Of a stretch of 39,263 bases of DNA, positions 1-39,263 are shown one piece after another (positions within the stretch are counted from its first letter, which is position 1; each line of letters opens with the position of its first letter). Where the stretch lies: IMG/VR virus record IMGVR_UViG_2506520037_000005, positions 1 to 39,263 of that record. One strand, 5' to 3'. Made by a program: the position numbers and the translations under genes. The notes under the pieces were generated by a model that saw only the letters and a list, made by a program, of their open reading frames with translations, searched no databases and had not been told where the DNA came from. Source of the stretch: a virus (taxonomy: Duplodnaviria > Heunggongvirae > Uroviricota > Caudoviricetes).

Positions 1-258
1 ATGCAAACCGTTATTTTTGGTCGTTCGGGTTGCCCTTACTGTGTGCGTGCAAAAGATCTGGCTGAGAAATTGAGCAATGAACGCGATGATTTTCAGTATC
101 AGTATGTAGATATTCGTGCGGAAGGGATCACTAAAGAAGATCTACAACAAAAGGCAGGTAAACCCGTAGAAACCGTGCCGCAGATTTTTGTCGATCAGCA
201 ACATATCGGCGGCTATACCGATTTTGCTGCATGGGTGAAAGAAAATCTGGACGCCTGA
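1..258 (+). CDS. grxA: Glutaredoxin 1
   Basis: 85-aa ORF with CPYC active-site motif (GCPYCVRAK); sequence recognised from memory as E. coli GrxA; sits beside ybjM/ybjL as in E. coli. Confidence 0.9.
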   Translation: MQTVIFGRSGCPYCVRAKDLAEKLSNERDDFQYQYVDIRAEGITKEDLQQKAGKPVETVPQIFVDQQHIGGYTDFAAWVKENLDA

Positions 259-267
259 TCGTCTGAC

Positions 268-300
268 AAGCCCTCGCGTTGAGGGCTTTACTGATTTTTT
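268..300. terminator. Hairpin between convergent grxA and ybjM (aagccctc-loop-gagggctt, then T-rich)
   Basis: 8-bp inverted repeat seen directly; the T-run is not immediately adjacent, so the call is weak. Confidence 0.4.
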
Positions 301-665
301 CTGTGCTGTGGTTTAAACAAACTACTGATAAATAAGAAACACAGTGCCCCCAGCGCACACCAGAACACCGCGCTTAGTAACCATGCCAGCTCTTGCCAGA
401 ATGAGCGCGTCGGTGAAAAAAACAGCCGCATAATGAGCATTGAACAGGGTGCCGCCAGCATTGCGCCAAATAGAGGTTTCAGGACTTCTCTACGCTGTGA
501 AAAGAAGCTGGCGACTGCTCCAGGAAGAATGAAAAATAGCAAGCCGATTTCAGGATGCCCGGCAGCCCGAAAAGCGCCTTTCATGTGCGTCGCCAGAAAA
601 AGGCACACCACAATGAAGAGGACAAAACAGCAGATTGCCCCCGCCCAACGTTGTTTATGTTTCAC
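288..665 (-). CDS. ybjM: Inner membrane protein YbjM
   Basis: 125-aa hydrophobic ORF with several predicted TM segments; position between grxA and ybjL matches the E. coli locus. Confidence 0.75.
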   Translation of the reverse strand: MKHKQRWAGAICCFVLFIVVCLFLATHMKGAFRAAGHPEIGLLFFILPGAVASFFSQRREVLKPLFGAMLAAPCSMLIMRLFFSPTRSFWQELAWLLSAVFWCALGALCFLFISSLFKPQHRKNQ

Positions 666-934
666 TCGTTCCTCCTGACACTGCGTCTATCGAACACATT
701 TTTCGCCAGTGTGGCGTTCAGTAAGATAAAGCCGCTTCGCATTCCATGCTAATATAGGCCAACGCAATTCATATAGCCGTTGATACCTAATGTGATTACA
801 CTAGTAAAATATATTGTTACTTTACTATCGTTTAGGTGCGCTGAATGAATCTGCGCCCTGAATTCTGGTAAAAAACATTATCGTAAATTACCATTTCTTT
901 CAACAGCTTACTAGTAAACAAGAAGTTAGCCTCC

Positions 935-2620
935 GTGAATATAAACGTCGCCGAATTGTTAAATGGGAATTACATTCTGTTATTATTTGTGGTCCTCGCG
1001 CTTGGGCTATGTCTCGGAAAGTTACGACTTGGTTCGATCCAACTGGGTAATTCCATTGGCGTTTTAGTCGTATCGCTGTTATTAGGCCAACAACATTTCA
1101 GCATTAACACCGATGCGCTTAATCTTGGCTTTATGCTGTTTATTTTCTGCGTCGGGGTCGAAGCCGGACCGAACTTTTTTTCCATTTTTTTTCGCGATGG
1201 GAAAAATTACCTAATGTTAGCACTGGTGATGGTTGGCAGTGCGCTGGTGATCGCCTTAGGGTTAGGTAAGCTGTTTGGCTGGGATATTGGCCTGACGGCC
1301 GGTATGTTAGCAGGCTCTATGACGTCGACACCGGTTCTGGTCGGTGCTGGCGATACACTGCGTCATTCCGGCATGGAAAGCAGGCAGCTCTCACTGGCAC
1401 TGGATAATCTGAGCCTCGGGTATGCCTTAACCTATTTAATCGGTCTGGTGAGTTTGATTGTTGGTGCGCGTTACTTGCCGAAATTGCAGCATCAAGACTT
1501 ACAGACCAGCGCCCAGCAAATCGCCCGCGAACGTGGCCTGGACACTGATGCCAACCGTAAGGTTTATTTACCGGTGATCCGCGCCTATCGCGTCGGCCCG
1601 GAGCTGGTGGCCTGGACAGACGGCAAAAATCTGCGTGAACTGGGTATTTATCGACAAACCGGCTGCTACATTGAACGTATTCGACGTAACGGGATTCTGG
1701 CAAATCCAGACGGTGATGCCGTGCTACAAATGGGCGATGAAATAGCGTTGGTAGGCTATCCCGACGCCCATGCCCGACTCGATCCCAGCTTCCGTAACGG
1801 TAAAGAAGTTTTCGATCGTGACCTTCTCGACATGCGTATCGTCACTGAAGAAGTGGTCGTTAAAAACCATAACGCTGTAGGTAAGCGTCTCGCACAACTG
1901 AAGTTGACCGATCACGGTTGCTTCCTTAACCGCGTCATTCGTAGCCAGATTGAGATGCCGATAGATGACAACGTCGTGCTTAACAAAGGTGACGTTTTAC
2001 AAGTCAGCGGTGATGCCCGTCGCGTAAAAACCATCGCCGATCGCATCGGCTTTATCTCGATTCACAGCCAGGTCACTGACCTGCTGGCATTTTGCGCCTT
2101 CTTTGTTATTGGGCTGATGATCGGGATGATCACCTTCCAGTTCAGCACATTCAGTTTCGGCATGGGGAACGCTGCCGGGTTGTTATTCGCCGGAATTATG
2201 CTGGGCTTTATGCGTGCTAACCACCCGACCTTCGGTTACATTCCGCAAGGTGCATTAAGCATGGTGAAAGAGTTCGGCTTGATGGTGTTTATGGCAGGCG
2301 TTGGTCTGAGCGCCGGTAGCGGTATTAATAACGGCCTGGGCGCGATTGGCGGTCAGATGTTGATTGCCGGATTAATTGTCAGTCTTGTGCCCGTGGTTAT
2401 CTGTTTCTTGTTCGGTGCTTATGTATTGCGAATGAACCGCGCACTGTTGTTCGGCGCAATGATGGGCGCACGCACCTGCGCGCCGGCAATGGAGATCATC
2501 AGTGATACAGCTCGCAGTAACATCCCGGCGCTGGGCTATGCGGGCACCTATGCAATCGCCAACGTCCTGCTGACGCTGGCAGGGACAATCATCGTCATGG
2601 TATGGCCAGGATTAGGATAA
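935..2620 (+). CDS. ybjL: Putative transporter YbjL (AAE family, two TM domains flanking TrkA-C-like domains)
   Basis: 561-aa ORF with hydrophobic N- and C-terminal blocks and a soluble central region; recognised as E. coli YbjL; probable GTG start. Confidence 0.85.
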
Positions 2621-2732
2621 AACTGAAGTTGCCCTGAAAATGAAATTTTTTTGCACAACCGCAGAACTTTTCCGCAGGGCATCAGTCTTAATTAGTGCCA
2701 CTGCTTTTCTTTGATGTCCCCATTTTGTGGAG

Positions 2733-2776
2733 CCCATCAACCCCGCCATTTCGGTTCAAGGTTGATGGGTTTTTTG
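2733..2776 (+). terminator. Rho-independent terminator downstream of ybjL
   Basis: Perfect 10-bp inverted repeat cccatcaacc / ggttgatggg followed by TTTTTT. Confidence 0.6.
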
Positions 2777-2855
2777 TTGCCTGAAATTTAAGATGTTTAA
2801 AATCATGATGTTAGAAGCACTGTTTTTTAACGATGGCGACAAAATGGCGGCAGCG

Positions 2856-3074
2856 TCAAAGAGAGAGCGCCACCTGTCCTGATTTCATTGGATGCGGCTG
2901 AACTGGATTCGACTCTTTTGGTGTTGCAATCGAACGAACAAAAGTTTCATGGGTAACAAAAGTATGGCTGCAGTTAATGTTCTGGCACTGGTTATAACGC
3001 TCTTTGGTCAATGAAGATACCTGAAAACTGCTGCGAGTATGGGCGGCACTTCCACACAGTGGGCAAATCATCAT
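2856..3074 (-). CDS. ogr: Ogr/Delta-type zinc-finger late-gene transcription activator
   Basis: 72 aa from internal ATG (MMICPLCGSAAH...CQNINC); CxxC-N-CxxxxC zinc-finger pattern and position next to D as in P2. The longer ORF-track start is probably not used. Confidence 0.8.
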   Translation of the reverse strand: MMICPLCGSAAHTRSSFQVSSLTKERYNQCQNINCSHTFVTHETFVRSIATPKESNPVQPHPMKSGQVALSL

Positions 3075-3164
3075 TTTTCGAGTTCTCCCCATTTTTGCTA
3101 AATTCACAACAATGATACCGTATTATTCCATTTTGCAAACTTAAAAGTTCTCCATTGCGAAGAA

Positions 3165-4265
3165 TCATTCCATTTCGAAATCATCAATCCTCACTTCAAG
3201 CTCCAGACTGGTCGTAAAACCGTTATCCGGGTTGACGGTATGTGTCAGGGTGGTAATGGTCCATTCCGCATCATCTATCGGCTGTTTAAAGCCGCTGACC
3301 TTCACAGGCATTTCCGTGTAGAGATCCGCCCGACCTTCCGCCAGTTGTAGCGAGAATGACGCAACACCGCGTTGCAGGCGTTCCCACTGCATTTTCGCTG
3401 CCCGTTCGGCGTTACTCCGATTAGCATAGGTGCGATTAAGTACCAGCACGTTTTCATCCGTCCCCACCAGGTAATCGCCCTGCTTCGCTTCCGGCTCTTT
3501 CTTCTGCTTCTTAGTCCTGCGCTTACGCTTCACCGTGGTGCTTTCTTTCTTCGCGGGTTCGCGGGTATGCAACCAGCTGGCAATTACACCCGTGTAAGCT
3601 CCGCGATCCGCCAGGGTAAAGCGGTGACTGTCGCCGTCCTTACGTGTGATAGTGATCACCGGTAGTGGTTTACCGCTGGCGCTTTTACCCTGTCCCTGCC
3701 GGATGAATAACAGATTGCCATTTTTCACCGACGCAATAGCACCGTACTGTCGCGCCAGCCGCATCAGAAAACTGCCGTCACTCTCATTAGTCTGGTCTAT
3801 ATGCTCCACGGGCTTATCCGACAGGTCTTTACCCAGTGCCATCTTCAGCTTGTGCCGCGCGGCTATTTCCTTCACCACTTCCCCGATGGTGGTGTTATGC
3901 CACGATTTTTCACGGCGGGTATTCAGCGTTTCACGAAAATCAGCACTTCGCGCCCGGATAGTCAGGCGGTCCGGTGCGCCAGTGTGTTCAATCTCGTCCA
4001 CCGTGAATGCCCCTTTCGGGAAAAGCGGCAGCCCCTTCCAGCCCAGCGCCAGCGTAATGACCGCACCACGGCGCGGCAGCACGATTTTTCCGTCGGCGTC
4101 GTCCAGCTCCAGATCAAGCTGGTCCGCTTCAAAGCCCCGATTGTCCGTCAGCGTCAAACTCATCAGGCGGTTATCCAGCACAGTGGTGATATCCCTGCCC
4201 TCAATACTGATGCTGAATGCGGGAGTTTTGTTGCCTTTGTTAAGCACTTCAGAGCTGAAATTCAC
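3165..4265 (-). CDS. D: Tail protein D (late control gene D)
   Basis: 366-aa ORF; position and similarity to P2 gpD as recalled; overlaps U stop/start. Confidence 0.85.
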   Translation of the reverse strand: MNFSSEVLNKGNKTPAFSISIEGRDITTVLDNRLMSLTLTDNRGFEADQLDLELDDADGKIVLPRRGAVITLALGWKGLPLFPKGAFTVDEIEHTGAPDRLTIRARSADFRETLNTRREKSWHNTTIGEVVKEIAARHKLKMALGKDLSDKPVEHIDQTNESDGSFLMRLARQYGAIASVKNGNLLFIRQGQGKSASGKPLPVITITRKDGDSHRFTLADRGAYTGVIASWLHTREPAKKESTTVKRKRRTKKQKKEPEAKQGDYLVGTDENVLVLNRTYANRSNAERAAKMQWERLQRGVASFSLQLAEGRADLYTEMPVKVSGFKQPIDDAEWTITTLTHTVNPDNGFTTSLELEVRIDDFEME

Positions 4266-4747
4266 GGCAGCAGCCCTCCCACCGTTTTACTGATATCGCT
4301 TAAGGCAGACGTTGCCGTGTCCTGCAGATTATTCAGTTGCGCACTGAGATCACCGAACATATCGGACAGGGATTCATCCACCCGTTTGAGCGACAGGGTG
4401 AACTCAATCCGGCGCGGCATACCGTCGCGGAAAAACTCCGTTTTAGTCTGATTCAGTCCCTCAATCACATACATGCCGTAAATCGTGCCGCTGCCTTCAA
4501 TCAGGGGCCATGCTTTTCCCTGTTCTGCCATCTGCTCCAGAGCCAGCAACGACAGCCTGCCGCCCGTTATCTCCGGCATAAGAACACCAGAAAGCGTCAG
4601 CATGTCGTTGTCCGGTCCCAGAAACTGCGTGGACGGACGACGGTTTACCCGGCTGTTTGCCGCATGTCGCCAGCTGCGTTGATACTGCAGTTCCTGATAC
4701 GGAACGGTGCGCAGCATAAACACGTACAATCCCAGCACCATCATCAT
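4262..4747 (-). CDS. U: Tail protein U
   Basis: 161-aa ORF in the P2 gpU position with 4-bp overlap to D. Confidence 0.8.
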   Translation of the reverse strand: MMMVLGLYVFMLRTVPYQELQYQRSWRHAANSRVNRRPSTQFLGPDNDMLTLSGVLMPEITGGRLSLLALEQMAEQGKAWPLIEGSGTIYGMYVIEGLNQTKTEFFRDGMPRRIEFTLSLKRVDESLSDMFGDLSAQLNNLQDTATSALSDISKTVGGLLP

Positions 4748-7700
4748 GCGTCGTATCCCCCCTGATCGCTGTAGTTACTCCTGGCTTTTGCCTTCAGCCT
4801 GCGTTCACGTTCATCAAGCTGGCGTGCCACCTCCCGCGCAATATCCTGCGCACTTTGTCCTGGCTGCGTCTGAATGATGATCTGCGTCGGTGCCTCAATC
4901 CGGTGAACGGGCGGCACAGTGGCTGCACGACTCACCATCGCTTCGCCGCCTTTCGCGGGAAGTGCCAAAGGATGCAACGGTGGAAGCTCTGCAGGCGCGG
5001 CAGCAACGCCCATCATTCCGGCAACAACGGCAGCCAGTGCAGCTGTATTTCTCCGGCTGGTCACATTTGCCGGGCCGTTAACAATTTCCGGCCCGTTTTC
5101 ACCGACGATGCCAAACTGCCCGCGCGGGATATAGCCGCCGCTGTCATACATCCCCGCAAAGCCATATCCCCATGATGGAAAACCACCCGATGGCATCATC
5201 ACTTTACCGTCTGCATTCACCGTCGCAGGTTGCTGACGCGTCACGCTTTCCGGCAGTTTCGCCTTTGCAGCCTCTTTACTGACAATGCCGAGTTTCTCCA
5301 GCAACCAGGAAACGCCGGATTTCAGGGAGTCCAGCGGATGCATGACCATATTCAGCCCTTCCGCCAGTGCCTCCCCGAATCGTCGCCCCATTGCCGCTGC
5401 GCTCTGCAGTTCGGCAGAGGTCGACTTAACGGGCGTCAGCAGATCAGTAAACCAGCCCCACAACGCCTGCACTTTGTCGCCAATCCACTGAAACACAGGC
5501 TTAAGTGGTTCGAATGCTGCACTGATGGGACCTGCCGCCGCTTTGAATCCTTCCACCACACCAGCGAGAAATGCGGTGATGGGTTGCCAGTATTTCCAGA
5601 CAACCAGCGCCACGCCCGCCAGTGCAGTAACCACAAGACCTATCGGACTGAGCAGAGCACCTAACAGACCAGATACGGCATACAGAGCAACGCGCAGCAT
5701 CGCCAGCGGACCGGATGCCAGTACTCGCAGCACCGCGCCTGCGGCAGCCAGTCCACCGCGTAGTGCTGCCAGTGGATTCATAAACATCACAGCAACAGCA
5801 CGTAAACCGGATAATCCAGACCGCAACAGTGCAACCGGCACACCTGCTACAGTTTTCAGGACATTCCCCGTCAGTGATGCCGTGCGGCGCAAAGACGACA
5901 ACGGCGCAGTAAGTAAACCCGCTGCGTTGCCCGATGAAGCAAGCCCGCGTCGCAGCAGTGCCAGTGGAGCGCCAGCTAACCAGGACAACGCGCTGCTGGT
6001 TCGTGTTACTGCTGCCGTAACGGAAGGTAACGTTTTGATACCCAGCACAGAGAATCCCAGACGGATGACTGCCAGCGGTCCCAGCACTGCAGCCAGCGCC
6101 ACCGCTAAGGTGCCGAGGCCTACGGTAACCGCAGCCACAACAGCCGCTACTTTCATCAGTGTGCCTGTCAGTTCCGGGTTAGCTTCCACCCAGCGGCGCA
6201 ACGCCCCCGTGATGCTTTTCACCGTGTACAGAATATCCATCAGCGGCTGGCGCAGCGTTTCGCCCAGGCTGCTGAAGGTATTCTGCGCTCCGGTTTTAAC
6301 CAGCAACCACTGAGCAGAAAGTGAGTCCTTGTTGATGTCGGATTCTTTCTGCATGGAGCCGAGCGCATCATTGCCCGCTGACAGTTTTAGCTGGCGCTGT
6401 AGTTCCGGCAGGTTGTTTGCCAGTTTCGCCGCGTCATCGCCAAACTCTTTACCAAACAACATGGTCATGGCAGACAGACGCTTGTCCTGCGGCAGTGCGT
6501 TCACCTTCTCCAGCACGCGCTGGATGGTTCCCATCGCATCCTTCGTCATCTGCTTTTCAATCACTTCAGGATTGAGTTTCAGCAGATTCATCCCTTCAAA
6601 GAAACTCTTGCTTTGCATGGTGGCAATGGACAATTCACGCACCATCGCGTTTGCTGCACTGGCTGCAACCTCCGGCGCAGCGCCCAGTGTCAGGAAGGTG
6701 GAACCCAGCGCCGCCGCTTTACGATAATCCAGACGGTCAGCCACACCGCCCAGGCGTTGCATCACATCAATGATGTCCCCCCCTTTCGACATGGCGTTAT
6801 CATCCAGATAGTTCAGCGCATCACCGAGCTGTTCAATATTGCGGGTAGGGATTTTGTAAAGCTGGGCGATTTTCCCCAGACTTTCTGACAGTTCATCCGC
6901 TGGCAGCTCAAAGGCTGTTGCCGCCTTTGCTGCCGTGCTGGCGAAGGCCAGCAGGTCACGTTTCTGGTCTTCCCAGCTGTCGTCAGGGTTTGCGACGTTC
7001 ATGCGCGCACCACCTTCAACCAGTGCGGCGAAGTCCACAGCACCGTTTTCCATCGGCAACTGTTCGCTGGCAGCCTTGATGGCATCCTGCATTTCATAAA
7101 AACGTGCAGTACGGTTTCCATTATCGTCACGCAGACCATTGACCTGCTTTGCCACACCTTTCATGGCATCTTCCATGCTGGTATAGCTTTTTACTGCCGC
7201 CATCACTGGCGTCCCCATTGCCAGCCCTGCAGCCGTGGTAGTGGCTCCAGCTCCTGCAATACGATCGCGCACCTCCAGCGAACGGGCATAACTGGCACGC
7301 GCTGCATTCATCCTGCGCTGAGCTTCCCCCAGTCTCTTCAGCCGCGCCTCCTGTTTCGACAGTTCCTGGTTATAACGTGATGTTTCACGGGCTAAACGGG
7401 CAGTTGCTCCCGCATCATCTTTCGCAGAAATTCCCGCCCGGTACAGTTCTGCACGCACAAGCGCCGTTTGCTTCTGCAAATATTTTTGTTGTTCTTCCAG
7501 GCGTTGGACTGCCAGCGTTTGCCGACCTAAAGCCACAAGATGCCTTTGTGATGGTTGTTCCATCGCCTCCAGCTCAGAGCTAAGCAAATTAGCCTTCTGT
7601 CTGGCATAGTTCAGCCTGTCGCCTAACTTCTTGTTATCGGCCTGCAGCTTGCGAAATTTTTCCAGGCTGTTACCCGCCTGATTGAGTTGCTTTAATGCGT

Positions 7701-7821
7701 CACGGGAGTTTCTGATTGCGCCAGCCAGCTCTTTCGAACTGGCCTGTGCAGCACGGAATGGGCGGGTGAGTTTGTCAACCGCATTAAGAATGACCTGCAG
7801 CCGCAGGTTATTATCACTCAT
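4744..7821 (-). CDS. T: Tail tape measure protein T
   Basis: 1025-aa ORF, Ala/Gly-rich with coiled-coil N-terminus and hydrophobic central region; position between E and U. Confidence 0.85.
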   Translation of the reverse strand: MSDNNLRLQVILNAVDKLTRPFRAAQASSKELAGAIRNSRDALKQLNQAGNSLEKFRKLQADNKKLGDRLNYARQKANLLSSELEAMEQPSQRHLVALGRQTLAVQRLEEQQKYLQKQTALVRAELYRAGISAKDDAGATARLARETSRYNQELSKQEARLKRLGEAQRRMNAARASYARSLEVRDRIAGAGATTTAAGLAMGTPVMAAVKSYTSMEDAMKGVAKQVNGLRDDNGNRTARFYEMQDAIKAASEQLPMENGAVDFAALVEGGARMNVANPDDSWEDQKRDLLAFASTAAKAATAFELPADELSESLGKIAQLYKIPTRNIEQLGDALNYLDDNAMSKGGDIIDVMQRLGGVADRLDYRKAAALGSTFLTLGAAPEVAASAANAMVRELSIATMQSKSFFEGMNLLKLNPEVIEKQMTKDAMGTIQRVLEKVNALPQDKRLSAMTMLFGKEFGDDAAKLANNLPELQRQLKLSAGNDALGSMQKESDINKDSLSAQWLLVKTGAQNTFSSLGETLRQPLMDILYTVKSITGALRRWVEANPELTGTLMKVAAVVAAVTVGLGTLAVALAAVLGPLAVIRLGFSVLGIKTLPSVTAAVTRTSSALSWLAGAPLALLRRGLASSGNAAGLLTAPLSSLRRTASLTGNVLKTVAGVPVALLRSGLSGLRAVAVMFMNPLAALRGGLAAAGAVLRVLASGPLAMLRVALYAVSGLLGALLSPIGLVVTALAGVALVVWKYWQPITAFLAGVVEGFKAAAGPISAAFEPLKPVFQWIGDKVQALWGWFTDLLTPVKSTSAELQSAAAMGRRFGEALAEGLNMVMHPLDSLKSGVSWLLEKLGIVSKEAAKAKLPESVTRQQPATVNADGKVMMPSGGFPSWGYGFAGMYDSGGYIPRGQFGIVGENGPEIVNGPANVTSRRNTAALAAVVAGMMGVAAAPAELPPLHPLALPAKGGEAMVSRAATVPPVHRIEAPTQIIIQTQPGQSAQDIAREVARQLDERERRLKAKARSNYSDQGGYDA

Positions 7822-8250
7822 CGTTGGCCCCGCTTCTCTGAATCGCTTTATACCGCCATTCCAGCACTTCGGTCAGCGGCATAACGTCAGTAACGGATGG
7901 CGGCCAGTGAAAAATGGTGGCGATATCTGCCACCAGATCGTCAACCGTCAGGCTGTCGGTAAACCGGCAAGCACCGACTTCTTCAACAAAAAAGTGACAA
8001 CCTCAACCGACATGGCAGTGAGATCTGCCGGGTCCATCTCTGCAATTTCCTGTGCAGTCAGTGCCGGACTGGAGATGCGGGGGATCACGGTCATCATCGC
8101 GTTCACATCCATATCCATAATGGCCTGCAGGCGTGTACCGCGCAGCGCACCGGACTGCGGTTTACGCAGCACAATTTCGGTGATTTCTGTTTTACCGCGC
8201 TTGATGGGGGTATCCAGTTGAATGGTCTTTTCAGTCTGCTTATCACTCAT
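7814..8250 (-). CDS. E': E+E' tail chaperone produced by programmed -1 frameshift
   Basis: Slippery heptamer T_TTT_TTG near the 3' end of E (minus strand, about 7987-7993); the -1 frame stays open for 56 codons and stops at a TGA overlapping the T start (ATGAGTGA). I translated this by hand. Confidence 0.7.
7948..8250 (-). CDS. E: Tail assembly chaperone E
   Basis: 100-aa ORF upstream of T in the P2 gpE position. Confidence 0.8.
   Translation of the reverse strand: MSDKQTEKTIQLDTPIKRGKTEITEIVLRKPQSGALRGTRLQAIMDMDVNAMMTVIPRISSPALTAQEIAEMDPADLTAMSVEVVTFLLKKSVLAGLPTA
7987..7993 (-). other. Slippery site TTTTTTG for the E/E' -1 ribosomal frameshift
   Basis: Six T then G on the coding strand, in frame as ACT-TTT-TTG in the E reading frame. 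Confidence 0.65.
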
Positions 8251-8304
8251 TTTGCTGTCCTGTAAATTGGGTTCTGGCGCGGTATCCCGCGCCGTTCAGA
8301 TATA

Positions 8305-8820
8305 TCAGAGGCCGAGGGCGTTGCGGTGCGCTTCCATCAGGTCCATACCGTCCACAATTTCCACCATGTTGATAAGGTCCACTTCATAGAGCACCTCACC
8401 ATTGATGGTCAGCTTCGCGTAGCTGTTGGTACTGGTCACTTTGGTGGTGTTGCTTTCGCCCGTCTTCCACTCGCCGGAATCCACTTCTTTGTGACGTCCA
8501 CGCACCACAAGCTCCACGGCCTGCACTTCTCCGGTATCGTCACGCTGGATAGAGCCGGTAAAGCGCAACTGGATGCCATCCACCGTGGCTTTGCCCATCT
8601 GCTTAAACAGCAGCAGTTCAGTACCACCAATGGAAAATTCTGTGTCCAGCGCACTGTCATCAAGCCCCAGATCCACATCAACTGCACCAGGCATTCCGCC
8701 GCCGCGATACTTCTCATATTTGCGGGTGAATTTCGGCAGCGTCAGCGACTCTACGATCCCCTGCCAGTTGTTCCCGTCGTTAAACAGGTTCAGATGTTTT
8801 AATTTGCGTGGTAAAGCCAT
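8305..8820 (-). CDS. FII: Tail tube protein FII
   Basis: 171-aa ORF directly downstream of FI; P2 gpFII size and position. Confidence 0.85.
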   Translation of the reverse strand: MALPRKLKHLNLFNDGNNWQGIVESLTLPKFTRKYEKYRGGGMPGAVDVDLGLDDSALDTEFSIGGTELLLFKQMGKATVDGIQLRFTGSIQRDDTGEVQAVELVVRGRHKEVDSGEWKTGESNTTKVTSTNSYAKLTINGEVLYEVDLINMVEIVDGMDLMEAHRNALGL

Positions 8821-8829
8821 GTTGTCCCC

Positions 8830-10002
8830 TTACGCGCTGACCTGGCTGGCGAAATTCACCAGGTACTGATCGGTGATGCGCTGGCGCAGCATCAGATTTT
8901 CAAGTGGCGGCACTGGCGTGTAGTCATAGTCGATGGTGAGTTTTCCGGCTTTCAGCGTGTCTTTGTCGTTCACCGACTCATCCAGCCAGCAATCACCACC
9001 AATGAGATAGCCCTGACTGACCAGGCTGCGCATTTTGGCGCGGATACCTTCGATAATGTCGCGGGCCAGCGACGGGTTAAGCGGTTTATCCACCGCCCAC
9101 ATGTGTGCTTCTGCCATCGTGTCCATCAGCACCTGCGCCGTGCGGGTGTAGTTTTCGAAGGCAAAGAGCGGGTCATCACTCAGGCAGCGGGAACCCCAGA
9201 AGCGGAACCCGTCTTTACGCACAAGCGTGGTGACGTCGTTCTGGTTCAGCAGACCTGCATCGGTTGCCGGGTCCTGCAGATCCCAGAACACATCTGCAGA
9301 AATTCCGGTGACACCGTTCACGCCCACGTTGGACAGGCTTTTGTGCCATCCGGTCTGCTCGTCAATTTTGGCGCGCAGACCAAGCGCACGGGCGGTGGCA
9401 TATGCCGTTGCTTCGGCATTCAGCACCGTGTCCCAGCCAGTAAAGTCAGGCCAGATCAGCATCCCTTCGCGCTGGCTGAAGTTTTCACGGTAAGTGATCG
9501 CCTCCTGTACCGTCTTGCAGCCATACGCTGACAGGTAAGCAAACCCACGCAGGCTTTGCGCCACGCTCAGCAACTCAGTAGCTACCGCCTTGGTGTCGTG
9601 GCCTGGCACGCCGAGAATGCGCGGTTTAACGCCGAGCTGTGACTGGGCAGATAACAGGGCTTTCATACCTGTTTTTTTACCTTCAGCAGTCACTGCGCCG
9701 ATGATATTGGTCGTGGTTTCGTCTTCCGTTTCACCCTGCGGCACACGCACAACAACGGTCACGGGTTTTGCCTGGTCAGCGATGGCATCCAGCGAACGGG
9801 CCAGCGTGCCGGACTCACCCGCTTTACCGCTGGCAGTCAGCACATCAGTGATCAGCACGGGTTGATTAAGAGGAAACATTTTTGCATCGGCATCATCGCC
9901 CGTGCAGACCATACCCACGATGGCGGTGCTCACCGTGGTAATGGATCGGGTGCCTTCGTTGACTTCAACAACGCGCACCCCGTGGTGGTAATCCTGAGCC
10001 AT
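8830..10002 (-). CDS. FI: Tail sheath protein FI
   Basis: 390-aa ORF; P2 gpFI size and position; first gene of the F operon. Confidence 0.85.
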
Positions 10003-10078
10003 AGTGGCGAACCTCCTGATTGGATTAGGCTTCGCCCTATGTTGAAGTGATTGTGCCTGACAAACAGCTAAGCGCAGT

Positions 10079-10096
10079 TGTACCGTTATTCACACA
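10079..10096. promoter_or_regulatory. Candidate Ogr-binding dyad (TGT-N12-ACA) of late promoter PF
   Basis: TTGTACCGTTATTCACACAAA, centred about 85 bp upstream of the FI start codon; extended similarity to the dyad in the O/P intergenic region. Confidence 0.55.
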
Positions 10097-10144
10097 AAAT
10101 GACGGTATTTGTCTACTTGCAGGGATAATCAAAATAATGCTGAT

Positions 10145-10711
10145 TCAGGGGGATTCATTACTCTTATTTGCCGGAAATTTTCTATAAATTGTGGAAACAC
10201 CCACATCAAAAATCAGTGCAATACGCTGTCTTGATTCTCCGGCCTCGAGTAAGCGTCCAATCTGTGCCCACTGTTCGGTGGTCAACTTAGGACGGCGTCC
10301 ACCTACTCTGCCTTTGGCGCGAGCTGCAGCAAGCCCCGCCCTGGTACGTTCAACTATCAGTTCGCGTTCCATTTCAGCCAGGGCACCCATGACATGAAAA
10401 AAGAAACGGCCCATTGGGGTACTGGTATCAATACTGTCAGTCAGGCTTCGGAAATTCACACCTCGCTGGCGCAACTCTTCTATCAACGTAACAAGATGCC
10501 GCATACTGCGCCCCAACCTGTCCAGCTTCCAGACAACCAAAGTGTCACCTGCCGATAATGTCCTGAGCAGTTTTTTCAGTCCCGGTCTGTCGGACTTAGT
10601 GCCACTGATTTTGTCCTCAAAAATCCGCTCACATCCCGCGCAGTTCAGCGCATTACGTTGCAAATCGGTGTTCTGGTCATTTGTTGACACGCGTACATAG
10701 CCAATAAGCAT
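10145..10711 (-). CDS. Serine DNA invertase (Gin/Hin/Pin/Cin family)
   Basis: MLIGYVRVSTNDQNTDLQRNAL... with catalytic-serine motif and C-terminal HTH; near-collinear with Mu Gin as recalled. Real start is probably the ATG giving MLIGY (188 aa). Confidence 0.9.
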   Translation of the reverse strand: MLIGYVRVSTNDQNTDLQRNALNCAGCERIFEDKISGTKSDRPGLKKLLRTLSAGDTLVVWKLDRLGRSMRHLVTLIEELRQRGVNFRSLTDSIDTSTPMGRFFFHVMGALAEMERELIVERTRAGLAAARAKGRVGGRRPKLTTEQWAQIGRLLEAGESRQRIALIFDVGVSTIYRKFPANKSNESP

Positions 10712-10766
10712 GATCAATCCCCTGAATAAAAACCGGGGATGATGCCAGTTAGCCGTTATCTCTGCA

Positions 10767-10792
10767 TTTTCATAAACGTTGGTTTGGGAGAA
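10767..10792. other. Invertase crossover site, right (26-bp imperfect palindrome, gix/hix-like)
   Basis: TTTTCATAAACG TT GGTTTGGGAGAA; its right 14 bp are identical to the inverted copy inside gene H; lies 55 bp from the invertase start. Confidence 0.75.
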
Positions 10793-11122
10793 GCCAGATA
10801 TGTCATTCAGCGAGGAGCTAATGCCAATGGTGCATGGATACGCTGGTCAGATGGTGCAATAGAAGTATTTGGAACCGGTGGATCTAATGATAATGGACTG
10901 GCTAAAGTTGTTTACCCAATTGCACTGCCTAAACTTTCACGTTTTATCAGTATCGCGGAAAGAATAAGAACGGATTACGAGAGCACACCTAATAATGTTC
11001 ACGTTTCAATGATCGTGGATGATCAGGTAACAAATACCGGCTTTTATGCCCGCTGCCAGATGTACGACGGCAGACCATCATCAAATGCTTTTTCCTGGAG
11101 GGTTTATTGTGCGCCTGTTTAA
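10781..11122 (+). CDS. Promoterless alternative tail-fibre C-terminal segment (Sv'), expressed only after inversion
   Basis: The plus-strand ORF reads GLGE... in the same frame and from the same shared 14-bp core as the H gene; inversion would fuse the H constant part to this 113-codon segment. Confidence 0.6.
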   Translation, partial: GLGEARYVIQRGANANGAWIRWSDGAIEVFGTGGSNDNGLAKVVYPIALPKLSRFISIAERIRTDYESTPNNVHVSMIVDDQVTNTGFYARCQMYDGRPSSNAFSWRVYCAPV

Positions 11123-11141
11123 TCCAGTTACTTTGTAGTGG

Positions 11142-12398
<1,257 letters not shown>

Positions 12399-12535
12399 TG
12401 AAGTAATCCCCGGTCTTCATGACGTGACCGGGGCTATTGAATTACCGGAGGACAACTGGTTTTTTACTATGACAGAAATTCCTCAGGGCATGGAGCTAAC
12501 AATTAATGAGAAAGGCGAACCAATACTAATTGAGG

Positions 12536-13141
12536 TTAATCAGTCTCAGGGAATACAGGCCAAATAATATCAGGCGCGGTGCTGGTATCTGTTGCCGTCA
12601 CCGCGTCAGTGTAATCCAGCACAGCGTTAAGCCGGGTTGTTTCTGCCTGCGTCAGTTTCCGCCCGGCCTGTAATTTCAGCTGAATCAGACTAATGGAAGC
12701 CATTGCTGCATCAATCAGTGACTGACGCTGTGCTTCTGCCGCTTCTACTGCGGCACCGTGTTGTGCCTCAGTATCCGTCACCCATTTCTCACCATCCCAT
12801 TTATCGTATGGCGTTAATGGGGCGATAGTGGTTGTATTATCAGGGTAATTACCCGGAGCTGTGATTTCTTTTGATTCTCCTGTTGCGGTGCTAAAGACGA
12901 TTTCACCGCGATGGTCTGGCACATATTCCCATGAGTTAAAATCTGCAGAACGGCAGATTGTATAACCAGCTTTGTATGCGCCTGGAGCATCTAAACAGGA
13001 ACATGCCGGAATGCCGACACCAACGGCAAGATATTCAGTCGATATGGAAATATATTCCCGTGTTTCACCATCATAATTATAGACAGTAATATTCCCCGCC
13101 TTCGTGGCAATAAACTCGCTATTTAATACAGTGCTATCCAT
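12536..13141 (-). CDS. G: Tail fibre assembly protein (gpG/Tfa)
   Basis: 201-aa ORF immediately downstream of the tail fibre gene with 1-bp overlap. Confidence 0.8.
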   Translation of the reverse strand: MDSTVLNSEFIATKAGNITVYNYDGETREYISISTEYLAVGVGIPACSCLDAPGAYKAGYTICRSADFNSWEYVPDHRGEIVFSTATGESKEITAPGNYPDNTTTIAPLTPYDKWDGEKWVTDTEAQHGAAVEAAEAQRQSLIDAAMASISLIQLKLQAGRKLTQAETTRLNAVLDYTDAVTATDTSTAPDIIWPVFPETD

Positions 13142-14655
13142 TATGCAGCCCTCACAATGTAGTTAAATGCGATGTTGCGTGGACGGACACCGAAATAAGA
13201 AGTAACACCATTCATTGTCAAATTTCCAGAGCCAAAAGCGGTAAAACCAGAACCAGCATTAACTGCCGAATCCGCGTTTCTGACAAAGTTTTTGGGAGGT
13301 GAACCGGAGACACCAGCCGAAATATCATCAGCATTACCGCCATTGCCGTGGTGGTTAGTTATCTTTGTTTCCGCCTGCGCCGTCAACAAACCTCGTCCAG
13401 AGTCAACCCCGCGCCCGTCATCCCAGCCGCGAATAAACTCACCACGTAAATCAGGCAATTTATTTGCCGGATAAGCCTTTGCCAGTTCCGGGTATTCTTC
13501 AGCAGAAAAAGCCGCGCCGTTGCATTTCAGCCAGCCTGTTGGCGGAGTGGCGGAAGGCCATGGAACAGGGACACCAACGGGTAATGCAGAGCCTTCTCCC
13601 AAACCAAGGTATGCGAGAAGACCAGCTACATCCTTTCCACTCAAATTGGTAAGCGTATTGTCCAGCGGTTGTTTACCTGCCAGCGCATTAAGCATTGTCG
13701 TGGCAAAGTTCGGATCATTCCCCAGTGCCGCCGCCAGTTCGTTCAGTGTATCCAGTGCCGCAGGTGCAGAACCCACCATTGCTGCAATCGCTGATTTCAC
13801 AAAAGCTGTAGTGGCAATCTGTGTATTGTTGACCGACTGTGCCGCAGTAGGTGCTGTTGGCGTTCCGGTGAGTGCCGGACTCGACAGCGGTGCTTTTAGT
13901 GCCAGCGCATTGTTAATGGTGGTACTGAATTTCGGGTCATTGTTAATGGCTGCGGCAATTTCTTTCAGTGTGTCCAGCGTGGCTGGCGCACCGTTAATCA
14001 GAGCAGTAATAGCGGCCTGAACAAACTCAGTGGTCGCAATCCGCGTGGTGTTATTTCCTGCTGCAGGCGTCGGCGCTTTTGGTTCTCCGGTAAATGTCGG
14101 ATTATGTTTCTGCGCATACTGGGTATGAGGATCTTGTGCGGCAATGTGGTTTCTCATCTGGTCATCCACATACAGCTTTAATTCCAGGACTTCATCATCC
14201 ACGTATTTACGGGTTGCCAGCACTACAGCAGGGTCGATTTTCAGGGTGATATTGTCCGTACTGCTGGTAATCAGCACCATGCGCACGGTCTGGGTGCGCC
14301 CGCTGCCTTCAGCCAGTTGCGGCTTATAGCTTTCCGGGCAGTTGCCCACGGCAATCAATGCCCCGGACTCATCAAACAGGCCCACTTCACGTATCCACCA
14401 ACCGCCCTCGTTTTCAGGGATCACCTGTTCAGCAATAATCTGGCTGCTGTTCTGCGGGTCGATATAAAGCATATTCAGCGCAGCCCGGCGTTTCTCATTT
14501 ACCAGTGCCGTCTGCTTTGCGTCCGGCGTTGGCAATACTCCGCCGCCATCGCCCACCGCCATATGGGTAATTTTTAGCGGCACACCGAGCGCGGCGGCGC
14601 TGGCAAGTTTCGCCGCGCCAATATCCGTCAGCAGGGTATAAAATTTTGTGCTCAT
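13141..14655 (-). CDS. H: Tail fibre protein H (constant N-terminus plus invertible variable C-terminus)
   Basis: 504-aa ORF with repeated alanine-rich motifs (AAAINNDPKF / AAALGNDPNF) and a WLKCNGAAFS...YPELAKAY fibre tip; a crossover site lies within it. Confidence 0.85.
   Translation of the reverse strand: MSTKFYTLLTDIGAAKLASAAALGVPLKITHMAVGDGGGVLPTPDAKQTALVNEKRRAALNMLYIDPQNSSQIIAEQVIPENEGGWWIREVGLFDESGALIAVGNCPESYKPQLAEGSGRTQTVRMVLITSSTDNITLKIDPAVVLATRKYVDDEVLELKLYVDDQMRNHIAAQDPHTQYAQKHNPTFTGEPKAPTPAAGNNTTRIATTEFVQAAITALINGAPATLDTLKEIAAAINNDPKFSTTINNALALKAPLSSPALTGTPTAPTAAQSVNNTQIATTAFVKSAIAAMVGSAPAALDTLNELAAALGNDPNFATTMLNALAGKQPLDNTLTNLSGKDVAGLLAYLGLGEGSALPVGVPVPWPSATPPTGWLKCNGAAFSAEEYPELAKAYPANKLPDLRGEFIRGWDDGRGVDSGRGLLTAQAETKITNHHGNGGNADDISAGVSGSPPKNFVRNADSAVNAGSGFTAFGSGNLTMNGVTSYFGVRPRNIAFNYIVRAA
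13594..13619. other. Invertase crossover site, left (inside gene H)
   Basis: TTCTCCCAAACC AA GGTATGCGAGAA, an inverted copy of the site at 10767-10792 with a matching central dinucleotide. Confidence 0.75.
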
Positions 14656-15257
14656 GGATTCACTCTCATTGTGTCAATAACATGGACCGCCCCGCCTTCA
14701 TGCGCGGTGCCACCGGAAATAATCGTTTCGTTGATATACGGATAGATCGTGATTTCTTCGCCAAGATAGCTGGCAACCCCCATCCAATGTGGGCCGCTGG
14801 TCTGCAGATTGATGGACATGCCGATCATGTGACGGCTACATGGTTTGGCATCACTTATCAGCCTCTCAAGTTCCAGATAGGTATCTTCAGTGATGCCCTG
14901 GTCCTGCACGCCGATATCCAGGCGAAACGTTCCCGGTGCTTCTCCGGTCTGCCACCATTCAATAATGCGGATCAGGAAGCCGAACGGCTCCACCACCCGC
15001 CGCACAGCACTGGTGGTTCCTTTATGCTGATGTATATAAAAAGCATCCTTCACCACCTGGCGTTTGACGCTTTCTGTCCAGCTCTCGTCCCAGCGATCCA
15101 CAGAGAACGCCCAGGCGAGATAAGGCAGGAAACTGACTGGACAGGTTGCCGGATTCCACAAGTCACGCAGCGGCACCTGCAAATCAGAAATCCCGCTGCA
15201 CGCTTGCGCCAGTCGGCGCTCCAGTGGCGTTGAACCCGGTGGCAGCAGACTATTCAT
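14652..15257 (-). CDS. I: Baseplate assembly protein I
   Basis: 201-aa ORF with P2 gpI-like sequence (RELWNP.TCP...LPYLAWAFSVDRWDE) as recalled. Confidence 0.85.
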   Translation of the reverse strand: MNSLLPPGSTPLERRLAQACSGISDLQVPLRDLWNPATCPVSFLPYLAWAFSVDRWDESWTESVKRQVVKDAFYIHQHKGTTSAVRRVVEPFGFLIRIIEWWQTGEAPGTFRLDIGVQDQGITEDTYLELERLISDAKPCSRHMIGMSINLQTSGPHWMGVASYLGEEITIYPYINETIISGGTAHEGGAVHVIDTMRVNP

Positions 15258-16158
15258 CAGTTCCCCCGTTGGTTACGCTCCACTGCGTACATGATGCCGC
15301 CTGCGTTTTGTTCAGGACCACATCCGCCAGCGGCGAAGCCAGTTCCACACGCTGCACACCTTCAACATGCAACGCGGCAAAGATGGCGCTACGGCGAATA
15401 TCCCGACCAAGCCGCGTCTGACTGGCGATGTACTTCTGCAGGCTGGCTTTTGCCGCTGCCATTACCGGCTCTGCTTCTGGTCCCGGATAGAGAAAAATGG
15501 TGGCTTCCACGCGGTACGGGATGATTTCTGCACTGCGAACCGTCAGACGGTCAGCCACCGGGCGGACGTTCTCACTGTTCAGTGCTTTCTCCACCACATC
15601 CAACAGGTCTTTTTCTGCTGTTCCGTCTCCTTCGCGGCTAAGGACAGTCAGCACCACCTCTGCAGGTGCCGGGCTGGTTGCACTGGCATCCGCCACCCGA
15701 CCGTCGGCGCTTCGGGCATGAAATTCATAAGCTGCAGTTGGCCCCGCAACTGAAAGCCCTTCAAAGGCTGCAGGCACACGCAGGCGTAACGCTTCATCAC
15801 TTTCCATCACAGCCGCAACGGGCGGCACAGCGTCATAATCAGCAGGTGTCACCGTCAGGCGTTTCACGTTGTAGTTGGCAGCGAGCTGGTCCAGATCGCT
15901 CCCTATGGCATAAGCCGCCATCACCGCCTGCGCGGCTTCGTTAATGCGCTGGCGCAGAAGCAACTCACGATAAGCGTTTTCCTGCAACAATTTGGTGACG
16001 GGTTCAGATTCCAGTTCCAGTGTGCGGCTCACTGCTTCCTGCTCATCTTTCGGATGAAGCGCCACAAATTCTGCCTTGCGTTCGGCAAGCAACGTCTCAA
16101 AGTCCGGCACATCCACAATCTGCGGCGCAGGTAACTGCGAAAGGTCAATCACTGCCAT
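15250..16158 (-). CDS. J: Baseplate assembly protein J
   Basis: About 302 aa from the internal ATG (MAVIDLSQLP...); the longer ORF-track start would overlap W. Confidence 0.85.
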   Translation of the reverse strand: MAVIDLSQLPAPQIVDVPDFETLLAERKAEFVALHPKDEQEAVSRTLELESEPVTKLLQENAYRELLLRQRINEAAQAVMAAYAIGSDLDQLAANYNVKRLTVTPADYDAVPPVAAVMESDEALRLRVPAAFEGLSVAGPTAAYEFHARSADGRVADASATSPAPAEVVLTVLSREGDGTAEKDLLDVVEKALNSENVRPVADRLTVRSAEIIPYRVEATIFLYPGPEAEPVMAAAKASLQKYIASQTRLGRDIRRSAIFAALHVEGVQRVELASPLADVVLNKTQAASCTQWSVTNGGTDE

Positions 16159-16504
16159 TCTCTGCTCCTGTTGATACGGAAAGGGAAACAGGCACACCGT
16201 TATTCCGCCGCCCGGTCAGCTCCACCACCATAGAACCGTCAAAGTTGCTGTTGATGGTGATGGAATCCAGCGTCAGCCGTGGCTCCCAGCGACTCAGCGC
16301 CACATACACTGCCGACATGACCTGCAGGCGTAATGCCGGATTTTGTGGCTGATCTATTAAAACCGACAGGAGGGAACCATATTCCCGGCGGGCAATGCGG
16401 CTACCCTGCGGTGTCAGCAGAATGTCCCGCACCGACTGGCGCAGATGATCAATATCAGTAATGACTTTGCCGCTGGTATTGTTCATCCCGCTATAAAGCG
16501 TCAT
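16145..16504 (-). CDS. W: Baseplate protein W (gp25-like)
   Basis: 119-aa ORF between V and J. Confidence 0.85.
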   Translation of the reverse strand: MTLYSGMNNTSGKVITDIDHLRQSVRDILLTPQGSRIARREYGSLLSVLIDQPQNPALRLQVMSAVYVALSRWEPRLTLDSITINSNFDGSMVVELTGRRNNGVPVSLSVSTGAENGSD

Positions 16505-17079
16505 ACCGGGCCTCCGGTTGTATCGCCGCCTTTCAGGACGCCAGTATGCTGATGCGCATCAACCACAATCCCGTTAGAACTCATCGCACCGCCGCCCTGG
16601 GTAACGCCACCATTGATCACTACTTCGCTGTTAATTCGCGTGCGGTCAGCCTCCAGCACAAACTCACTGGTTTTCATGGTGATATTGTCAGCGGCCTCAA
16701 TGACCATTGATTTGATGCCCCTTACATACCAGCGCCCGGTGGCGGGTTCGTATTCAAACCAGCTACCGTCAGGATGTTCTGTCACGCAGGCGTCCGCCGA
16801 CGTCGACGGTGGTGCGAACTGATTCGAATAGACAGCGGGCAGCGCAAAGGCAGTCTCCAGATTACCGCCCAGACTCAGCAGCACCACCTGCTCACCTTCC
16901 GATGGTCGCCACCATGTGCGGGCATTACCGGCACGCAGCGTCAGCCAACTGATCCAGTTAGTTTCAAGGTCGCCCGTTTTCACCCGGCAAAGCCAGTTCT
17001 CCCGGTCCACTTCGGTGACTACACCAGTGCGGATCAGATTGGTGATAAGGCGCATGATTTCAGTCAGTTGTGCGTTCAT
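16501..17079 (-). CDS. V: Baseplate spike protein V
   Basis: 192-aa ORF similar to P2 gpV as recalled. Confidence 0.85.
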   Translation of the reverse strand: MNAQLTEIMRLITNLIRTGVVTEVDRENWLCRVKTGDLETNWISWLTLRAGNARTWWRPSEGEQVVLLSLGGNLETAFALPAVYSNQFAPPSTSADACVTEHPDGSWFEYEPATGRWYVRGIKSMVIEAADNITMKTSEFVLEADRTRINSEVVINGGVTQGGGAMSSNGIVVDAHQHTGVLKGGDTTGGPV

Positions 17080-17125
17080 AAGTTGATTTTATTTGTACTA
17101 TTTGTATATTTATATCCACTTTCCT

Positions 17126-17143
17126 TGTGACATTAACTACACA
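17126..17143. promoter_or_regulatory. Candidate Ogr-binding dyad (TGT-N12-ACA) upstream of V
   Basis: TTGTGACATTAACTACACAAAAA, centred only 55 bp from the V start codon, so assignment to PV is uncertain. Confidence 0.4.
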
Positions 17144-17147
17144 AAAA

Positions 17148-18071
17148 ATGACAACTAACACCAATACCCCAGAAGCAGCTGAGCAAGATAATATTGTCCC
17201 CATGGATGCAATGAATGATCCCATCAATCCCCCACCTACAAAGAAGGAGAGGGATGAATACAAAAAAAAACAGCAAGAAAGAATTGGCAAATACGTCGTT
17301 GGTGGAACAGATTTGGGTGGAAACACCATAAGTAAAATTTATTCACGTGGGGATGAATATGTCATTTATGAAGTAGCCAATCTTCCGCCTCATGAGTCTA
17401 TGCTCGTGTTCATAGACTCAATCATTGAGGAGGATGACAGTAAGATTGATAGATATCATGCTTCAAAAGAGCACTTTGATGAGTTTATTTCACATTGCTA
17501 CAAATACAACTGCTCTTCTATTTATAAAAAAAGAGCAGCAACAGTTATGTCAGCAACAATACTTGGAAAAAATGATATAAACAAAAATAACTTCGCCGCA
17601 ATAAATAGAGACATTAAAAACGATTATGAAAACACAATGCTTGGAAGGAATTTATATCAATCAGGAGCCATAACTTTAGCATTGATATTCATCATCCTTG
17701 CATTGATAACATATTTGGCTAGAGATTCTAATTTCATAAAAGCTAATCACTTTATTCCAGTGGTGTTATACGCCGCTTCCTTTGCTTCCATCGGGGGGTT
17801 TATTTCTGTATCCCTAAAAATAAAAAGCCTCCATACAGACAGAGAACTAAAAAAGAAAACTTATTTCTTCTATGGTGCGGAGAGAATACTCCTTTCAATG
17901 ATGGCTGGCGTACTTGTATACTTTATGCTCAAGGGGAATATTATCTTCGGGTTTATGAATAATAGTAGTGACATCTCATTCTCCATTTATGTGATTTGTG
18001 CGCTTTCTGGATTCAGTGAAACATTGATACCGAATACATTGAGAAACCTTGAAACCAAATCCGAAATTTAA
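17148..18071 (+). CDS. Hypothetical membrane-anchored protein (soluble N-terminal region plus four predicted TM helices), opposite strand to the late genes
   Basis: AT-rich ORF inserted between V and S; own terminator downstream; possible -35/-10 (TTGATT/TATATT) upstream. Start is ambiguous between GTG 17127 and ATG 17148, and no Shine-Dalgarno is seen. Confidence 0.6.
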   Translation: MTTNTNTPEAAEQDNIVPMDAMNDPINPPPTKKERDEYKKKQQERIGKYVVGGTDLGGNTISKIYSRGDEYVIYEVANLPPHESMLVFIDSIIEEDDSKIDRYHASKEHFDEFISHCYKYNCSSIYKKRAATVMSATILGKNDINKNNFAAINRDIKNDYENTMLGRNLYQSGAITLALIFIILALITYLARDSNFIKANHFIPVVLYAASFASIGGFISVSLKIKSLHTDRELKKKTYFFYGAERILLSMMAGVLVYFMLKGNIIFGFMNNSSDISFSIYVICALSGFSETLIPNTLRNLETKSEI

Positions 18072-18080
18072 ACGCATTAA

Positions 18081-18111
18081 TTAGAGTGGCAATTATGTCA
18101 CTCTAATTTTT
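18081..18111 (+). terminator. Rho-independent terminator after the V/S-intergenic gene
   Basis: 8-bp perfect stem ttagagtg / cactctaa followed by TTTTT. Confidence 0.6.
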
Positions 18112-18126
18112 ACTAGCTTCGAAGTG

Positions 18127-18573
18127 TTAATTTGTAACGACTCTAAATATCATATCTTGAATGAGCTTAATTACTTCAGCATTTATCCCTAACAGCCGTC
18201 TCTCTGCATAGTGTACTCGCGGACCATTACGACTGACGCGATCACGCAGGCCGTAGTGATGAACACGGGCAATGCGCTGTACCTTACCTTCAAACTGCAC
18301 GCTGGCAGAATCGGCGCTGGCGGCAGTTTTCAGGTATTTTGTGGTGCGAAGCTTTGTAAACATCTGACGTTTGATGCGCCCCTTTTTACTGCGTGCTGTT
18401 ACCCTTCGCGGTTCATAGCTGCTGCCATCAGGATTACGCTGCATCCTGATGTTCTGCTGCTGTGTCCGGCGAAGTTCCTGCGCCAGCTGGCGCATCATGC
18501 TGCTTCTCGTGGCTGGTTCCAGATTCGCCAGCAAGGCACTCAGCCAGTCGTCCACCTTCTGCAGTTCAGCCAC
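18127..18573 (-). CDS. S: Tail completion protein S
   Basis: 148-aa ORF in the P2 gpS position. Confidence 0.8.
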   Translation of the reverse strand: MAELQKVDDWLSALLANLEPATRSSMMRQLAQELRRTQQQNIRMQRNPDGSSYEPRRVTARSKKGRIKRQMFTKLRTTKYLKTAASADSASVQFEGKVQRIARVHHYGLRDRVSRNGPRVHYAERRLLGINAEVIKLIQDMIFRVVTN

Positions 18574-19018
18574 GTTTCACCGTCCACATTTCTTCAGGTG
18601 CATCAGGTTCCGCTATAGCTTCAACGCTCGACACACTGCCGTCAGTGCTGACCAGCACACGCTCCGTCAGTTGCAGGTTCAGGCTGATATCACAGACATC
18701 GTTGCGCAGAATATCCACCTCAAAGGTGAATAGCTTTTCCCGTAACGCCGGGTTATTGATGGCATCGGGCTGGTTATCCCTCAGCCACAGCAAAACCGGG
18801 GCCATCAGCAGATTCTGGTCGCCGCTGAAATCCTCAATCACCGCGTTCAGTGTGTAACGGTACTCCCACGACATGGAGCTGGCCCCCGTGGCAACCAGCG
18901 AACCGTTATCCACAAACAGATGCAGTTTGTCCGGGTTATTGCGGACATAAGGCACCGCTTTATTGAGGGCGTGGCGCAGGGATTGTGGTTTGTTCACTGT
19001 TTCGCTCCTGACACGCAA
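18566..19018 (-). CDS. R: Tail completion protein R
   Basis: 150-aa ORF containing FVDNGS...YRYTLN...PVLLWLRDNQPD, as in P2 gpR as recalled. Confidence 0.8.
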   Translation of the reverse strand: MRVRSETVNKPQSLRHALNKAVPYVRNNPDKLHLFVDNGSLVATGASSMSWEYRYTLNAVIEDFSGDQNLLMAPVLLWLRDNQPDAINNPALREKLFTFEVDILRNDVCDISLNLQLTERVLVSTDGSVSSVEAIAEPDAPEEMWTVKRG

Positions 19019-19250
19019 TAATCATGTCCACTTTGTCTGCACAGACCGCCCAGGCGGCCTCCGTTTCATCCAGCAACGCGTTCAGATCACCGTTAGTGCG
19101 CGGCGTTGCCTGATCCAGCCGACACGGCGTCACTCGCGGACAACCACTGACGGTAAGCCATACCTCCGGTGAGTGCCGGACGTTTCCGCAGCCGGATAAT
19201 GTCAGCAGGCAAAGGAGTATCAGCCCAGCGGCGTAAATCCTCGTTCTCAC
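18960..19250 (-). CDS. lysC: LysC, Rz1-like outer-membrane spanin lipoprotein (starts inside lysB, extends into R)
   Basis: Signal peptide with lipobox LTLSGC; out-of-frame overlap with lysB. Confidence 0.7.
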   Translation of the reverse strand: MRTRIYAAGLILLCLLTLSGCGNVRHSPEVWLTVSGCPRVTPCRLDQATPRTNGDLNALLDETEAAWAVCADKVDMIIACQERNSEQTTIPAPRPQ

Positions 19251-19521
19251 GTTTCAGTTCCTCGATCCGGTGTTGTCGTTGTCTCAGCAGCGTGCTGGTC
19301 TGTTCTGCTTCGGCATAGAGCCGCACCTGCTCCCGGTTATTGGTTTCAGTCAGAATGGACAGGCTGATAAGCTGGCTGTTGCTCTTTGCCAGTGCCTGGC
19401 TTTTGCTCTGCAGCTCGTCTGCCTGCGTGCTGATGGTCTGGCTGGCATCAGCCAGCCGCCACGTCTGCCAGCCCAGCGCCGCCAGTAATAACGTCAGCAC
19501 AACCAGCAGCAACCGGTTCAT
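19093..19521 (-). CDS. lysB: LysB, Rz-like inner-membrane spanin
   Basis: N-terminal TM segment followed by a coiled-coil-rich periplasmic domain. Confidence 0.8.
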   Translation of the reverse strand: MNRLLLVVLTLLLAALGWQTWRLADASQTISTQADELQSKSQALAKSNSQLISLSILTETNNREQVRLYAEAEQTSTLLRQRQHRIEELKRENEDLRRWADTPLPADIIRLRKRPALTGGMAYRQWLSASDAVSAGSGNAAH

Positions 19522-19895
19522 GCTGCTACCTGTTGCGCCATCTGATTACGGGTGATCCAGAAGGCAATAACGGTCAGTAGATAAAAGACCAGGGTAATAG
19601 CCCACCCCGTCCAGGCGAGACTTACAACAATCAGCAATCGCATCACCCAACTGGTAAATACGTTTTCTTTTCGGGTAATTGTCTTCAGCAAAGATGCCCT
19701 TAACTCCTGCCAGAGCGGGCCATTCTTAATTAACGCAGCCAGTGCTACCGGAATTACCGCCCATGTCAGCAAACAGGCTACCCAAACGCCGGACGCTGCC
19801 AGTACCGGAAAAATCCCCTGCGGATACACCATTGCTGCGATTAACAGCGCCATCCATAACATCAGAAACAGTCCGCTGATTAATTTCTTTTTCAT
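19518..19895 (-). CDS. lysA: LysA lysis-timing membrane protein
   Basis: About 125 aa from internal ATG (MKKKLISGLF...) with multiple TM helices; the longer ORF-track start overlaps K. Confidence 0.7.
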   Translation of the reverse strand: MKKKLISGLFLMLWMALLIAAMVYPQGIFPVLAASGVWVACLLTWAVIPVALAALIKNGPLWQELRASLLKTITRKENVFTSWVMRLLIVVSLAWTGWAITLVFYLLTVIAFWITRNQMAQQVAA

Positions 19896-19896
19896 T

Positions 19897-20409
19897 TCAG
19901 TTTGCTCCCTGTAAACACCAGGCCATCTCCCGCGCACGGCGGTTATCCAGCCCCTGATTAAACACACCTTTTACATAAACCCAGCGCGGCAACTGTCGGC
20001 ACGCATCCGCCCAGCGCCGCTGATTGAGCAATTTCACCAGCGTGGAGCTGCAGGCATTGCCCGTTCCCACGTTGAAGGCAAATGACACCACCGCGTCATA
20101 CACCTTCTGCGGTGGCTGTTGCTTCACACACCTTTCCAGTGACCGCTCCACACGCAGCACGTTGGAGATCAGTCCTTCCGCTGCCTGTCGTTCCGTAATG
20201 GTTTTGCCTGGAATGACGCCAGATGTATTACCAATGCCGTCGGTCCAGACACCCGCGCTGCACTGATACGGCTGCAGACGACAACCTTCGTAATCGGCAA
20301 TCAGTTTCAGCCCCTCCACGGAGGTGTGAAGCTGCTGAAAACCCGGCAGCGTGGCAGCAATAGCCAGCACGGCCCCGACAAGGCAGCGTTTAACGATTGA
20401 TGGATTCAT
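19897..20409 (-). CDS. K: Endolysin K, T4-lysozyme-like with N-terminal signal-anchor-release domain
   Basis: Hydrophobic N-terminus (LVGAVLAIAATLPGF) followed by an E-x8-C-x5-T catalytic-triad pattern (YEGCRLQPYQCSAGVWT). Confidence 0.8.
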   Translation of the reverse strand: MNPSIVKRCLVGAVLAIAATLPGFQQLHTSVEGLKLIADYEGCRLQPYQCSAGVWTDGIGNTSGVIPGKTITERQAAEGLISNVLRVERSLERCVKQQPPQKVYDAVVSFAFNVGTGNACSSTLVKLLNQRRWADACRQLPRWVYVKGVFNQGLDNRRAREMAWCLQGAN

Positions 20410-20605
20410 AGTCCTCCCGCGAGATCTGCCCGTCGCGCAGAAGCTGGTAGGCTTTGTGTTTGTAGTACCAGTTGATAGCCAGCATCAGCACACCAATCAT
20501 CAGGCCGCCCAGCGTTGAGGCATCCTTGATGGACAAATCGCCCAGCCAGGCCAGCACGACGGCGATGCAATACGTGATAAAGGCGCTGATTCGCTCAAGC
20601 GTCAT
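20390..20605 (-). CDS. Y: Holin Y
   Basis: 71-aa protein with two TM segments and a charged C-terminal tail; immediately upstream of the endolysin. Confidence 0.8.
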   Translation of the reverse strand: MTLERISAFITYCIAVVLAWLGDLSIKDASTLGGLMIGVLMLAINWYYKHKAYQLLRDGQISREDYESINR

Positions 20606-20608
20606 AAT

Positions 20609-20812
20609 TCAGTCCCATAGCTGGACGGTCTGCACGGTGGCGGTGGTCGGAATGTCCGGCAGCTCCACCTGCAGCCCGTGAGGTAAAAAGGGGCCGTATT
20701 CGGCAAGCCCCGGATTTGCCTTCAGTACCTGCTCCGTGACACCCTGCGTGCGCCCGTAATGACGCCAGCAAAGCGCGTCCACCGTGTCATACTGATGCGC
20801 ACGCACTTTCAT
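20609..20812 (-). CDS. X: Tail protein X
   Basis: 67-aa ORF in the P2 gpX position. Confidence 0.8.
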   Translation of the reverse strand: MKVRAHQYDTVDALCWRHYGRTQGVTEQVLKANPGLAEYGPFLPHGLQVELPDIPTTATVQTVQLWD

Positions 20813-21276
20813 CAGATAAGCTCCACTGTGCAGTGCGGCGCATCCTGTACCCGGCTGATGGCCCAGCGGGCGTCACGCCACAAATCACCGCTGGCTTCTG
20901 CCAGTTCTTCGCCCCGCTTCACACCGGATGCCGTGGCGTCATAGTCCTGGTATCGTTCGTTGAGCATGGCGCGTGCCCAGCAGTAAACCGCGTTGAAATA
21001 GTGCTGAATGCGCTCACTTTTGCCGTCCAGCTGTTCCGCCGGAACCTCTGCCAGCGAGGCATATCCCAGCATCTGCTGACGTCTGCGAAACTCATACAGC
21101 TCTGCGTTGACCTCCGAAATTGCCGACAGGGCAACCTGCTTTAAACGCGGCTGCGTCACCGTGCCGTCAGTGCGCATCACGCTGCGAAACTCCGACAGGT
21201 CCACATCAGGCCAGAACGGCGTATTTCTGATGATTTCCGCCTGTTCCGGTGCCTGTTCTGGCGCAACAAACTTCAT
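20812..21276 (-). CDS. L: Head completion protein L
   Basis: About 155 aa from internal ATG (MKFVAPEQ...). Confidence 0.8.
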   Translation of the reverse strand: MKFVAPEQAPEQAEIIRNTPFWPDVDLSEFRSVMRTDGTVTQPRLKQVALSAISEVNAELYEFRRRQQMLGYASLAEVPAEQLDGKSERIQHYFNAVYCWARAMLNERYQDYDATASGVKRGEELAEASGDLWRDARWAISRVQDAPHCTVELI

Positions 21277-21371
21277 GCTGCTTTCTCCTGAAATAGAGGG
21301 CGGTGGACGGGATTTTGATGTGGCTATGCCTTTCGCCACCCCGTGCCGCCCGTGCGCGGGGGCACGTTCTG

Positions 21372-22022
21372 TCAGCGGCTGTCATTGCGCAGTCTGCGCT
21401 CCAGCTGCTGTTTGTCTTTTTTCACGCCACAGCGGGGATCGAGCTGTAACGCATGGTTGAGATGATTAAGGGCGGAAGCCGGATTGCTTTCACTCAGGAC
21501 AGCGCCAATCGCTTTATGCAGACGCGCCCGTGACTGGTCCGGCATATCCAGACCGTCTGTCAGCTCCAGCGTCTGCAGCAACAGATCGGCATCAAAGCCG
21601 GTAGCGGCAAGCATTGCGCTCTGCGCTGCATCTGCCATTTCCTCTGCCAGCACGGTCTGCACGTTGCGGTTACCCAGAGGCATCACCCAGCCATGACGCA
21701 GGGCATGACGCCCGATCTCCAGCGCCCCGGCATAATCTCCGGCATCAATGCGCCACAGCATCACGTACATCAGCACGTCATCCTGTTGAGCGCCTCCGGC
21801 AGCCAGGACGCCCTCCGCCCAGGCGGCATATTTCGGCAGCAGCTCCACCTTTATTTCCGCTTTTTTCACCGTGGACTGAACGCCCTTGAGACGGCGGCGG
21901 TCTTCCGCCAGCTGCAGCAGCATCAGGTCATAGCCCGACGCGTGGCGAACACTGCCGCCCTCACGGGCGGCCTGTTCAGCCTGAACGCGCAGGCGATGCT
22001 GCCGTGCGGGACTCAGGCTCAT
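21372..22022 (-). CDS. M: Terminase endonuclease (small) subunit M
   Basis: 216-aa ORF similar to P2 gpM (ELLP...GAQDD...MLWR.D.GD.AGALEI) as recalled. Confidence 0.85.
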   Translation of the reverse strand: MSLSPARQHRLRVQAEQAAREGGSVRHASGYDLMLLQLAEDRRRLKGVQSTVKKAEIKVELLPKYAAWAEGVLAAGGAQQDDVLMYVMLWRIDAGDYAGALEIGRHALRHGWVMPLGNRNVQTVLAEEMADAAQSAMLAATGFDADLLLQTLELTDGLDMPDQSRARLHKAIGAVLSESNPASALNHLNHALQLDPRCGVKKDKQQLERRLRNDSR

Positions 22023-22025
22023 GGT

Positions 22026-23084
22026 TTACGCTCCGGCTTCTGCTGCGGCGGCGCTGAAATCACCAATCTGGATGTTTTCCACCAGTGCGGCGCAGCGGTA
22101 GTCCTCAACCACATAGGCTTCATTAACGGATTCAAAGTTTTCAATCCGGTCACGTTTCGGGTTGTCGATAACTGAACGGCGGCGGGTGTCTTCCTGCCAG
22201 TAGATGGACAAGTTATCCAGACGGGTGATCAGCAGTGCATTCGGCGGGAAGAACGGCGCACGCACGGCCTGCAGGCCACCCATGCGTTTCTGACTGATGA
22301 TCATATCGGCAGCGAGTTTTTCACTGTTTTCCTGCTCTTTGTTGACCAGTGGGAAATACTTGTCAGACAACAGTTCACGACCGCAAATCACCACCAGATC
22401 GTCATCGTCCTGGTAGACCACGTCGATAAGCTCATTGACGGCATCCATCACCACGGCGTCCAGGTTGGCATATTCGCCACCTTTACCGACTTTCACCGCG
22501 CCCGGTGTGGTTTCACCGCCTGTGGTGGTGCTGCCCATGACGTGATCCGGTGCATCCTCACGGATTTTCTGCAGCCAGCCTTTGTTCACATCCTGCAGCA
22601 GCGGGTTTTCACTACGGTTGGAGGTTTTCGCACGCTTCACGCCGTTAAAGCCGATCATGATGCGGTCCAGTGCCTGACGTTTCACGATGGCGTCACGGAT
22701 ACGCACCTGGAAATCCTGAAATTTCGCCCACAGGTCCAGCTTCGCGTAGGTCAGCACCGTGTCAAAGTTGGTCTGCTCGCATTTGTATTCCACATCGACC
22801 ATCAGCGTCGGATCGACAGGTTCACGCTCTTTCGCGGTGGTATCAGTGGTTCCGGCAATGGTGCTGCCAACACCCAACCCCAGCAGCTGACCGGACTGCT
22901 CAGTCACTGGCGTGACGTTAATCAGCGTCAGGAAAGCGGCGGACTGCTGGATCTGGTCTTCCAGCGTCTGCTGTACAGACGGCTCCACGGTGAACTTGCT
23001 GGACAGTTCTTCAACTGCCACACCGTTCAGACGCGCCAGCTGCTGCAGGTAAGCGTTAAAAGCAAAGCGGGTATTCTTCTTCAT
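22026..23084 (-). CDS. N: Major capsid protein N
   Basis: 352-aa ORF near-collinear with P2 gpN as recalled. Confidence 0.9.
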   Translation of the reverse strand: MKKNTRFAFNAYLQQLARLNGVAVEELSSKFTVEPSVQQTLEDQIQQSAAFLTLINVTPVTEQSGQLLGLGVGSTIAGTTDTTAKEREPVDPTLMVDVEYKCEQTNFDTVLTYAKLDLWAKFQDFQVRIRDAIVKRQALDRIMIGFNGVKRAKTSNRSENPLLQDVNKGWLQKIREDAPDHVMGSTTTGGETTPGAVKVGKGGEYANLDAVVMDAVNELIDVVYQDDDDLVVICGRELLSDKYFPLVNKEQENSEKLAADMIISQKRMGGLQAVRAPFFPPNALLITRLDNLSIYWQEDTRRRSVIDNPKRDRIENFESVNEAYVVEDYRCAALVENIQIGDFSAAAAEAGA

Positions 23085-23100
23085 CGGGTTTTGTGCTCCA

Positions 23101-23934
23101 TCAGCAATTGGTCAGAGTGTCAGCGGGGGCGTTACCGCCTGTTGCACGCTGGCGGTAGTCCTGGCGGCTGTCTTCATGACTCAGCTTGTCCACCAGTTCG
23201 TTAAAGGCGGTTTGCTGTGCCTGCAGGGCAGTCTCCAGCTCAGACAGGCGTTCTTCCTGCTCAGACAGGGATTTTTCGGTGCGTGCGCTCAGGTTTTGCT
23301 GCTCAGTGGCGACCAGCTCCACGGCCTTATGCACATCAGAGAACCGGGCGTCATCGGACTGCTCTTTTTTGGTAAACAGCGCCGTGACGCGGGCAAACAG
23401 GGACGGTTTGTCGTCCTGGATTTCTTCCAGTTCGATCACCGTTTCCTCTGCAGCGGTAAAGAGATTGGCAGGATTCTGCTTGCGGTTTGCCAGCGGGTTA
23501 TGGGCTGCACTGGCGCTGAATGTCAGCATTTCCGTACCCAGACTGGCAGGGTCATCAGTGGCAGCCAGGCCGACCAGGTAGGCTTTGCCCGTATCAGCGA
23601 ACTTCGGGCTGACTTCCATAGAGGTGAATAATTTCTGGCCTTTTTTCACCAGTTCCACCAGGGACTCCGTTGGCTCAACGTCGGCATACAGCGCCATCTT
23701 GCCTGCCAGCGGACCTTCCGTGATTTCTTCAGCAAACAGCGCCGTCACCTTGCCGTAGCGGTTAAAGGTGCTGTCCGGCAGATAAGACTTGATGTGCTCA
23801 AGGTTAATCAGCGCGGTATACACCGCCGGGTTGTAGCTGGCTGCCATCTGTTCCAGCCATTCACGCTGGATTTCGCGTCCGTCGGTGGTGGCACCTTCCA
23901 CCCCGATGCGAAAACGCTTTGCTTTCACTGTCAT
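23101..23934 (-). CDS. O: Capsid scaffold protein O
   Basis: 277-aa ORF with P2 gpO-like motifs (FRIGVEG...INLEH...YLVGLAATDDPASLGTE) as recalled. Confidence 0.9.
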   Translation of the reverse strand: MTVKAKRFRIGVEGATTDGREIQREWLEQMAASYNPAVYTALINLEHIKSYLPDSTFNRYGKVTALFAEEITEGPLAGKMALYADVEPTESLVELVKKGQKLFTSMEVSPKFADTGKAYLVGLAATDDPASLGTEMLTFSASAAHNPLANRKQNPANLFTAAEETVIELEEIQDDKPSLFARVTALFTKKEQSDDARFSDVHKAVELVATEQQNLSARTEKSLSEQEERLSELETALQAQQTAFNELVDKLSHEDSRQDYRQRATGGNAPADTLTNC

Positions 23935-24002
23935 GAGCCGTGCTCCGTTAGAAAAAACTTACTGGAGCCTTATGGTTGCGGTGATGGGGGCAGTGAAACA
24001 AT

Positions 24003-24020
24003 GCGCGGTATTTGTACCGA
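24003..24020. promoter_or_regulatory. Candidate Ogr-binding dyad (TGT-N12-ACA) in the divergent O/P late-promoter region
   Basis: TTTGTACCGACAACCACACAAACC in the 142-bp gap between the divergent O and P genes; the only such dyad in that gap. Confidence 0.55.
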
Positions 24021-24076
24021 CAACCACACAAACCGCAGGCGGGGAAAGCCTTCATTCAAGGCTGTAGGTTTGTGCC

Positions 24077-25843
24077 ATGAACACCACACTGACACCCGCA
24101 GATCTCGATCCCCGTCGGCAGGCCATGCTGCTGTACTTTCAGGGATACCGCGTAGCCCGCATTGCTGAAATGCTGGGCGAGAAAGTTGCAACCGTTCACA
24201 GCTGGAAAAAACGCGACAAGTGGGGTGACTATGGGCCGCTGGATCAGATGCAGCTCACCACCGCCGCACGCTACTGCCAGCTCATTATGAAGGAGCACAA
24301 AGAAGGGAAAGATTTCAAAGAGATTGACCTGCTGGCGCGCCAGTCGGAGCGCCATGCGCGGATCGGCAAGTTTAACAATGGCGGCAACGAAGCCGACTTA
24401 AACCCTAACGTCGCCAACCGCAACAAAGGCCCGCGCCGTCAGCCGGAAAAGAACGTTTTCACCGATGAACAGATTGAGAAGCTGGAAGAAATCTTCCATT
24501 CCTCCATGTTCAACTACCAGCGCCACTGGTGGGAAGCCGGAAAAACCAACCGCATCCGCAACCTGCTGAAGTCACGCCAGATCGGCGCGACCTTCTATTT
24601 TGCCCGTGAAGCCCTGATTGACGCCCTGCTAACCGGGCGTAACCAGATTTTCCTTTCCGCCAGCAAGGCACAGGCCCACGTCTTTAAGCAGTACATCATC
24701 GACTTCGCCAAAGAAGTGGAGGTGGAGCTGAAAGGCGATCCGATGGTGCTTCCTAACGGGGCCACGCTGTACTTCCTCGGCACCAATGCCCGCACGGCCC
24801 AGAGTTACCACGGCAACCTGTATCTGGATGAATATTTCTGGATACCGAAATTCCAGGAGCTGCGCAAAGTGGCTTCCGGTATGGCTATTCACAAGAAATG
24901 GCGACAGACCTATTTTTCCACGCCATCCAGTCTGACACACAGTGCTTATCCGTTCTGGTCCGGTGCGCTGTTCAACCGTGGGCGCAACAGAGCCGATAAG
25001 GTGGACATCGACCTGTCCCACAGCAATCTGGCCCCCGGCCTGCTGTGCGCAGACGGGCAATACCGCCAGATAGTCACCGTGGAAGATGCGGTGCGCGGCG
25101 GCTGTAACCTGTTCGACCTTGACCAGTTGCGCATGGAGTACAGCCCTGACGAATACCAGAACTTGCTGATGTGCGAGTTCGTGGACGATCTCGCGTCCGT
25201 GTTCCCGCTCAGCGAATTGCAGGCGTGCATGGTGGACAGCTGGGAAGTCTGGACCGACTTTCATGCACTGGCCCTGCGCCCGTTTGGCTGGCGCGAAGTG
25301 TGGATCGGTTATGACCCGGCAAAAGGTACGCAGAACGGCGACAGCGCCGGATGCGTGGTGGTGGCACCGCCAGCCGTGCCAGGCGGTAAGTTCCGCATTC
25401 TTGAGCGTCACCAGTGGCGCGGAATGGACTTTCGCGCCCAGGCTGACGCCATCAAAAAACTGACCGAACAGTACAACGTGACCTATATCGGCATCGACTC
25501 AACCGGCGTTGGTCACGGGGTTTACGAGAACGTGAAAGCGTTTTTTCCTGCCGTCCGGGAGTTTGTCTACAACCCCAACGTTAAAAACGCCCTGGTACTC
25601 AAGGCCTACGACATTATCAGCCACCGCCGTCTTGAGTTTGACGCCGGGCACACCGACATTGCGCAGTCATTCATGGCAATCCGTCGCGCCACCACCGCCA
25701 GCGGCAACCGCCCGACCTATGAAGCCAGCCGCAGCGAAGAAGCCAGCCATGCCGATCTGGCCTGGGCAACAATGCACGCACTGTTTAACGAACCACTGCA
25801 GGGCGAGTCCGCCAATACCAGCAATATTGTGGAGATTTTTTGA
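24077..25843 (+). CDS. P: Terminase ATPase (large) subunit P
   Basis: 588-aa ORF divergent from O; P2 gpP size and position. Confidence 0.9.
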   Translation: MNTTLTPADLDPRRQAMLLYFQGYRVARIAEMLGEKVATVHSWKKRDKWGDYGPLDQMQLTTAARYCQLIMKEHKEGKDFKEIDLLARQSERHARIGKFNNGGNEADLNPNVANRNKGPRRQPEKNVFTDEQIEKLEEIFHSSMFNYQRHWWEAGKTNRIRNLLKSRQIGATFYFAREALIDALLTGRNQIFLSASKAQAHVFKQYIIDFAKEVEVELKGDPMVLPNGATLYFLGTNARTAQSYHGNLYLDEYFWIPKFQELRKVASGMAIHKKWRQTYFSTPSSLTHSAYPFWSGALFNRGRNRADKVDIDLSHSNLAPGLLCADGQYRQIVTVEDAVRGGCNLFDLDQLRMEYSPDEYQNLLMCEFVDDLASVFPLSELQACMVDSWEVWTDFHALALRPFGWREVWIGYDPAKGTQNGDSAGCVVVAPPAVPGGKFRILERHQWRGMDFRAQADAIKKLTEQYNVTYIGIDSTGVGHGVYENVKAFFPAVREFVYNPNVKNALVLKAYDIISHRRLEFDAGHTDIAQSFMAIRRATTASGNRPTYEASRSEEASHADLAWATMHALFNEPLQGESANTSNIVEIF

Positions 25844-26868
25844 TGGGAAAGAGTAAGAAGAACCGCGCTGCGGCGACGAAACAGATCCAGCATAAAAACC
25901 AGACTTCAGCCGAAGCATTCAGCTTCGGTGATCCCGTTCCTGTTCTGGACCGCCGCGAACTGCTGGACTATGTGGAATGCGTACAGATGGACCGTTGGTA
26001 TGAGCCACCAGTGAGTTTCGACGGCCTGGCGCGAACCTTCCGCGCCGCCGTACACCACAGCTCACCGATTGCAGTAAAGTGCAACATTCTGACCAGCACC
26101 TATATCCCTCACCCGTTGCTCAGCCAGCAGGCTTTTTCACGTTTTGTGCAGGACTATCTGGTATTTGGTAATGCCTACCTGGAGAAACGCACGAACCGCT
26201 TCGGTGAAGTTATCGCCCTTGAACCTGCCCTGGCAAAATATACCCGACGCGGATTAGACCTGGATACCTACTGGTTTGTGCAATACGGTATGGCAACCCA
26301 GCCGTATCAGTTCACGAAAGGCAGCATCTTTCATCTGATGGAACCGGATATTAATCAGGAGATCTACGGCCTGCCTGGCTATCTTTCTGCTATTCCATCC
26401 GCTCTGCTCAACGAGTCCGCCACGCTGTTCCGCCGGAAGTATTACATTAACGGCAGTCATGCAGGCTTCATCATGTACATGACCGATGCCGCGCAAAACC
26501 AGGAGGATGTGAACAACCTCCGCAACGCAATGAAAAGCGCCAAAGGACCGGGTAACTTCCGCAACCTGTTTATGTACTCGCCTAACGGCAAAAAGGATGG
26601 GCTTCAGATCATTCCTCTGTCAGAAGTCGCGGCGAAGGATGAGTTTCTGAATATCAAGAACGTGAGCCGGGACGACATGATGGCGGCGCACCGCGTACCG
26701 CCGCAAATGATGGGGATTATGCCTAGCAATGTCGGGGGGTTTGGGGATGTAGAGAAAGCTAGTAAGGTATTTGTGCGGAATGAGCTTTTACCTTTGCAAA
26801 AATTGATGCAAGCGCTTAATTGTTGGCTGGATGAAAATATAATTACATTTAATAAATATATTTTGTAG
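25840..26868 (+). CDS. Q: Portal protein Q
   Basis: 342-aa ORF overlapping the P stop by 4 bp; its last ~25 codons are AT-rich, suggesting a recombination joint with the downstream cargo. Confidence 0.9.
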   Translation: MMGKSKKNRAAATKQIQHKNQTSAEAFSFGDPVPVLDRRELLDYVECVQMDRWYEPPVSFDGLARTFRAAVHHSSPIAVKCNILTSTYIPHPLLSQQAFSRFVQDYLVFGNAYLEKRTNRFGEVIALEPALAKYTRRGLDLDTYWFVQYGMATQPYQFTKGSIFHLMEPDINQEIYGLPGYLSAIPSALLNESATLFRRKYYINGSHAGFIMYMTDAAQNQEDVNNLRNAMKSAKGPGNFRNLFMYSPNGKKDGLQIIPLSEVAAKDEFLNIKNVSRDDMMAAHRVPPQMMGIMPSNVGGFGDVEKASKVFVRNELLPLQKLMQALNCWLDENIITFNKYIL

Positions 26869-26884
26869 TTCCTGTTTATAATTA

Positions 26885-26904
26885 ACGCCTGCCTGAGCAG
26901 GCGT
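26885..26904. terminator. Bidirectional hairpin between convergent Q and the DUF262 gene
   Basis: Stem acgcctgc / gcaggcgt with a 4-nt loop; T-rich on the plus side. Confidence 0.55.
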
Positions 26905-26908
26905 TCTT

Positions 26909-28690
26909 TCATTTAAAACGTGTTGCAATATCTGCTGCTTCGATAACTGTTGCTTTTACGGTATTATCGCCAGCACGATAATAAATATCCCCATCATAAC
27001 TAGAATAAGATGCTAGAAGTGGAATTGTAATAACTATAACTCCATAACCATAAAAGTCATTATAGTCAATCAAACTCACCACTTGTGATTTAAGAGGCTC
27101 ACTCAAAGCAGATTTTTTCAACTCATCGCAAAAACGTCTATAATATTCTTCCATTGATATGCCGAGTTTAATAGCTTCTCTTTTAACACCAACAACACTT
27201 CTCTCACCAACTACATGTGCATCTATATCATCAAGCTCTTTTACTCTACTTGTATCACTTGGTTTATCTGTTACACCAAGCAATAACTTACCAACTACAC
27301 CGTTCTTGTTACCTTTACCGATGTTAGCAATAGCACAAATTGTGGAGAATATTTTCTCATGAATGCCATCATCAATAGTTCGCTCTCCGCCTAACATCAA
27401 CAAACCCTGTTTCAGTTCATAATTTGCAAGCTCTATTTCAGATCTTCGTAAAATATCCTCAATATCCACCGTATTGTGAGAATTATAGATATGACTGCTA
27501 TCGGCGCTATCAATAAAGTTATCTTTAATCAAGCCTATGATAGAATTAATATTCTTTCTTCTCTCTTCCCCACCAGTAGCAGATCTTTTAGTATCTAGTC
27601 GAGTGACTATATTATTAAGATTGTCTTTTACACCTTTATAATTATTAATCTTCTTATTTTCTTTAATGAGTAATTCATGAAAAGCAATAAATAACACAGC
27701 AAATATGGCTGGGAAAGCATTTGTAGTACGTTTAGTAAAGATTAAATCCCTGAGTTTAATTTCACCGTCACTATTACATACTTTTGTTATTTCCTGGATG
27801 CAGAATTTAAACTCTTCTGCAAATTTTCCTTCACCATAAACATTAATAGCAGAGCTAATACGACTATACTCTTCATCTTCATTATTATAAATCTGATCAA
27901 GCGCATCTTTGGAACGATCTATTAACTTACCTCCAACAATACAAGCTGCTATATCTGCAATGCATTGCTCATCCATACTGTCACGAAGGTCTGTTGAACG
28001 TAAGATCCCATGTTTTACCCAAAATACTTCTTCCGACTGAATTTGGTAACCATGTTTAGTTAGTGGCAAATCAATGCTAATAGACGGCATTTGCTCTAAA
28101 AGCAATATGTCGTCAGATACATCCCCCCTGATAGAACAGGCAATATCCCTAACCATATTTGAAAATTTATTTTGTATACCAGCCTGGCGCCTTTCTTGAT
28201 CACTAAGTCTATGCCCGTATGTATTAATTCTATCAAAAACATCATTTATTTCGTTCTCAGTCGCATTACGCATAATGGACATTGCAAGAGAATAATCCAA
28301 TAACTGAGTAACCTCACGCTGACTTAAAAGATTATCAGCTTTCACTGCAACAAACTTACCTTCATCCGCTCGATTTTTCGCTGTGGGAAAAGCGTCCAGA
28401 TTAAAACGTTTTCCATCAAGTGATTCATATCCTGTTTCGATGAAAGACATTATTGCATGTAATCTTTGTAGGCCATCAATTATTTCATATGTGCCAGGAT
28501 CATTTTCCCTTTCCGCGAGAAGAACTGCAGGAATTGGATATTTTTTTTGAATGGATTCAATTAATTTTTGTTTCTCTATTGCAGTCCAAACTAATTTTCG
28601 TTGATAACGTCTATTAACAAATATCTTACCTTCAGTAAACCATGAATAAATAGTTTGTATAGAAGTTGTTTGCGGTAATAGTTCAGCCAT
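26909..28690 (-). CDS. DUF262 (ParB-like nuclease superfamily) protein, 593 aa, candidate anti-phage defence protein
   Basis: N-terminal DUF262 signature motifs (NRRYQRKLVW; IIDGLQRL, a DGQQR variant); AT-rich codon usage; lies in the Q-to-A variable region. No recognisable HNH motif in the C-terminal half. Confidence 0.7.
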   Translation of the reverse strand: MAELLPQTTSIQTIYSWFTEGKIFVNRRYQRKLVWTAIEKQKLIESIQKKYPIPAVLLAERENDPGTYEIIDGLQRLHAIMSFIETGYESLDGKRFNLDAFPTAKNRADEGKFVAVKADNLLSQREVTQLLDYSLAMSIMRNATENEINDVFDRINTYGHRLSDQERRQAGIQNKFSNMVRDIACSIRGDVSDDILLLEQMPSISIDLPLTKHGYQIQSEEVFWVKHGILRSTDLRDSMDEQCIADIAACIVGGKLIDRSKDALDQIYNNEDEEYSRISSAINVYGEGKFAEEFKFCIQEITKVCNSDGEIKLRDLIFTKRTTNAFPAIFAVLFIAFHELLIKENKKINNYKGVKDNLNNIVTRLDTKRSATGGEERRKNINSIIGLIKDNFIDSADSSHIYNSHNTVDIEDILRRSEIELANYELKQGLLMLGGERTIDDGIHEKIFSTICAIANIGKGNKNGVVGKLLLGVTDKPSDTSRVKELDDIDAHVVGERSVVGVKREAIKLGISMEEYYRRFCDELKKSALSEPLKSQVVSLIDYNDFYGYGVIVITIPLLASYSSYDGDIYYRAGDNTVKATVIEAADIATRFK

Positions 28691-28824
28691 GAAACAAATT
28701 CCTTCTTCTGGATAGAATTTTATAATATAGAAACTGAAAAGGTTAAGTTACCATCAAAAATGATGATAGCAACAAAAAGATACCATTTTGTAATTTTTTG
28801 TTCAGATTTTCATATCAGAGCGCG

Positions 28825-28843
28825 CTCGTATCCCCGCCACGCC
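28825..28843 (-). other. Candidate cos cohesive-end core (GGCGTGGCGGGGATACGAG on the minus strand)
   Basis: Resembles the P2/186 19-nt cohesive end as I recall it (GGCG[A/T]GGCGGGGAAAGCA); that recollection is itself uncertain. Confidence 0.25.
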
Positions 28844-29222
28844 TGCCCGCTTTATGCAGTGGTTTTCATGCACATGCATGACATGAGCAAAAGCCCGCCA
28901 GTTCTGGCGGATCTGAGCAAAGACGATCCTCAATCGATCATGCGATTTCATGCAGCATAGTCATGCACTGTCAAGGAAGTGAAAATCCGTATCTGAATGG
29001 CCACTTGAAAAACGGATCATACGGGTTTACAAAGATGAATGTTCGCTGTGAACGGGAAGCGGAAGTTAACTTTCAGATAACATAATCCATATGCACGAGA
29101 ACCTCTAAAATAGAATGGGACACCTAAGTGGGGTACTTACAACGATTCTTTCCATATTCACAGTTAACACTCTGTTTGGCGTATTTTTATTCAAATAGCA
29201 AACACCAATAAAAGGAGTTTCC

Positions 29223-29558
29223 ATGAACAATATTCCCCCTATACCACAGTTAGGAATTTATGTCTCAAAAATCGATCCCACCCTACGTATCACTGTAACC
29301 GATGTTGATATTGTTGATGGTGAGGATGATTCTCCTGATGATGAATTGTTTTATTTAGTCCACTGGATCGAGGGGGAAGATGAAAGTGATATGACAGCAA
29401 TGGGATTTGAGCTAGACCCAGTAGAGTGGCAGGCTTTCGTTGAATCTGAGCAATTAGTGTTTGAGCGTGATCCGTACATGGATTCAATCCCCGAAAATTC
29501 AAACTTGGCAAAGATTCGGGATTTTCTCATGAAGACTAAACAGAATGATCATTCGTAA
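29223..29558 (+). CDS. Small, strongly acidic hypothetical protein (111 aa)
   Basis: Good Shine-Dalgarno (AAAAGGAG) 7 nt upstream of the ATG; Asp/Glu-rich (DGEDDSPDDE, EGEDESD); AT-rich. Confidence 0.6.
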   Translation: MNNIPPIPQLGIYVSKIDPTLRITVTDVDIVDGEDDSPDDELFYLVHWIEGEDESDMTAMGFELDPVEWQAFVESEQLVFERDPYMDSIPENSNLAKIRDFLMKTKQNDHS

Positions 29559-29750
29559 GTGTAAGCATCCATCAGGAAAATGGTTTTGTAAGTGAATCAT
29601 CAACTTTTAGAGAGTCTCAGACACTCCCACTTCTGCTTCTGACACAAAGCGGACGATCACTTATCAAAATAACCGCCCACCTTACGCCTTATTTCACTCA
29701 TTGCCCAAACTAGCCCCCATCAGAATGAATCCTCCTGGGGGCAACATTTC

Positions 29751-29984
29751 TTAATGCAGCCAGCTGTCGTCCTCCCACACCTTCTGCATAATTTTCATCA
29801 CTTGTTTTCTTTCTTCATCCAGTTGCAGTCCGGTTAGTTCCACACCGTTAGAGCTACCTTTGCGAATGCGAATTACCGTTTTGGGATACAGGGGGCGCAG
29901 ATTGCGGTAAAGCTCGGATTCAAGTGCGTCCAAGGTAGACTGGCTAATCTTCTGCTCTTTATCGATCATTATTTCAATGCGCAT
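29751..29984 (-). CDS. DinI-family protein
   Basis: MRIEIMIDKEQKISQSTLDALESEL...WEDDSW collinear with E. coli DinI as recalled; own SD (GAGGTGA). The longer ORF-track start is unlikely. Confidence 0.8.
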   Translation of the reverse strand: MRIEIMIDKEQKISQSTLDALESELYRNLRPLYPKTVIRIRKGSSNGVELTGLQLDEERKQVMKIMQKVWEDDSWLH

Positions 29985-29994
29985 AAAAGTCACC

Positions 29995-30183
29995 TCAGCT
30001 GATGACATCCATTGAGCGGTTGTATTCGTGGCTTCTGATTTTTGCCATGAGTTCATCAGTCAATTCAGAAACCCACTGCAGAGCCAGCCCCTTCTCTTCA
30101 TCACTACACTCACTAGCCGCTACAAGCTTAAGAAAAAAATCAATGCGCTGGAGCTTCAAAGACTCCAAAAAATAGTCCTGCAT
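29995..30183 (-). CDS. Small protein (62 aa), first gene of a LexA-controlled operon; possible Tum-like antirepressor
   Basis: ORF directly downstream of a consensus LexA box and upstream of the DinI-like gene. Confidence 0.5.
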   Translation of the reverse strand: MQDYFLESLKLQRIDFFLKLVAASECSDEEKGLALQWVSELTDELMAKIRSHEYNRSMDVIS

Positions 30184-30223
30184 CTTTCCTCCTATGACAC
30201 CAAAACAATACTGTATACATAAC

Positions 30224-30243
30224 CACTGTTTATATTTACAGTA
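30224..30243. promoter_or_regulatory. LexA (SOS) box overlapping a promoter
   Basis: cACTGTTTATATTTACAGTAt matches the CTGT-N8-ACAG consensus with an AT-rich spacer; sits upstream of the minus-strand small ORF. Confidence 0.7.
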
Positions 30244-30335
30244 TATAATAATCTTACTGATGTAAAACGTTTTTTTACGTTCATCGGCCTGATATGCCTG
30301 GTATTATTAAGAGCACGAATTGTTAACCCGCGTAA

Positions 30336-32750
30336 TTAATACAGGTTCCGCCACTTATCATCTTCCTTCAGACGCTGGTTCCGATAGAAGATACGCAGGC
30401 CTGCTCCTGACGGAATACTGCCGCCGCGAAGGAGCAAATCGACTTCTTTCTCGCTGCCATCAAATCCCCTGGACTTCAGTTCATAGACGAGCTGCTGTCG
30501 CTGATGGTCTGTAATTCGCTGTTTGTAGTCTTTACGCCGTTTCGGTTTCACCTGGCGTAACCTTGCAGCCAGTTCCCGGCGCTCTTTTTTGCTCATACTG
30601 TGCAGGTAATCGTGCAACTCCTTGTCATTCATACGGGTAATATCCGTTCTGGAGTCCCCATCAGCTGATTTGTCTTTCCCTTGTTGGTTCAAATTTTCAG
30701 CAAGGGGACAGTTATTGCCACGAGTCCAAGGGGCGCAAGCGCCCTGGTCGGCTACCGCCTCCTGAACGTCAACGGCCTTACGAACCATTTTCCACTTCAC
30801 TGCATGAGTGCAGATCTTGCCCTCTGAAATGGGTGACCAGATGCCATAAATACGAATACCGTGATCGCCATAGGCAGTCGGCTCTTCGTTAATTTCATAA
30901 GCTGTTCTGATAAGGTGATATTTGCGGGGAACCAGTACGCCGCCCTGCTTCATGATGTAGGTGGCAAAACAACCAGCATCAGCAGCAGCCAGGATGGCAT
31001 CAAGACGCGGATCATCCAGTACCGGCGCACCTGCTTTTTTGTCACCCTGTTGCCTTGCCGCCTGACCAGCCAGCAATCGCAGTTCACGGTAAGCCTGGCG
31101 CCCCGGAATACCAAAGAAGCGGAACTGCTGAACACGATGCAGAGACGCCCAGGCATTAACGTATTCGGCGTTATCACGCAGGGATTTACCCGTTTCCTTG
31201 CTGATCTCGCCAGCCAGACCACGCCCGTCAATGTTCTTACTGATGTATTTTGCGATGTAGCTTGTCGGCGTTCCTTTGCGTGGGTTTATCAGCTCAGACT
31301 TAAAGCGTGGGCCCGTGTTATTGCCCAGCTCCTCGCGGTCTTCACGGATGGCAAACTTACGCAACAATGCAGTAATGGCGCGGCGGTCTTTTTTGCGCAT
31401 GAAACACATGAGATGCCAGTGCACAGTACCGTCATGGTGCGGCTCAGCCACCCGTACGCCATACCAGCGCAACCCGGTTTTGTGCATCGCCTTACGAAAT
31501 GCAGCAAACATGCCGACCAGATAATCGCTGCTTTGTCTTACCGTCGCATTTGTCCAGGTCGGGTTGGGCCTGCCGTTATTGAGCGTGGAATGGAAACGTG
31601 ACGGACATGTGATGGTGTAGAAAACGGCGCAGTCACCGCGCATTTCCGCGATAAGCTCCAGACCTTTAACGCAGGCCATCATCTCATTGCGGCGATGTGC
31701 CGGGTTGCTGCTGCTGGCGTTTACCACATCTTCCATATCCAGCGTGTCTCCGTCTTCGTTCACCAGTTCATGAGAACGGAAAAACTCCAGCGACTTGCGG
31801 CGCTGCTCACGTTTATGCATCACGGCTTCATAGCTGACATAGGGAGATGCTTTTTTGCTGACCAGACAGACAGCACGCAACTGCTCTTCCCGCCATTCGC
31901 AACGCATCTTCCACAATTTTCGATACCACCAGTCGGCGCAAAGCATACGTGCCAGCGAACCCGGTATGAGTTCATAGGGCACAGGTTTGCGGCGGTTTCT
32001 TTTCCGACGAAGTTTCTCAAACGCAGGCGGGATAACATCCAGACGCAGGGTTTCCGCTGCCACCTTTTCCCATGTCTTGCGGATTTCTTCTGGCTTTACG
32101 TCATCGTTGGTATACAAATCACCACAAGCGGCCTCAAGACACATGCTCATATGCGCAGCTACCAGGGTGGACAGGCGTTTCACCTGATCCTGACTCATTT
32201 CAGGCAGGATCAGCAGGCCCTCCAGCCCTTGATGGCTTGCCATAAAACGGAAAGAAGTAGATAGCTGACTGTCGCGTACACAATCCAGTCGCTCCAGACA
32301 TGGCTTAATCGTCTCACGCAAATAGCGGGAATAAGCCTTTGGCCTGCCCAGGCTGCTGAAGTATTCGATACGTTGCATCAGCGGCTTGCTGATGTGGGTG
32401 GGCTGGGCGCTGACGTCCGCCAGAATGACCATGTCCGGGTTAAAACGCTGCTGCTCATGCGCCAGCTTTGCCCGACTAATGAGCTTATCCTGCTCCATTT
32501 CGCGCTGGACAGGATCACGGGATTCATTAAAGAAATAACGCTCCCAGACCTGTTCACTCAATTCCTCGCGGCGCAGCTGTTCCTGCTCGTTATCGGCAGC
32601 ATACAGAGTGATCAGGTTTGAAAGCGCAGAAACCGGCGCAACTTCCGCCGGGTCCAGATAAGGGTTTATGGCCTTTTTCGGGCCGTTCCATGAAAATGCT
32701 GCAGCGGCCTCGTTAAAGCCGCTAGAGTCGCTCATATCGGCATGACTCAT
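30336..32750 (-). CDS. A: Replication initiation protein A (rolling-circle nickase)
   Basis: 804-aa ORF in the P2 gpA position, recognised as P2 A-like. Confidence 0.85.
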
Positions 32751-33604
32751 ACACGCACCTCGTACACAGCAGAACTATCCACGCCACGCGAAGGATCAAA
32801 TCCCACCCAGCAGCGCGCCCCGGAAACAGCAATGATTTCTGTTGCAGATTTACTCTCGCCAGCCGACACGCCGATGCTGCGTTTTGCCTTGATGTAGTGG
32901 TGAGTGAAATTGCGATACAGCGAACGAATCAGGGATGTGTCACTGTTAGAAACAATGACCGGATGACCTTCAGATGATCGATATTCAAGAACGGATGCCA
33001 GGTGATACTGGTCATCTTCAGTGAAACCATCAGTGTGATAGCCGGAAAACGTACCGTCATAAGGCGGATCGCAATACACCACATCCCCCGCCTTCAACAT
33101 CGCCAGCGTTTCATCAAAGCTGGCGCAGATAAACGTTGCCCGCGGGGCTTTCTCTGCAAATGCGCGAATTTCTTTTTCAGGGAAATACGGATTTTTATAA
33201 TTACCGTAGGGAATGTTGAAATGCCCGCTCTTGTTATAGCGACATAAACCACGGTAACCGTGACGATTGAGATACAGGAAATATATCGCCTTCATGAAAT
33301 CAGTAATTTCAGTTGAGTAATTAAACTCCTGTCTTATGTTGTAATAAGCCAGCTCACTGTTTGCTTCCTCAAATAAAACTCTGGCACGAGATATAAACGC
33401 TTCGCAATCAGCGGCAATCTTTTTATAGAGGTTGATTAAATCAGGATTAATATCCGCAACCAGATAGCTGGGGTAATCCGTCGCCATCATCACAGCACAA
33501 GAACCCGCGAAAGGTTCAACCAGTCGCGGGCCAGCAGGAAGGTATTTTTTCAGTTCGGACATAATGGCGGTTTTATTACCCGCCCATTTCAGGATGGTGC
33601 TCAT
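32747..33604 (-). CDS. DNA adenine methyltransferase (Dam-like)
   Basis: Motif [10 protein letters not shown] and motif IV DPPY; probable start [11 protein letters not shown] overlapping the TraR-like stop as ATGA; 4-bp overlap with A. Confidence 0.8.
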
Positions 33605-33828
33605 ACAGCACCTCCGTTGTAATGTTTGCCTTTCAGCTCTGCGATTTCCTGGCAGGTAATGCAAAGCTGCACTCCCGGAATGGCGCGGCGTCGTGCTGGC
33701 GGAATTGGCGCTTCACATTCAATGCAAAGTACGCGTGACACGCCCGGTGTTTTGGCACGGGCTGCACGGATATGGCGCTGGCGTTCTTCTTCAACGCGCT
33801 GCTGTACGAGATCCATTGCATCAGCCAT
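33601..33828 (-). CDS. TraR/DksA-family C4 zinc-finger protein
   Basis: CIECEAPIP...LCITCQ four-cysteine motif in a 75-aa protein. Confidence 0.75.
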   Translation of the reverse strand: MADAMDLVQQRVEEERQRHIRAARAKTPGVSRVLCIECEAPIPPARRRAIPGVQLCITCQEIAELKGKHYNGGAV

Positions 33829-34067
33829 TAGTAGATCTCCTGCGCTTCGTTCTGGATTGCTTCAGCAGTCACACGCAGCAGTTCTGCCGCTTCCACGTGG
33901 TTTAGCTGGCGGGATGAGATATGACACGCCAGGCTATCAAGGCGAGCAGCCATTGCTTCAGCCCTTGCCCGGCGTTCTTCCAGACGAGCCTCTGTCAGTA
34001 AAATATTAAGCCCTGCGTCATCCGGTCCGGTTTTAGTCGTGAGGGTTTCAATATTACGCATAATCAA
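33828..34067 (-). CDS. Hypothetical early protein
   Basis: 79-aa ORF with start/stop overlap to the TraR-like gene. Confidence 0.55.
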   Translation of the reverse strand: MIMRNIETLTTKTGPDDAGLNILLTEARLEERRARAEAMAARLDSLACHISSRQLNHVEAAELLRVTAEAIQNEAQEIY

Positions 34068-34128
34068 TTCTCCTGAATTTAGATAAAGGGATGCCCGGCG
34101 GGTTTACGCCATTAATTTCATTAGTTGG

Positions 34129-34470
34129 TTAATTCGGCATGGTTAGCCGTCTGGGAAATAAGCTCACCACTGCACGAAAATGATTCATTGCTTTAATCAA
34201 CTCCCGCTTTTCGTCAGTGGTCAGCTCATTAATGCTGATGCTATGACGTTCAGCTGGAATTTTTGCCATAAAGAATATGGCAGCCAGTGCCCGTTTATTT
34301 TGTTCATTATTGATATCCCGTGGATCACGCATATCTTTAATAAACCGCTCAAGCTCTGACTCAATATTCAGGCCAAACACTTTCGCCCTTAACTCCGCAA
34401 TGTGATTAAGTCCATTCAGGCGTTCACCGGGGCTTAATGGAACAGTCGCCGCAGCGCCTTCAATAGCCAT
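34129..34470 (-). CDS. Hypothetical early protein
   Basis: 113-aa ORF in the early operon; weak SD. Confidence 0.5.
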   Translation of the reverse strand: MAIEGAAATVPLSPGERLNGLNHIAELRAKVFGLNIESELERFIKDMRDPRDINNEQNKRALAAIFFMAKIPAERHSISINELTTDEKRELIKAMNHFRAVVSLFPRRLTMPN

Positions 34471-34551
34471 TTACGCATCCCACAACACATCTACTAAAAA
34501 ATTTTTGATATGATCCATTACCAACATATTGATAGCTAGAAGGAATCATCA

Positions 34552-34800
34552 ATGTTGAACCCGGTTGAAAGAGAGCGTATAGAGCAACTTGAAAACGAGA
34601 TCTCCAGTCTTCGCGATGAGGTTGCTGTTCAACGAATTCTTGTTTCAGGTCTGATCCACTCCTTATTTCGAACTGACTCAGCAAATCAATCTGCATTTTT
34701 TGAGCTCCTCCGCGAAGAATTAAACAAACTTCCTTTAGGTTCGGTTAAACAACAAGAATTCACTCATCTGATACAGACACTGATAGATCGTTACCGATAA
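34552..34800 (+). CDS. Hypothetical small coiled-coil protein, antisense to the early operon
   Basis: 82-aa ORF with SD (AAGGAA) and heptad-like N-terminus; competes with an overlapping minus-strand ORF at 34460-34696. Confidence 0.35.
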   Translation: MLNPVERERIEQLENEISSLRDEVAVQRILVSGLIHSLFRTDSANQSAFFELLREELNKLPLGSVKQQEFTHLIQTLIDRYR

Positions 34801-35015
34801 ATATTTCGCCGATAACGTTCAAGAGGTGATGTCTTTATACGCATCACTTCTTGTACTTTTTCACCACGTATAAAGGTTCCATCCTTTAGAGTGAAAAAGT
34901 AGCTACCATCGCCCGACAACGACGGATAGCAACAGAGCAAATCATCTTCAGGTACTGAATAATTCTCCCCTCTGTAACGAAAGTGATAAACCACTTCATT
35001 TTCTGCCGCATACAT
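34791..35015 (-). CDS. Hypothetical early protein (186 fil/dhr region)
   Basis: 74-aa ORF with SD (GGAGAAAG); overlaps another minus-frame ORF (34886-35215). Confidence 0.45.
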   Translation of the reverse strand: MYAAENEVVYHFRYRGENYSVPEDDLLCCYPSLSGDGSYFFTLKDGTFIRGEKVQEVMRIKTSPLERYRRNIYR

Positions 35016-35189
35016 TTGGACTTTCTCCGTTTCCTCGTGGTCAATTCAGACAGCAATTCATCTTGTGAACGGCACGGATGCCAGTGTTTACCATCCTCAC
35101 CCATGATCCAGCCGTGACCGTAGTGCATTGCCGGGCTTTGTTTTACCAGCAGCGATGCAAATGATGGCTCTTTCGTCAGCATAAGCACC

Positions 35190-35699
35190 TCACAGCAAAC
35201 CGAATGAAGCACCAAGGCCAGTCACGGTATCCACCGCACTTGCCATTGCTGGATTCGCCTGTAGACGTGCCTGCAATGAAACTGCGGTCAGTGCCATCAA
35301 ACGCGTAACTGAATTAATACTGCTGATTACATCGCGGCGGCCTGCGGTAGTTTTCACTTCACCAGAGACAGCACCGGCAGCAACACGCCCGATCTCTGCT
35401 GTAGCATTCAGAACGTAGTACGGCATCTTCTCGCTTGCTACTTCGTTCACAGGGACACACGCCAGACAGTTAATCTGCGCCAGAAAGCCATCAACCAAAG
35501 TTGGGTCCTCGGTGAGATCTGTAAGCAGCCAGATCTCTGGCGCAGTGAGCTGGTGCGACTGCTCTGGGTTCAGCTTATTACGCAGGGTTTGAACGTTCAT
35601 ACCTGCGCGTTCTGCCAGCTTCGACATGTTGTGACGCAAAGCGAAGGTCCGGCAGGCTTCATCAAAATGTCTTTGTTTGGAAACTTTATAATCAAACAT
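35190..35699 (-). CDS. cII: CII-like lysogeny-establishment regulator (186 CII type)
   Basis: 169 aa from internal ATG (MFDYKVSKQRHFDEACRTFALRHNMSKLAE...GASFGLL), collinear with 186 CII as recalled. Confidence 0.8.
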   Translation of the reverse strand: MFDYKVSKQRHFDEACRTFALRHNMSKLAERAGMNVQTLRNKLNPEQSHQLTAPEIWLLTDLTEDPTLVDGFLAQINCLACVPVNEVASEKMPYYVLNATAEIGRVAAGAVSGEVKTTAGRRDVISSINSVTRLMALTAVSLQARLQANPAMASAVDTVTGLGASFGLL

Positions 35700-35764
35700 A
35701 GTTTTCATCTCCGAACTTATCGCAAAATCGAACCATAAAACAGATTTCGATAAGCAAAGTCTTT

Positions 35765-35968
35765 TCATGCCGAAAGTGCATCTACTGTCAAAGCAGCCAT
35801 GTTAATCATGACTTTTTCACGCTTCTTATCTTTACGGAGACGATGCCGCGGAAGTCGGCCATCAGCCAACATGTCATTGATCGTATCAACCGGAAGGCCT
35901 GTGAGTTCGCTATAACGTTCAATTGTGACGTGTGGTGTGTTCAGAGTGATTGAAATGTTTGGGTTCAT
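35765..35968 (-). CDS. apl: Apl/Cox-type excisionase and lytic-switch regulator
   Basis: About 67 aa from internal ATG (MNPNISITLN...) with an HTH-like segment; first gene of the rightward early operon; SD AAGGAA. Confidence 0.7.
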   Translation of the reverse strand: MNPNISITLNTPHVTIERYSELTGLPVDTINDMLADGRLPRHRLRKDKKREKVMINMAALTVDALSA

Positions 35969-36058
35969 GGTGCAACATTCCTTCTTTAATTCGGCTTGTG
36001 GCGAGCCGTTGTTTATCGTGATTAGTTGTGAAGGCTCCAAAAGAAGACTTCGAGGTCA

Positions 36059-36088
36059 ACTTTAAGATCGCTTTTGGAATCTGTCAAT
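36059..36088 (-). promoter_or_regulatory. Candidate early lytic promoter pR (-35 TTGACA, 17-bp spacer, -10 TAAAGT)
   Basis: Consensus -35 and acceptable -10 read on the minus strand upstream of apl, in the face-to-face position expected for a 186-type switch. Confidence 0.45.
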
Positions 36089-36114
36089 GCAATTTAGATT
36101 GTTTTGGAGGACTC

Positions 36115-36678
36115 TTGAATTTCAATAGCGGCGGAAAGAAAGTGATTGAACGTTTGGTTGAGGCGTATGGTTTCACCACTCGTCAGGCCCTTTGCGACCA
36201 CTTAGGGGTTTCAAAGAGCACAATGGCAACCCGCTACATGCGTGACATTTTTCCAGCAGATTGGGTACTTCAATGCGTTGTAGAAACTGGTACTTCAATT
36301 GATTGGCTGGTATCAGGGAAAGGTGAGTTAAAAACCACAGCAGTCAACTCTTTGGTAGACGTTGAAACTCGCGAACTAAAAAATGGAGAGGCTATTGCAC
36401 TTGGAACGCACAAGATTGATCCAGTCTTTCTTCTCAATGAAATAAAATCTGCATTAGCGATAAAAATTAACCAACATGTTTACATTTGTGACCGAGAAGA
36501 CACTACCATTTCTGATGGTCAATGGTTGGTGGATATAGAAGGAAAACTGAGTATTAAAAAAATCAATTTGATACCAGTCAAAAGAGCAATGGTATCTGGG
36601 GATGGTTTTTCATTTGAATGTGATATTAGTGATATAAAACCTATAGCTAAGGTTCATACCGTAATCAGTGAGGCTTAA
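36115..36678 (+). CDS. cI: CI-type immunity repressor (186 CI-like, N-terminal HTH)
   Basis: HTH segment (TTRQALCDHLGVSKSTMATRYMR) and about 190-aa size. Start is uncertain: the ORF opens at 36028, but an in-frame TTG at 36115 follows a GGAGG. Confidence 0.7.
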   Translation: MNFNSGGKKVIERLVEAYGFTTRQALCDHLGVSKSTMATRYMRDIFPADWVLQCVVETGTSIDWLVSGKGELKTTAVNSLVDVETRELKNGEAIALGTHKIDPVFLLNEIKSALAIKINQHVYICDREDTTISDGQWLVDIEGKLSIKKINLIPVKRAMVSGDGFSFECDISDIKPIAKVHTVISEA

Positions 36679-38130
36679 ATGGATATTGAGTGGAATTGGG
36701 ATCAAGATGACGAATTTCTTGGTGAAAAATTACCTGCAGATACATTGGACAGAAAAAAGTACGCAAAATATCTTTATGAAATCTGTGCTGCACGCGGTGC
36801 TAAATCCAATCTCGTAGTTAACATTAATGCGGAATGGGGGGCTGGAAAAACATATTTTACTAAACGCCTAGCCAAGACAATTTCCCACTACCATCCCACA
36901 ATATACATTGATGCTTGGAAAGAAGATTTTACTGAAGACCCATTGCTCACAGTATTTAGTGGAATTAAAGATCAATTATCTGGTCAATCTGATAGCTTTA
37001 CTGCTTTAATCAATTCAACAATTGAGAATGTCGGTCCTTTGCTAAAAACAGCGGCACCAGTTATTATTGATGGATTAATACAAAAGTTCACAGGGGTTGA
37101 CTCCTTTTCTAACCTAACTAAAGACTTATCATCTAAGCTAATAGAAATACACGCAGAAAAATCAACGAGAATAGAGACAGTAAGAAAAGGAATTAGTCGT
37201 TGGGTTGAATTCATTGGGCGAAAAGATGGAATAGATAAAGAGCTTCCATTATTTATAATAATTGATGAACTTGATAGATGTAGGCCCGATTTTTCCATTA
37301 GTCTTTTAGAAATCTCCAAGCATATTTTTAACATCCCTGGCGTAGTATTTATTATTGCCACTGACACCCAACAATTACAGCATTCAATAAAAGTTATATA
37401 TGGCACTAATTTTTCAGCAAGTCATTATCTAAGCAGGTTTTTTGACCGTCGATTCCTTCTCCCAACGCCAGAATACAAAGACTTACTATTAACAAAAACA
37501 GGTGAAAACATAATTTCGGAATTTAATTCTTTACGTGAAAAATTAATTCCATGCCCACAAGACATCACATCATTTGTTAAAAATTGTTCATCCATATTAT
37601 TATCCATAAAAATAAACATCAGAGACGCTGTAAAAATATACGAGAGGCTAATAGACATACTTATCACGTCAAATAAAACATTTGACCCCAATCTAATGTT
37701 GATATTATCTGCATTTAATTTCAAAGATCATGATGTATATGCAAAAATAAAATCAAAAGAAAAGCTAATTCCTAGTCCTCTCAACACAGAAATAGATTTA
37801 TCATTTGATTTATCTTATGAAACTACACAAGTCAAGTACTTCCAAGCTAATGGTGGTGTTTATAGTAATACGTATAAACAAAAAGAAATTTCAACAAATG
37901 TTCTATTTTACATAGAGACTGCTTGGAACACCTTAACGATAGCAAGAACCGCACCTGTTGGCACGCGACCTTACAATACTCCAGAACTTTGGATGGAAGG
38001 AGAGTTGTCTCAGGAGGAATCATTAGCGAACTTTCTCAAAATGGGATACGCCAAAAGCCGGTACAATGAAAGTGAACTAAAAATTCATCAATATTTCGAT
38101 TTAATTGAACTGAGCACAACATTTGATTGA
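36679..38130 (+). CDS. KAP-family P-loop NTPase (PifA-like), candidate phage-exclusion protein
   Basis: Walker A EWGAGKT and the KAP-type Walker B FIIIDELDRCRP; ATG follows the cI stop codon directly; AT-rich. Confidence 0.75.
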   Translation: MDIEWNWDQDDEFLGEKLPADTLDRKKYAKYLYEICAARGAKSNLVVNINAEWGAGKTYFTKRLAKTISHYHPTIYIDAWKEDFTEDPLLTVFSGIKDQLSGQSDSFTALINSTIENVGPLLKTAAPVIIDGLIQKFTGVDSFSNLTKDLSSKLIEIHAEKSTRIETVRKGISRWVEFIGRKDGIDKELPLFIIIDELDRCRPDFSISLLEISKHIFNIPGVVFIIATDTQQLQHSIKVIYGTNFSASHYLSRFFDRRFLLPTPEYKDLLLTKTGENIISEFNSLREKLIPCPQDITSFVKNCSSILLSIKINIRDAVKIYERLIDILITSNKTFDPNLMLILSAFNFKDHDVYAKIKSKEKLIPSPLNTEIDLSFDLSYETTQVKYFQANGGVYSNTYKQKEISTNVLFYIETAWNTLTIARTAPVGTRPYNTPELWMEGELSQEESLANFLKMGYAKSRYNESELKIHQYFDLIELSTTFD

Positions 38131-38185
38131 TGTATGAGTTCACCTAAACATACATTGACCACTGTTTAAACATACAGTTAAATTT

Positions 38186-38210
38186 AGCCCTCAGACATGA
38201 GGGCTTTTTT
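38186..38210 (+). terminator. Rho-independent terminator immediately upstream of int
   Basis: Stem agccctca / tgagggct followed by TTTTTT, then the int ATG. Confidence 0.65.
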
Positions 38211-39263
38211 ATGGCAGTACGAAAACTCGACACAGGTAAATGGATATGCGAATGCTACCCCGCCGGGCGCAGCGGACGGCGTGTGCGTAAGCAATTCGCC
38301 ACCAAAGGTGAAGCGTTAGCATTTGAACGGCACATAATGGAGGAAACTGAAGCTAAGCCCTGGCTGGGTGAATCGGTAGATCGCCGAACTCTGAAAGACG
38401 TCGTTGAACTCTGGTTCAAACTGCACGGCAAATCTCTGACCGCTGGCGAGCATGTTTACGACAAGCTGATCCTGATGGTCGAAGCTCTCGGAAATCCCCT
38501 CGCCACCGATTTAACATCCAAAATGTTCGCGCACTATCGCGATAAACGCCTGACAGGAGAGATCTACTTCAGCGAGAAATGGAAGAAAGGAGCAAGCCCG
38601 GTCACTATTAATCTGGAGCAAAGCTATCTAAGTAGTGTTTTTAGCGAACTATCCCGCCTGGGCGAATGGTCGTATCCGAACCCACTGGAGAACATGCGAA
38701 AATTCACCATCGCAGAAAAAGAGATGGCATGGCTTACCCATGAGCAGATTGTTGAATTGCTGGCTGATTGCAAACGTCAGGACCCAATTCTGGCACTGGT
38801 AGTTAAGATATGCTTAAGCACAGGCGCACGCTGGCGTGAAGCCGTAAATCTTACCCGCTCGCAGGTGACCAAATACCGAATTACCTTTGTAAGAACGAAG
38901 GGGAAGAAAAACAGAAGCATCCCTATCAGTAAAGAGCTTTACGAAGAGATCATGGCGCTTGATGGGTTCAATTTCTTCACAGACTGCTATTTTCAATTTT
39001 TATCCGTGATGGAAAAAACGTCTATCGTGCTGCCTCGCGGTCAACTGACACACGTTCTGCGCCATACGTTTGCGGCGCACTTCATGATGTCGGGTGGAAA
39101 CATCCTGGCCTTACAAAAAATTCTCGGACACCACGATATAAAAATGACTATGCGTTATGCGCATCTGGCACCGGATCATCTGGAAACGGCGCTCCGTTTC
39201 AATCCTCTGGCAACATTGCCAAGTGGCGACAAAGTGGCGGCAGCGGTTGGCATTACCCCGTAA
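38211..39263 (+). CDS. int: Tyrosine integrase (P2/186 family)
   Basis: 350-aa ORF; C-terminal catalytic region with R...HxxR...Y (VLRHTFAAH...MRYAHL); stop codon is the last 3 nt of the window. Confidence 0.9.
   Translation: MAVRKLDTGKWICECYPAGRSGRRVRKQFATKGEALAFERHIMEETEAKPWLGESVDRRTLKDVVELWFKLHGKSLTAGEHVYDKLILMVEALGNPLATDLTSKMFAHYRDKRLTGEIYFSEKWKKGASPVTINLEQSYLSSVFSELSRLGEWSYPNPLENMRKFTIAEKEMAWLTHEQIVELLADCKRQDPILALVVKICLSTGARWREAVNLTRSQVTKYRITFVRTKGKKNRSIPISKELYEEIMALDGFNFFTDCYFQFLSVMEKTSIVLPRGQLTHVLRHTFAAHFMMSGGNILALQKILGHHDIKMTMRYAHLAPDHLETALRFNPLATLPSGDKVAAAVGITP

What the first reader, a model, noticed from the sequence alone, without database searches (positions are those of the whole stretch)
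7814..8250. Programmed -1 frameshift producing the E+E' tail chaperone
The slippery heptamer T_TTT_TTG lies near the end of E, and the -1 frame stays open for 56 codons, ending at a TGA overlapping the tape-measure start. This conserved tail-chaperone recoding is the only way the 7822-7947 interval is coding and would be missed by ORF calling.
Basis: partly seen in the sequence, partly recalled or inferred. Interest (0 to 1): 0.35.

Follow-up and report, generated by a model that had tools for sequence, protein, structure and literature searches.

The report
P2-type tail chaperone frameshift (E/E+E')
This is the well-known programmed -1 ribosomal frameshift that lets P2-like phages make two tail-assembly chaperones (E and the longer E+E') from one start codon; it is intact in this E. 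coli prophage and is ordinary for the family.

Summary
E runs 8250-7948 (100 aa). The heptamer T_TTT_TTG is at 7993-7987 in the X_XXY_YYZ phase, 12 codons before E's stop. The -1 frame is open from 8002 to a TGA at 7816-7814, overlapping the tape-measure ATG (7821) by 8 nt.

- E matches Pfam Phage_TAC_7 (1e-18) and the -1 frame matches Phage_P2_GpE (4e-19).
- The locus sits between the tube gene FII and the tape-measure gene T.
- The same reconstruction on P2 gives the published 91/142 aa products.
- All 64 distinct close relatives keep six invariant T's, including a four-fold degenerate site.
- Across 15 diverse P2-family sequences an in-phase slippery heptamer is always present.
- The most variable codon position moves by -1 after E's stop.

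Not supported: independent initiation of the 39-aa GpE ORF (as RefSeq annotates it), transcriptional slippage, an antisense ORF, and a downstream stimulatory hairpin.

The event was described for P2 in 2002 and is noted in the Fels-2 record (89% identical), so it is already known. No experiment exists for this prophage. A possible upstream Shine-Dalgarno-like modulator is the only mildly new lead.

The parts
7948..8250 (-). Gene E: tail assembly chaperone, 100 aa, 10.9 kDa, the zero-frame product
   Evidence: ORF listing. Pfam PF10109 Phage_TAC_7, E = 1e-18, covering residues 9-88. PHROG 103 'tail protein', 4e-44. RefSeq name 'phage tail assembly protein'.
7987..7993 (-). Slippery heptamer T_TTT_TTG, the -1 frameshift site (P-site codon TTT 7992-7990, A-site codon TTG 7989-7987)
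   Evidence: The six T's are invariant in 64 distinct relatives that are 76-99.8% identical to the window. This includes the four-fold degenerate third base of ACT (7993) and the TTT/TTC site (7990), while neighbouring third positions have 1.0-1.7 bits of entropy. The same in-phase T6N is present in 12 of 15 diverse P2-family sequences (the window plus 14 phage-record loci).
7814..8250 (-). E+E' fusion reading unit, 145 aa, about 16.1 kDa. Zero frame 8250..7987, then -1 frame 7987..7817, stop TGA 7816-7814.
   Evidence: Pfam finds PF10109 and PF06528 on the one conceptual product. tblastn of the fusion hits 416 phage records, in two pieces (two frames) in 38 of the 40 records listed.
7948..7986 (-). 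Dual-coding overlap of 39 nt: the E C-terminus in frame 0 and the E' linker in frame -1
   Evidence: No substitutions against Fels-2 here, although the flanks differ at 42 sites upstream and 16 downstream. Entropy is low at all three codon positions, 0.16/0.13/0.27.
7817..7947 (-). E'-only coding segment in the -1 frame. The Pfam GpE domain covers fusion residues 107-143 = 7933..7823.
   Evidence: PF06528 Phage_P2_GpE, E = 4e-19, profile 1-37 of 37. The variable codon position is -1-frame position 3 (entropy 0.066/0.448/0.172 by E-frame position; substitutions by -1-frame position 4/2/10 against Fels-2 and 3/3/13 against ST437).
7814..7933 (-). 39-codon GTG ORF that RefSeq annotates as a stand-alone 'GpE family phage tail protein'. 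Here it is read as the C-terminal part of E+E', not an independent gene.
   Evidence: The aligned codon is ATT, ATT, GCC and GTT in 4 of the 15 sequences, so it is not a conserved start. None of the eight strongest anti-SD matches in this mRNA lies upstream of it.
4744..7821 (-). Gene T, tape measure protein, 1025 aa. Its ATG (7821-7819) is overlapped by the end of E'.
   Evidence: Pfam PF10145 PhageMin_Tail, 1.2e-18. The strongest anti-SD match in the E..E' mRNA is at 7836, upstream of this ATG.
8305..8820 (-). Gene FII, tail tube protein, the upstream neighbour that defines the chaperone position
   Evidence: Pfam PF04985 Phage_tube, 3e-59.
8000..8004 (-). SD-like GAGGT, 6 nt upstream of the heptamer. 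A candidate modulator, not established.
   Evidence: Second strongest anti-SD duplex in the E..E' mRNA, -6.3 kcal/mol. The GAG third base is invariant in 64 sequences, but so are 3 other codons among the 40 invariant-aa codons. Upstream SD-like strength is in the top 10% of windows in 8 of 12 lineages.

Best explanation
The locus is the E/E+E' tail-assembly-chaperone pair of a P2-family (Fels-2-like, Felsduovirus-type) prophage of E. coli. It is expressed by a programmed -1 ribosomal frameshift.

Mechanism. Ribosomes start at the E ATG (8250). Most terminate at TGA 7950-7948 and give the 100-aa E protein. A minority slip one base backwards on U_UUU_UUG (7993-7987). In that event tRNA-Phe re-pairs from UUU to UUU, and tRNA-Leu re-pairs from UUG to UUU. 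The ribosome then reads 57 further codons in the -1 frame and stops at TGA 7816-7814, inside the first codons of T. The product is the 145-aa E+E'.

Function, by analogy with lambda G/GT. The shared E part is inferred to coat the tape-measure protein T. The E' extension is inferred to recruit the tube protein FII. A fixed low E+E':E ratio would be set by the frameshift efficiency.

Shown here:
- the anatomy of the site;
- homology of both halves;
- selection on the heptamer;
- a coding frame that switches by -1.

Inferred:
- that the shift is ribosomal;
- its efficiency;
- the chaperone roles of the two parts.
For: (1) Anatomy: an in-phase T_TTT_TTG 12 codons before E's stop, a -1 frame open from 8002 to 7817, and a stop overlapping the ATG of T.

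(2) Homology: E matches PF10109 (1e-18) and the -1 frame matches PF06528 (4e-19, full length). The neighbours are the sheath, tube, tape measure, gpU and gpD proteins.

(3) The same procedure applied to a P2 record gives 91 and 142 aa, as published. In P2 the shift occurs at TTTTTTG (PMC3091744; PMC3931495, both citing Christie et al. 2002).

(4) Family conservation. All 15 diverse sequences (the window plus 14 phage-record loci: P2, 186, PSP3, Fels-2, KS14, Smp131, Mannheimia, Ralstonia, Halomonas and others) have an in-phase slippery heptamer inside the overlap and a conserved 'ADIAxxFHW...WRxxA' peptide in the -1 frame. All 75 distinct IMG/VR relatives have T_TTT_TTR at the same codon.

(5) Selection on the RNA, not only on the protein. 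The six T's are invariant in 64 distinct sequences, including synonymous sites.

(6) Frame switch. Variability peaks at E-frame position 3 upstream (0.81 bits) and at -1-frame position 3 downstream of E's stop (0.45 against 0.07 and 0.17). Pairwise substitution counts agree.

(7) The curated records for Fels-2, 186, PSP3, KS14 and Smp131 annotate this same frameshift.
Against: There are no expression data for this prophage. RefSeq annotates E and a 39-aa GpE ORF as two separate genes with no slippage.

No stimulatory RNA structure is supported. The fold z-score is -1.5. The candidate hairpin has no covariation and a consensus energy of -2.9 kcal/mol. Efficiency therefore cannot be predicted.

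U_UUU_UUG is not among the classically most efficient E. coli heptamers (my own knowledge).

The lambda-style division of labour between E and E' is an analogy. It has not been shown for P2-type proteins, which share no detectable sequence similarity with lambda G/GT.
Confidence: 0.93

Rival explanations
1. E' is an independent small gene. The 39-aa 'GpE family' peptide would be initiated at GTG 7933, as RefSeq annotates it, and no frameshift would be needed.
For: A GTG or ATG occupies this position in 11 of the 15 sequences. PGAP calls it as a CDS in E. coli W and other genomes. The Pfam GpE domain begins exactly there.
Against: The aligned codon is ATT (Mannheimia, uncultured 2F_1), GCC (Ralstonia) or GTT (Kp4850-1) in four lineages. 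No SD-like sequence lies upstream. The -1-frame peptide upstream of it is conserved between the window, P2 and 186, including the part that is E'-only in P2 (FFV..G...F...L[ST]xDDL). PHROG 1756 aligns across the junction, residues 84-145. Selection on synonymous sites of the heptamer would be left unexplained. For P2, E' is described as lacking an RBS and being made by frameshift (PMC3931495).
Confidence: 0.03
2. The frame change is made by RNA polymerase slippage on the T6 run, giving an mRNA one base shorter or two longer, rather than by the ribosome.
For: The site is a homopolymeric run. The protein outcome would be nearly identical, and sequence analysis alone cannot fully separate the two.
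Against: Three lineages use non-homopolymeric but in-phase tandem-slippage heptamers: G_GGA_AAG, A_AAT_TTT and C_CCT_TTC. The X_XXY_YYZ phase is kept in every lineage, which polymerase slippage does not require. Six T's is shorter than the runs known to give efficient transcriptional slippage in bacteria (my own knowledge). The P2 event is described as translational (PMC3091744).
Confidence: 0.03
3. The site is a relic. The prophage is defective, so the recoding signal, although intact, has no present function.
For: An IS3-family element sits inside the tail-fibre invertible segment. Nothing here shows that the prophage is inducible.
Against: FI, FII, E, E', T, U and D are all intact full-length ORFs with strong Pfam matches. 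In the window's orientation the fibre gene is a complete 504-aa ORF followed by its assembly chaperone. The 651-bp region is 100% identical in the twelve top-listed E. coli genomes, at least 99% in 48 records, and present in 999 of 5426 complete genomes. Substitution patterns show purifying selection in both frames.
Confidence: 0.05
4. The coding sequence is really the 179-aa plus-strand ORF 7682..8221, antisense to E and E'.
For: It is a long open frame. Its third codon positions coincide with those of E, so the periodicity within E does not exclude it.
Against: It has no Pfam match, whereas both minus-strand frames have strong matches. The variable position shifts by one base at E's stop, which a single continuous plus-strand frame cannot explain.
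Confidence: 0.005

Closest known systems
Bacteriophage P2 genes E and E+E' (FETUD operon; Christie, Temple, Bartlett & Goodwin 2002, J Bacteriol 184:6522, as cited in PMC3091744 and PMC3931495)
   Same: Position between FII and T. The TTTTTTG heptamer in the same phase. A -1 frame ORF without an RBS that ends over the start of T. The same two Pfam families. Fusion 145 aa here against 142 aa in P2, about 48% identical.
   Different: E continues 12 codons past the heptamer here, against 6 in P2, so the dual-coding overlap is longer. The stop of E' is TGA rather than TAA. The internal codon aligned to the Met of P2 is GTG. The sequence is diverged by about 52%.
Salmonella phage Fels-2 STM2699 / STM2697.1 (Felsduovirus), and Klebsiella phage 4LV2017 / Escherichia phage Cartapus
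   Same: Fusion 88.8% identical to Fels-2, with identical lengths (100 and 145 aa), the same heptamer position and an identical 39-nt overlap. The Fels-2 record already notes 'forms functional gpE+E' if translational slippage occurs'. 4LV2017 and Cartapus are 97.5-98.4% identical at the DNA level.
   Different: Only point substitutions, mostly synonymous in the frame in use.
Phage lambda G / GT tail assembly chaperones (Levin, Hendrix & Casjens 1993; Xu, Hendrix & Duda 2004, 2013, 2014; summarised in PMC5009743)
   Same: The same gene position (between the major tail/tube gene and the tape measure). [quoted passage not shown] The presumed roles are also the same: binding the tape measure and recruiting the tube subunit.
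   Different: No detectable sequence similarity; the Pfam hits here are only PF10109 and PF06528. The heptamer differs (lambda uses G_GGA_AAG, from my own knowledge). P2-type tails are contractile. The functional split between E and E' is inferred, not demonstrated.
E. coli dnaX gamma/tau -1 frameshift
   Same: A tandem-slippage X_XXY_YYZ heptamer in E. coli. An SD-like element upstream of the site is possible here too.
   Different: dnaX has a strong downstream hairpin and an SD 10 nt upstream (my own knowledge). Here no hairpin is supported and the SD-like element is only 4-7 nt upstream. The dnaX shift truncates the product, whereas this one extends it.

Membership tests
P2-type E/E+E' tail chaperone pair with programmed -1 frameshift | Located between the tail tube gene (FII) and the tape-measure gene (T) in an FI-FII-E-T-U-D late operon | tested here: met
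   Sheath 8830-10002, tube 8305-8820, E 7948-8250, T 4744-7821, U 4262-4747 and D 3165-4265, all on the minus strand with matching Pfam families.
P2-type E/E+E' tail chaperone pair with programmed -1 frameshift | The upstream ORF is a gpE homologue | tested here: met
   PF10109 Phage_TAC_7, 67.5 bits against a cut-off of 25. It aligns with P2, 186, KS14 and others.
P2-type E/E+E' tail chaperone pair with programmed -1 frameshift | A -1 frame ORF overlaps the 3' end of E and is homologous to P2 E' | tested here: met
   PF06528 Phage_P2_GpE, 68.2 bits against a cut-off of 23, full profile. The -1 frame is open for 62 codons, against 13 for the +1 frame.
P2-type E/E+E' tail chaperone pair with programmed -1 frameshift | An in-phase slippery heptamer (T_TTT_TTG in P2) lies within the E/E' overlap | tested here: met
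   7993-7987, phase confirmed. Invariant in 64 distinct relatives.
P2-type E/E+E' tail chaperone pair with programmed -1 frameshift | E' has no ribosome-binding site or conserved start codon of its own, and it overlaps the start of T | tested here: met
   No ATG, GTG or TTG in the -1 frame between 8002 and 7934 (read). No strong anti-SD match upstream of 7933. The start codon is not conserved. The overlap with T is 8 nt.
P2-type E/E+E' tail chaperone pair with programmed -1 frameshift | The fusion protein is actually made, at a low fixed ratio, and both E and E+E' are required for tail assembly | not testable with these tools
   This needs a western blot, mass spectrometry or a reporter assay, plus genetics. 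The evidence exists only for P2 itself (Christie 2002).
Lambda G/GT family (sequence membership) | Sequence or profile similarity to lambda gpG/gpGT | tested here: not met
   A Pfam scan at E <= 0.01 returns only PF10109 and PF06528. It works like G/GT but is not a sequence-family member.
dnaX-type stimulated -1 frameshift | A conserved stimulatory hairpin or pseudoknot 5-9 nt downstream of the heptamer | tested here: not met
   Fold z-score -1.49. For the candidate hairpin, the covariation score equals the shuffled mean (0.095 against 0.095), with 1 compensatory cell. The RNAalifold consensus energy is -2.87 kcal/mol. This agrees with the reported absence of such a structure in P2.
dnaX-type stimulated -1 frameshift | An internal Shine-Dalgarno element upstream of the heptamer | tested here: inconclusive
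   GAGGT at 8004-8000. It ranks in the top 10% of windows in 8 of 12 lineages. The result is confounded by the conserved E/K-V-V codons and by shared ancestry, and the spacing of 4-7 nt is shorter than in dnaX.

The most novel reading that the evidence does not exclude
P2-family slip sites may carry a conserved internal Shine-Dalgarno-like element ((G/A)AGGTG, here GAGGT at 8004-8000) 4-7 nt upstream of T_TTT_TTG. In the absence of any downstream RNA structure, it would tune frameshift efficiency and hence the E:E+E' ratio. This would be a compact variant of the dnaX arrangement that, as far as I could check, has not been described for tail-chaperone frameshifts.
Probability: 0.15. Interest if true: 0.3.

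Novelty: already known. Interest (0 to 1): 0.1.

Why it matters
Scientifically this adds little. The E/E+E' frameshift is a textbook case of recoding in P2-like phages, and the conserved tail-chaperone frameshift is a standard landmark for phage annotators.

The practical value is in annotation. RefSeq/PGAP lists E and a 39-aa 'GpE family' ORF as two genes in all twelve top-listed records of the 999 complete E. coli genomes that hold this region. As a result the real 145-aa product, and 23 of its codons, are missing from protein databases. A simple rule would fix this: PF10109 followed by PF06528 in the -1 frame, with an in-phase T6N heptamer in the overlap.

The site is also a clean natural example of a stimulator-less U_UUU_UUG shift for anyone measuring frameshift efficiencies.

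Tried and rejected
- My first automatic E-finder chose the longest frame spanning a fixed position. It picked the wrong frame in 6 of 15 loci. I redid the analysis with annotated coordinates.
- A downstream stimulatory hairpin (GUCGGU 7978-7973 paired with ACCGAC 7960-7955, 8 nt after the heptamer) looked attractive, and one Klebsiella sequence seemed compensatory. Covariation counting and RNAalifold do not support it, and the overall fold is not better than shuffles.
- The antisense 179-aa ORF has no Pfam match.
- NCBIfam gave no hit for E, the fusion or the 39-aa ORF.
- The PDB sequence search gave no hit, so no structural comparison was made. I did not run structure prediction because it would not test the recoding claim.
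- The primary P2 paper (PMC135442) is not in the held library. Its content is cited second-hand from PMC3091744 and PMC3931495.
- One literature search failed on a term that was too short and I did not repeat it.
- Invariance of the GAG codon as evidence for an SD-like element is weak, because 4 of the 40 invariant-aa codons are equally invariant.
Full report
**What is in the sequence**

All genes of this region lie on the minus strand.
- Reading that strand, an ATG at 8250 opens a 100-codon ORF, E, which ends at TGA 7950-7948.
- The next large ORF is the 1025-aa tape-measure gene T (ATG 7821, ending at 4744). It leaves 126 nt (7947-7822) with no zero-frame coding capacity.
- TTTTTTG occurs at 7993-7987. 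Relative to E, the codons are ACT TTT TTG, so the phase is X_XXY_YYZ, as -1 tandem slippage requires. The heptamer lies 12 codons before E's stop.
- The -1 frame is closed by a TGA at 8005-8003, opens at 8002 and stays open to TGA 7816-7814. That stop overlaps the start of T within ATGAGTGA.
- After a tandem slip, 57 sense codons are read in the new frame. The count is 58 if one includes a re-read TTT.
- The predicted products are E (100 aa, 10.9 kDa) and E+E' (145 aa, 16.1 kDa). Residue 88 is Leu under simultaneous slippage and Phe under P-site-only slippage.

**Is it more than chance?**

The heptamer alone is not. The window holds 18 copies on both strands against 11.9 +/- 3.6 expected, and 4 of 100 shuffles reach 18. 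Several other things are not chance:
- It is the only in-phase XXXYYYZ heptamer in E, and it falls in the 17-codon stretch where a -1 shift is productive.
- The -1 frame translation matches Pfam PF06528 'Phage P2 GpE' over the whole 37-position profile (E = 4e-19). E matches PF10109 'Phage tail assembly chaperone proteins E, or 41 or 14' (E = 1e-18).
- The +1 frame is open for only 13 codons.

**Context**

The flanking genes are:
- the tail sheath (8830-10002);
- the tail tube FII (8305-8820);
- the tape measure T;
- gpU (4262-4747);
- gpD (3165-4265).

This is the P2 FI-FII-E-E'-T-U-D late operon. The window is a P2-family prophage that is 100% identical to the one next to ybjL in E. coli W, apart from one inverted segment. 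The 651-bp E region occurs in 999 of 5426 complete E. coli genomes. The nearest named phages are Klebsiella phage 4LV2017 and Escherichia phage Cartapus (97.5-98.4% DNA identity) and Salmonella phage Fels-2 (fusion 88.8% identical).

**Comparison with relatives**

A tblastn search with the conceptual fusion finds 416 phage records. In 38 of the 40 listed, the match is in two pieces, meaning two reading frames.

I fetched 14 annotated or unannotated loci spanning the Peduoviridae: P2, 186, PSP3, Fels-2, KS14, Smp131, Mannheimia, Ralstonia, Halomonas, an uncultured skin phage, three Klebsiella/E. coli types and one near-identical E. coli record.
- Counting the window, 12 of the 15 sequences have an in-phase T_TTT_TTN inside the overlap.
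- The other three have different in-phase slippery heptamers: G_GGA_AAG, A_AAT_TTT and C_CCT_TTC.
- All 15 have a -1 ORF encoding the conserved 'ADIAxxFHW...WRxxA' peptide. In all but the Mannheimia and Smp131 loci that ORF ends at or over the start of the tape-measure gene.
- Applied to the P2 record, my reconstruction gives 91 aa and 142 aa, the published sizes. This validates the procedure (PMC3091744).
- The records for 186, PSP3, KS14, Smp131 and Fels-2 already annotate the frameshift.

A scan of IMG/VR gave 80 further loci with 75 distinct sequences. Every one has T_TTT_TTR at the same codon.

**Evidence of selection**

In 64 distinct, ungapped relatives (76-99.8% identical to the window):
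- Per-site entropy upstream of the heptamer is 0.21/0.11/0.81 bits at E-frame codon positions 1/2/3.
- Downstream of E's stop it is 0.07/0.45/0.17. The variable position has moved to -1-frame position 3.
- In the 39-nt overlap all three positions are constrained (0.16/0.13/0.27).
- Pairwise counts agree. Against Fels-2 there are 32 of 42 substitutions at E-frame position 3 upstream, none in the overlap, and 10 of 16 at -1-frame position 3 downstream.
- The six T's never vary. This includes the four-fold degenerate third base of ACT (7993) and the TTT/TTC site (7990). Adjacent third positions show 1.0-1.7 bits.
- Only 4 of 40 other invariant-aa codons are frozen in the same way.

So the heptamer is selected as a nucleotide sequence, not only for the amino acids it encodes.

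**Rival readings**

(a) Independent initiation of the 39-aa ORF at GTG 7933, as RefSeq annotates it.
- The aligned codon is ATT, ATT, GCC and GTT in four lineages.
- No SD-like sequence precedes it.
- The -1 peptide upstream of it is conserved, and PHROG 1756 spans the junction.
- For P2, E' is described as lacking an RBS (PMC3931495).

(b) Transcriptional slippage. The three non-homopolymeric in-phase heptamers and the universal phase conservation argue for tRNA slippage. This rival cannot be fully excluded in silico.

(c) The antisense 179-aa ORF. It has no Pfam match, and the periodicity shift is incompatible with one continuous frame.

(d) A decayed prophage. All tail genes are intact and under purifying selection.

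**Stimulators**

No downstream structure is supported.
- The 114 nt starting at the heptamer fold no better than shuffles (z = -1.49).
- A candidate 6-bp hairpin 8 nt downstream shows no covariation. Its score equals the shuffled mean, there is one compensatory cell, and the consensus energy is -2.9 kcal/mol.
- This agrees with the reported absence of such structures in P2, KS5, KS14 and KL3.

Upstream there is an SD-like GAGGT at 8004-8000.
- Across 12 lineages, the 18 nt before the slip site are in the top 10% of anti-SD affinity in 8 cases. The naive combined p is 2e-5.
- However, the motif coincides with the conserved E/K-V-V codons, and the lineages are homologous.
- The spacing of 4-7 nt is shorter than in dnaX.

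I record this as a lead, not a finding.

**Mechanism and function**

The best-supported model is a programmed -1 ribosomal frameshift at U_UUU_UUG, giving a minor E+E' alongside the major E.

By analogy with lambda G/GT (PMC5009743), the shared E moiety would bind the tape-measure protein and the E' extension would recruit the tube protein. Neither would remain in the finished tail. These functional steps are inferred. What the data here show is the anatomy, the homology, the frame switch and the selection on the slip site.

**Novelty and verdict**

The recoding event was described experimentally for P2 in 2002. It has been generalised to tailed phages, and it is written into the Fels-2 record for a protein 89% identical to this one.

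The residual value lies in annotation, because RefSeq splits the product, and in the unproven SD-like lead.

Confidence in the main explanation is 0.93. Interest is 0.1.

Noticed in passing
window 10776-13607 (inverted repeats 10767-10793 / 13593-13619); recombinase 10145-10717 (-): A 2.8-kb segment is inverted relative to the otherwise 100% identical E. coli W chromosome (99.97% identity in the opposite orientation). It is bounded by 27-nt imperfect inverted repeats and lies next to a serine recombinase (Pfam Resolvase + HTH_7). This is a Gin/Cin/Hin-type invertible tail-fibre switch caught in the other orientation. In the window's orientation the fibre gene is a complete 504-aa ORF (13141-14655, -) followed by a Caudo_TAP assembly gene (12536-13141, -).
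   Followed up: partly
window 11142-12355 (-): An IS3-family element lies inside the invertible segment: orfA with HTH_Tnp_1 (12008-12355) and orfB with rve (11142-11888). RefSeq marks it as a programmed-frameshift transposase. It sits directly after the alternative fibre C-terminal arm (plus-strand ORF 10739-11122), which it probably truncates, so only one of the two fibre variants would be functional.
   Followed up: partly
window 8000-8004 (-), and the equivalent position in L001, L002, L005, L009, L010, L011, L012: An SD-like (G/A)AGGTG element lies 4-7 nt upstream of the slip heptamer in 8 of 12 P2-family lineages. The third base of the GAG codon is invariant in 64 relatives. It could modulate frameshifting, or it could simply reflect the conserved E/K-V-V residues.
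   Followed up: partly
window 7814-7933 and 7948-8250 (-); L015 20101-20537: RefSeq/PGAP annotates E ('phage tail assembly protein') and a GTG-started 39-aa 'GpE family phage tail protein' as separate CDSs with no ribosomal-slippage join. In the same record it does annotate the IS3 transposase frameshift. The 145-aa product is therefore absent from the annotation, and the same split is listed for all twelve top-listed genomes of the 999 that hold this region.
   Followed up: yes
window 26909-28690 (-): A GmrSD-type restriction endonuclease gene (Pfam GmrSD_N, 1.6e-22) sits next to the portal gene. It is a likely anti-phage defence cargo (moron) of the prophage.
   Followed up: no
window 7682-8221 (+): A 179-aa ORF lies antisense to E/E', and its third codon positions coincide with those of E. 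It has no Pfam match and is judged to be a shadow ORF. It is a reminder that periodicity within E alone cannot assign the strand.
   Followed up: yes
window 935-3074: The prophage's right end: an ogr/Delta-like zinc-finger late activator gene maps to about 2856-3074 (-). The host gene ybjL (aspartate:alanine antiporter) is at 935-2620 (+). The attachment junction therefore lies between about 2620 and 2856 (mapping).
   Followed up: no
L008 (Mannheimia phage phiMhaA1) 994-1000; L013 961-967; L014 952-958: Three P2-family lineages have replaced T_TTT_TTG with other in-phase slippery heptamers (G_GGA_AAG, as in lambda G/GT from my own knowledge; A_AAT_TTT; C_CCT_TTC), while keeping the E' peptide. 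In the Mannheimia record and the uncultured 2F_1 record (L011), E' is not annotated at all.
   Followed up: partly

Follow-up and report, generated by a model that had tools for sequence, protein, structure and literature searches.

The 39,263-nt stretch of DNA analysed here, referred to below as the window, raises the question of whether three TGT-N12-ACA dyads lying in front of the late operons of a P2-like prophage are binding sites for the late activator of that prophage, and which promoters they would serve. In the window a piece of E. coli chromosome (grxA-ybjM-ybjL-RybB) precedes a P2-like prophage matching that of E. coli W; its genes are in the P2 order, FI, V and O being encoded on the minus strand, P and Q on the plus strand. 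All three dyads are located at the heads of late operons (P-Q, O-S, V-G and FI-D), and the same prophage encodes a cognate zinc-finger activator of the Ogr/Delta family. This gene, ogr (2856–3074, minus strand), is downstream of gene D and codes for a 72-residue zinc-finger late activator in which the CX2CX22CX4C motif is intact. Its product matches Pfam Ogr_Delta (PF04606; E = 6.7e-22, 77.6 bits against a cutoff of 26.3) and PHROG 603 (transcriptional regulator), is labelled 'ogr/Delta-like zinc finger family protein' in RefSeq, and shares 51% identity with P2 Ogr across all 72 residues. From the sequence we put at about 0.9 the probability that the three dyads are the Ogr sites of four late promoters, P_F, P_V and the P_O/P_P pair; the reading as Ogr-type late promoters follows from the operon placement, the presence of ogr, the alignment to annotated P2 sites, and positional conservation.

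Perfect copies of the bare motif are not enriched, with eight in the window against 10.26 ± 3.04 in shuffled sequences, and the sequence-only reading, which had put the chance number at about ten, was right in this respect. It was also right to look to extended similarity and placement at the late operons. When all bare dyads are counted and their flanks compared, the extended form TTGTR-N11-ACAA gives six hits on both strands (1.19 expected), confined to the three late-operon dyads, all of them intergenic. A longer form, TTGTR-N8-CACACAAA, is matched exactly at 10078–10098 and 24012–24032 and with one mismatch (TACACAAA) at 17125–17145, and no other place in the window comes closer than two mismatches; three sites with at most one mismatch compare with 0.16 expected, and none of 100 shuffles reaches three. 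A weight matrix trained on 48 sites from relatives, each differing from any window site at more than six of 28 positions, ranks the three dyads first to third in the window, with scores of 19.9 (F), 17.6 (O/P) and 17.4 (V). The null maximum is 11.8 ± 3.1 and the largest of 200 nulls reaches 22.1, so each single score is within the extreme tail of the null and the argument rests on the three sites taken with their placement and conservation. Many equally good dyads inside coding regions, which the sequence-only reading had named as evidence against itself, were not found; a near-match inside gene D (3341–3368) scores at the null level. The positions first given for the F and V dyads, 10079–10096 and 17126–17143, are exact, but the third had slipped by 10 nt: the sequence at 24003–24020 is without a dyad, and the site is at 24013–24030.

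In the relatives, a perfect dyad is present at a fixed distance in all 108 unique upstream variants of V, FI and O (108/108), with spacers and flanks replaced, where the chance expectation is about 0.03 dyads per 140 nt, and from this conservation the activator site can be written more exactly as TTGTR(Y)(C)A...ACA(A/T). That the dyads are functionless chance occurrences, as the unremarkable count of the bare motif and the null-level scores of both the gene D near-match and a further bare copy at 24071–24088 might suggest, is effectively refuted by their retention amid otherwise unrelated DNA and by the restriction of the extended motif to three intergenic sites upstream of late operons, and is hardly conceivable.

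In P2, activator sites and transcription starts are given for pF, pV and the shared pO/pP in the GenBank record, on whose feature table our P2 coordinates rest; the starts are 55–58 bp from the site centres and 47–50 nt after the dyad. In the window, -10-like hexamers (xAxxxT) are present 35–41 nt after the dyads. The P_F dyad (10079–10096, minus strand; TGTACCGTTATTCACACA), the top-scoring site of the window, is part of an extended TTGTR..YACAA at 10078–10097, and is centred 85.5 nt ahead of the FI ATG (10002). The predicted -10 hexamer, CAACAT on the gene strand (10039–10044, minus strand), is 35–40 nt after the dyad, and transcription is predicted to start near 10032, with a spacing as in P2, where the start is annotated; the FI ribosome-binding sequence AGGAGG is at about 10012–10017. 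A perfect dyad is found 69–76 nt from the FI ATG in 65/65 unique variants. Among 21 FI promoters that are pairwise less than 80% identical, TTGT and ACA are invariant, and the -10 AACAT, GGAG, the ATG and a TGc in the -35 region are invariant or nearly so.

The O/P dyad (24013–24030; TGTACCGACAACCACACA) is common to the divergent promoters P_O, leftwards, and P_P, rightwards, so that the four late operons are covered by three dyads. The O ATG (23934) is 87.5 nt and the P ATG (24077) 55.5 nt away from the centre of this site, which aligns with the P2 feature 'activator binding site; pO, pP promoters' (3057–3087); in this alignment both -10 elements also fall on P2 features. Changes to the dyad in 80 close relatives are confined to the N12 spacer, with TGT and ACA never altered, and all 20 unique O upstream variants have one perfect dyad at a fixed distance. 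The predicted P_O -10 hexamer, AACCAT on the gene strand (23972–23977, minus strand), is 36–41 nt after the dyad, a spacing that matches P2 P_O, with its -10 at 35–40 nt and annotated start at 47 nt; transcription would begin near 23966, with a leader of about 30 nt containing the ribosome-binding sequence GGAG. On the other side, the predicted P_P -10 hexamer TAGGTT (24065–24070, plus strand) is 35–40 nt after the dyad and 6 nt before the A of the P ATG. The bare copy at 24071–24088, which overlaps the P start codon, had been overlooked in the sequence-only reading. Its weight-matrix score of 10.4 is inside the null range, it is lost in the Dagavirus locus L243, and its half-site reading TGT on the plus strand of the window is broken in one of 80 close relatives; we judge it a chance look-alike and reject it as a fourth real site.

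The P_V dyad (17126–17143, minus strand; TGTGACATTAACTACACA) has its edge 46 nt from the V ATG (17079). It had been described as unusually close to the start codon, and close it is, but this is the norm of the family, one perfect dyad being present 45–48 nt from the V ATG in 23/23 unique variants that include at least 10 unrelated sequences and a cargo-free form. A predicted -10 hexamer, TAAAAT on the gene strand (17086–17091, minus strand), is 35–40 nt after the dyad. Because this site begins with TGTGA and, read as TGTGA-N6-CTACA, fits 8/10 CRP core positions, it could be asked whether the dyads are sites for CRP or another host regulator rather than for Ogr. This is very improbable: the CRP core has the form TGT-N10-ACA, against N12 in all three sites, TGTGA/TCACA halves at CRP spacing are missing from the F and O/P sites, as they are from V sites in relatives (e.g. 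TGTATCAGCACTGATACA), and the dyads co-occur with ogr and match activator sites annotated in P2.

As the sequence-only reading had stated, the V site abuts an inserted gene. This divergent, low-GC cargo gene (17148–18071, plus strand) occupies the S/V hotspot, and its ATG (17148) is 4 nt beyond the end of the P_V dyad. It encodes an orphan protein of 307 residues with a hydrophobic C-terminal part, for which no match was found in Pfam, PADLOC, PHROG or NCBIfam, nor by tblastn among 50,697 phage records. The 1.4-kb segment spanning the S 3' end, the cargo gene and the V 5' end (16900–18300) is covered to at least 80% in 11 of 5,426 complete E. coli genomes. In relatives, at least nine unrelated low-GC cargo genes end 4–47 nt from the V dyad, and one further long open reading frame call overlaps it. 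The divergent, abutting layout itself recurs with at least nine unrelated cargo genes and with P2 orf30.

The direct contact between the dyad and the inserted gene, and the proximity of so many unrelated cargo genes to it, could mean that the V dyad is primarily an insertion junction or recombination target rather than a promoter element. We regard this as very unlikely, since the cargo-free V locus (43/80 loci) retains the dyad at the same 46 nt, and the F and O/P dyads share its form without any such junction. Moreover, the dyad spacer and the 46-nt core differ from module to module among relatives, so that the exchanged unit reaches the V ATG and includes the complete promoter, and homologous exchange through genes S and V fits better than site-specific insertion at the dyad.

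With the dyads read as Ogr sites, the geometry of P_V and P_P bears on how V and P are translated. The position of the P_V -10 puts the predicted transcription start at the first letter of the V ATG, which would make the V mRNA leaderless, and in the P2 GenBank record the V start is annotated at the V ATG itself. No ribosome-binding sequence was seen before V in 12/13 upstream variants, and pairing with the 3' end of the 16S rRNA has a mean energy of -1.9 kcal/mol upstream of V as against -7.2 kcal/mol for FI. The Leu codon 5 of V varies synonymously (TTA, CTG, CTA), and variation in codons 1–8 is synonymous only, which shows these codons to be translated. Gene P has the same 46-nt dyad-to-ATG geometry as V, the A of its ATG aligns with the annotated P transcription start of P2 (GTAGCCT in P2 being aligned to GTAGGTT here), and a 23-nt leader with a ribosome-binding sequence that P2 and phage EtG possess is missing from this prophage and from two further genera. 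For these reasons the P mRNA of this lineage is probably leaderless like that of V. The ribosome-binding sequence before P is not conserved, and the P start codon is placed at this same ATG in the automatic NCBI annotation of E. coli W.

The alternative that the Ogr sites are real but that P, and V, are not leaderless, with transcription starting further upstream or translation downstream, keeps an appreciable, if minority, chance of being correct. The P_V and P_P starts in this phage are predictions from sequence, an AGG ahead of the P ATG (-11 to -9) may be a weak ribosome-binding sequence if transcribed, and codon 9 of V is another in-frame ATG. The AGG, however, belongs to the P -10 element, which aligns with TAGCCT in P2 and is 6 nt before the ATG, and it is not conserved in loci L243 or L244. 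A downstream start for P is ruled out by DPRRQA (residues 11–16), which P2 shares and which precedes the next Met, and for V the synonymous-only variation in codons 1–8 and the P2 annotation argue against this alternative.

The closest known system is P2 itself, with which P_F, P_V, P_O and P_P agree in operons and positions, in a dyad about 55 bp from the start (predicted here), and in a -10-like hexamer 35–40 nt after it. One site common to P_O and P_P, ogr downstream of D, a V start at the V ATG (annotated in P2, predicted here), and a divergent non-essential gene beside the pV site (orf30 in P2, the cargo gene here) are further likenesses. There are also several differences. All three dyads are perfect here, and P2 has imperfect ones, with TGG/CCA in one half-site and N11 at pV; a perfect TGT-N12-ACA is thus not required for function and does not guarantee it. 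Identity between the two Ogr proteins is only 51%, the promoter DNA is alignable in short blocks only, and P is here without the 23-nt leader and ribosome-binding sequence of P2, whose O/P layout is shared by EtG (Eganvirus, 186-like). The same zinc-finger activator family includes 186 B, P4 and phiR73 delta, PSP3 Pag and Serratia NucC, and both the TGT-N12-ACA element and the CX2CX22CX4C motif of the prophage conform to it. P4 P_sid and P_LL are reported to carry additional delta sites, and in contrast no second conserved activator site was found in the window. CRP class I activation, which works from about -61 via the C-terminal domain of the alpha subunit, similarly relies on a weak promoter preceded by a symmetric site, but with an N10 rather than N12 core, a different protein, and a cAMP dependence that does not apply here. 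Gene V of P2 is a recognised leaderless mRNA, although a literature search for it as such found nothing; V here resembles it and lambda cI transcribed from P_RM in having the start codon at the (predicted) transcription start and no ribosome-binding sequence. The TGT-N12-ACA consensus and the CX2CX22CX4C motif of Ogr-type activators are given in PMC3931495, where the same logic served to derive putative late promoters for Smp131, a P2-like phage of Stenotrophomonas that encodes an Ogr-like protein, from TGT-N12-ACA-like sites upstream of late operons, with one position read both ways for PP' and PO' (PMC3931495). Smp131 has a distant host and gene rearrangements, whereas the prophage described here is much closer to P2 and its sites are backed by conservation.

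By analogy with P2, once replication begins the 72-residue Ogr would bind each TTGTR-N10-YACAA dyad, whose centre would be some 55 bp ahead of the start of transcription. By way of the C-terminal domain of the alpha subunit it would bring sigma-70 RNA polymerase to promoters with a -10-like hexamer 35–40 nt past the dyad and no usable -35. Promoters of the P2 late type depend on the activator and on this domain, and are blocked by rpoA109. The P_F and P_O transcripts, with starts placed as in P2, would each carry a leader of some 30 nt that includes a ribosome-binding sequence, and the P_V transcript would begin on the A of the start codon, giving a leaderless mRNA. This scheme takes Ogr binding, the contact with the alpha subunit and the exact starts from P2, 186 and P4. 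A sigma-70-like promoter of the cargo gene, TTGATT-16-TATATT (17083–17110), overlaps the P_V -10, and the dyad is in the 5' leader of the cargo gene. A proposal in two linked parts, which we consider doubtful, is that the P-Q operon has lost the 23-nt leader of P2, as in Dagavirus and a Yersinia P2-like phage, and become leaderless, and that the P_V dyad is a two-way switch at the S/V hotspot, at which late activation of V by Ogr would simultaneously shut off a lysogen-expressed cargo gene.

The dyads are thus real and functional-looking as judged from their sequence and conservation, and they are textbook P2 biology, not a discovery; neither the refinement of the site nor the by-product concerning the V promoter and leaderless transcripts alters the accepted model of P2 late control. 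The leaderless state of P appears to be derived in this lineage and would be a small novelty, and we know of no prior description of it. The value is in annotation, in that late regulatory sites and likely starts are provided for the prophage that E. coli W, an industrial strain, carries at its rybB site. The full complement for its four late operons is three sites, not four, the V promoter moves along with every cargo module that is exchanged, and leaderless transcripts are implied by the promoter geometry for V and, in this prophage, probably for P.

Three TGT-N12-ACA dyads are found at the late operons of the P2-like prophage, at 10079–10096 (P_F), 17126–17143 (P_V) and 24013–24030 (common to P_O and P_P). 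The observation of these dyads in the sequence-only reading is real, with the first two positions as claimed and the third, which had been placed at 24003–24020, displaced by a 10-nt slip. The bare motif is not enriched, with 8 copies across the 39,263 bp of the window compared to 10.26 ± 3.04 expected from dinucleotide-preserving shuffles, in agreement with the earlier estimate of about ten by chance in 39 kb. The extended pattern said to be common to the three sites, written as TTGTR-N8-CACACAAA, does set them apart: it is matched exactly at 10078–10098 and 24012–24032 and with one mismatch at 17125–17145, and all else in the window is at least two mismatches away. Three sites at one mismatch or fewer compare with 0.16 expected, and none of 100 shuffles reaches three. 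Because this pattern was derived from the window's own sites, we added a search with the symmetric form that relatives show, TTGTR-N11-ACAA; it is confined to the three sites, each on both strands (6 hits in the window versus 1.19 expected).

Independent scoring gives the same three sites. A weight matrix of 28 columns was built from 48 FI and V sites, each with more than six differences from any site in the window, and both strands of the window were scanned, with 200 first-order Markov (dinucleotide-frequency-matched) random sequences as the null. The three sites rank first to third with scores of 19.9, 17.6 and 17.4, and the null maximum is 11.8 ± 3.1 (largest 22.1). The next scores are at the null level: a match inside gene D (3341–3368, minus strand) scores 12.4, close to the average null maximum, and was rejected. 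A near-match at 10189–10209, within the invertase gene and two mismatches from the extended pattern, was also set aside and is not among the top matrix matches. A fourth TGT-N12-ACA copy, overlooked earlier, is located at 24071–24088 across the gene P start codon (TGTGCC ATG AAC ACC ACA). It scores 10.4, is absent in the Dagavirus locus, and one of 80 close relatives has a disrupted half-site, the one reading TGT on the plus strand; the copy is regarded as a chance occurrence that probably arose from Thr codons.

E. coli chromosome with grxA, ybjM, ybjL and the small RNA RybB makes up the leftmost 2.8 kb, and the remainder of the window is the prophage. RybB (2700–2778, plus strand; 105 bits in Rfam) lies directly outside the ogr end, and the prophage occupies the rybB attachment site. 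It is entered as 'Rybb*W (P2)' in the E. coli W genome paper (PMC3032704), and is identical to the prophage of that strain (NC_017664) except for one inverted 2.8-kb tail-fibre segment; Escherichia phage 500465-1 (Wadgaonvirus) and Klebsiella prophages match it at about 96% identity. E. coli B has a related P2-type prophage, Rybb*B, at the same rybB site, with retron Ec86. FI (8830–10002), V (16501–17079) and O (23101–23934) are leftward late genes, and P (24077–25843) and Q are transcribed rightwards. The activator gene, ogr (2856–3074, minus strand), encodes a 72-residue protein with a CX2CX22CX4C motif (Pfam Ogr_Delta, E = 6.7e-22) that shares 51% identity with P2 Ogr along its whole length.

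Several other features of the prophage were observed. The inverted tail-fibre segment (10776–13607, with breakpoints at 10776–10793 and 13593–13607 relative to NC_017664) adjoins a serine invertase gene (10145–10717, minus strand), and is therefore an invertible host-range segment flipped between assemblies. Inside it is an IS3-family element (11119–12406) with imperfect terminal inverted repeats and with orfA (12008–12355) and orfB (11142–11888) both on the minus strand; Rfam labels the stretch at 12201–12323 (minus) 'isrC' with 150 bits. Between genes A and Q, a gene at 26909–28690 (minus) encodes a protein whose N-terminal domain is GmrSD and which PADLOC classes as NsnA-like (8e-31); this position is the counterpart of P2 old/tin, a known defence hotspot of P2-like phages (PMC13586616). 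A KAP-family P-loop NTPase gene (36679–38130, plus strand), matching PADLOC candidate system PDC-S20 (4e-82), is inserted between the CI-type repressor (36028–36678) and integrase (38211–39263) genes.

The promoters were compared with those of P2 through the GenBank feature table of the P2 record. P2 pF has an activator-binding site at 17555–17583 and a transcription start at 17626–17628; pV has a site at 10239–10266 and a start at 10308, where the V coding sequence begins; and pO and pP share one site at 3057–3087, with starts at 3127 (O) and 3016 (P), both lying about 55 bp from the centre of that site. From this annotation the three sites are the full set for four late operons, and a V site near the start codon is the P2 norm. 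Thus the V site is close to its start, as previously claimed, but is not unusual in this, either relative to P2 or to the relatives, in which the distance is 45–48 nt. It does abut the inserted cargo gene, whose ATG at 17148 is 4 nt past the dyad, and P2 has the same layout, with the non-essential orf30 divergent from V and starting 15 bp from the pV site. The dyads of P2 itself are not perfect: those at pF and pO/pP read TGT...CCA, and the one at pV has an N11 spacing. The window's sites are nearer the family consensus.

With positions counted along the direction of transcription from the final dyad base, all four promoters have an xAxxxT hexamer at positions 35–40 (36–41 for P_O). The predicted −10 hexamers are CAACAT for P_F (10044–10039), TAAAAT for P_V (17091–17086), AACCAT for P_O (23977–23972) and TAGGTT for P_P (24065–24070); P2 has corresponding hexamers at the same offset and annotated starts at positions 47–50. 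Transcription would start near 10032 (P_F) and 23966 (P_O), giving predicted leaders of about 30 nt with a ribosome-binding sequence, and transfer of the P2 spacing would put the V and P starts exactly on the A of their start codons, at 17079 and 24077 respectively.

Activation of this type, through the C-terminal domain of the polymerase alpha subunit at promoters without a −35 element, is established for P2, 186 and P4. By homology with these phages, Ogr of the window prophage would bind the dyad and would activate sigma-70 RNA polymerase through that domain, at promoters likewise without a −35 element. PMC3931495 cites the TGT-N12-ACA consensus as well as the four operons and the zinc motif. 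The sequence prerequisites for Ogr control are present, and from these we infer binding and activation at the window's dyads.

The dyads are conserved among relatives, as seen in 80 loci each around the O, V and FI homologues taken from IMG/VR. Upstream of FI, a perfect dyad is located 69–76 nt from the ATG in all 65 unique variants, and an alignment (MAFFT) of 21 FI promoters less than 80% mutually identical has conserved columns (invariant or at least 80%) at TTGT, ACA, AACAT(A) at the −10 position, GGAG and ATG, with a TGc block conserved in the −35 region. In the divergent FI promoters this region has an (A)CGTGC or AGCTGT block 11–16 nt past the dyad (about 10060–10068 in the window), which polymerase or activator may also contact. 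Upstream of O, 20 variants differ in spacer positions and flanks, and TGT and ACA are never changed. Every site has a T in front of TGT and all but one have a purine behind it, giving a refined consensus of TTGTR(Y)(C)A...ACA(A/T).

The V loci are more diverse. The V coding sequence is 97–100% identical among the 80 loci, and the upstream DNA falls into at least ten unrelated classes; in one, V directly follows S without a cargo gene, and at least nine have different low-GC (30–37%) cargo genes, all divergent from V. All 23 unique variants nevertheless have exactly one perfect TGT-N12-ACA within the upstream 140 nt, ending 45–48 nt from the V ATG. The 46-nt core from dyad to ATG is likewise not the same from class to class, so an exchanged module brings its own complete P_V, with homology resuming at the V start codon. 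An alternative, in which the V dyad is a recombination junction, is unlikely, as the dyad persists where there is no cargo gene and the modules each have a different complete promoter. The possibility that the dyads are CRP sites is excluded, with a spacing of N12 and not N10 and CRP halves that are not conserved, and chance is ruled out by the conservation in relatives. The interpretation of the three dyads as Ogr-dependent late promoters, as originally proposed, is supported: ogr is encoded, the sites are homologous to those annotated in P2, and they are conserved.

The S/V junction is a cargo hotspot, with at least nine unrelated low-GC genes in near-identical phages (loci L083–L162, the V set; window equivalent 17080–18126). 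These genes are divergent from V, with start codons 4–47 nt from the P_V dyad, and each is accompanied by its own dyad and core promoter. In the window the low-GC cargo gene (17148–18071, plus strand) is an orphan and encodes a protein of 307 residues whose hydrophobic C-terminal part probably forms several membrane helices. The product has no match in Pfam, PADLOC, PHROGs or NCBIfam, nor the gene a tblastn match in 50,697 phage records, and a 1.4-kb stretch spanning it (16900–18300) is at least 80% covered in only 11 of 5,426 complete E. coli genomes. A divergent Ogr-activated cargo promoter, by analogy with P_O/P_P, was rejected as a general rule given the variable start distances and a window with no −10 at about 17178–17183. 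A single 9/12 sigma-70 match, TTGATT-16-TATATT (17083–17110, plus strand), overlaps the P_V −10; such matches recur only loosely in other modules and are not above shuffles (3 found versus 4.3 expected). We speculate that the V dyad could also affect the abutting cargo gene, in whose leader it would lie under this overlapping match.

The V mRNA is best read as leaderless, because pairing with 16S rRNA is weak, codon 5 varies and the annotated P2 start is at the V ATG. The 20 nt before this ATG pair with the 16S rRNA 3′ end at a mean of −1.9 kcal/mol (1 of 13 variants at −6 or below), compared with −7.2 kcal/mol for FI (14 of 16 variants), and Leu codon 5 varies synonymously among relatives (TTA, CTG, CTA), so the first V codons are translated. 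P2 gene V is listed among the classical leaderless mRNAs; a literature search retrieved no source for this.

For P, the start codon at 24077 is secure: residues 11–16 (DPRRQA), upstream of the next Met, are kept with P2, the Terminase_5 domain begins at residue 11, and NCBI's automatic annotation of E. coli W uses the same ATG. When the O/P intergenic regions of the window, Dagavirus, a Yersinia P2-like phage, EtG and P2 are aligned, the dyads fall in one column block and the P-side −10s (GTAGGTT, GTATGTT, GTAGCCT) in a second, and a 23-nt block with the P leader and GAGG is present in P2 and EtG only. P2 and EtG have 78.5 nt between the dyad centre and the P ATG, compared with 55.5–56.5 nt in the window, Dagavirus and the Yersinia phage. 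P has the 46-nt spacing of V, its −10 aligns and the leader is missing; on these grounds we consider it rather likely that the P transcript of the window lineage is leaderless. Overall, the three dyads represent an orthologous case of a well-known system; what is mildly new is that the V promoter travels together with the cargo modules, and that the P transcript of this lineage would be leaderless.

Follow-up and report, generated by a model that had tools for sequence, protein, structure and literature searches.

A predicted membrane protein encoded at the variable S-V (orf30) junction of the P2-type prophage of Escherichia coli W is a candidate for single-gene phage defence

The S-V segment of prophage Rybb*W

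The window, that is the whole 39,263-nucleotide stretch of DNA that was analysed, belongs to the P2-type prophage Rybb*W of E. coli W. An AT-rich segment with an accessory gene lies between its tail genes V and S. The features of this region are, in coordinates of the window:

16501-17079, minus strand: gpV (baseplate spike), conserved flank to the left of the hotspot (Pfam Phage_base_V, E 4.9e-18, and Apex motif)
17081-18172, no strand: variable AT-rich cassette (blastn breakpoints, GC content and a 68-69 bp junction in 60 of 76 sister loci)
17083-17110, plus strand: candidate sigma-70 promoter of the accessory gene, TTGATT-16-TATATT (9/12 match)
17086-17091, minus strand: putative -10 element of late promoter pV, TAAAAT (read from the sequence; placed, with respect to Ogr-type box and V ATG, as pV is annotated in P2)
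17126-17143, no strand: Ogr-type activator box TGT-N12-ACA of pV (pattern search)
17148-18071, plus strand: accessory gene, 307 aa (ORF; RefSeq WP_001350048.1, "hypothetical protein")
18079-18108, no strand: hairpin between the convergent accessory gene and S, candidate shared terminator (13-bp stem)
18127-18573, minus strand: gpS (tail completion), the right flank (Pfam Phage_tail_S, E 1.1e-40)

The GC content is 0.34-0.40 over positions 17000-18200, compared to 0.55-0.58 in the flanking DNA. Nucleotide identity of gpV to sister phages is 95-97% up to base 17080, and in blastn comparisons with phages that have an empty site or another cargo the homology ends exactly at 17080/17081 and restarts only at 18173-18236. 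Besides the accessory gene and the hairpin, the swapped segment thus takes in the region of the pV promoter and the final 15-35 codons of S (18127 to approximately 18172-18235), and the C-terminal S residues change with each cassette (RVVTN, EWLKE, RYVNK, DWFVK). A preliminary description of the locus had reported an AT-rich insert of about 1 kb on the opposite strand; base composition and strand are as described there, but the exchanged segment is larger. An 89-aa antisense ORF (17060-17329) and terminator-like matches within the accessory ORF (17759-17799) were judged incidental, and a search of the region against Rfam revealed no RNA family. The same prophage has an IS3 insertion at its tail-fibre gene.

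Two statements of the preliminary description, that the S-V interval of canonical P2 is without a gene and that the cargo position is an unusual one, have to be corrected. P2 (NC_001895) carries Orf30 at precisely this place, and the orf30 locus has been listed, beside the TO and Z regions, among three sites of horizontally acquired genes in P2-like phages (PMC3091744; see also PMC6823313). Two major screens of P2 hotspots left the S-V site unexploited (PMC9122126, PMC9519451). We made the comparison of S-V junctions that had been recommended with 76 sister phages having a gpV identity of at least 97%. The junction is empty in 60 of them (approximately 79%), where it is 68-69 bp long, and carries accessory cargo in 16, which hold about ten unrelated cargos with a GC content of 0.31-0.36, all on the opposite strand. 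Co-occupants of the site in sister phages include PARIS AriA and AriB (E 2e-38 and 2e-21), ApeA (E 1.4e-13) and an FRG/PDC-S15 protein (E 8.5e-32); further S-V cargos are small membrane proteins without enzymatic domain (proteins of 146 aa and 250 aa, DUF6216 and P2 Orf30). Phages Cartapus and R18C have other genes in the same position, and the Cartapus gene, considered as a possible homologue, showed no homology to the accessory gene.

Divergence of flank and cargo is uncoupled: one pair has 95% nucleotide identity in V and 63% in the cargo, while in a second pair V is 85% identical and the cargo 92% identical at the amino acid level. The accessory gene is almost certainly horizontally acquired cargo at a known hotspot. 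It is inserted between genes that are adjacent in relatives and its base composition is deviant, and its classification as a probably self-contained accessory "moron" cassette is supported. The gene is missing from 60 of 76 near-identical phages and is therefore dispensable for phage growth.

The possible promoter TTGATT-16-TATATT named in the preliminary description is present at the expected place, but its 9/12 match does not exceed what chance would give in DNA so rich in AT (three sigma-70-type matches found, 4.2 expected). The alleles L004, L007 and L008, with proteins only 60-75% identical, have nonetheless retained the two hexamers as well as their 16-nt spacing, and the element is missing from the pV region of empty sites. 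Its -35 hexamer overlaps the inferred -10 element of pV. Eight TGT-N12-ACA boxes were found in the window, three of them at expected P2 late promoters: 10079 (pF), 17126 (pV) and 24013 (pO/pP). The pV box is located 5 bp ahead of the ATG of the accessory gene, within the 5′ leader, and its centre is 55.5 bp from the V ATG, in agreement with the distance of approximately 55 bp upstream for an Ogr-dependent pV. An empty-site phage has its box at equal distance from the V ATG, and the P2 annotation places an activator site at the same position.

The "clean terminator" proposed earlier corresponds to a strong hairpin with a folding energy of -15.9 kcal/mol on the plus strand (z -4.05; 0 of 200 shuffles as stable) and of -14.8 on the minus strand (z -4.23); however, a consensus scan did not call it terminator-like, and its U-tract looks short from the sequence. 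Each diverged allele has its own, different hairpin at the same place, and a terminator after S is annotated in P2.

The accessory protein and its family

The ORF of 307-314 aa described earlier is an intact frame on the plus strand, and both of its starts were located. The ATG at 17148 is the RefSeq start (WP_001350048.1), with which the 74%-identical allele agrees; the alternative GTG at 17127 gives a protein of 314 aa (17127-18071). No Shine-Dalgarno sequence was found upstream of ATG 17148. Topology and structure prediction agree with the architecture first proposed, a soluble N-terminal part of approximately 170 aa followed by four C-terminal TM helices, and give four hydrophobic segments at residues 173-191, 205-223, 243-265 and 276-294 (19-mers, Kyte-Doolittle 1.6-2.55). 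The loop between TM2 and TM3 is rich in K/R, and the periplasmic loops of the predicted topology are short. By prediction, the product is an integral membrane protein with several TM helices, which would be located in the inner membrane with its N and C termini in the cytoplasm. In the AF2 model (pLDDT 80.7 for the full protein) the TM segments are helical, and the N-terminal domain (pLDDT 90.1), a predicted cytoplasmic domain of about residues 30-170 (approximately 140 aa), is modelled as an alpha/beta fold without a recognised match. The motif GFSETLIPN lies at the predicted cytoplasmic end of TM4; the C-terminal 30 residues, which bear this best-conserved motif, are modelled with low confidence (pLDDT 44-48).

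The absence of a recognisable domain was confirmed in Pfam, PADLOC, PHROGs and NCBIfam, where the protein gave noise alone (E 0.04-0.17). PADLOC-DB v2.0.0 (2023 release) returned no family at E ≤ 1 and a PDB profile search no match, and the best result of Foldseek against BFVD had an E of 0.21. No likeness to a transporter or channel family was found and no toxin-like or enzymatic fold was recognisable. Among 118 diverse family members, Pfam matched nothing beyond four weak YLATT hits; among longer relatives it gave no informative fusion and none to a known sensor or effector domain. A profile of the C-terminal module alone, with which domain-swapped relatives were sought, returned seven fragments or short relatives. 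Literature searches by protein accession and on S-V morons yielded no functional study, no paper naming the protein and no phenotype of defence, exclusion or toxicity; the genome paper of E. coli W reports nothing of note on its prophages.

Homology searches identified 42 full-length homologues (26-92% identity) and 2,793 cluster representatives at E ≤ 1e-3, from Proteobacteria, Campylobacterota and Bacteroidota. The preliminary description had named the lack of an intact frame in related prophages as a finding that would speak against it; the frame is whole in every relative examined. With dN at 0.17-0.33 and dS saturated, substitution patterns indicate purifying selection. Nine residues are near-invariant among 118 diverse members: Y74, G216, S220, R246, G288, F289, S290, E291 and P295. 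In the TM module, the near-invariant polar and small residues are GG..S (TM2), R246 (start of TM3) and GFSE..P (cytoplasmic end of TM4). Conservation of this kind indicates that the protein defines a real, unnamed and widespread family, and the gene very probably encodes a real, selected membrane protein.

The family is very rare and patchy in its distribution, being found in 11 of 5,426 E. coli genomes, at 10 loci in 100,044 species genomes and in 6 of 2.9 million viral contigs. All enterobacterial and IMG/VR copies are located at the S-V site, and the GC content of the gene is below that of the surrounding DNA. Distant homologues are solitary genes, several of them beside integrases, restriction-modification genes, a PARIS-like fusion or an AbiJ-domain gene. 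The contexts found are an integrase island with a Bpu10I restriction-modification system; an integrase with a type III restriction-modification system and an AAA_15-DUF4435 fusion (PARIS-like); a methylase with DUF488 and a YaaC-like protein; an integrase island with an AbiJ_NTD4 neighbour; and an integrative element with TrbL, a T4SS protein and repA. Other distant homologues lie among housekeeping or undistinctive genes. Among 100 neighbouring ORFs of 12 non-P2 homologues there was no conserved partner, save two type-III-like methylases.

Possible functions of the accessory gene

The best reading of these data, to which we assign a probability of about 0.4, is that the gene is a lysogen-expressed, single-gene defence candidate in which a cytoplasmic sensor domain is combined with a membrane effector. 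The argument is one of association: the guess of exclusion or abortive-infection cargo in the preliminary description is made plausible by the co-occupants of the site (PARIS, ApeA, FRG/PDC-S15) and by the defence-type neighbours of distant homologues, but the literature searched reports no phenotype. Against a defence function stand the zero PADLOC model matches, the lack of fusions to known sensor or effector domains, the homologues among ordinary genes, the 9/12 promoter, the missing Shine-Dalgarno sequence and the low model confidence of the conserved C terminus. P2 hotspots hold non-defence cargo too, such as partition systems and cytolethal distending toxin, and the S-V site also holds membrane proteins to which no role has been assigned (P2 Orf30, DUF6216), and for these reasons guilt by location is weak logic. 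We consider an anti-phage role of any kind rather probable, while an abortive mechanism at the membrane specifically is somewhat doubtful.

Such a system might work as follows. The S-V site lies where two late transcription units meet, with the end of the O operon (...R, S) on one side and the Ogr-dependent V operon on the other. Cargo at this site is always on the opposite strand and reads away from V, and would thereby be insulated from late transcription and open to expression in the lysogen from a putative sigma-70-type promoter of its own. Recognition of an infection cue would fall to the cytoplasmic domain; the TM module, which probably oligomerises, would then depolarise the inner membrane or make it permeable, and infection would be aborted. 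The whole might be functionally similar to lambda RexA/RexB joined in one polypeptide. The promoter of the gene and pV appear to overlap back to back, with the Ogr box in the leader of the gene, and from this arrangement we infer that Ogr-driven firing of pV in the late phase of the prophage itself should switch the gene off. The complete proposal, a new, phylum-spanning family of single-protein Abi systems in which a sensor with a new fold gates a four-TM pore (invariant GFSE..P), on in the lysogen and off through the Ogr-dependent pV overlap when the prophage is lytic, is unlikely to hold in all its parts.

Superinfection exclusion is a different and less probable anti-phage function, in which a membrane protein of the lysogen would block entry of the incoming genome without killing of the cell, perhaps via the tape-measure or ejection-protein conduit or a host membrane factor. 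HK97 gp15, P22 SieA and T4 Imm are known inner-membrane exclusion proteins, and the predicted inner-membrane product of a prophage moron with an apparently lysogen-type promoter would fit this reading, as would the lack of a recognisable toxin-like or enzymatic fold and the small, non-enzymatic membrane proteins among the S-V cargos (P2 Orf30, the 146-aa and 250-aa proteins, DUF6216). Exclusion proteins are, however, usually narrow and phage-specific, whereas this family spans three phyla and occurs also outside prophages, in integrase islands by restriction-modification and Abi-type genes. Furthermore, a conserved, well-folded cytoplasmic domain of 140 aa together with short periplasmic loops suits intracellular sensing better than a block to entry from outside.

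A comparably low probability is given to a membrane protein for lysogenic conversion or host fitness with no role in phage defence, one that would travel as generic mobile cargo and benefit the host as a small channel, as a transporter accessory, in envelope stress or in signalling. The missing defence-model match, the homologues embedded among ordinary genes and the non-defence cargo of other P2 hotspots speak for such a protein, but it resembles no transporter or channel family, its distribution is very rare and patchy, the GC content of the gene is below that of its surroundings, and both its co-residents at the site and the neighbours of distant homologues are repeatedly defence genes. A role in the lytic cycle of the phage itself or in conflict between elements (lysis timing, counter-defence, action against a P4-type satellite) is very improbable. 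The gene does lie in the late-gene region, near the lysis cassette and beside the Ogr-controlled pV, and holins and antiholins are membrane proteins as well; however, its strand is opposite to that of all late genes and it has a candidate sigma-70-type promoter and a hairpin of its own, it is missing from most of the near-identical phages (60/76), and homologues are found in non-phage islands. That the ORF is decaying or non-functional in AT-rich junk DNA, as the chance-level promoter match, the annotation as hypothetical only and the IS3 insertion at the tail-fibre gene might suggest, is effectively refuted by conservation, namely intact full-length homologues down to 26% identity in several phyla, saturated synonymous sites at a dN of 0.17-0.33, invariant motifs and confident AF2 models.

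Should the gene prove to act in defence, a compact single-gene system (0.9 kb) working at the membrane would be added, drawn from a family of approximately 2,800 sequence clusters that has no annotation, and the S-V (orf30) junction would be a third productive site for defence-gene mining in P2-like prophages. The overlap of the candidate cargo promoter with pV suggests a simple route by which a prophage could silence its own defence cargo during the lytic phase. The outcome would also bear on the phage sensitivity of the production strain E. coli W, which is safe and in use both in the laboratory and in industry.

Comparison with known systems

The closest parallel in position is P2 Orf30 (P2p15; 9439-10224 of NC_001895), which is nonessential and encoded on the opposite strand between S and V. 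Like the accessory gene, it diverges from pV and converges on S with a hairpin or terminator in between, and neither gene is essential, both are AT-rich, and the product of each is a predicted membrane protein. The two have position alone in common: homology was rejected (BLASTP best E 7.1 over 43 residues), and the hydrophobic segments of Orf30 are N-terminal, central and C-terminal, unlike those of the accessory protein. The tin/old (TO region) and Z/fun hotspots of P2 (Rousset 2022, PMC9122126; Vassallo 2022, PMC9519451) follow the same principle, a fixed site between conserved phage genes at which unrelated AT-rich cargo, much of it anti-phage, is exchanged, but the S-V junction is a separate site and usually holds one gene. 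PARIS, which is also found at the S-V site of a sister phage, was first validated from hotspots of this type.

With regard to architecture, the accessory protein is predicted to unite in a single polypeptide two parts that are also seen in Rex, namely a cytoplasmic domain and a set of four TM segments. The Rex system of lambda, expressed from the prophage, consists of a cytoplasmic sensor and a four-TM inner-membrane effector that depolarises the cell, and is encoded by two genes instead of one. Homology to RexB was rejected (hhalign probability 0.2). SLATT/YLATT domains, reportedly predicted membrane effector modules of conflict systems according to analyses of the Aravind lab, are likewise short modules of several TM segments, which mobile genes associated with defence join to variable cytoplasmic domains, but have three hydrophobic segments where the accessory family has four. 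YLATT (PF20303) gave weak matches in 4 of 118 family members (best E 2.7e-4) and none at E ≤ 1 for the protein of the window. HK97 gp15, an exclusion moron with promoter-gene-terminator layout and an inner-membrane prophage product, resembles the accessory gene in its place within a tail-gene region, in the putative promoter-gene-terminator layout of the latter and in the predicted inner-membrane location of the product. It belongs to another phage group, and the accessory protein is unrelated to it and much larger, with a conserved cytoplasmic domain and a family that is also found outside phages.

The cassette between tail genes V and S

The accessory gene of the window is an intact reading frame that lies between the genes for gpV and gpS on the opposite strand, in a segment with a GC content of 0.34-0.40 vs. 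0.55-0.58 on both sides. The ATG at 17148, which is the RefSeq start and is kept in an allele with 74% identity, yields a protein of 307 amino acids, for which no match was found in Pfam, PADLOC, PHROGs or NCBIfam.

Features of the cassette and the late promoters
16501-17079, minus strand: gpV, left flank
17083-17110, plus strand: candidate cargo promoter TTGATT-16-TATATT (hexamers 17083-17088 and 17105-17110)
17086-17091, minus strand: inferred pV -10 element TAAAAT, overlapped by the candidate cargo hexamers
17126-17143: TGT-N12-ACA box of pV, centre 55.5 bp from the V ATG
17127 (GTG) to 18071, plus strand: cargo ORF, between gpV and gpS
18079-18108: 13-bp hairpin between the convergent ORF and S (dG -15.9 kcal/mol, z -4.05)
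18127-18573, minus strand: gpS, right flank
10079-10096: TGT-N12-ACA box of pF, ~85 bp from the sheath-gene ATG (83 bp in P2)
24013-24030: TGT-N12-ACA box in the pO/pP intergenic region

The preliminary description of an AT-rich ORF without a domain match, equipped with TTGATT-16-TATATT and a hairpin, is real and correct in substance. Comparison with sister phages showed that homology ends exactly at 17080/17081, beside the V ATG, and is not regained until 18173-18236, within the 3′ part of S. Thus, along with the cargo gene and the hairpin, the exchanged unit brings the pV promoter region and the final 15-35 codons of S. Accordingly, each cassette has its own version of the S C-terminus (RVVTN, EWLKE, RYVNK and DWFVK in the window and the loci L004, L007 and L095). 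The swapped S end (18127 to ~18235) indicates that this essential tail gene tolerates wholesale C-terminal replacement and that the recombination boundary is located within coding sequence. Cargo and flank have diverged independently: compared to L007, V is 95% and the cargo gene 63% identical in nucleotides, and compared to L110, V is 85% and the cargo 92% identical in amino acids, which argues for cassette exchange.

The TTGATT-16-TATATT match is not significant alone (three sites found vs. 4.2 expected). Alleles with a protein identity of only 60-75% retain it intact in the form TTGA(T/A)(T/A)-16-TATATT, which the pV region of empty sites lacks. Each diverged allele likewise has a hairpin between ORF and S, but with a sequence of its own. 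TGT-N12-ACA is not enriched in the window (eight found vs. approximately 10 expected); three of the eight boxes are located at positions of annotated P2 late promoters (pF, pV and pO/pP), and in phage 500465-1, which has an empty junction, the box is found ~56 bp from the V ATG. Since the cargo ATG is located only 5 bp past the box, the cargo promoter must lie inside pV. RNA polymerase would be unable to occupy both promoters simultaneously, and the cargo gene would be on in the lysogen and occluded once Ogr activates pV.

Terminator-like stem-loops with a T-run are clustered inside the ORF at 17759-17799 on the plus strand (four found vs. 0.8 expected from shuffles), just before the codons for the conserved motif GGFISVS, with which they partly overlap. 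This cluster is probably incidental; it could also serve transcription attenuation.

The S-V junction as a variable site

It had been stated earlier that canonical P2 carries no gene between S and V and that the position is unusual; both statements are wrong. In P2 (NC_001895) exactly this place is occupied by the nonessential Orf30 (P2p15, 9439-10224), encoded on the opposite strand, with the putative terminator of the O operon (after S) on one side and the pV activator-binding site on the other. The orf30 locus has already been listed together with TO (tin/old) and Z (Z/fun) as one of three loci for horizontally acquired genes in P2-like phages (PMC3091744). Phage R18C has yet another ORF at the S-V site (PMC6823313), and phage Cartapus a different gene again. 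The two large hotspot studies were confined to the TO and Z/fun sites (Rousset 2022, PMC9122126; Vassallo 2022, PMC9519451), and a hotspot-annotation preprint covers these two and a third site by the CI repressor gene.

We surveyed 80 IMG/VR loci with a gpV at least 97% identical to that of the window; S and V were both found in 76. The junction is empty (68-69 bp) in 60 of these and occupied in 16, where about ten different inserts (553-2,247 bp) are found; the window's gene is present in a single one of the 76. All inserts have a GC content of 0.31-0.36, and their cargo genes are always encoded opposite to S and V (loci L015-L094). Among the cargos are a PARIS pair (AriA, E 2.2e-38; AriB, E 2e-21), ApeA (E 1.4e-13; compared to L025, a frameshift splits the one copy in L027) and an FRG-domain protein matching the candidate system PDC-S15 (E 8.5e-32). 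The commonest occupant is a DUF6216 membrane protein (5 of 16 loci), and further cargos are several uncharacterised proteins, part of which are membrane proteins. The S-V junction is thus a hotspot for cargo, with a defence character, and the cassette is an acquired, putatively autonomous cargo at this known P2 variable site.

Other features of the prophage

The window contains "Rybb*W", the P2-type prophage that E. coli W carries at rybB, together with some host DNA at the left end.

Features outside the cassette
2700-2778, plus strand: RybB sRNA gene, adjoining the ogr end of the prophage
2856-3074: ogr, near the RybB gene
10145-10711, minus strand: DNA invertase (recombinase family) at the Z/fun position
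12067-13244, plus strand: IS3-family element, inserted at the 3′ side of the tail-fibre gene
13264-14655, minus strand: tail-fibre (H-like) gene with the IS3-family insertion at its 3′ side
26909-28690, minus strand: GmrSD restriction-endonuclease-domain protein, directly adjoining the portal gene
36028-36678: CI-type repressor gene
36679-38130, plus strand: KAP family P-loop NTPase gene, starting right after the repressor gene
38211-39263: long ORF after the KAP gene

The RybB gene beside the ogr end confirms the rybB attachment site. An S-V region with 100% identity occurs in 11 of 5,426 complete E. coli genomes, namely W, its derivatives and a few chicken, bovine and human isolates. The cassette is found at 100% identity in two complete RefSeq genomes of ~4.83 Mb labelled DH5alpha (NZ_CP026085.1 and NZ_CM135829.1), which suggests that these are mislabelled W-lineage strains and not K-12 derivatives.

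Due to the IS3-family insertion at the tail-fibre gene the prophage may be adsorption-defective, with its cargo genes still intact; an Rfam match to isrC is located within the element (12201-12323). The invertase is adjoined by tail-fibre and tail-fibre-assembly gene copies in opposite orientations (~10740-12000), suggesting that the Z/fun position here is not used for defence cargo but for an invertible host-range switch. The GmrSD-domain gene by the portal gene occupies the classical old/tin (TO) defence hotspot of P2-like phages. The KAP gene and the next ORF look like cargo in the repressor/integrase-side hotspot mentioned by recent surveys.

The protein family and its possible function

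A word-indexed search identified 42 full-length relatives (26-92% identity) from Enterobacterales, Vibrio, Bowmanella, Burkholderia, Rugosibacter, Flavobacterium and Hymenobacter. An exhaustive profile search of cluster representatives found 2,793 at E<=1e-3, 1,098 at <=1e-10 and 165 at <=1e-30; of the 150 family matches listed, nearly all are 250-310 amino acids long. Nine residues are at least 90% conserved over 118 diverse members (Y74, G216, S220, R246, G288, F289, S290, E291 and P295), and closer relatives share the motifs GDEYVIYE, GGFISVS and GFSETLIPN. Between P2-borne alleles dN is 0.17-0.33 and synonymous sites are saturated, which indicates purifying selection. Hydrophobic 19-mers are located at 173-191, 205-223, 243-265 and 276-294, and the loop between TM2 and TM3 contains five K/R; both termini are predicted to be cytoplasmic, with the GFSE..P motif at the cytoplasmic end of TM4. 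The product is a predicted membrane protein under selection and belongs to an unannotated family with an unrecognised fold. With this conservation a dead ORF is ruled out.

All enterobacterial copies share the S-V position and the orientation (E. coli alleles at 92, 74 and 60% identity, Citrobacter at 63%), as do all six IMG/VR loci with the gene, whose gpV is 65-100% identical to that of the window. The gene is rare and patchy: it is present in 11 of 5,426 E. coli genomes, at 10 loci among 100,044 species genomes and at six among 2.9 million viral contigs, and no copy was found in the 50,697 GenBank phage records. Its GC content is usually lower than that of its surroundings. Outside P2-like phages it is solitary: among 100 ORFs around 12 such loci no conserved neighbour was found except two type-III-like methylases.

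Contexts of distant family members
Integrative element with TrbL, a T4SS protein and repA
Integrase island with a Bpu10I restriction-modification system
Integrase, type III restriction-modification system and AAA_15-DUF4435 (PARIS-like) fusion adjoining
Methylase, DUF488 and YaaC-like protein adjoining
Integrase island with an AbiJ_NTD4 neighbour

The remaining distant members have ordinary or undistinctive surroundings.

Defence genes recur at the S-V site and in the neighbourhoods of distant relatives, and this association suggests that the cargo gene is a stand-alone anti-phage gene expressed from the lysogen. The earlier guess of exclusion or abortive-infection cargo was reasonable, although its basis is likewise association. 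The main rival is superinfection exclusion at the membrane; the gene may instead provide a conversion function other than defence, or have a role in the phage's own lytic cycle. We regard it as hotspot-borne prophage cargo and as a candidate defence gene from an uncharacterised protein family. As an anti-phage protein, its most likely mechanism would be a cytoplasmic sensor domain that controls a membrane-disrupting four-TM module, the action of which would result in abortive infection. In this proposal the protein would be functionally like RexA/RexB, with both parts in one chain and without homology to RexB.

Follow-up and report, generated by a model that had tools for sequence, protein, structure and literature searches.

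The cos site of a 186/Fels-2-type prophage in Escherichia coli W lies beyond a defence-like imported gene and not beside the portal gene, a layout known in P2-family phages since 1996

Introduction

The interval between genes A and Q of P2-family phages was described by Rousset et al. (2022; PMC9122126) as a defence hotspot adjoining cos, in which the two sides of cos were not separated. On one of these sides, the cosL-Q position was proposed to be a hotspot (PMC5694545). According to its title, the study of Dodd and Egan 1996 (Virology 219:115; cited in PMC5694545 and PMC7826664) dealt with retrons Ec67 and Ec86, which replace DNA between cos and a terminator in a 186-related prophage. Cargo beside cosL is also present in phiCTX, a P2-like phage of Pseudomonas (Nakayama et al. 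1999). Its record gives cosL at 1-21, the ctx promoter at 281-308 and ctx at 362-1222, ahead of terminators and a convergent gene Q. In P4, the left arm carries the gop-beta-cII cargo, whose transcription is directed away from cos. In the P4 psu-int hotspot, cargo is found in either orientation (Rousset et al., PMC9122126). The old/tin ('TO') region of P2 occupies the same A-Q interval adjoining cos and likewise serves as a store of genes against other phages (Rousset et al. 2022; PMC13586616).

Here we describe a further case. The window (the whole stretch of DNA that was analysed, 39,263 nt) holds a P2-family prophage of the 186/Fels-2 type at rybB of E. coli W, with CI/CII of the 186 type. 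Its cos is located beyond a defence-like imported gene, not beside the portal gene; such an arrangement was already described for P2-family phages in 1996. The slot is the one used by retrons Ec86 (Eco1) and Ec67, and Ec86 is found in the same prophage and site in E. coli B/BL21. The cargo differs: it is a single DUF262/Schlafen-like gene here, whereas Ec86 and Ec67 are retrons (msr-msd, RT and effector). With phiCTX the locus shares the order cosL, promoter, cargo directed away from cos, terminators and convergent Q, although phiCTX carries a pore-forming toxin, has a 21-nt cohesive end and belongs to a distant host and lineage. The resemblance to P4 lies in the cargo starting right after a shared CGCGCGC heptamer and in a right arm that P4 has conserved with P2, but P4, a satellite, has no portal gene, and its slot is bounded on the far side by int. 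P2 proper differs in having its cargo on the A side, ~190 bp from the core, while its Q-side gap is almost always empty.

Results and Discussion

Position and identity of the cos core

The features of the region are listed in Table 1. Gene Q ends at 26868. The terminator-like hairpin that follows it, AACGCCTGC-CTGA-GCAGGCGTT with a T-rich tail, is common to Q and the convergent DUF262 gene, and is the equivalent of tQ in P2 and tW in 186, which are both annotated at the same relative place. Because the hairpin (26884-26905) and the stop codon of the DUF262 gene (26909-26911) both fall within 40 bp of Q, there is no room for cos directly after it, as the initial annotation had argued. The same annotation had put the P2 cos about 100 bp past Q. 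The actual gap between Q stop and core is 169 bp in P2 and 178 bp in 186, a correction that has no effect on the argument.

A cos-like G-rich motif had been noticed past the DUF262 gene. We found it at exactly 28825-28843, reading GGCGTGGCGGGGATACGAG on the minus strand. It was the only match in the 39-kb window to a degenerate P2/186/Fels-2 core with up to 3 mismatches, for which the chance expectation is 0.14 in the window, and this search revealed no further cos, diverged or otherwise, close to the Q stop. Comparison with the cos regions of P2, 186 and P4 also placed a homologous core at 28825-28843, with the conserved right arm beside it, and no core near Q. Sequence comparison showed that the 19-mer is identical in Fels-2, RE-2010, SEN8 and MLG42; 14 of its 19 positions agree with 186 (5 differ) and 13 of 19 with P2 (6 differ). 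It has the P2-family form, a 19-nt G+C-rich cohesive end of GGCG(A/T)GGCGGGG plus seven more bases, and the P2-family position between Q and A, the latter being the far boundary of the published A-Q hotspot. The SEN8 record begins at the same 19-mer. Cohesive ends are annotated in the records of P2, 186, PsP3 and phiCTX, whereas the depositors of SEN8 labelled theirs only as a 'putative cos site'. By homology, terminase would cut at 28825-28843 and produce 19-nt 5' cohesive ends.

A 66-aa ORF (28760-28960) runs across cos. We rejected it as a gene and treated it as spurious, because it had no family match and overlaps the conserved non-coding cos unit. Rfam and tRNA scans gave no match in the Q-cos interval; their only matches in the window were RybB at 2700-2778 and isrC inside an IS3 element.

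Table 1. Features of the region from gene P to gene A (window coordinates)
Feature	Coordinates	Strand	Evidence or remark
Gene P, terminase large subunit (ATPase/nuclease)	24077..25843	+	Pfam Terminase_6N, Terminase_6C, Terminase_5; RefSeq 'terminase ATPase subunit family protein'
Gene Q, portal protein	25843..26868	+	Pfam Phage_portal
Hairpin terminator after Q	26884..26905	+	Terminator scan: 9-bp stem, 6 GC pairs, T-rich tail
Q-side cargo slot	26869..28816	.	1.95 kb, 34% GC; homology loss vs relatives, GC drop, unrelated occupants
Cargo gene, 593 aa, DUF262	26909..28690	-	Pfam GmrSD_N 1.6e-22; transcribed away from cos, towards Q
Candidate sigma-70 promoter of cargo gene (TTAACC-18-TAAAAT)	28717..28746	-	Consensus scan only
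Left-arm heptamer of cos (CGCGCTC; consensus CGCGCGC)	28818..28824	-	Conservation in 67 unique loci
19-nt cos core (predicted cohesive-end sequence), GGCGTGGCGGGGATACGAG	28825..28843	-	Identity to Fels-2, RE-2010, MLG42, SEN8
Conserved right arm of cos, ~130 nt	28844..28973	-	Conservation profile; presumed terminase recognition region
Terminator-like hairpin within right arm (CCGCCAGAACTGGCGG + CTTTTGC)	28894..28911	-	Terminator scan
A-side cargo slot	28974..29750	.	Variable vs Fels-2, RE-2010, SEN8, UMNK88
111-aa ORF in A-side slot	29223-29558	+	Matches phrog_17127 of unknown function
DinI/Tum-like gene (186 tum homologue)	29751..30056	-	Pfam DinI 1.2e-22; phrog_189; 186 annotation
Gene A, rolling-circle replication endonuclease	30336..32750	-	Pfam Phage_GPA 6.5e-128

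Asymmetric conservation around cos

The flanks are stronger evidence for a real cos than the core match. We built a conservation profile from 66-67 unique related loci. On the A side of the core, ~130 nt are conserved with 186, P2, P4 and over 60 related prophages; the mean majority frequency is 0.71-0.88 from -120 to -1 and 0.36 past -140, and that of the core is 0.94. TGCAT/CATGCA motifs occur in this right arm at about -124, -111, -36 and -29, with matching offsets in P2, 186, P4 and SEN8. The ~55-bp core common to P2, 186 and P4 is also present, comprising GCATxAAAACC...AAAGCGGGC in the right arm and (T/C)GCGCGC in the left arm, with one substitution in the heptamer. From its conservation, the right arm is presumed to be the region that terminase recognizes and binds, and Ziermann and Calendar reportedly assigned terminase binding to it in 1990. 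The hairpin inside the right arm is conserved in sequence across the Fels-2-like set, and is oriented such that it would stop A-side transcription ahead of cos.

On the Q side, the majority frequency is 0.8-0.9 at +1..+7 and falls to a background of ~0.33 beyond +8 (67 unique loci), and the CGCGCGC heptamer (7-8 nt) provides the last conserved bases. Since conservation is confined to these 7-8 nt, unrelated AT-rich cargo starts ~8 nt from the cut site. At +6 the heptamer of this prophage has T; in over 90% of the 67 related sites, this base is G. The initial annotation had considered that cos might be displaced or defective. This was not supported: the conserved right arm, core and heptamer are arranged as usual with respect to gene A and the DinI/Tum-like gene. 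Cos keeps its place relative to the A side, it is the Q side that is expanded, and the T at +6 is the sole oddity.

Boundaries of the Q-side slot and allelic replacement

The slot has a GC content of 0.34, compared with 0.50-0.57 in Q and P. Homology with BL21, Fels-2, RE-2010 and SEN8 is lost from ~26774-26809 and regained at 28811-28820. The last ~95 nt of Q (26774-26868) have 29.5% GC and no DNA homology with these four relatives; therefore, the swapped module appears to carry its own 3' end of Q. A C-terminal peptide alignment showed that the end of the Q protein is replaced yet homologous.

Allelic replacement can be seen directly in BL21(DE3), in which this prophage occupies the same site of the chromosome (rybB/rcdA) and shows 99.7% identity between 28820 and 30400. 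Instead of the DUF262 gene, its slot holds retron Ec86 (effector and RT), with the homology break at ~26775 and the resumption at 28820. The A-side slot of BL21 is 99.7% identical, and its DinI-like and hypothetical proteins are identical. In UMNK88, the DUF262 gene and cos are identical up to 28967 and the A-side cargo is different. The cos unit is therefore an island that stays fixed while the slots on its two sides swap independently. Fels-2 and RE-2010 have AIPR genes in the Q-side slot, and SEN8 has two cargo genes ahead of its portal gene, an HNH gene and a hypothetical one. Foreign DNA thus replaces the cos-to-terminator interval after the portal gene, and unrelated cargo occupies one position in otherwise close relatives. 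The suggestion of the initial annotation that the cargo is located between Q and a real cos was supported by the identity of the core, the conserved flanks, the cargo of the relatives, phiCTX and the retron precedent.

The cargo gene

The cargo protein has a DUF262 domain at its N-terminus (GmrSD_N, ParB/Srx-like; Pfam PF03235, 1.6e-22, residues 16-170), a helical middle region and, at its C-terminus, an AlbA_2/Schlafen-like domain. A DGxQR motif is conserved in DUF262. The best Pfam match on residues 191-593 was SLFN_AlbA_2, a weak one (4e-4), and PF04326 is precomputed on most homologues. The AF2 model (pLDDT 79) gave Foldseek matches to BrxU, DIP2311 (3lmm), ParB and Schlafen N-domains; the matches to DIP2311 and Schlafen N-domains were those of the C-terminal part. 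A PDB sequence search gave marginal matches only. The protein shares its N-terminal DUF262 domain with GmrSD and BrxU, the latter being the best Foldseek match in the PDB. However, DUF1524, the GmrD-like His-Me finger nuclease, was not matched in residues 191-593 in Pfam even at E = 5. We therefore rejected its assignment to the GmrSD type IV restriction enzymes. PADLOC matched the protein to NsnA (best) and PD-T4-2_A, and close homologues (~60% identity) occur in many unrelated bacteria. Judging from domain similarity, the gene is probably an anti-phage defence gene.

The candidate promoter lies between cos and the ATG at 28690. It has 9 of 12 consensus matches, which is not above chance for the region; its placement parallels that of the annotated ctx promoter of phiCTX.

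Proposed explanation and alternatives

We consider it very probable that this prophage has an intact cos in a ~155-bp unit (28817-28973) with asymmetric flanks, next to a Q-side slot in which an imported module has been exchanged. Such a unit would have ~130 nt of recognition sequence on the A side and 7-8 constrained nt on the Q side. As the Q-side sequence past +8 is unconstrained, the interval from the cut site to the Q terminator serves as a cargo slot. The imported module is 1.95 kb of AT-rich DNA with a candidate promoter near cos, one gene directed away from cos, a hairpin terminator that also serves Q, and a substituted 3' end for Q. It would have been exchanged by recombination between two conserved flanks, Q and the cos unit. 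After the terminase cut, the cargo gene would lie leftmost on the linear chromosome of the virion, like ctx in phiCTX and gop/beta in P4, and the left virion end would be expected to begin with GGCGTGGCGGGGATACGAG-CGCGCTCTGATATG.

That the G-rich motif is a chance match, with the true packaging site elsewhere in the prophage or diverged directly after Q, seems exceedingly improbable. The chance expectation with 3 mismatches does mean that the core alone is not overwhelming evidence, but the observed core is exact with 0 mismatches, there is no second match in the window, and the ~130-nt flank is conserved with its positioned TGCAT motifs. The site also has the place, between Q and A, that cos has in all the P2-family genomes examined, and the 40 bp between the Q stop and the cargo stop is filled by the hairpin terminator. 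A recent transposable or site-specific insertion of the DUF262 segment, landing near cos rather than arriving as a homologous-recombination module at a dedicated slot, would agree with the AT-rich, sharply bounded segment and with its homologues in unrelated bacteria. Nevertheless, reading the sequence and the ORF list of 26869-28816 revealed no transposase, no integrase and no terminal repeats. Moreover, the left boundary falls inside Q, whose C-terminus is replaced but homologous, and the right boundary is constant at +8 in dozens of loci with unrelated cargo, which fits flank-mediated replacement; the words 'replace DNA' in the title of Dodd and Egan agree with it. We regard such an insertion as very improbable.

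It is also unlikely, although less so, that cos is recognizable but impaired, by the cargo 8 nt away and the G-to-T change at +6, in a cryptic prophage that keeps the cargo for the benefit of the host. The change from CGCGCGC to CGCGCTC at a position so strongly G could cause a quantitative packaging defect, but other heptamer variants are tolerated among the related loci (cgcgcat, cgcgccc, cgcgggc and cgcacgg), and cargo abuts cos at +8 in 54 of 65 loci, and also in SEN8, Fels-2 and RE-2010. The IS3 element inside the tail-fibre invertible segment might also point to a cryptic prophage. However, it lies in the silent cassette in the orientation of the window, in which both the expressed tail-fibre gene (13141-14655) and its assembly gene (12536-13141) are undamaged. 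None of the packaging, head, lysis and tail genes is flagged as a pseudogene in the annotation; the one CDS of the prophage with such a flag is a truncated gene of the Fil family, in the early region.

Two slots in the A-Q hotspot

Of the 65 species-representative loci of the same Q lineage, 54 have cargo in the Q-side slot. Filled slots are 611-3501 bp long with a GC content of 0.32-0.48, and their occupants fall into 72 unrelated protein clusters. Many alleles match known defence families, and AbiL, AbiU, AriA, Old, AIPR and TIR are among the families present. In P2 proper, the Q-side slot is empty in 77 of 79 loci and the cargo is on the A side. Nearly all ORFs of the Q-side slot (95 of 99) read away from cos. 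We rejected a general rule that cargo reads away from cos on both sides, as the cos-proximal ORFs of the A-side slot have roughly equal orientations (19+/24- and 30+/24-).

With slightly less than even confidence, we suggest that the A-Q hotspot consists of two slots with different rules set by the asymmetric cos: a Q-side slot 8 nt from the cut with an orientation rule, which is the principal one in 186/Fels-2-type phages and hardly used in P2 proper, and an A-side slot ~130 nt away with none. A possible reason for the difference is that a terminator in the right arm shields cos, whereas the left arm has none. We did not find the side preference and the orientation rule stated in the literature searched, which excludes Dodd and Egan 1996 and Ziermann and Calendar 1990. 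If the two-slot reading is true, Q-side cargo would stand at the very end of the linear chromosome that is injected.

Implications

The result on cos and its cargo opens no new biological question, and its value is mainly for annotation. In operational terms, the cos unit can be sharply defined as the 19-nt core flanked by a right arm of ~130 nt and a left arm of 7-8 nt. Such a definition is useful for cosmids, for transducing particles and for the automatic extraction of hotspot cargo on either side of cos. In prophages of the 186/Fels-2 type, cos should not be sought directly after the portal gene, and AT-rich genes between Q and cos should be regarded as swappable cargo, very often defence genes.

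The cos site lies beyond the cargo gene

In the initial annotation, Q was described as followed by a terminator and the stop of the DUF262 gene, with no space for cos, and the gene was suggested to be cargo between Q and cos. The coordinates agreed with the first point. There is no space for cos after Q because the hairpin and the stop codon of the convergent ORF are directly downstream. The Q-to-cos distance of about 100 bp quoted for P2 was too low, since the Q stop and the 19-nt core are separated by 169 bp in P2 and 178 bp in 186. This underestimate is immaterial to the argument.

Positions of the features in the window
Feature	Position	Strand	Remark
RybB sRNA gene	2700-2778		Rfam, 105 bits
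Serine invertase gene	10145-10717
Invertible tail-fibre segment	in 10145-14655
Inverted 2.8-kb segment	10779-13610		orientation opposite to NC_017635 (E. coli W)
IS3-family orfB	11142-11888		in silent fibre cassette
IS3-family orfA	12008-12355		in silent fibre cassette
isrC (Rfam match)	12201-12323		in the IS3-family element
Fibre assembly gene	12536-13141		apparently intact
Expressed fibre gene	13141-14655		apparently intact
P, terminase large subunit	24077-25843
Q, portal	25843-26868
Q-side slot	26869-28816		1.95 kb
Hairpin after Q	26884-26905		9-bp stem, T-rich tail
Cargo ORF, convergent	26909-28690	minus	593 aa; GmrSD_N/DUF262 domain; stop codon 26909-26911
cos core	28825-28843	minus	19 nt
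Right arm of cos	28844-28973
Terminator-like hairpin in right arm	28911 to 28894	minus	conserved
A-side slot	28974-29750
A-side ORF	29223-29558	plus	111 aa, acidic; phrog_17127, no assigned function
KAP-family P-loop NTPase gene	about 36679-38130		29980-31431 in E. coli W locus L088

The G-rich motif proposed as the only nearby cos-like site reads GGCGTGGCGGGGATACGAG on the minus strand; the equivalent cores are GGCGTGGCGGGGAAAGCAT in 186 and GGCGAGGCGGGGAAAGCAC in P2. It proved to be the sole candidate window-wide, as no further cos-like match was found in the 39-kb window with up to three mismatches allowed. Four phages, namely Fels-2, RE-2010, Yersinia phage MLG42 and Salmonella phage SEN8, share the identical 19-mer. 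It forms the first bases of the SEN8 record as deposited and is labelled there 'putative cos site', and the BLAST match to the right arm stops precisely at the final base of that record. Cos is thus located at the motif and the DUF262 gene lies between Q and cos, which was the preferred reading of the initial annotation.

Asymmetry of the cos unit

We aligned by their cores 66-67 non-identical cos regions, taken from 80 species-representative genomes encoding a relative of the window's Q and from reference phages. The conservation profile was strongly asymmetric. On the A side, the mean majority-base frequency was 0.36 beyond -140, 0.71-0.75 from -120 to -41 and 0.88 from -40 to -1. It reached 0.94 in the core and was 0.8-0.9 in the Q-side heptamer (+1 to +7, CGCGCGC), and beyond +8 it was at background (about 0.33). 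The right arm was therefore conserved over about 130 nt, far past the 55-bp core of the literature. TGCAT/CATGCA motifs lie in it at about -124, -111, -36 and -29 and are candidate terminase-binding repeats. The comparison with the cos regions of P2 and 186, proposed as a check, found their right-arm motifs at the same offsets, as in P4 and SEN8, and placed cos beyond the DUF262 gene. The profile and the motifs together define a functional cos unit of about 28817-28973.

The initial annotation had also considered a displaced or defective cos. This was not supported, because cos is placed normally with respect to the A side, and the expansion is confined to the Q side. A milder form of the idea is that the T at +6 of the window heptamer (CGCGCTC) may cause a quantitative defect of cos. 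This base is unusual against CGCGCGC, but comparable deviations were found at other loci (cgcgcat, cgcgccc and cgcgggc), so it is uncommon yet not unique in kind.

Allelic replacement in the Q-side slot

The Q-side slot has a GC content of 34%, compared with 50-57% in Q and P. DNA homology to Fels-2, RE-2010, SEN8 and BL21 was lost at 26774-26809, within the final ~95 nt of Q (26774-26868; 29.5% GC), and was regained at 28811-28820, 5-14 nt short of the core. Despite the DNA break, the C-terminal peptide of Q is homologous across these four. It therefore seems that each exchanged cargo module supplies a Q 3′ end and a terminator of its own.

BL21(DE3) is the most informative comparison. This prophage occupies the identical chromosomal site there, its DinI-like and hypothetical proteins are unchanged, and the DNA is 99.7% identical over 28820-30400. 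Where the window has the DUF262 gene, BL21(DE3) has the effector and reverse transcriptase of retron Ec86. The 111-aa A-side ORF is common to both. UMNK88 (E. coli) is the converse case: its DUF262 protein and its cos up to 28967 are identical, but its A-side genes are different, with two other genes in the A-side slot. Fels-2 has an orf97-like gene there. Cos is thus a fixed island flanked by two independently assorting slots.

The prophage

About a dozen further complete E. coli genomes, besides E. coli W, were 100% identical over 26700-29100. In E. coli W the prophage adjoins rcdA/ybjJ. Together with the RybB gene, this identifies it as 'Rybb*W', a P2-type prophage in the list of Archer et al. 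(PMC3032704). The RybB gene marks its chromosomal attachment side, and the end of the integrase gene coincides exactly with that of the window. The regulatory genes of the prophage (CI, CII and a DinI/Tum-like gene) and best phage matches (Fels-2, RE-2010, SEN8 and Klebsiella prophages) place it in the 186/Fels-2 branch of Peduoviridae, not P2 proper. The KAP-family gene, between the CI repressor and integrase genes, is a further accessory gene, at an int-proximal minor hotspot mentioned in PMC13586616.

The cargo protein

The cargo protein has an N-terminal DUF262 domain, a helical middle and a C-terminal part with a weak AlbA_2/Schlafen Pfam match (E = 4e-4, under the curated cutoff). There were 2076 matches at E ≤ 1e-10. 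Most of the ~60%-identical homologues, from Enterobacterales, Xanthomonas, Paraburkholderia, Achromobacter and cyanobacteria, had a precomputed PF04326 match. This architecture is strongly conserved, at about 60% identity from Proteobacteria to cyanobacteria, and apparently uncharacterised. In the AlphaFold2 model (pLDDT 79), the N-terminal part matched BrxU, a GmrSD-family enzyme, and ParB/KorB, and the C-terminal part matched DIP2311 (3lmm) and Schlafen N-domains; the TM-scores were low, which is usual when the query has several domains. The best PADLOC matches were NsnA and PD-T4-2_A. Canonical GmrSD was ruled out because the 593-aa protein lacks the DUF1524 nuclease. The cargo likely has a single-gene anti-phage function, in which the ParB-like domain might be a nucleotide-dependent sensor coupled to a Schlafen-like domain that binds nucleic acid or acts as a nuclease.

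Side and orientation of the cargo across lineages

Among 65 loci with a 186/Fels-2-type Q and a recognisable cos, the Q-to-cos distance was 611-3501 bp in 54 and 106-251 bp in the other 11. The filled slots held 99 ORFs of at least 80 aa, in 72 unrelated clusters, including AbiL, AbiU, AriA, Old, PtuA/GajA-like ATPases, AIPR, TIR, SEFIR and cytosine methylase, among others. Nearly all of these ORFs (95 of 99; 50 of 54 loci) were convergent with Q, that is, transcribed away from cos. This bias was absent in the A-side slot. We compared 79 IMG/VR loci of P2 proper, whose Q is 99% identical to that of P2. A short, empty Q-side gap of 150-199 bp was found in 77 of them, and their variable DNA was on the A side, at the position of old/tin in P2, with 1.1-5.7 kb from cos to A. 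The cargo-bearing side of cos thus depends on the lineage.

The layout was already known in 1996 and falls inside a well-publicised defence hotspot. In phiCTX, cosL (1-21) is followed by the ctx promoter (281-308), ctx (362-1222), which is transcribed away from cos, and then a pair of terminators and a convergent Q. In P4, gop and beta have the matching place and orientation, after an identical CGCGCGC heptamer. Both obey the same reads-away-from-cos rule as the Q-side cargo. Rousset et al. defined the hotspot without separating the two sides of cos (PMC9122126), and PMC13586616 defined it in the same way. The only points that may be unreported are the orientation rule and the dependence of the preferred side on lineage.

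The asymmetry suggests that terminase may recognise just the right arm, the core and about 7 nt, in which case the Q-side DNA past +8 would be freely replaceable and modules could be swapped by recombination between Q and the cos unit. More speculatively, the right-arm hairpin might halt A-side transcription ahead of cos. The left arm lacks a shield of this kind, which could be why the Q-side cargo nearly always reads away from cos.

What the first reader, a model, noticed from the sequence alone, without database searches (positions are those of the whole stretch)
26909..28690. Single-gene DUF262 protein in the variable region between portal gene Q and replication gene A
P2-like phages carry variable anti-phage cargo (old and tin in P2 itself) between cos and gene A. 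Here that region holds one AT-rich 593-aa ORF with clear N-terminal DUF262/ParB-like motifs (RRYQRKLVW, DGLQR) but no HNH/DUF1524 motif that I can see in its C-terminal ~350 aa. DUF262 domains occur in GmrSD-type IV restriction enzymes, BrxU and SspE. A DUF262 fused to an unrecognised C-terminal domain, alone in a defence hotspot, may be a divergent or undescribed defence protein.
Basis: partly seen in the sequence, partly recalled or inferred. Interest (0 to 1): 0.75.

Follow-up and report, generated by a model that had tools for sequence, protein, structure and literature searches.

The report
DUF262–Schlafen anti-phage gene beside cos
The gene is real and is almost certainly a one-gene anti-phage defence carried by a P2-like prophage of E. 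coli W, but its "unknown" C-terminal half is a Schlafen-type RNase domain, and a 60%-identical relative found in the same prophage hotspot of strain UC4224 appears to be the protein already shown in 2025-26 to protect E. coli from phages.

Summary
The ORF is as described: 26909-28690, minus strand, 593 aa, 34.7% GC, with RRYQRKLVW and DGLQR motifs and no HNH/DUF1524 domain.

The C-terminal domain is not unknown. It is a Schlafen/AlbA_2 nuclease domain with an invariant E420-x4-E425-x-K427 triad. Evidence: 32 of 34 family members hit PF04326, and the top 15 PDB fold matches of a pLDDT-91 model are all AlbA_2/Schlafen proteins. Residues 1-383 match the Menshen sensor NsnA (ParB-DUF262 plus a DNA-binding domain).

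This DUF262-Schlafen architecture is published. EcoSlfn7 from E. coli UC4224 gave broad defence, strongest against T7. The UC4224 homologue is 60% identical and sits in the same prophage slot. The exact window protein (WP_000818977) was catalogued, untested, in 2022.

Most likely mechanism (inferred): an NTP-dependent DUF262 sensor switches on a tRNA-cleaving Schlafen effector.

One correction: the gene lies between cos and portal gene Q, not between A and cos where P2's tin and old sit.

Verdict: a new, untested member of a known kind, of modest interest.

The parts
26909..28690 (-). CDS of the 593-aa DUF262-ParBDB-Schlafen protein (WP_000818977.1), stop codon included
   Evidence: ORF list. 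RefSeq CDS in E. coli W. Full-length PHROG 26759 match. dN/dS 0.037 against the 89%-identical Pluralibacter orthologue.
28175..28690 (-). Residues 1-172: ParB-DUF262 (GmrSD_N) NTPase-type sensor domain, carrying the QRxxxW (Q30-W35), DGxQR (D72-R76) and FxxxN (F152-N156) motifs
   Evidence: Pfam PF03235 E 1.6e-22. The motif residues are invariant in 34 sequences. Motif definitions come from PMC12065111. Fold hits to BrxU and to ParB/Noc/KorB.
28463..28477 (-). DGLQR motif (residues 72-76), the predicted nucleotide-binding centre
   Evidence: its role is taken from the literature.
27506..28174 (-). Residues 173-395: mostly helical middle domain, equivalent to the NsnA C-terminal 'ParBDB' DNA-binding domain
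   Evidence: The PADLOC NsnA profile matches residues 7-383 (profile positions 49-370 of 385) at E 8e-31. Helical in the AF2 model. Domain description in PMC12065111.
26912..27505 (-). Residues 396-593: Schlafen/AlbA_2 nuclease domain (the effector)
   Evidence: PF04326 scores 19.8 bits in the full protein and 24.8 bits as an isolated domain, against a cutoff of 25.3. 32 of 34 relatives hit it at E<=1e-3. AF2 model pLDDT 91.3. The top 15 Foldseek PDB hits are all AlbA_2/Schlafen proteins.
27410..27433 (-). ELANYELK (residues 420-427): the Ex4ExK catalytic motif of Schlafen RNases
   Evidence: E420, E425 and K427 are invariant. Motif definition in PMC13056530. The triad is shown structurally in CbCash.
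28717..28746 (-). Candidate sigma-70 promoter TTAACC-18-TAAAAT inside the cassette-specific upstream region, followed by a GAAGAAGGAA ribosome-binding site
   Evidence: Consensus scan and sequence. This is weak evidence: promoter-like sites are not enriched over shuffles in this AT-rich stretch.
26884..26905 (.). GC-rich hairpin between the convergent stops of Q and the defence gene; a likely shared terminator
   Evidence: P2 has an analogous tQ terminator.
28825..28843 (-). 19-nt cos cohesive-end equivalent, GGCGTGGCGGGGATACGAG
   Evidence: 13/13 match to 186 cos and 20/22 to P2's right-end flank plus cos. Alignment with the P2 and 186 junctions and four relatives.
28816..28969 (.). Conserved cos island separating the two variable cargo slots
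   Evidence: Present at 88-99% identity in every relative whatever its cargo.
26870..28816 (.). Slot 1 cassette (Q stop to about 9 nt beyond cos), the replaceable unit that holds the gene with its own promoter and terminator
   Evidence: Homology breakpoints against the UC4224, fS25a (retron Ec67), Fels-2 and Yersinia MLG42 loci.

Best explanation
The gene encodes a self-contained, single-protein anti-phage defence of the DUF262-Schlafen class (pSlfn7 in Perez Taboada et al.). It is carried as swappable cargo next to the cos site of a Fels-2/P2-like prophage of E. coli W. The protein has three modules. Residues 1-172 are a ParB-type DUF262 NTPase domain. Residues 173-395 are a helical DNA-binding domain like the one in the Menshen sensor NsnA. 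Residues 396-593 are a Schlafen RNase domain with an E420/E425/K427 active site. Proposed mechanism: the N-terminal two-domain module acts as the infection sensor, probably through NTP-dependent recognition of phage DNA or a replication or injection intermediate. Its conformational or oligomeric change unlocks the Schlafen domain, which then cuts tRNAs in the anticodon arm or T-loop, stops translation, and limits phage yield. What is shown here: the domain identities, the conserved catalytic and NTP-binding residues, strong purifying selection, solitary and mobile genomic behaviour, and homology with the UC4224 protein. What is shown in the literature: defence by the UC4224 DUF262-Schlafen fusion, tRNase activity of two other prokaryotic Schlafens, and DUF262 NTPase sensing in GmrSD, BrxU and SspE. 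What is inferred: that this allele defends, that its substrate is tRNA, and how the sensor couples to the effector.
For: Domains: Pfam GmrSD_N at E 1.6e-22. PADLOC NsnA at E 8e-31 over residues 7-383. PF04326 is hit in 32 of 34 relatives, and the UC4224 allele scores 30.9 bits, above the 25.3 cutoff. The C-terminal AF2 model has pLDDT 91.3. Its top 15 PDB matches are DIP2311 (E 1.6e-4, probability 1.0) and SLFN11/14/12/5.

Catalytic and NTP motifs are invariant in 34 sequences spanning Enterobacterales to cyanobacteria.

Selection: dN/dS is 0.037.

Stand-alone behaviour: the same protein sits beside different neighbours in UMNK88 and GCM74. It has no conserved partner in Achromobacter, a cyanobacterium, Paraburkholderia or Pluralibacter.

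Hotspot: the same slot holds retron Ec67 or other cargo in relatives.

Validated relative: the UC4224 homologue is 60% identical end to end and lies in the same slot. The DUF262-Slfn fusion of UC4224 reduced T7 plating about 538-fold and acted on a broad range of phages.

Mechanistic precedents: RorSlfn5 is a tRNase. CbCash has an E-D-K triad with Mg2+ on tRNA loops. DUF262 NTPase sensing activates a fused nuclease in SspE and GmrSD.
Against: This allele has never been tested. It appears only as 'DUF262' in the 2022 hotspot table. It is only 50-53% identical to the tested allele in the Schlafen domain. Its own PF04326 score is below Pfam's threshold. The paper picked two systems per architecture and only two of the seven tested defended, so some family members show no phenotype on a standard panel. 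No mechanism was shown for the DUF262 fusion itself: tRNA cleavage and the trigger were established for a different architecture. The accession of EcoSlfn7 is not in the text I could read, so equating it with WP_028985442.1 is an inference. Foldseek TM-scores to eukaryotic Schlafens are modest, 0.27-0.36.
Confidence: 0.72

Rival explanations
1. It is a GmrSD/BrxU-type type IV restriction enzyme, as its RefSeq name suggests. DUF262 would recognise modified phage DNA and a cryptic C-terminal DNase would cut it.
For: RefSeq calls it 'GmrSD restriction endonuclease domain-containing protein'. The best full-length Foldseek hit is BrxU at E 5.9e-4. The DUF262 motifs are intact.
Against: No DUF1524/HNH family is found at E<=1. 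The C-terminal fold matches only AlbA_2/Schlafen proteins. The profile search against PDB sequences finds no GmrSD, BrxU or SspE. PADLOC's best match is NsnA, not a GmrSD-family model. The tested relative is most active on T7 and T3, which to my knowledge do not carry hypermodified cytosines.
Confidence: 0.04
2. The Schlafen/AlbA_2 domain is a nucleic-acid-binding module rather than a nuclease. The protein would then act without RNA cleavage, for example as a ParB-like DNA clamp that blocks phage DNA replication or packaging, or as a regulator.
For: Some sources label PF04326 'putative DNA-binding domain'. Several mammalian Schlafens lack catalytic residues. The closest solved structure, DIP2311, has no assigned activity. 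The protein contains two putative DNA-binding modules.
Against: E420, E425 and K427 are invariant across 34 diverse sequences. That is the pattern of an active site, and it is identical to the triads that abolish function when mutated in RorSlfn5 and CbCash.
Confidence: 0.1
3. It is an orphan Menshen-type sensor (NsnA) or a PD-T4-2-type component that needs partner proteins encoded elsewhere, and it is inert on its own.
For: The strongest PADLOC matches are NsnA (E 8e-31) and PD-T4-2_A (E 2.4e-18).
Against: No NsnB-like ABC ATPase or NsnC gene is adjacent. The neighbours are portal Q and cos. There is no conserved partner in five unrelated genomic contexts. The protein carries its own effector domain. 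The paper describes the UC4224 system as a DUF262-Slfn fusion among pSlfn genes cloned with their native promoters and does not mention any partner gene.
Confidence: 0.03
4. The allele is a functional defence or exclusion gene, but it is aimed mainly at competing P2-like phages, P4-like satellites or other mobile elements rather than at lytic coliphages. Alternatively, its diverged Schlafen domain cuts a different RNA, such as rRNA or mRNA.
For: Alleles occur in both the P2 and P4 hotspots. The Schlafen domain is the fastest-evolving part, with dN 0.119 against 0.033 for DUF262, and falls below the Pfam threshold in this clade. CbCash also cut 16S rRNA in vitro.
Against: There is no direct evidence. 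The nearest tested relative acts on a broad range of lytic phages.
Confidence: 0.1

Closest known systems
EcoSlfn7, the DUF262-Schlafen fusion of E. coli UC4224 (pSlfn7 class; Perez Taboada et al., bioRxiv 2025 and Nat Microbiol 2026)
   Same: Same three-module architecture and length (589 vs 593 aa). 60% identity and 77% similarity end to end. Identical DGLQR and ELANYELK motifs. Same slot between cos and portal Q of a Fels-2/P2-like prophage. Single gene with its own promoter.
   Different: A different allele: identity is 72% in DUF262, 58% in the middle domain and 53% in the Schlafen domain. The window clade scores below Pfam's Schlafen threshold. It is untested. That the UC4224 protein WP_028985442.1 is EcoSlfn7 is my inference.
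RorSlfn5 and CbCash (characterised prokaryotic Schlafen tRNases)
   Same: Schlafen nuclease domain with an E-x4-(E/D)-x-K triad. Sensor-effector fusion logic. tRNA cleavage is the established output.
   Different: Their sensors are unrelated: an Ig-like domain that senses a T5 tail assembly chaperone, and a Csx15 cA4-binding domain. In pSlfn5 the Schlafen domain is N-terminal and is the more conserved part. Here it is C-terminal and is the less conserved part.
GmrSD / BrxU / SspE (DUF262-DUF1524 enzymes)
   Same: N-terminal ParB-DUF262 NTPase domain with a DGxQR motif, followed by a helical DNA-binding domain. A single polypeptide that couples a sensor to a nuclease.
   Different: The effector is a Schlafen RNase, not an HNH/DUF1524 DNase. 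There is no evidence that DNA modification is required.
Menshen NsnA (of NsnABC)
   Same: [quoted passage not shown]
   Different: There is no NsnB ATPase or NsnC effector. Here an RNase is fused directly to the sensor, so the ATPase transducer step is missing.
P2 old and tin, retron Ec67 and other P2 Q-A hotspot cargo (Rousset et al. 2022)
   Same: AT-rich, swappable defence cargo next to cos in P2-like prophages. The exact protein is listed in their Table S5.
   Different: Unrelated proteins. P2's old and tin lie on the A side of cos, whereas this gene, retron Ec67 in fS25a and the Fels-2 565-aa ORF lie on the Q side.

Membership tests
DUF262-Schlafen fusions (pSlfn7) | Schlafen/AlbA_2 nuclease domain (PF04326 fold) | tested here: met
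   This allele's own Pfam score is sub-threshold: 19.8 bits, or 24.8 as an isolated domain, against a cutoff of 25.3. However, 32 of 34 aligned relatives hit PF04326, and the pLDDT-91 model's top 15 PDB matches are all AlbA_2/Schlafen proteins.
DUF262-Schlafen fusions (pSlfn7) | Catalytic Ex4(E/D)xK motif | tested here: met
   ELANYELK at residues 420-427. E420, E425 and K427 are invariant in the family.
DUF262-Schlafen fusions (pSlfn7) | DUF262 (PF03235) fused in the same polypeptide | tested here: met
   PF03235 at E 1.6e-22 over residues 16-170.
DUF262-Schlafen fusions (pSlfn7) | Homology to the experimentally validated member | tested here: met
   60% identity over 592 aa to the only homologue found in the UC4224 genome. 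The accession of EcoSlfn7 could not be confirmed.
DUF262-Schlafen fusions (pSlfn7) | Confers phage resistance; the nuclease is triggered by infection | not testable with these tools
   Needs plaque assays and RNA analysis.
GmrSD / BrxU / SspE type IV-like enzymes | N-terminal DUF262 NTPase domain with DGxQR | tested here: met
GmrSD / BrxU / SspE type IV-like enzymes | C-terminal DUF1524 His-Me/HNH nuclease domain | tested here: not met
   No such Pfam hit at E<=1. The C-terminal fold is Schlafen. No sequence match to solved GmrSD-family structures.
Menshen (NsnABC) | NsnA-like ParB-DUF262 + ParBDB protein | tested here: met
   PADLOC NsnA at E 8e-31, residues 7-383.
Menshen (NsnABC) | Adjacent NsnB (ABC ATPase + DUF3696) and NsnC effector genes | tested here: not met
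   The neighbours are portal Q on one side and cos plus a DUF8087 ORF on the other. There is no conserved partner elsewhere.
PD-T4-2 | Full-length match to PD-T4-2_A, plus its partner gene | tested here: inconclusive
   The match covers only the DUF262 region (residues 14-184, E 2.4e-18). I did not verify the composition of PD-T4-2. No second cassette gene is present.
P2-like Q-A (cos-proximal) defence hotspot cargo | Lies between gpQ and gpA next to cos, with different cargo in related prophages | tested here: met
   Hotspot definition from PMC9122126. The accession is listed in its Table S5.

The most novel reading that the evidence does not exclude
The most novel reading not excluded is that this family is a one-chain, 'short-circuited' Menshen. 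A ParB-type NTPase/DNA-clamp sensor (DUF262 + ParBDB) would directly gate a Schlafen tRNase, which would link ParB-like nucleotide switching to translation shutdown. Unusually, the sensor would be the conserved part and the effector the fast-evolving part. Allele-specific phage range or RNA target, or resistance to phage inhibitors, would then be set by the Schlafen domain. The window/Pluralibacter clade, which falls below the Pfam threshold, would be a functionally distinct lineage.
Probability: 0.3. Interest if true: 0.5.

Novelty: new member of a known kind. Interest (0 to 1): 0.3.

Why it matters
E. coli W and its derivatives (KO11FL and others) are widely used laboratory and industrial strains, so an unrecognised Schlafen-type defence in their prophage could shape their phage sensitivity.

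More generally, RefSeq names this protein as a GmrSD restriction-endonuclease domain protein. That name points to the wrong mechanism, DNA restriction rather than RNA cleavage. Pfam-threshold annotation misses the Schlafen domain in this clade.

The DUF262-Schlafen class has a demonstrated phenotype but no demonstrated trigger or coupling mechanism. A second, 60%-diverged natural allele from the same hotspot would be a useful comparison for mapping specificity.

None of this is a surprise to the field after the 2025-26 Schlafen papers.

Tried and rejected
1. A profile search of the family alignment against all PDB sequences gave no meaningful hit, so fold comparison was needed.
I rebuilt the alignment.
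4. Searching the 186 cos 19-mer that I recalled from memory, with up to 3 mismatches, found nothing. The real P2 and 186 ends had to be fetched and aligned.
5. Crude regexes for HNH-like spacing gave two hits in lysine/asparagine-rich helices. I dismissed them because no HNH family or fold is supported.
6. The supplements of both Schlafen paper versions and of the 2026 P2/P4 paper are not held. I could not confirm the EcoSlfn7 accession, nor whether WP_000818977 is among the 5,930 catalogued pSlfns.
7. A literature search for the accession found nothing in main texts.
8. The weak Pfam hits TRP_N and BBH37 in the middle domain were ignored as far below threshold.
9. The promoter scan is not informative by count: 9 sites found against 11.9 expected.
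Full report
**1. Observation**

The ORF exists exactly as reported: 26909-28690 on the minus strand, ATG start, 593 aa. Its GC content is 34.7% against 50.2% for the window, and the low-GC trough covers 27000-29000. RRYQR begins at residue 27 and DGLQR at residue 72. Pfam gives GmrSD_N/DUF262 over residues 16-170 (E 1.6e-22) and no DUF1524/HNH family even at E<=1.

The flanking genes are terminase P (24077-25843), portal Q (25840-26868) and replication gene A (30336-32750). Around the gene (26500-30400) the window is 100% identical to a complete Fels-2/P2-like prophage of E. coli W, running from int to ogr and integrated next to ybjL. Over its full length it matches the W record NC_017635 at 99.97% or better, apart from one inverted tail-fibre segment. 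The protein is WP_000818977.1, annotated 'GmrSD restriction endonuclease domain-containing protein'.

**2. What the C-terminal half is**

The same Pfam scan gave a weak Schlafen AlbA_2 (PF04326) match at residues 445-580 (19.8 bits, cutoff 25.3). Just upstream is ELANYELK (residues 420-427), an exact Ex4ExK. That is the catalytic signature of Schlafen RNases as defined in PMC13056530.

A database search found more than 2,000 relatives. Full-length ~589-aa proteins at about 60% identity occur in Enterobacterales, Xanthomonas, Paraburkholderia, Achromobacter and cyanobacteria, and most carry precomputed PF03235 + PF04326 calls. In a 34-sequence alignment, 32 members hit PF04326 at E<=1e-3. The UC4224 and P4-satellite alleles pass the curated cutoff at 30.9 and 31.9 bits. 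The UC4224 alignment starts at residue 423, inside the motif. The window allele and its 89% Pluralibacter sister are the two that fall just short.

E418, E420, E425 and K427 are invariant, as are D475, D487, R504 and E505.

An AlphaFold2 model of residues 395-593 is confident (pLDDT 91.3, pTM 0.86). Its top 15 Foldseek matches in the PDB are all AlbA_2/Schlafen proteins: C. diphtheriae DIP2311 (E 1.6e-4, probability 1.00, TM 0.47), pig SLFN11-N, and human SLFN14, SLFN12, SLFN11 and SLFN5. No HNH fold appears. So the 'unrecognised' domain is a Schlafen nuclease domain.

**3. The N-terminal two-thirds**

The best PADLOC match is the Menshen sensor NsnA (E 8e-31), covering residues 7-383 and nearly the whole profile. 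A 2025 study describes NsnA as ParB-DUF262 plus a helical 'ParBDB' DNA-binding domain that GmrSD and SspE also have. It lists three DUF262 motifs: QRxxxW, DGxQR and FxxxN. All three are present and invariant here: Q30-R31...W35, D72-R76 and F152...N156.

The full-length model (pLDDT 80, pTM 0.70) hits BrxU (E 5.9e-4) and the ParB/Noc/KorB CTPases for this part. A family profile finds no solved structure at the sequence level.

**4. Single-gene, mobile and under selection**

The identical protein occurs in 18 of 5,426 complete E. coli genomes, always next to the portal gene. The other side of cos differs between them: a DUF8087 ORF in W, two hypothetical genes in UMNK88, and a DUF6694 lipoprotein in GCM74.

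Distant relatives in Achromobacter, a cyanobacterium and Paraburkholderia have no conserved neighbour. The same is true of the 89% orthologue in Pluralibacter, which sits between chromosomal housekeeping genes.

Against that orthologue dN/dS is 0.037 with synonymous sites near saturation. All three domains are constrained. The Schlafen domain changes fastest, with dN 0.119 against 0.033 for DUF262. Identity to the other family members is 71% for DUF262, 61% for the middle domain and 50% for the Schlafen domain. This is the reverse of pSlfn5, where the nuclease is the conserved part.

**5. Anatomy of the hotspot**

Aligning window 26500-30400 with six related loci shows a ~150-bp island (28816-28969) conserved in all of them. 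It is flanked by two independently variable slots. The island contains GGCGTGGCGGGGATACGAG (28843->28825, minus strand). This string matches 186 cos at 13/13, and with its flank it matches P2's right end plus cos at 20/22. In a multiple alignment it lines up with the P2 and 186 cohesive ends. The relatives diverge from one another about 9 nt beyond it.

- **Slot 1 (Q stop to cos)** holds the DUF262-Schlafen gene here. It holds retron Ec67 in strain fS25a, a 565-aa ORF in Fels-2, and nothing in Yersinia phage MLG42.
- **Slot 2 (cos to dinI/A)** holds the 111-aa DUF8087 ORF here.

In P2 itself Q ends 187 nt from cosL with no cargo there, and tin and old lie on the A side. It is the first gene inward from the left cohesive end.

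The cassette (about 26870-28816) carries a candidate promoter (28746-28717), a ribosome-binding site, and a hairpin terminator shared with Q (26884-26905).

**6. What is already known**

Rousset et al. 2022 defined the gpQ-gpA cos-proximal hotspot. Their Table S5 lists WP_000818977 as 'DUF262', and their P4 table lists the 62%-identical satellite allele WP_063081156 as 'DUF262/AlbA_2'. Neither appears in their table of tested systems.

Perez Taboada et al. (bioRxiv July 2025; Nat Microbiol 2026) found that DUF262 fusions make up 1.8% of 5,930 prokaryotic Schlafens. They showed that the DUF262-Slfn fusion of E. coli UC4224 (EcoSlfn7), expressed from its native promoter, reduced plating of a broad range of phages. 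The effect was strongest on T7 (about 538-fold) and T3.

The UC4224 genome contains one homologue of the window gene, WP_028985442.1. It is 589 aa, 60% identical end to end, and sits in the same slot between cos and Q of a related prophage. I infer that this is EcoSlfn7. The accession is not in the text available to me.

That paper established the mechanism (a tail-chaperone trigger and tRNA anticodon-arm cleavage) only for the unrelated pSlfn5 architecture. A second study showed that CbCash uses an E-D-K triad with Mg2+ to cut tRNA T-loops and anticodon loops. DUF262 domains of GmrSD, BrxU and SspE are NTPases, and their substrate sensing activates a fused nuclease.

**7. Interpretation**

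The best-supported explanation is a single-protein defence in which a ParB-DUF262/ParBDB sensor gates a Schlafen tRNase. Membership in the DUF262-Schlafen class is well supported. The defence activity of this particular allele, its RNA target and its trigger are inferred.

It is not a GmrSD-family enzyme, because it has no DUF1524. It is not Menshen, because there is no NsnB or NsnC. Only two of the seven Schlafen systems tested in the paper showed a phenotype, so activity of this 60%-diverged allele on standard phages is likely but not certain.

**8. Verdict**

This is a new, untested member of a known and recently validated kind, and interest is modest (0.3).

The points that add something are:
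- the corrected domain assignment for a protein mislabelled as a GmrSD restriction-endonuclease domain protein in RefSeq;
- the finding that this clade escapes Pfam's Schlafen threshold;
- the effector-faster-than-sensor evolutionary pattern;
- the two-slot structure of the hotspot on either side of cos.

Noticed in passing
window 36679-38130 (+): A low-GC (0.32-0.36) 483-aa KAP-family P-loop NTPase. Matches: Pfam PF07693 at E 8e-36, PADLOC candidate PDC-S20 at E 4e-82, weaker hits to PifA and QatA, and PHROG 8614 of unknown function. It starts immediately after the CI repressor gene (36028-36678) and lies before the integrase. It is probably a second defence cargo co-transcribed with the repressor.
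   Followed up: partly
window 17127-18071 (+); RefSeq CDS WP_001350048.1 at about 17148-18071: A low-GC (0.34-0.39) ~310-aa ORF between tail-completion gene S and baseplate gene V. To my recollection (not checked here) this is the position of P2 orf30. It has no hit in Pfam, PADLOC or PHROGs, so it is an orphan cargo gene of unknown function.
   Followed up: partly
window 10776-13607, with recombinase 10145-10717 (-): A ~2.8-kb tail-fibre segment is inverted in the window relative to the E. coli W record NC_017635, with ~15-18-bp overlaps at both junctions. It lies next to a Hin/Gin-type serine recombinase, so it looks like a phase-variable host-range switch. It also contains an IS3-family transposase, so the prophage tail-fibre region may be disrupted.
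   Followed up: partly
window 28816-28969 and 28969-29741: The Q-A hotspot is really two independently variable slots separated by a conserved ~150-bp cos island. Cargo on the Q side begins about 9 nt after the cohesive end. The A-side slot here holds a 111-aa DUF8087 ORF (29223-29558, PHROG 17127, unknown function). The hotspot papers I read treat the region as a single hotspot.
   Followed up: yes
window 12201-12323 (-) and 2700-2778 (+): Two Rfam hits. The isrC Hfq-binding sRNA (150 bits) lies inside the IS3/invertible tail-fibre region. RybB (105 bits) lies in the chromosomal flank just outside the ogr end of the prophage.
   Followed up: no
records NZ_CP026085.1 and NZ_CM135829.1: Two assemblies labelled 'E. 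coli DH5alpha' carry this W-type prophage region at 100% identity. To my knowledge a K-12 derivative would not be expected to carry it, so the strains may be mislabelled or contaminated.
   Followed up: no
L005 (NZ_CP066836.1) 6001-7767; L016 6001-7782: The same gene family moves between very different settings. One is the P4-satellite psu-int hotspot (62% allele, 9 complete E. coli genomes). Another is a bare chromosomal site between a nitroreductase gene and an MscS channel gene in Pluralibacter gergoviae (89% allele).
   Followed up: partly
window 24037-24049 (+): A 13-nt exact match to the P2 cos core (AGGCGGGGAAAGC) lies 28 nt upstream of the terminase P start codon. It is probably chance (E about 0.09).
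   Followed up: no

What the first reader, a model, noticed from the sequence alone, without database searches (positions are those of the whole stretch)
29223..29558. Strongly acidic small protein beside the DUF262 gene
A 111-aa ORF with a strong SD is highly enriched in Asp and Glu (DGEDDSPDDE, EGEDESD) and lies on the opposite strand between the DUF262 gene and the SOS operon. Small acidic phage proteins are often DNA mimics or anti-restriction factors such as Ocr or ArdA, or they can be immunity partners of an adjacent defence protein.
Basis: inference. Interest (0 to 1): 0.5.

Follow-up and report, generated by a model that had tools for sequence, protein, structure and literature searches.

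The report
Orphan acidic prophage protein (DUF8087)
The acidic 111-residue gene is real and kept by selection, but it is an uncharacterised accessory gene (DUF8087) of P2-type prophages that was displaced from a repressor-integrase operon to a spot beside the phage cos site, and it is not a partner of the neighbouring DUF262 gene; its function is still unknown.

Summary
The ORF is confirmed: 29223-29558 (+), 111 aa, AAGGAG Shine-Dalgarno, pI 4.05, net charge -19. The window is a Fels-2/186-type P2-like prophage.

- **Identity.** The protein is 100% identical to WP_001059831 of E. coli BL21(DE3) and W. It belongs to Pfam DUF8087 (PF26332) and phrog_17127, both of unknown function.
- **Selection.** dN/dS is 0.1-0.25, and acidity is conserved across a small family of 34 cluster representatives.
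- **No link to DUF262.** The phage cos site lies between the two genes. The identical ORF sits beside five different cargos, including retrons Eco1 and Ec67. The identical DUF262 gene also occurs without it.
- **Native context.** In P2-like prophages the gene sits in the lysogeny operon cI - Flk_N-like - DUF8087 - int. The window copy is a displaced cassette that still carries 16 codons of an integrase start, and probably the tail of the Flk-like gene.
- **Fold.** The AF2 model (pLDDT 84) is a small SH3/Tudor-like barrel with acidic loops. It shows no relation to Ocr, ArdA or KlcA.

A decoy or DNA-mimic role, analogous to CarS, is plausible but untested. Interest is modest.

The parts
29223..29558 (+). 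DUF8087 (PF26332 / phrog_17127) gene: 111 aa, pI 4.05, net charge -19. Predicted small beta-barrel (strands 11-15, 22-31, 43-50, 61-64, 78-82) with helices 66-76 and 94-109. Acidic loops at residues 32-42 and 51-60.
29212..29217 (+). Shine-Dalgarno AAGGAG, 5 nt upstream of the ATG; conserved in all standalone copies
29109..29198 (+). Probable 3' relic of the upstream Flk_N-like tail-anchored gene. The frame reads ...LSGVLTTILSIFTVNTLFGVFLFK*, which resembles the C-terminal TM tail ...LLAGILLGAVLFK* of intact Flk_N-like genes. This is inferred. The match is significant only for the Serratia copy (E 2e-4).
29545..29595 (+). 16-codon relic of a P2-type integrase start (MIIRKCKHPSGKWFCK*). It overlaps the DUF8087 stop by 14 nt, exactly as intact int genes do in native operons.
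29102..29594 (+). Extent of the displaced cassette shared (87%) with copies in non-P2 islands of E. coli
28970..29740 (.). The cos-to-tum variable slot, equivalent to the old/tin position of P2. It holds the cassette here and in BL21, is empty in phage 813R9, and holds other cargo in Fels-2 and UMNK88.
28820..28969 (.). Conserved cos block, found in 1300 of 5426 E. coli genomes. The cohesive-end-like 19-mer is at 28825-28843 (minus strand GGCGTGGCGGGGATACGAG). It separates the ORF from the DUF262 slot.
   Evidence: resemblance to the 186 cos sequence is from memory

Best explanation
Shown: this is a genuine, selection-maintained member of the uncharacterised DUF8087 family, an accessory ('moron') gene of P2-family integrative elements. 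Its native place is the lysogenic operon, cI repressor - Flk_N-like tail-anchored protein - DUF8087 - integrase, where its stop overlaps the int start by 14 nt. In more distant elements it sits immediately after int. The window copy is a displaced cassette. It has lost its flanking genes except for a 16-codon int stub, and probably the TM tail of the Flk-like gene. It now lies in the cos-to-tum slot of the P2 defence hotspot. That slot assorts independently of the DUF262 slot on the other side of cos. Inferred: the product is a stand-alone, cytoplasmic, polyanionic small beta-barrel. It has an SH3/Tudor-like topology and two positionally conserved acidic loops. I propose that it is made in the lysogen and works by binding and sequestering a basic, nucleic-acid-binding surface of another protein, as a decoy or nucleic-acid mimic in the manner of CarS. 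The purpose would be phage-phage or phage-host conflict, or lysogeny control. The target is unknown, as is the direction (exclusion of competitors versus counter-defence).
Against: There is no functional, expression or interaction evidence of any kind. No sigma-70-like promoter was found on the + strand between cos and the ATG. The conserved upstream DNA appears to be a coding relic rather than a promoter, so expression of this copy is unproven. Structural similarity to any characterised protein is weak: Foldseek finds nothing at E <= 0.001 in PDB or BFVD. The tight, translationally coupled linkage to int in several lineages could instead mean an integrase-specific role.
Confidence: 0.4

Rival explanations
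1. Ocr/ArdA-type anti-restriction DNA mimic: made as the element enters a new cell, it blocks type I (or other) restriction or BREX by imitating DNA.
For: Strong, conserved acidity. It is carried by several kinds of integrative element. In this prophage it lies about 380 bp from the cos end and is transcribed inward. In the native operon it would be transcribed from the repressor promoter as soon as the DNA enters.
Against: No Pfam match at E <= 0.1 to any family, Ocr, ArdA and Antirestrict (KlcA/ArdB) included. No PDB sequence or fold match. A compact barrel is predicted, not an elongated helical mimic. It is absent from all 50,697 deposited phage genomes and present in only 1 of 72,556 plasmids. 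A survey of P2/P4 hotspots found recognised anti-defence genes to be rare in P2 (28 elements; PMC13586616). Its native position is the lysogenic operon.
Confidence: 0.2
2. Lysogeny-module factor: a partner or modulator of the P2-type integrase, or of the cI/Cox-Apl/Tum switch (a CarS-like antirepressor or anti-antirepressor). It would tune integration, excision or prophage stability.
For: It is adjacent to and co-oriented with tyrosine integrases, often with overlapping ORFs, in at least six divergent lineages. It lies upstream of int in some and downstream in others. It sits directly in the cI-int transcript. CarS shows that an acidic SH3-like protein can sequester a repressor's recognition helix.
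Against: It is accessory. Of 1300 E. coli genomes with a match to the cos-region query (mostly the cos block), about 140 match at >=99%, and the ORF alone is at >=99% identity in 132 genomes. Standalone copies keep the ORF under purifying selection while the adjoining int is destroyed. Prophage ends and the cI-int interval are also generic moron slots; this prophage has a KAP NTPase there.
Confidence: 0.15
3. Silent relic: in this position the cassette has lost its native promoter and is not expressed. Its integrity in E. coli would only reflect recent spread of one prophage lineage.
For: It is flanked by truncated neighbours. No consensus promoter was found. 132 E. coli copies are >=99% identical, and many are laboratory B derivatives. 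The region is AT-rich (40% GC), and the neighbouring AT-rich retron locus in the BL21 prophage is H-NS-silenced (bioRxiv 10.64898/2026.09.05.749240).
Against: Standalone copies in eight genera remain full-length with dN/dS 0.1-0.25, while the adjoining int stub has acquired stops. A strong SD is retained.
Confidence: 0.15
4. Immunity or antitoxin partner, or regulator, of the adjacent DUF262/GmrSD_N protein.
For: Physical proximity (533 bp apart, divergent). Acidic inhibitors of modification-dependent nucleases exist: T4 IPI* against GmrSD and Arn against McrBC (from memory). Distant homologues sit immediately upstream of an SRA-HNH nuclease gene.
Against: cos lies between the two genes. Only 12 of 214 genomes with the ORF have the DUF262 gene. 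The identical ORF is paired with five different left-slot cargos. The identical DUF262 gene occurs without it in UMNK88, and only 12 of the 18 genomes with that gene also have the ORF.
Confidence: 0.02

Closest known systems
Pfam DUF8087 (PF26332) / PHROG 17127; WP_001059831.1 of E. coli BL21(DE3) and W
   Same: Identical sequence. Full-length match to the PHROG profile (E 2e-70). The same prophage slot next to cos and the DinI-like/tum gene.
   Different: Nothing differs. This is the family, and it has no assigned function and no paper in the searched library.
CarS antirepressor of Myxococcus xanthus (PMC2926617)
   Same: Small (86-111 aa), pI about 4.1, five-stranded SH3-like barrel with acidic loops. 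CarS shows that such a scaffold can mimic operator DNA and sequester a recognition helix.
Ocr (T7 gp0.3), ArdA, KlcA/ArdB anti-restriction proteins
   Same: Small, strongly acidic, carried by mobile elements.
   Different: No sequence or fold similarity. A compact barrel is predicted rather than an elongated DNA-shaped dimer. It is encoded in a lysogenic operon, and it is virtually absent from plasmids and from deposited phage genomes.
P2 old/tin and other cos-proximal hotspot cargo of P2-like phages (Rousset et al. 2022, PMC9122126)
   Same: It occupies the gpA-to-cos position that old and tin occupy in P2. It is flanked by swappable defence cargo.
   Different: It is far smaller than the typical cargo and has no enzymatic, NTPase or membrane domain. 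No anti-phage activity has been tested. It arrived here as a fragment of a lysogeny operon.
Lysogeny-module morons between repressor and integrase (e.g. lactococcal Sie2009, S. thermophilus Ltp; recalled from memory)
   Same: The native position is between cI and int, co-transcribed with the repressor, and next to a membrane-anchored protein (Flk_N-like).
   Different: Those exclusion proteins are membrane or lipoproteins. DUF8087 is soluble and acidic.
DUF1653 (PDB 3be3), FeoA, Tudor/CarD-type small barrels
   Different: Scores are at the level of a shared small-barrel topology only, with 3-14% identity and no functional implication.

Membership tests
DUF8087 (PF26332) / phrog_17127 | Full-length sequence match to the family profile | tested here: met
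   phrog_17127 at E 2e-70, residues 1-111 of 111. PF26332 is precomputed for all 61 plus 27 homologues. PGAP labels the identical gene DUF8087. The local Pfam-A copy does not contain this model (0 hits).
Ocr / ArdA / KlcA-ArdB anti-restriction proteins | Sequence homology to PF08684, PF07275 or PF03230 (accessions quoted from memory) | tested here: not met
   No Pfam-A hit at E <= 0.1. No PDB chain at E <= 10 with the family profile.
Ocr / ArdA / KlcA-ArdB anti-restriction proteins | Fold: elongated, largely helical (Ocr) or three-domain (ArdA) dimer with DNA-like charge spacing | tested here: not met
Ocr / ArdA / KlcA-ArdB anti-restriction proteins | Strong net negative charge | tested here: met
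   pI 4.05, net charge -19. Conserved family-wide.
Ocr / ArdA / KlcA-ArdB anti-restriction proteins | Inhibits type I restriction-modification in vivo or in vitro | not testable with these tools
   Needs EOP or transformation assays with EcoKI/EcoBI.
Cognate immunity/antitoxin partner of the DUF262 (GmrSD_N) protein | Conserved co-occurrence and operon linkage with the partner | tested here: not met
   Only 12 of 214 genomes with the ORF carry both genes. There are five different neighbours. DUF262 occurs without it. cos lies between the two genes, which are divergent.
CarS-like SH3-fold DNA-mimic antirepressor | SH3-like five-stranded barrel, highly acidic | tested here: inconclusive
CarS-like SH3-fold DNA-mimic antirepressor | Binds the DNA-recognition helix of a repressor and displaces operator DNA | not testable with these tools
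   Needs binding assays with cI, Apl/Cox, Int or Tum.
P2 cos-proximal hotspot cargo (Rousset et al. 2022) | Located between gpA and gpQ next to cos, in a segment that varies between otherwise collinear prophages | tested here: met
P2 cos-proximal hotspot cargo (Rousset et al. 2022) | Confers anti-phage protection | not testable with these tools
   No PADLOC model matches. Needs phage challenge assays.

The most novel reading that the evidence does not exclude
DUF8087 founds a new class of SH3-like polyanionic decoy proteins carried in the repressor-integrase operon of P2-family phages and satellites. It would neutralise a specific DNA-binding protein, either a host immune nuclease or a competitor phage's replication or regulatory protein. 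If so, an unrecognised (anti-)defence factor has been sitting in E. coli BL21(DE3) and W.
Probability: 0.25. Interest if true: 0.6.

Novelty: new member of a known kind. Interest (0 to 1): 0.3.

Why it matters
If the protein proves to be a decoy that blocks a defence system or a competitor phage, it would add a small, easily engineered inhibitor scaffold to the phage-host arms-race toolbox. It would also reveal an overlooked activity in BL21(DE3) and E. coli W, two of the most used laboratory and industrial strains. Independently of function, the locus gives a clean example of hotspot loading in P2-like phages. A fragment of a lysogeny operon, still bearing stubs of its neighbours, was transplanted next to cos. 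The two slots flanking cos exchange cargo independently. As it stands, it is an ordinary uncharacterised accessory gene.

Tried and rejected
- **Family scans.** Pfam, NCBIfam and PADLOC scans of the ORF found nothing.
- **Structure comparisons.** A PDB sequence-profile search found nothing. Foldseek against BFVD and PDB found nothing at E <= 0.001. The AFDB50 library was unavailable.
- **Literature.** Searches for DUF8087, PF26332, WP_001059831 and phrog_17127 returned no papers. Searches on DNA mimics in P2-like prophages and on the BL21 retron prophage gave context but nothing on this gene.
- **cos sequence.** I searched for the P2 cohesive-end sequence with up to 3 mismatches and found none. 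The cos here is of the 186/Fels-2 type and was found by reading the conserved block.
- **DNA entry order.** I tried to establish which end of P2 DNA enters the cell first, to test an Ocr-like 'first gene in' idea. No usable source was found, so the argument was dropped.
- **Own-promoter idea.** I first read the conserved 75-120 bp upstream as the cassette's own promoter. I rejected this once it was seen to be the 3' end of the upstream Flk_N-like gene.
- **Collection scans.** Scans with the divergent alignment failed for lack of a conserved peptide. The closer alignment returned only 5 species genomes.
- **Flk_N pairing.** The idea that Flk_N-like and DUF8087 are an obligate pair was rejected. 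Phage 520873 has a Flk_N-like gene without DUF8087, and standalone DUF8087 copies lack Flk_N.

Full report
**1. Observation**

An AAGGAG Shine-Dalgarno sits at 29212-29217, five bases before the start. The product has 26 Asp+Glu against 7 Lys+Arg, a net charge of -19 and a pI of 4.05. It contains both quoted motifs, at residues 32-41 and 50-56. The local GC content is 40%, against 50% for the window.

It is not a chance ORF. A word-indexed search found 61 clusters at 50-98% identity, all Enterobacterales and all carrying the precomputed Pfam label PF26332. An exhaustive profile search of 1.84 billion representatives found 34 proteins at E <= 1e-3. Pairwise dN/dS between the window gene and copies from eight other genera is 0.1-0.25.

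**2. What the window is**

- **Prophage type.** The portal (Phage_portal), replication protein (Phage_GPA) and DinI-like/tum gene identify a P2-like prophage, as do the 186-type CI repressor, CII/CP76 and a P2-type integrase. Megablast matches to Fels-2, RE2010 and Klebsiella Peduoviridae place it in the Fels-2/186 branch.
- **Strains.** Over the hotspot region (portal to gpA) it is essentially the prophage of E. coli W and strain 88-3493. From 28820 rightwards it is 99.7% identical to the P2-like prophage remnant of BL21(DE3).
- **Identity.** The ORF product is identical to WP_001059831.1. RefSeq annotates it as 'hypothetical protein' or 'DUF8087 domain-containing protein'. It matches phrog_17127 (unknown function) end to end at E 2e-70.
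- **Literature.** No paper in the searchable library mentions the family, the accession or the PHROG.

**3. Anatomy of the neighbourhood**

Between the DUF262 gene and the ORF lies a 150-bp block, 28820-28969. It is conserved at about 88-91% in phage 813R9 and Fels-2 and in most of the 1300 E. coli genomes with a match. On the minus strand it contains GGCGTGGCGGGGATACGAG (28825-28843). Rousset et al. place the P2 hotspot 'adjacent to the cos site ... between gpA and gpQ' (PMC9122126).

The block divides the hotspot into two slots.

The left slot (portal to cos) holds:
- the DUF262/GmrSD_N protein here, with a weak AlbA_2 match and a PADLOC NsnA hit at E 8e-31;
- retron Eco1/St85-type RT plus effector in BL21;
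- retron Ec67 in OkiPb01683;
- an ORC/CDC6-like ATPase in 1008S19;
- an unknown 469-aa protein in H15;
- a Hypoth_Ymh protein in phage 813R9.

The right slot (cos to tum, 28970-29740) is the position of old and tin in P2. It holds:
- the acidic ORF here and in BL21;
- nothing in 813R9;
- a 243-aa unknown protein in Fels-2;
- two other unknown genes in UMNK88, which nevertheless has the identical DUF262 gene.

The counts agree. The ORF is in 214 of 5426 E. coli genomes. The DUF262 gene is in 18 at >=99% identity. Both occur together in only 12. The two slots therefore assort independently, and the 'partner of DUF262' reading is rejected.

**4. Where the gene comes from**

Context look-ups show a recurrent native arrangement in P2-like prophages: cI-type HTH repressor, then a roughly 210-aa Flk_N-like protein with a C-terminal hydrophobic tail, then DUF8087, then integrase. 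All four are co-oriented, and the DUF8087 stop overlaps the int start. This arrangement is seen in Klebsiella, Buttiauxella and two further prophages, where the overlap is 14 nt.

More distant relatives (30-45% identity, 70-106 aa) also sit beside an integrase:
- C - int - DUF8087, with an 8-nt overlap, at the att end of another P2-like prophage.
- int - DUF8087 - SRA_HNH - HTH_17 - Phage_GPA, followed by Hachiman or STAND-NTPase cargo, in small metagenomic elements.
- A related Nitrosospira element, where DUF8087 instead lies between the HTH_17/GPA pair and the integrase, next to a TIR-STAND gene.

The 'standalone' copies occur in several places:
- an E. coli integrative island next to IS1182 and a 1589-aa SF1 helicase, the context that probably accounts for the 80 genomes matching at 90-95% identity;
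- a Morganella island, after a helicase-PLD protein;
- Serratia, Lonsdalea, Proteus and Symbiopectobacterium;
- beside a filamentous prophage in Xenorhabdus.

In six of these the ORF is followed, at or near that overlap, by 28-62 matched codons of a P2-type integrase N-terminus (tblastn E 1e-9 to 1e-18). Some of these stubs carry stop codons. The window keeps only 16 such codons: 29545-29595, MIIRKCKHPSGKWFCK*.

Upstream, the DNA that is conserved with all standalone copies reads in frame as a hydrophobic tail ending ...LFGVFLFK* (29109-29198). It resembles the ...LLGAVLFK* end of intact Flk_N-like genes. For the Serratia fonticola copy the match is significant (E 2e-4). For the window it is only suggestive.

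So the window copy is a relic cassette cut out of a lysogeny operon and lodged next to cos. The ORF has stayed intact under purifying selection while both neighbours decayed. This argues for an autonomous function. It also means that the conserved upstream DNA is not evidence of a promoter. The simple sigma-70 scan finds none between cos and the ATG.

**5. The protein**

- **Model.** With a 67-sequence alignment, AlphaFold2 gives mean pLDDT 84.4 and pTM 0.71. The elements are strands 11-15, 22-31, 43-50, 61-64 and 78-82, helix 66-76, a short helix 84-87, and a C-terminal helix 94-109 that only the enterobacterial proteins possess. The acidic insert 32-42 is the least confident part and varies in length; some relatives lack it.
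- **Conserved acidity.** Every family member is acidic, with pI 4.05-4.53 and net charge -8 to -22. Acidic character is conserved at defined positions: 27, 32-35, 38, 40-41, 51, 53, 56, 63, 65, 67 and 68. D56, E63 and E68 are nearly invariant, next to invariant P8, G11 and W69.
- **Reading.** This pattern fits a specific acidic interaction surface on a rigid barrel better than a generic 'acidic tail'.

**6. Mechanism**

The shown facts are identity, selection, origin, and independence from DUF262. The rest is inference.

The native position, co-transcribed with the immunity repressor and integrase, predicts expression in the lysogen and immediately on entry. The slots it occupies otherwise hold defence-type cargo. 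Examples are the KAP NTPase between cI and int in this very prophage and old/tin in P2.

A soluble 8-13 kDa polyanion with no catalytic motif most plausibly acts by binding a basic, nucleic-acid-binding surface of another protein. CarS shows that an acidic SH3-like barrel of pI 4.1 can mimic operator DNA (PMC2926617). I therefore favour a decoy or mimic mechanism, at roughly 0.4 including all targets. I cannot say whether the target is a competitor phage protein (exclusion), a host nuclease (counter-defence) or a component of the element's own switch or integrase.

- **Against classical anti-restriction.** There is no relation to Ocr, ArdA or KlcA. The family is absent from 50,697 deposited phage genomes and found in only one of 72,556 plasmids. 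Recognised anti-defence genes are rare in P2 hotspots (PMC13586616).
- **For an integrase- or lysogeny-specific role.** The family is linked to int repeatedly, on either side of it.
- **Against an integrase- or lysogeny-specific role.** The family has a patchy, accessory distribution, and the ORF survives where int has been destroyed.

**7. Comparison and novelty**

The gene is a catalogued but uncharacterised family member (DUF8087 / phrog_17127) and a typical small hotspot 'moron'. It is not a member of any characterised anti-restriction, defence or toxin-antitoxin family that I could test.

Three points are new here: the reconstruction of its native operon, its relic status next to cos, and the demonstration that the two cos-flanking slots exchange cargo independently. 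None of this is very surprising to a specialist. The main attraction is that the gene sits in BL21(DE3) and E. coli W and is trivially testable.

**8. Verdict**

The DUF262-partner idea is refuted and Ocr/ArdA membership is not met.
- Interest is 0.3.

Noticed in passing
window 36679-38130 (+), between cI (36028-36678) and int (38211-39263): A 483-aa KAP-family P-loop NTPase is inserted in this prophage's own repressor-integrase operon. This is the same slot that holds Flk_N-like plus DUF8087 in other P2-like prophages. It is a likely lysogen-expressed defence candidate.
   Followed up: partly
window 26909-28690 (-): The neighbouring 593-aa protein has a GmrSD_N/DUF262 N-terminal domain (E 1.6e-22) but no DUF1524/HNH nuclease domain. 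Instead it has a weak Schlafen AlbA_2 match at residues 445-580. Its best PADLOC hit is NsnA (Menshen) at E 8e-31. It is found in only 18 E. coli genomes, including W and KO11FL.
   Followed up: partly
window 28820-28969: A conserved cos block with a 186-like cohesive-end sequence splits the P2 'hotspot' into two independently swapping slots. The 66-aa ORF at 28760-28960 that overlaps it is probably spurious.
   Followed up: yes
window 10145-12355: A serine invertase/resolvase gene (10145-10717) sits next to an IS3-family element (orfA 12008-12355, orfB/rve 11142-11888), apparently inserted in the tail-fibre region of the prophage. This may make the phage defective.
   Followed up: no
L024 1880-2179, L025 1443-1733, L026 1297-1587, L023 7001-7306: The metagenomic elements L024-L026 have the backbone integrase - DUF8087 - SRA_HNH nuclease - HTH_17 - Phage_GPA replicase, with variable defence cargo: Hachiman HamA/HamB, or AAA_22 plus a STAND NTPase. 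The Nitrosospira element L023 is a rearranged relative carrying a TIR-STAND gene. Their DUF8087 proteins carry a basic N-terminal extension (MGQAKxRGxxExRIAQA). They look like an undescribed satellite-like or island family with a P2-type replicase.
   Followed up: partly
L005 6343-6990, L032 4341-4976, L033 4342-4971, L031 6227-6970; L034 3001-3565: A roughly 210-aa Flk_N-like protein with a C-terminal hydrophobic anchor sits between cI and DUF8087 in several P2-like prophages. It also occurs, apparently frameshifted and unannotated, between repressor and integrase in Escherichia phage 520873, without DUF8087. It is a candidate superinfection-exclusion protein.
   Followed up: partly
L036 4650-6351 (E. 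coli UMNK88): The cos-to-tum slot of an otherwise identical prophage carries three different hypothetical genes (178, 316 and 42 aa) in place of the DUF8087 cassette.
   Followed up: no
L002/L022 (E. coli FDAARGOS_497, CH10508), L010 (Morganella), L013 (Serratia fonticola): Standalone DUF8087 copies lie in integrative islands beside large defence-like genes. These are a 1589-aa Sacsin/HATPase-like plus SF1 helicase protein, a 1169-aa AAA_11/AAA_12 plus PLDc_2 helicase-nuclease (Mokosh-II-like, my reading), and an AAA_23/MC2/CTD6 conflict system.
   Followed up: partly
It is convergent with the acidic ORF. A 7-bp GC-rich inverted repeat (GCCCCCA...TGGGGGC, about 29713-29742) lies between them and may serve as a terminator.
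   Followed up: no
window 935-2620 (+): A host gene for an Asp-Al_Ex/TrkA_C transporter (YbjL-like, my reading) lies at the left edge of the window. It lies outside the phage genes, although the BL21 copy has a different host flank (rcdA/ybjJ) and the att sites were not mapped.
   Followed up: no

What the first reader, a model, noticed from the sequence alone, without database searches (positions are those of the whole stretch)
29751..30260. LexA-box-controlled two-gene operon (small ORF plus DinI-like protein) suggesting SOS-inducible antirepression
A near-consensus SOS box (ACTGTTTATATTTACAGTAT) overlaps a promoter upstream of a 62-aa ORF, followed by a separately initiated DinI-family gene. 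P2 itself is not SOS-inducible, whereas 186 uses a LexA-regulated Tum antirepressor. Together with the 186-type CII, Apl and CI, this suggests the prophage is UV-inducible through this module.
Basis: partly seen in the sequence, partly recalled or inferred. Interest (0 to 1): 0.5.

Follow-up and report, generated by a model that had tools for sequence, protein, structure and literature searches.

The report
Known SOS-controlled Tum antirepressor operon
This is the well-known DNA-damage switch of 186/Fels-2-type prophages: a LexA-repressed promoter drives a small antirepressor (TumA) and a DinI-like protein, and deleting the identical gene in E. coli HS has already been shown to abolish induction, so the finding is correct but ordinary.

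Summary
On the minus strand there is a perfect CTGT-N8-ACAG SOS box (30224-30243, 17/20 to consensus). It is followed by a 62-aa ORF (30183-29995) and a separately initiated 77-aa DinI-family gene (29984-29751). The window is the rybB-site P2-like prophage of E. coli W (100% identity).

The 62-aa protein is a remote homologue of the N-terminal (antirepressor) half of coliphage 186 Tum (hhalign 94.9%, E 4.7e-8; shared PHROG hits). The DinI-like protein is 41% identical to Tum's C-terminal half. The split tumA/tumB layout is already annotated in PsP3 and described for Fels-2.

Both proteins are amino-acid identical to those of prophage DuoHS of E. coli HS. There, an in-frame deletion of exactly this 62-aa gene (ECHS_RS04495), or lexA(Ind-), abolishes mitomycin-C-induced lysis (PMC12055606).

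One inference remains: this prophage's CI is only 43-47% identical to the CIs shown or reported to respond.

In passing, I found a conserved LexA-type box inside a promoter-like site directly upstream of int. It is kept across at least 12 enterobacterial genera, and I found no description of it.

The parts
30261..30266 (-). -35-like hexamer TTTACA of the putative p95-type (tum) promoter
   Evidence: Read from the sequence. It lies 17 nt upstream of TACTGT. The same layout is seen in the annotated 186 p95 (TTCACA-18-TACTGT) and in PsP3 and ESSI-2. Inferred by analogy; the generic scan did not call it.
30224..30243 (-). Primary LexA operator (SOS box) TACTGTAAATATAAACAGTG. Its first six bases (30243-30238) double as the -10 hexamer.
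   Evidence: Perfect CTGT-N8-ACAG and a 17/20 match to consensus. Identical in E. coli HS and Fels-2. An equivalent box lies upstream of tum in 186, PsP3, Yersinia 06.16-2 and ESSI-2. A LexA site is annotated at the same place in 186.
30209..30228 (-). Possible second, weaker SOS-like box CAGTGGTTATGTATACAGTA, overlapping the first by 5 nt
   Evidence: 15/20 to consensus. The right arm ACAGTA is kept, while spacer bases differ among W, HS and Fels-2. The left arm is GTGG, not CTGT, so this is speculative.
29995..30183 (-). tumA: 62-aa antirepressor homologue (RefSeq WP_001154431.1, annotated 'hypothetical protein'); SD GGAGG at 30192-30188
   Evidence: phrog_698 at 5.9e-38. The 186 Tum N-half hits the same PHROGs 698, 8554 and 1993. 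hhalign against the 186/PsP3/Yersinia Tum N-halves gives 94.9%, E 4.7e-8 over residues 5-43. The protein and DNA are identical to ECHS_RS04495, the 'tum' gene deleted in PMC12055606.
29751..29984 (-). tumB: 77-aa DinI-like protein (WP_001217575.1), with its own ATG and an SD (GAGG, 29996-29993) overlapping the tumA stop codon
   Evidence: Pfam DinI at 6.6e-23, profile positions 1-63 of 63. 41% identical to 186 Tum residues 71-145. Matches the E. coli DinI structure 1GHH at E 2.7e-6. Identical to the HS and Fels-2 proteins.
29713..29742 (-). Hairpin GCCCCCA...TGGGGGC just after the tumB stop; a possible weak operon terminator at the boundary with the variable cargo region
   Evidence: Folds at -18.9 kcal/mol, but z is only -1.67 and the T-run is poor. 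Similarity to HS and Fels-2 ends at the tumB stop codon.
36112..36678 (+). cI, the 186-type immunity repressor and presumed target of TumA (RefSeq calls the start at GTG 36028)
   Evidence: Pfam Phage_CI_repr at 6e-30 plus Phage_CI_C at 5e-24. Identity is 47% to DuoHS CI, 43% to Fels-2 CI and 36% to 186 CI. The N-terminal domain is 58-69% identical to the DuoHS and Fels-2 CIs, the C-terminal domain only 30%.
38155..38211 (+). Not in the finding. Promoter-like site (-35 TTGACC 38155-38160, -10 TTAAAT/TAAATT 38178-38184) with a LexA-type box (38160-38179) in its spacer. It is followed by a hairpin (38186-38205) holding the int SD, then the int ATG at 38211.
   Evidence: hairpin z = -4.4. The layout is conserved upstream of int in 27 of 41 loci from at least 12 genera, with invariant arms and a variable spacer. 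LexA binding is inferred only.

Best explanation
The locus is the SOS-induction operon of a 186/Fels-2-type (Felsduovirus-like) prophage of E. coli W integrated at rybB.

Proposed mechanism:
1. In a lysogen, host LexA sits on an operator that overlaps the -10 hexamer of a p95-type promoter located just downstream of replication gene A.
2. DNA damage leads to RecA-stimulated LexA self-cleavage, and the promoter fires.
3. The first cistron makes TumA, a 62-aa antirepressor that binds the 186-type CI repressor and prevents operator binding. This derepresses the early lytic promoter (Apl-like protein, CII, replication genes).
4. The second cistron makes a DinI-like protein (TumB) that most likely binds RecA filaments and tunes the strength or duration of the SOS signal.

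Basis for each step:
- Shown here: the sequence features, the homologies, and identity to the experimentally tested DuoHS module.
- Taken from the literature: the genetic requirement for tum and cleavable LexA (DuoHS), and that Tum binds its cognate repressor and prevents operator binding (186).
- Inferred: that this TumA inactivates this prophage's own, divergent CI, and the role of the DinI-like protein.
For: Sequence features:
- The SOS box is 17/20 to consensus, identical in HS and Fels-2, and a box is present upstream of tum in 7 of 7 related phages.
- The promoter layout equals the annotated 186 p95, with a LexA site over the -10.
- Synteny (gene A, then the promoter, tumA and tumB) matches 186, PsP3, Fels-2 and DuoHS.

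Homology:
- TumA matches the Tum N-half: cross PHROG hits and hhalign 94.9%, E 4.7e-8.
- TumB is DinI-like: Pfam 6.6e-23, 41% identical to the Tum C-half, and it matches 1GHH.

Published annotation and statements:
- PsP3 annotates tumA ('UV induction of prophage') and tumB.
- PMC3121763 states that Fels-2 and PSP3 have tum split by a stop codon, with the upstream gene encoding the antirepressor. It also states that 186 Tum binds its cognate repressor and prevents operator binding.

Direct genetics on the identical module:
- TumA and TumB are 100% identical to the E. coli HS DuoHS proteins.
- The Δtum strain (ECHS_RS04495; the primers fuse exactly this ORF's ATG and TGA) and lexA(Ind-) both fail to lyse after mitomycin C (PMC12055606).

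Tolerance of CI divergence:
- DuoHS and Fels-2 share 97% identical TumA, yet their CIs are only 46% identical. DuoHS is shown to be tum-dependent; Fels-2 is only reported to use an antirepressor mechanism. To that extent, TumA appears to tolerate CI divergence like that seen here.
- The window's CI has both 186-type Pfam domains.
Against: - There is no experiment on this prophage itself.
- Its CI is a rare immunity type: the full region occurs in 12 of 5426 E. coli genomes, and it is less than 60% identical to every CI in the phage collection. Sensitivity to TumA is therefore inferred.
- The -10 hexamer is weak (TACTGT), and the generic promoter scan found no site.
- BLASTP finds no similarity between the 62-aa ORF and 186 Tum. 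Homology rests on profile methods over about 39 residues.
- The prophage shows some decay or cargo insertion: RefSeq marks fil as a pseudogene. It might not complete lytic growth.
- The DinI-like protein scores far below the NCBIfam DinI equivalog cut-off (42.7 vs 111 bits), so its RecA-modulating role is an extrapolation.
Confidence: 0.87

Rival explanations
1. The operon is a genuine LexA-controlled tumA-tumB module, but it does not induce this particular prophage. Either the divergent CI is insensitive to this TumA, or the prophage is defective. The module would then be a carried-over remnant that acts, if at all, in trans on related co-resident prophages or only modulates SOS.
For: CI is only 43-47% identical to the Fels-2 and DuoHS CIs, with the C-terminal domain at 30%. 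The tum module is in 1125 E. coli genomes, whereas this immunity region is in 12, so the two parts have been reshuffled by recombination. fil is a pseudogene and extra cargo genes interrupt the early and immunity regions. Trans-acting antirepressors are documented for the Gifsy phages (PMC3121763).
Against: DuoHS and Fels-2 carry equally divergent CIs with near-identical TumA; DuoHS is shown to be induced through tum and Fels-2 is reported to use an antirepressor mechanism. The CI N-terminal domain is well conserved (58-69%) among carriers of this TumA type. All essential early, replication and late ORFs appear intact. tumA, tumB and the operator carry no disabling changes.
Confidence: 0.1
2. 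The selected function is mainly the DinI-like protein acting as a host-beneficial SOS modulator (a moron). On this view the 62-aa ORF is an unrelated leader peptide rather than an antirepressor.
For: Only the DinI-like gene has a curated family assignment. The 62-aa ORF has no Pfam or NCBIfam family and is 'hypothetical' in RefSeq and in nearly all phage records.
Against: Profile homology links the ORF to the Tum antirepressor half. The in-frame deletion of only this ORF, which leaves the DinI-like gene and its SD intact, abolishes induction in E. coli HS. ESSI-2 and Yersinia 06.16-2 carry a LexA-boxed tumA with no DinI-like gene annotated downstream.
Confidence: 0.02
3. Chance: an AT-rich palindrome that happens to resemble an SOS box, sitting next to a spurious short ORF.
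For: Two CTGT-N8-ACAG matches in the window are reached by 10 of 100 shuffles. The promoter scan is negative.
Against: The box, its spacing and the ORF are conserved across genera and phage lineages. There is experimental genetics on the identical sequence.
Confidence: 0.01

Closest known systems
Prophage DuoHS of E. coli HS: tum (ECHS_RS04495) plus the DinI-like gene (ECHS_RS04500); PMC12055606
   Same: TumA and TumB are amino-acid identical, and the tumA DNA is identical. The SOS box, -35/-10 and SD are identical, as are the position after gene A and the chromosomal site next to rcdA/rybB. Δtum and lexA(Ind-) block mitomycin-C induction.
   Different: The CI repressor is only 47% identical. 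The cargo differs downstream of tumB and between cI and int.
Coliphage 186 SOS operon (p95, LexA site, tum, orf97)
   Same: A LexA box overlaps a TACTGT -10. The operon sits right after gene A. It encodes an N-terminal antirepressor part and a C-terminal DinI-like part. CI and CII are 186-type.
   Different: In 186, Tum is one 146-aa polypeptide with internal starts; here there are two cistrons. The TumA part is only about 21% identical and detectable only by profiles. There is no orf97 homologue downstream, because the variable cargo region starts at the tumB stop.
PsP3 tumA/tumB and Fels-2 STM2728/STM2726.1
   Same: The same split two-gene layout behind a LexA box. Fels-2 is 96.6% identical in DNA, its TumA matches at 60 of 62 residues, and its TumB is identical. 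The split and the assignment of the antirepressor to the upstream gene are stated in PMC3121763.
   Different: PsP3 TumA belongs to the 186-like sequence type (22% identity in the alignment). In Fels-2, int follows cI directly and lacks the int-upstream element seen here.
Gifsy/Fels-1 LexA-controlled antirepressor operons (gfoA/gftA with dinI; PMC3121763)
   Same: The same logic: a LexA-repressed operon encodes a small antirepressor plus a DinI homologue, and the repressor is inactivated by binding rather than cleavage.
   Different: The gene order is reversed (dinI first). The phages and repressors are lambdoid. No sequence relationship to TumA was tested or claimed here.
E. coli DinI (PDB 1GHH; RecA-filament-binding SOS modulator)
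   Same: Full-length alignment, the same size class, and a conserved C-terminal W-E-x-D-x-W helix region.
   Different: It scores far below the NCBIfam DinI equivalog cut-off (42.7 vs 111 bits). It is a phage paralogue, and RecA binding has not been shown for it.

Membership tests
Tum/TumA antirepressor (N-terminal half of coliphage 186 Tum) | Sequence homology to the Tum N-terminal region | tested here: met
   hhalign of {window, Fels-2, ESSI-2} against {186 N-half, PsP3 TumA, Yersinia tum} gives 94.9%, E 4.7e-8 over residues 5-43 of both. The 186 N-half hits phrog_698, the window protein's family, at 6.4e-6. Both proteins hit phrog_8554 and phrog_1993. Pairwise BLASTP is negative.
Tum/TumA antirepressor (N-terminal half of coliphage 186 Tum) | Expression from a LexA-operated promoter | tested here: met
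   At sequence level only. A 17/20 SOS box overlaps the -10, conserved in 7 of 7 relatives. LexA binding itself was not testable here.
Tum/TumA antirepressor (N-terminal half of coliphage 186 Tum) | Genomic position immediately downstream of replication gene A, on the same strand, in a phage with 186-type CI | tested here: met
Tum/TumA antirepressor (N-terminal half of coliphage 186 Tum) | Required for SOS induction of the prophage | not testable with these tools
   Shown in the literature for the identical protein in E. coli HS (PMC12055606). Not shown for the E. coli W prophage.
Tum/TumA antirepressor (N-terminal half of coliphage 186 Tum) | Binds CI and blocks its DNA binding | not testable with these tools
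   PMC3121763 states this for 186 Tum, citing Shearwin et al. 1998. It is inferred here, and the CI is divergent.
DinI family (Pfam PF06183) | Profile match above the gathering threshold over the whole domain | tested here: met
   81.3 bits against a cut-off of 24.2, profile positions 1-63 of 63. Matches 1GHH at E 2.7e-6.
DinI proper (NCBIfam NF007893 equivalog) | Score at or above the equivalog cut-off | tested here: not met
   42.7 bits against a cut-off of 111. It is a DinI-like paralogue, not the host DinI orthologue.
DinI family (Pfam PF06183) | Binds RecA filaments and modulates co-protease activity | not testable with these tools
   Extrapolated from E. coli DinI and from the 186 record's notes on truncated Tum ('modulates SOS induction').
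Gammaproteobacterial LexA operator (SOS box) | CTGT-N8-ACAG palindrome with an AT-rich spacer, placed over core promoter elements | tested here: met
186-type immunity region (CI, Apl, CII) | CI with Phage_CI_repr and Phage_CI_C domains; a CII homologue; a small Apl/Cox-like gene divergent from cI | tested here: inconclusive
   CI is met. CII is met, at 67% identity. The Apl candidate (35968..35765) has no BLASTP match to 186 Apl and only a sub-threshold excisionase-domain hit.

The most novel reading that the evidence does not exclude
This prophage group would have a two-promoter LexA regulon rather than one. Besides tumA-tumB, the int gene would have its own LexA-operated promoter. Its transcripts would start inside a conserved hairpin that otherwise terminates or masks the int ribosome-binding site on read-through from cI. 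Integrase supply would then become SOS-dependent. In addition, one invariant TumA would serve many immunity types by recognising the conserved N-terminal domain of CI, which would allow cross-induction between co-resident relatives.
Probability: 0.35. Interest if true: 0.45.

Novelty: already known. Interest (0 to 1): 0.13.

Why it matters
For the finding itself, little is new. It correctly recognises the published LexA-Tum antirepression route of 186/Fels-2-type prophages, in a copy whose two proteins are identical to an experimentally tested one.

Practical value:
- It fills an annotation gap. The 62-aa antirepressor is labelled 'hypothetical protein' in RefSeq (WP_001154431.1), PHROG 698 is 'unknown function', and there is no Pfam or NCBIfam model. 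Yet the module occurs in about a fifth of complete E. coli genomes (1125 of 5426).
- It predicts that the industrial strain E. coli W and its derivatives (for example KO11FL) carry an SOS-inducible P2-like prophage.

The by-product observation, a conserved LexA-type box in a promoter directly upstream of int, would add a second SOS-controlled step (integrase supply) to this phage group if confirmed.

Tried and rejected
- **Pairwise BLASTP.** The 62-aa ORF against 186 Tum and against PsP3 TumA gave nothing. PsP3 TumA against 186 Tum also gave nothing. BLASTP is simply too insensitive for these 60-aa proteins, so I used profile methods instead.
- **Generic sigma-70 scan.** It found no promoter at 29500-30500. 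I kept the promoter assignment only by analogy with the annotated 186 p95.
- **'Terminator-like' site at 30006-29989.** It spans the tumA stop and the tumB SD but folds no better than shuffles (z = -1.09). I do not claim an attenuator.
- **Family scans for the 62-aa ORF.** Pfam and NCBIfam gave no family.
- **MAFFT alignment of the upstream region with 186 p95.** It was uninformative and was replaced by a direct box scan.
- **Literature.** Bunny et al. 2002 (PMC151935), the primary Fels-2 tum paper, is not held, so I cite it only through PMC3121763. A search for 'TumA/TumB' returned only noise. A search for an SOS box at P2-like int returned nothing.
- **Searches not run.** I did not run the large protein-database searches or structure prediction, because the identity to a genetically tested gene made them unnecessary.

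Full report
**What is there.** The feature lies on the minus strand. Reading 5'->3' on that strand, the elements are:
- TTTACA (30266-30261), followed by a 17-nt spacer.
- TACTGTAAATATAAACAGTG (30243-30224), a perfect CTGT-N8-ACAG palindrome matching the E. coli SOS-box consensus TACTGTATATATATACAGTA (consensus from general knowledge) at 17 of 20 positions.
- A second, weaker box (30228-30209, 15/20).
- A strong Shine-Dalgarno GGAGG (30192-30188), then a 62-codon ORF (30183-29995).
- Its TGA stop overlaps GAGG, and 8 nt later comes the ATG (29984) of a 77-codon ORF ending at 29751.

CTGT-N8-ACAG occurs twice in the window against 0.53 expected, and 10 of 100 shuffles reach two. The motif count alone is therefore weak evidence. 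The case rests on position and conservation.

**Where the window comes from.** The 641-bp region is 100% identical to E. coli W, its derivative KO11FL and several other strains. At 80% coverage or more, it is present in 1071 of 5426 complete E. coli genomes. The immunity end of the window (35000-39263) is 100% identical to E. coli W and is found in full in only 12 genomes. In E. coli W the element sits next to rcdA. It corresponds to the P2-type prophage 'Rybb*W' at rybB listed in the W genome paper (PMC3032704). Window 935-2620 is a flanking host permease gene.

**The second gene.** The 77-aa protein matches Pfam DinI over the whole profile (E 6.6e-23) and the solved E. coli DinI structure 1GHH (E 2.7e-6). 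It is 41% identical to residues 71-145 of coliphage 186 Tum. It scores well below the NCBIfam equivalog cut-off for host DinI (42.7 vs 111 bits). It is therefore a DinI-like paralogue, not DinI itself.

**The first gene.** Pfam and NCBIfam have no family for it. RefSeq and nearly all phage records call it hypothetical. BLASTP against 186 Tum finds nothing, but BLASTP also fails between PsP3 TumA and 186 Tum.

Profile methods connect them:
- The ORF hits phrog_698 (5.9e-38), phrog_8554 (1.1e-8) and phrog_1993 (2e-3).
- The N-terminal 69 residues of 186 Tum hit the same three families (6.4e-6, 3.2e-12, 1.9e-23) in the same register.
- An hhalign of {window, Fels-2, ESSI-2} against {186 N-half, PsP3 TumA, Yersinia 'tum protein'} gives 94.9% probability and E 4.7e-8 over residues 5-43 of both.

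The two cistrons together thus correspond to the two halves of 186 Tum.

**Promoter and operator.** In the 186 record, p95 is annotated with -35 TTCACA, an 18-nt spacer, -10 TACTGT, and a LexA site starting at that -10. The window has TTTACA, 17 nt and TACTGT, with the SOS box starting at the same hexamer. PsP3 and ESSI-2 show the same arrangement. In all seven phages inspected (window, HS, Fels-2, 186, PsP3, Yersinia 06.16-2, ESSI-2), the best SOS-like 20-mer upstream of tum/tumA scores 17-19/20 and lies 18-41 nt from the start codon. The generic sigma-70 scan misses the site because TACTGT matches TATAAT at only 3 of 6 positions. The promoter is thus inferred by analogy, not shown.

**What is already known.**
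- PsP3 annotates the two genes as tumA ('similar to 5' end 186 tum; UV induction of prophage') and tumB ('similar to dinI and 3' end of 186 tum').
- Fels-2 is 96.6% identical to the window over this region.
- In E. coli HS the prophage DuoHS carries the same module. The tumA DNA and both proteins are identical to the window.
- In PMC12055606, 'tum' is locus tag ECHS_RS04495, the 189-bp ORF. The deletion primers fuse its ATG to its TGA and leave the DinI-like gene intact.
- Both Δtum and lexA(Ind-) strains fail to lyse or form viral foci after mitomycin C.

**What remains inferred.** TumA must act on this prophage's own CI. That CI has both 186-type CI Pfam domains. However, it is only 47% identical to DuoHS CI, 43% to Fels-2 CI and 36% to 186 CI, and below 60% to every CI in the phage collection.

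Two points favour sensitivity. First, DuoHS and Fels-2 share 97% identical TumA although their CIs are only 46% identical. DuoHS is shown to depend on tum, while for Fels-2 I have only the statement that it is regulated by an antirepressor mechanism. Second, among the three CIs that travel with this TumA type, the N-terminal HTH domain is 58-69% identical, while the C-terminal domain is 26-30% identical. This fits, but does not prove, recognition of the N-terminal domain.

One point counts against. RefSeq marks fil as a pseudogene, and extra genes interrupt the early and immunity regions. Full lytic competence of the W prophage is therefore untested.

CII is 67% identical to 186 CII. The Apl candidate is supported only by position and by a sub-threshold excisionase-domain hit.

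**Operon end.** Similarity to HS and Fels-2 stops exactly at the tumB stop codon. 186 has orf97 next. Here a weak hairpin follows, then a convergent 111-aa ORF of unknown function and a GmrSD/NsnA-like gene. This is the variable cargo region between the tum operon and the portal gene. The hairpin across the tumA/tumB junction that the scan flagged as terminator-like is not better than shuffles.

**By-product: a second LexA-type box at int.** The other CTGT-N8-ACAG in the window (38162-38177) sits in the spacer of a promoter-like site (TTGACC...TTAAAT/TAAATT). It is followed by a strong hairpin (38186-38205, z = -4.4) whose 3' arm contains the int Shine-Dalgarno. The int ATG follows at 38211.

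To test this without presupposing the motif, I fetched int homologues from one genome per species and inspected their upstream regions.
- 27 of 41 loci that include the int N-terminus keep the same layout. These are all the loci with int at 69% identity or more, apart from one Buttiauxella locus (76%). They come from Escherichia, Enterobacter, Silvania, Raoultella, Citrobacter, Klebsiella, Scandinavium, Dryocola, Kluyvera, Serratia, Yersinia and Leclercia.
- The TG and CAGT positions of the two arms are invariant, the neighbouring arm positions are nearly so, and the -35 is largely kept. The 8-nt spacer shows 15 variants among the 20 strict matches.
- The hairpin is maintained by different sequences in different lineages.
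- Of 26 strict CTGT-N8-ACAG motifs in 338 kb of these loci, 20 fall in the 45-nt slot before int (about 4.8 expected overall).
- Fels-2 and 186 have int directly after cI and lack the element.

Conservation of the arms across phages with different immunity regions points to a host factor, most simply LexA. I found no paper describing this in the held library, which is not proof of novelty. Because a -10 at 38178-38184 would place the start inside the 5' arm of the hairpin, I speculate that SOS-derepressed transcripts escape the hairpin that terminates or masks int on read-through from cI. This is inference only.

**Verdict.** The system is already known: 186 p95-tum, the split tumA/tumB of PsP3 and Fels-2, and genetics on the identical DuoHS genes. 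Interest in the finding as given is low. The residual open points are whether this TumA inactivates this rare CI type, what the DinI-like protein contributes, and whether the int-upstream box is a real LexA operator.

Noticed in passing
window 38155-38211 (+); also L016, L018-L032, L034-L037, L042, L043, L045, L058, L060, L066 about 30-70 nt upstream of int: A LexA-type box (CACTGTTTAAACATACAGTT) lies in the spacer of a promoter-like site directly upstream of int. It is followed by a conserved hairpin that contains the int SD. The layout is conserved upstream of int in at least 12 enterobacterial genera, with near-invariant arms, a variable spacer and hairpins kept with different sequences. 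20 of 26 strict motifs in 338 kb fall in this slot. The element is absent from Fels-2 and 186, and I found no description of it in the held literature.
   Followed up: partly
window 36679-38130 (+): A 483-aa KAP-family P-loop NTPase is inserted between cI and int (Pfam KAP_NTPase 8e-36; PADLOC candidate system PDC-S20 4e-82; weaker PifA and QatA hits). It is probably an anti-phage cargo gene. Other relatives carry different genes at this spot (DUF4041, a YdcA-family small protein).
   Followed up: partly
window 26909-28690 (-): A 593-aa protein with a GmrSD_N/DUF262 domain (Pfam 1.6e-22; PADLOC NsnA 8e-31; weak Schlafen AlbA_2 hit) sits in the variable region between the tum operon and portal gene Q. 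It is a likely defence cargo. 186 has orf97 here, and Fels-2 and HS have other genes.
   Followed up: partly
window 29223-29558 (+): A 111-aa acidic ORF convergent with the tum operon. It matches phrog_17127 (2e-70, unknown function), has no Pfam or PADLOC hit, and is annotated hypothetical in E. coli W.
   Followed up: no
window 36028/36112-36678 (+) versus L004, L008, L001: TumA is 97-100% identical in the W, HS and Fels-2 prophages, yet their CIs are only 43-47% identical overall. The CI N-terminal HTH domain is 58-69% identical and the C-terminal domain 26-30%. This hints that TumA recognises the N-terminal domain and could act across immunity types. The tum module is in 1125 E. coli genomes, this immunity region in 12.
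   Followed up: partly
window 36028 vs 36112: RefSeq starts cI at GTG 36028 (216 aa), which leaves only about 59 bp to the divergent Apl-like gene. A TTG start at 36112 gives 188 aa, matches the DuoHS CI N-terminus, and leaves a 143-bp switch region like those of 186 and HS. The annotated start is probably too far upstream.
   Followed up: no
window ~34552-35183: The fil homologue is marked as a C-terminally truncated pseudogene in RefSeq. An 82-aa ORF of unknown function lies on the opposite strand inside the early operon (34552-34800). This is a sign of cargo insertion or decay in the early region.
   Followed up: no
window 30209-30228 (-): A second, weaker SOS-like box (CAGTGGTTATGTATACAGTA, 15/20) overlaps the main tum operator. 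Its right arm is conserved while its spacer differs among W, HS and Fels-2. It may be a tandem LexA site.
   Followed up: partly
hits H32/H156 and H52/H165 (NZ_CP026085.1, NZ_CM135829.1): Two RefSeq assemblies labelled E. coli 'DH5alpha' carry this prophage at 100% identity, including the rare immunity region. To my knowledge K-12 strains lack this prophage, so these are probably mislabelled W-lineage strains.
   Followed up: no
L006 (Yersinia phage vB_YenM_06.16-2) and L007 (Cronobacter phage ESSI-2): These relatives have a LexA-boxed tumA homologue but no DinI-like gene annotated after it. The ESSI-2 tumA ORF is not annotated at all. This suggests the DinI-like cistron is an optional add-on.
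   Followed up: no
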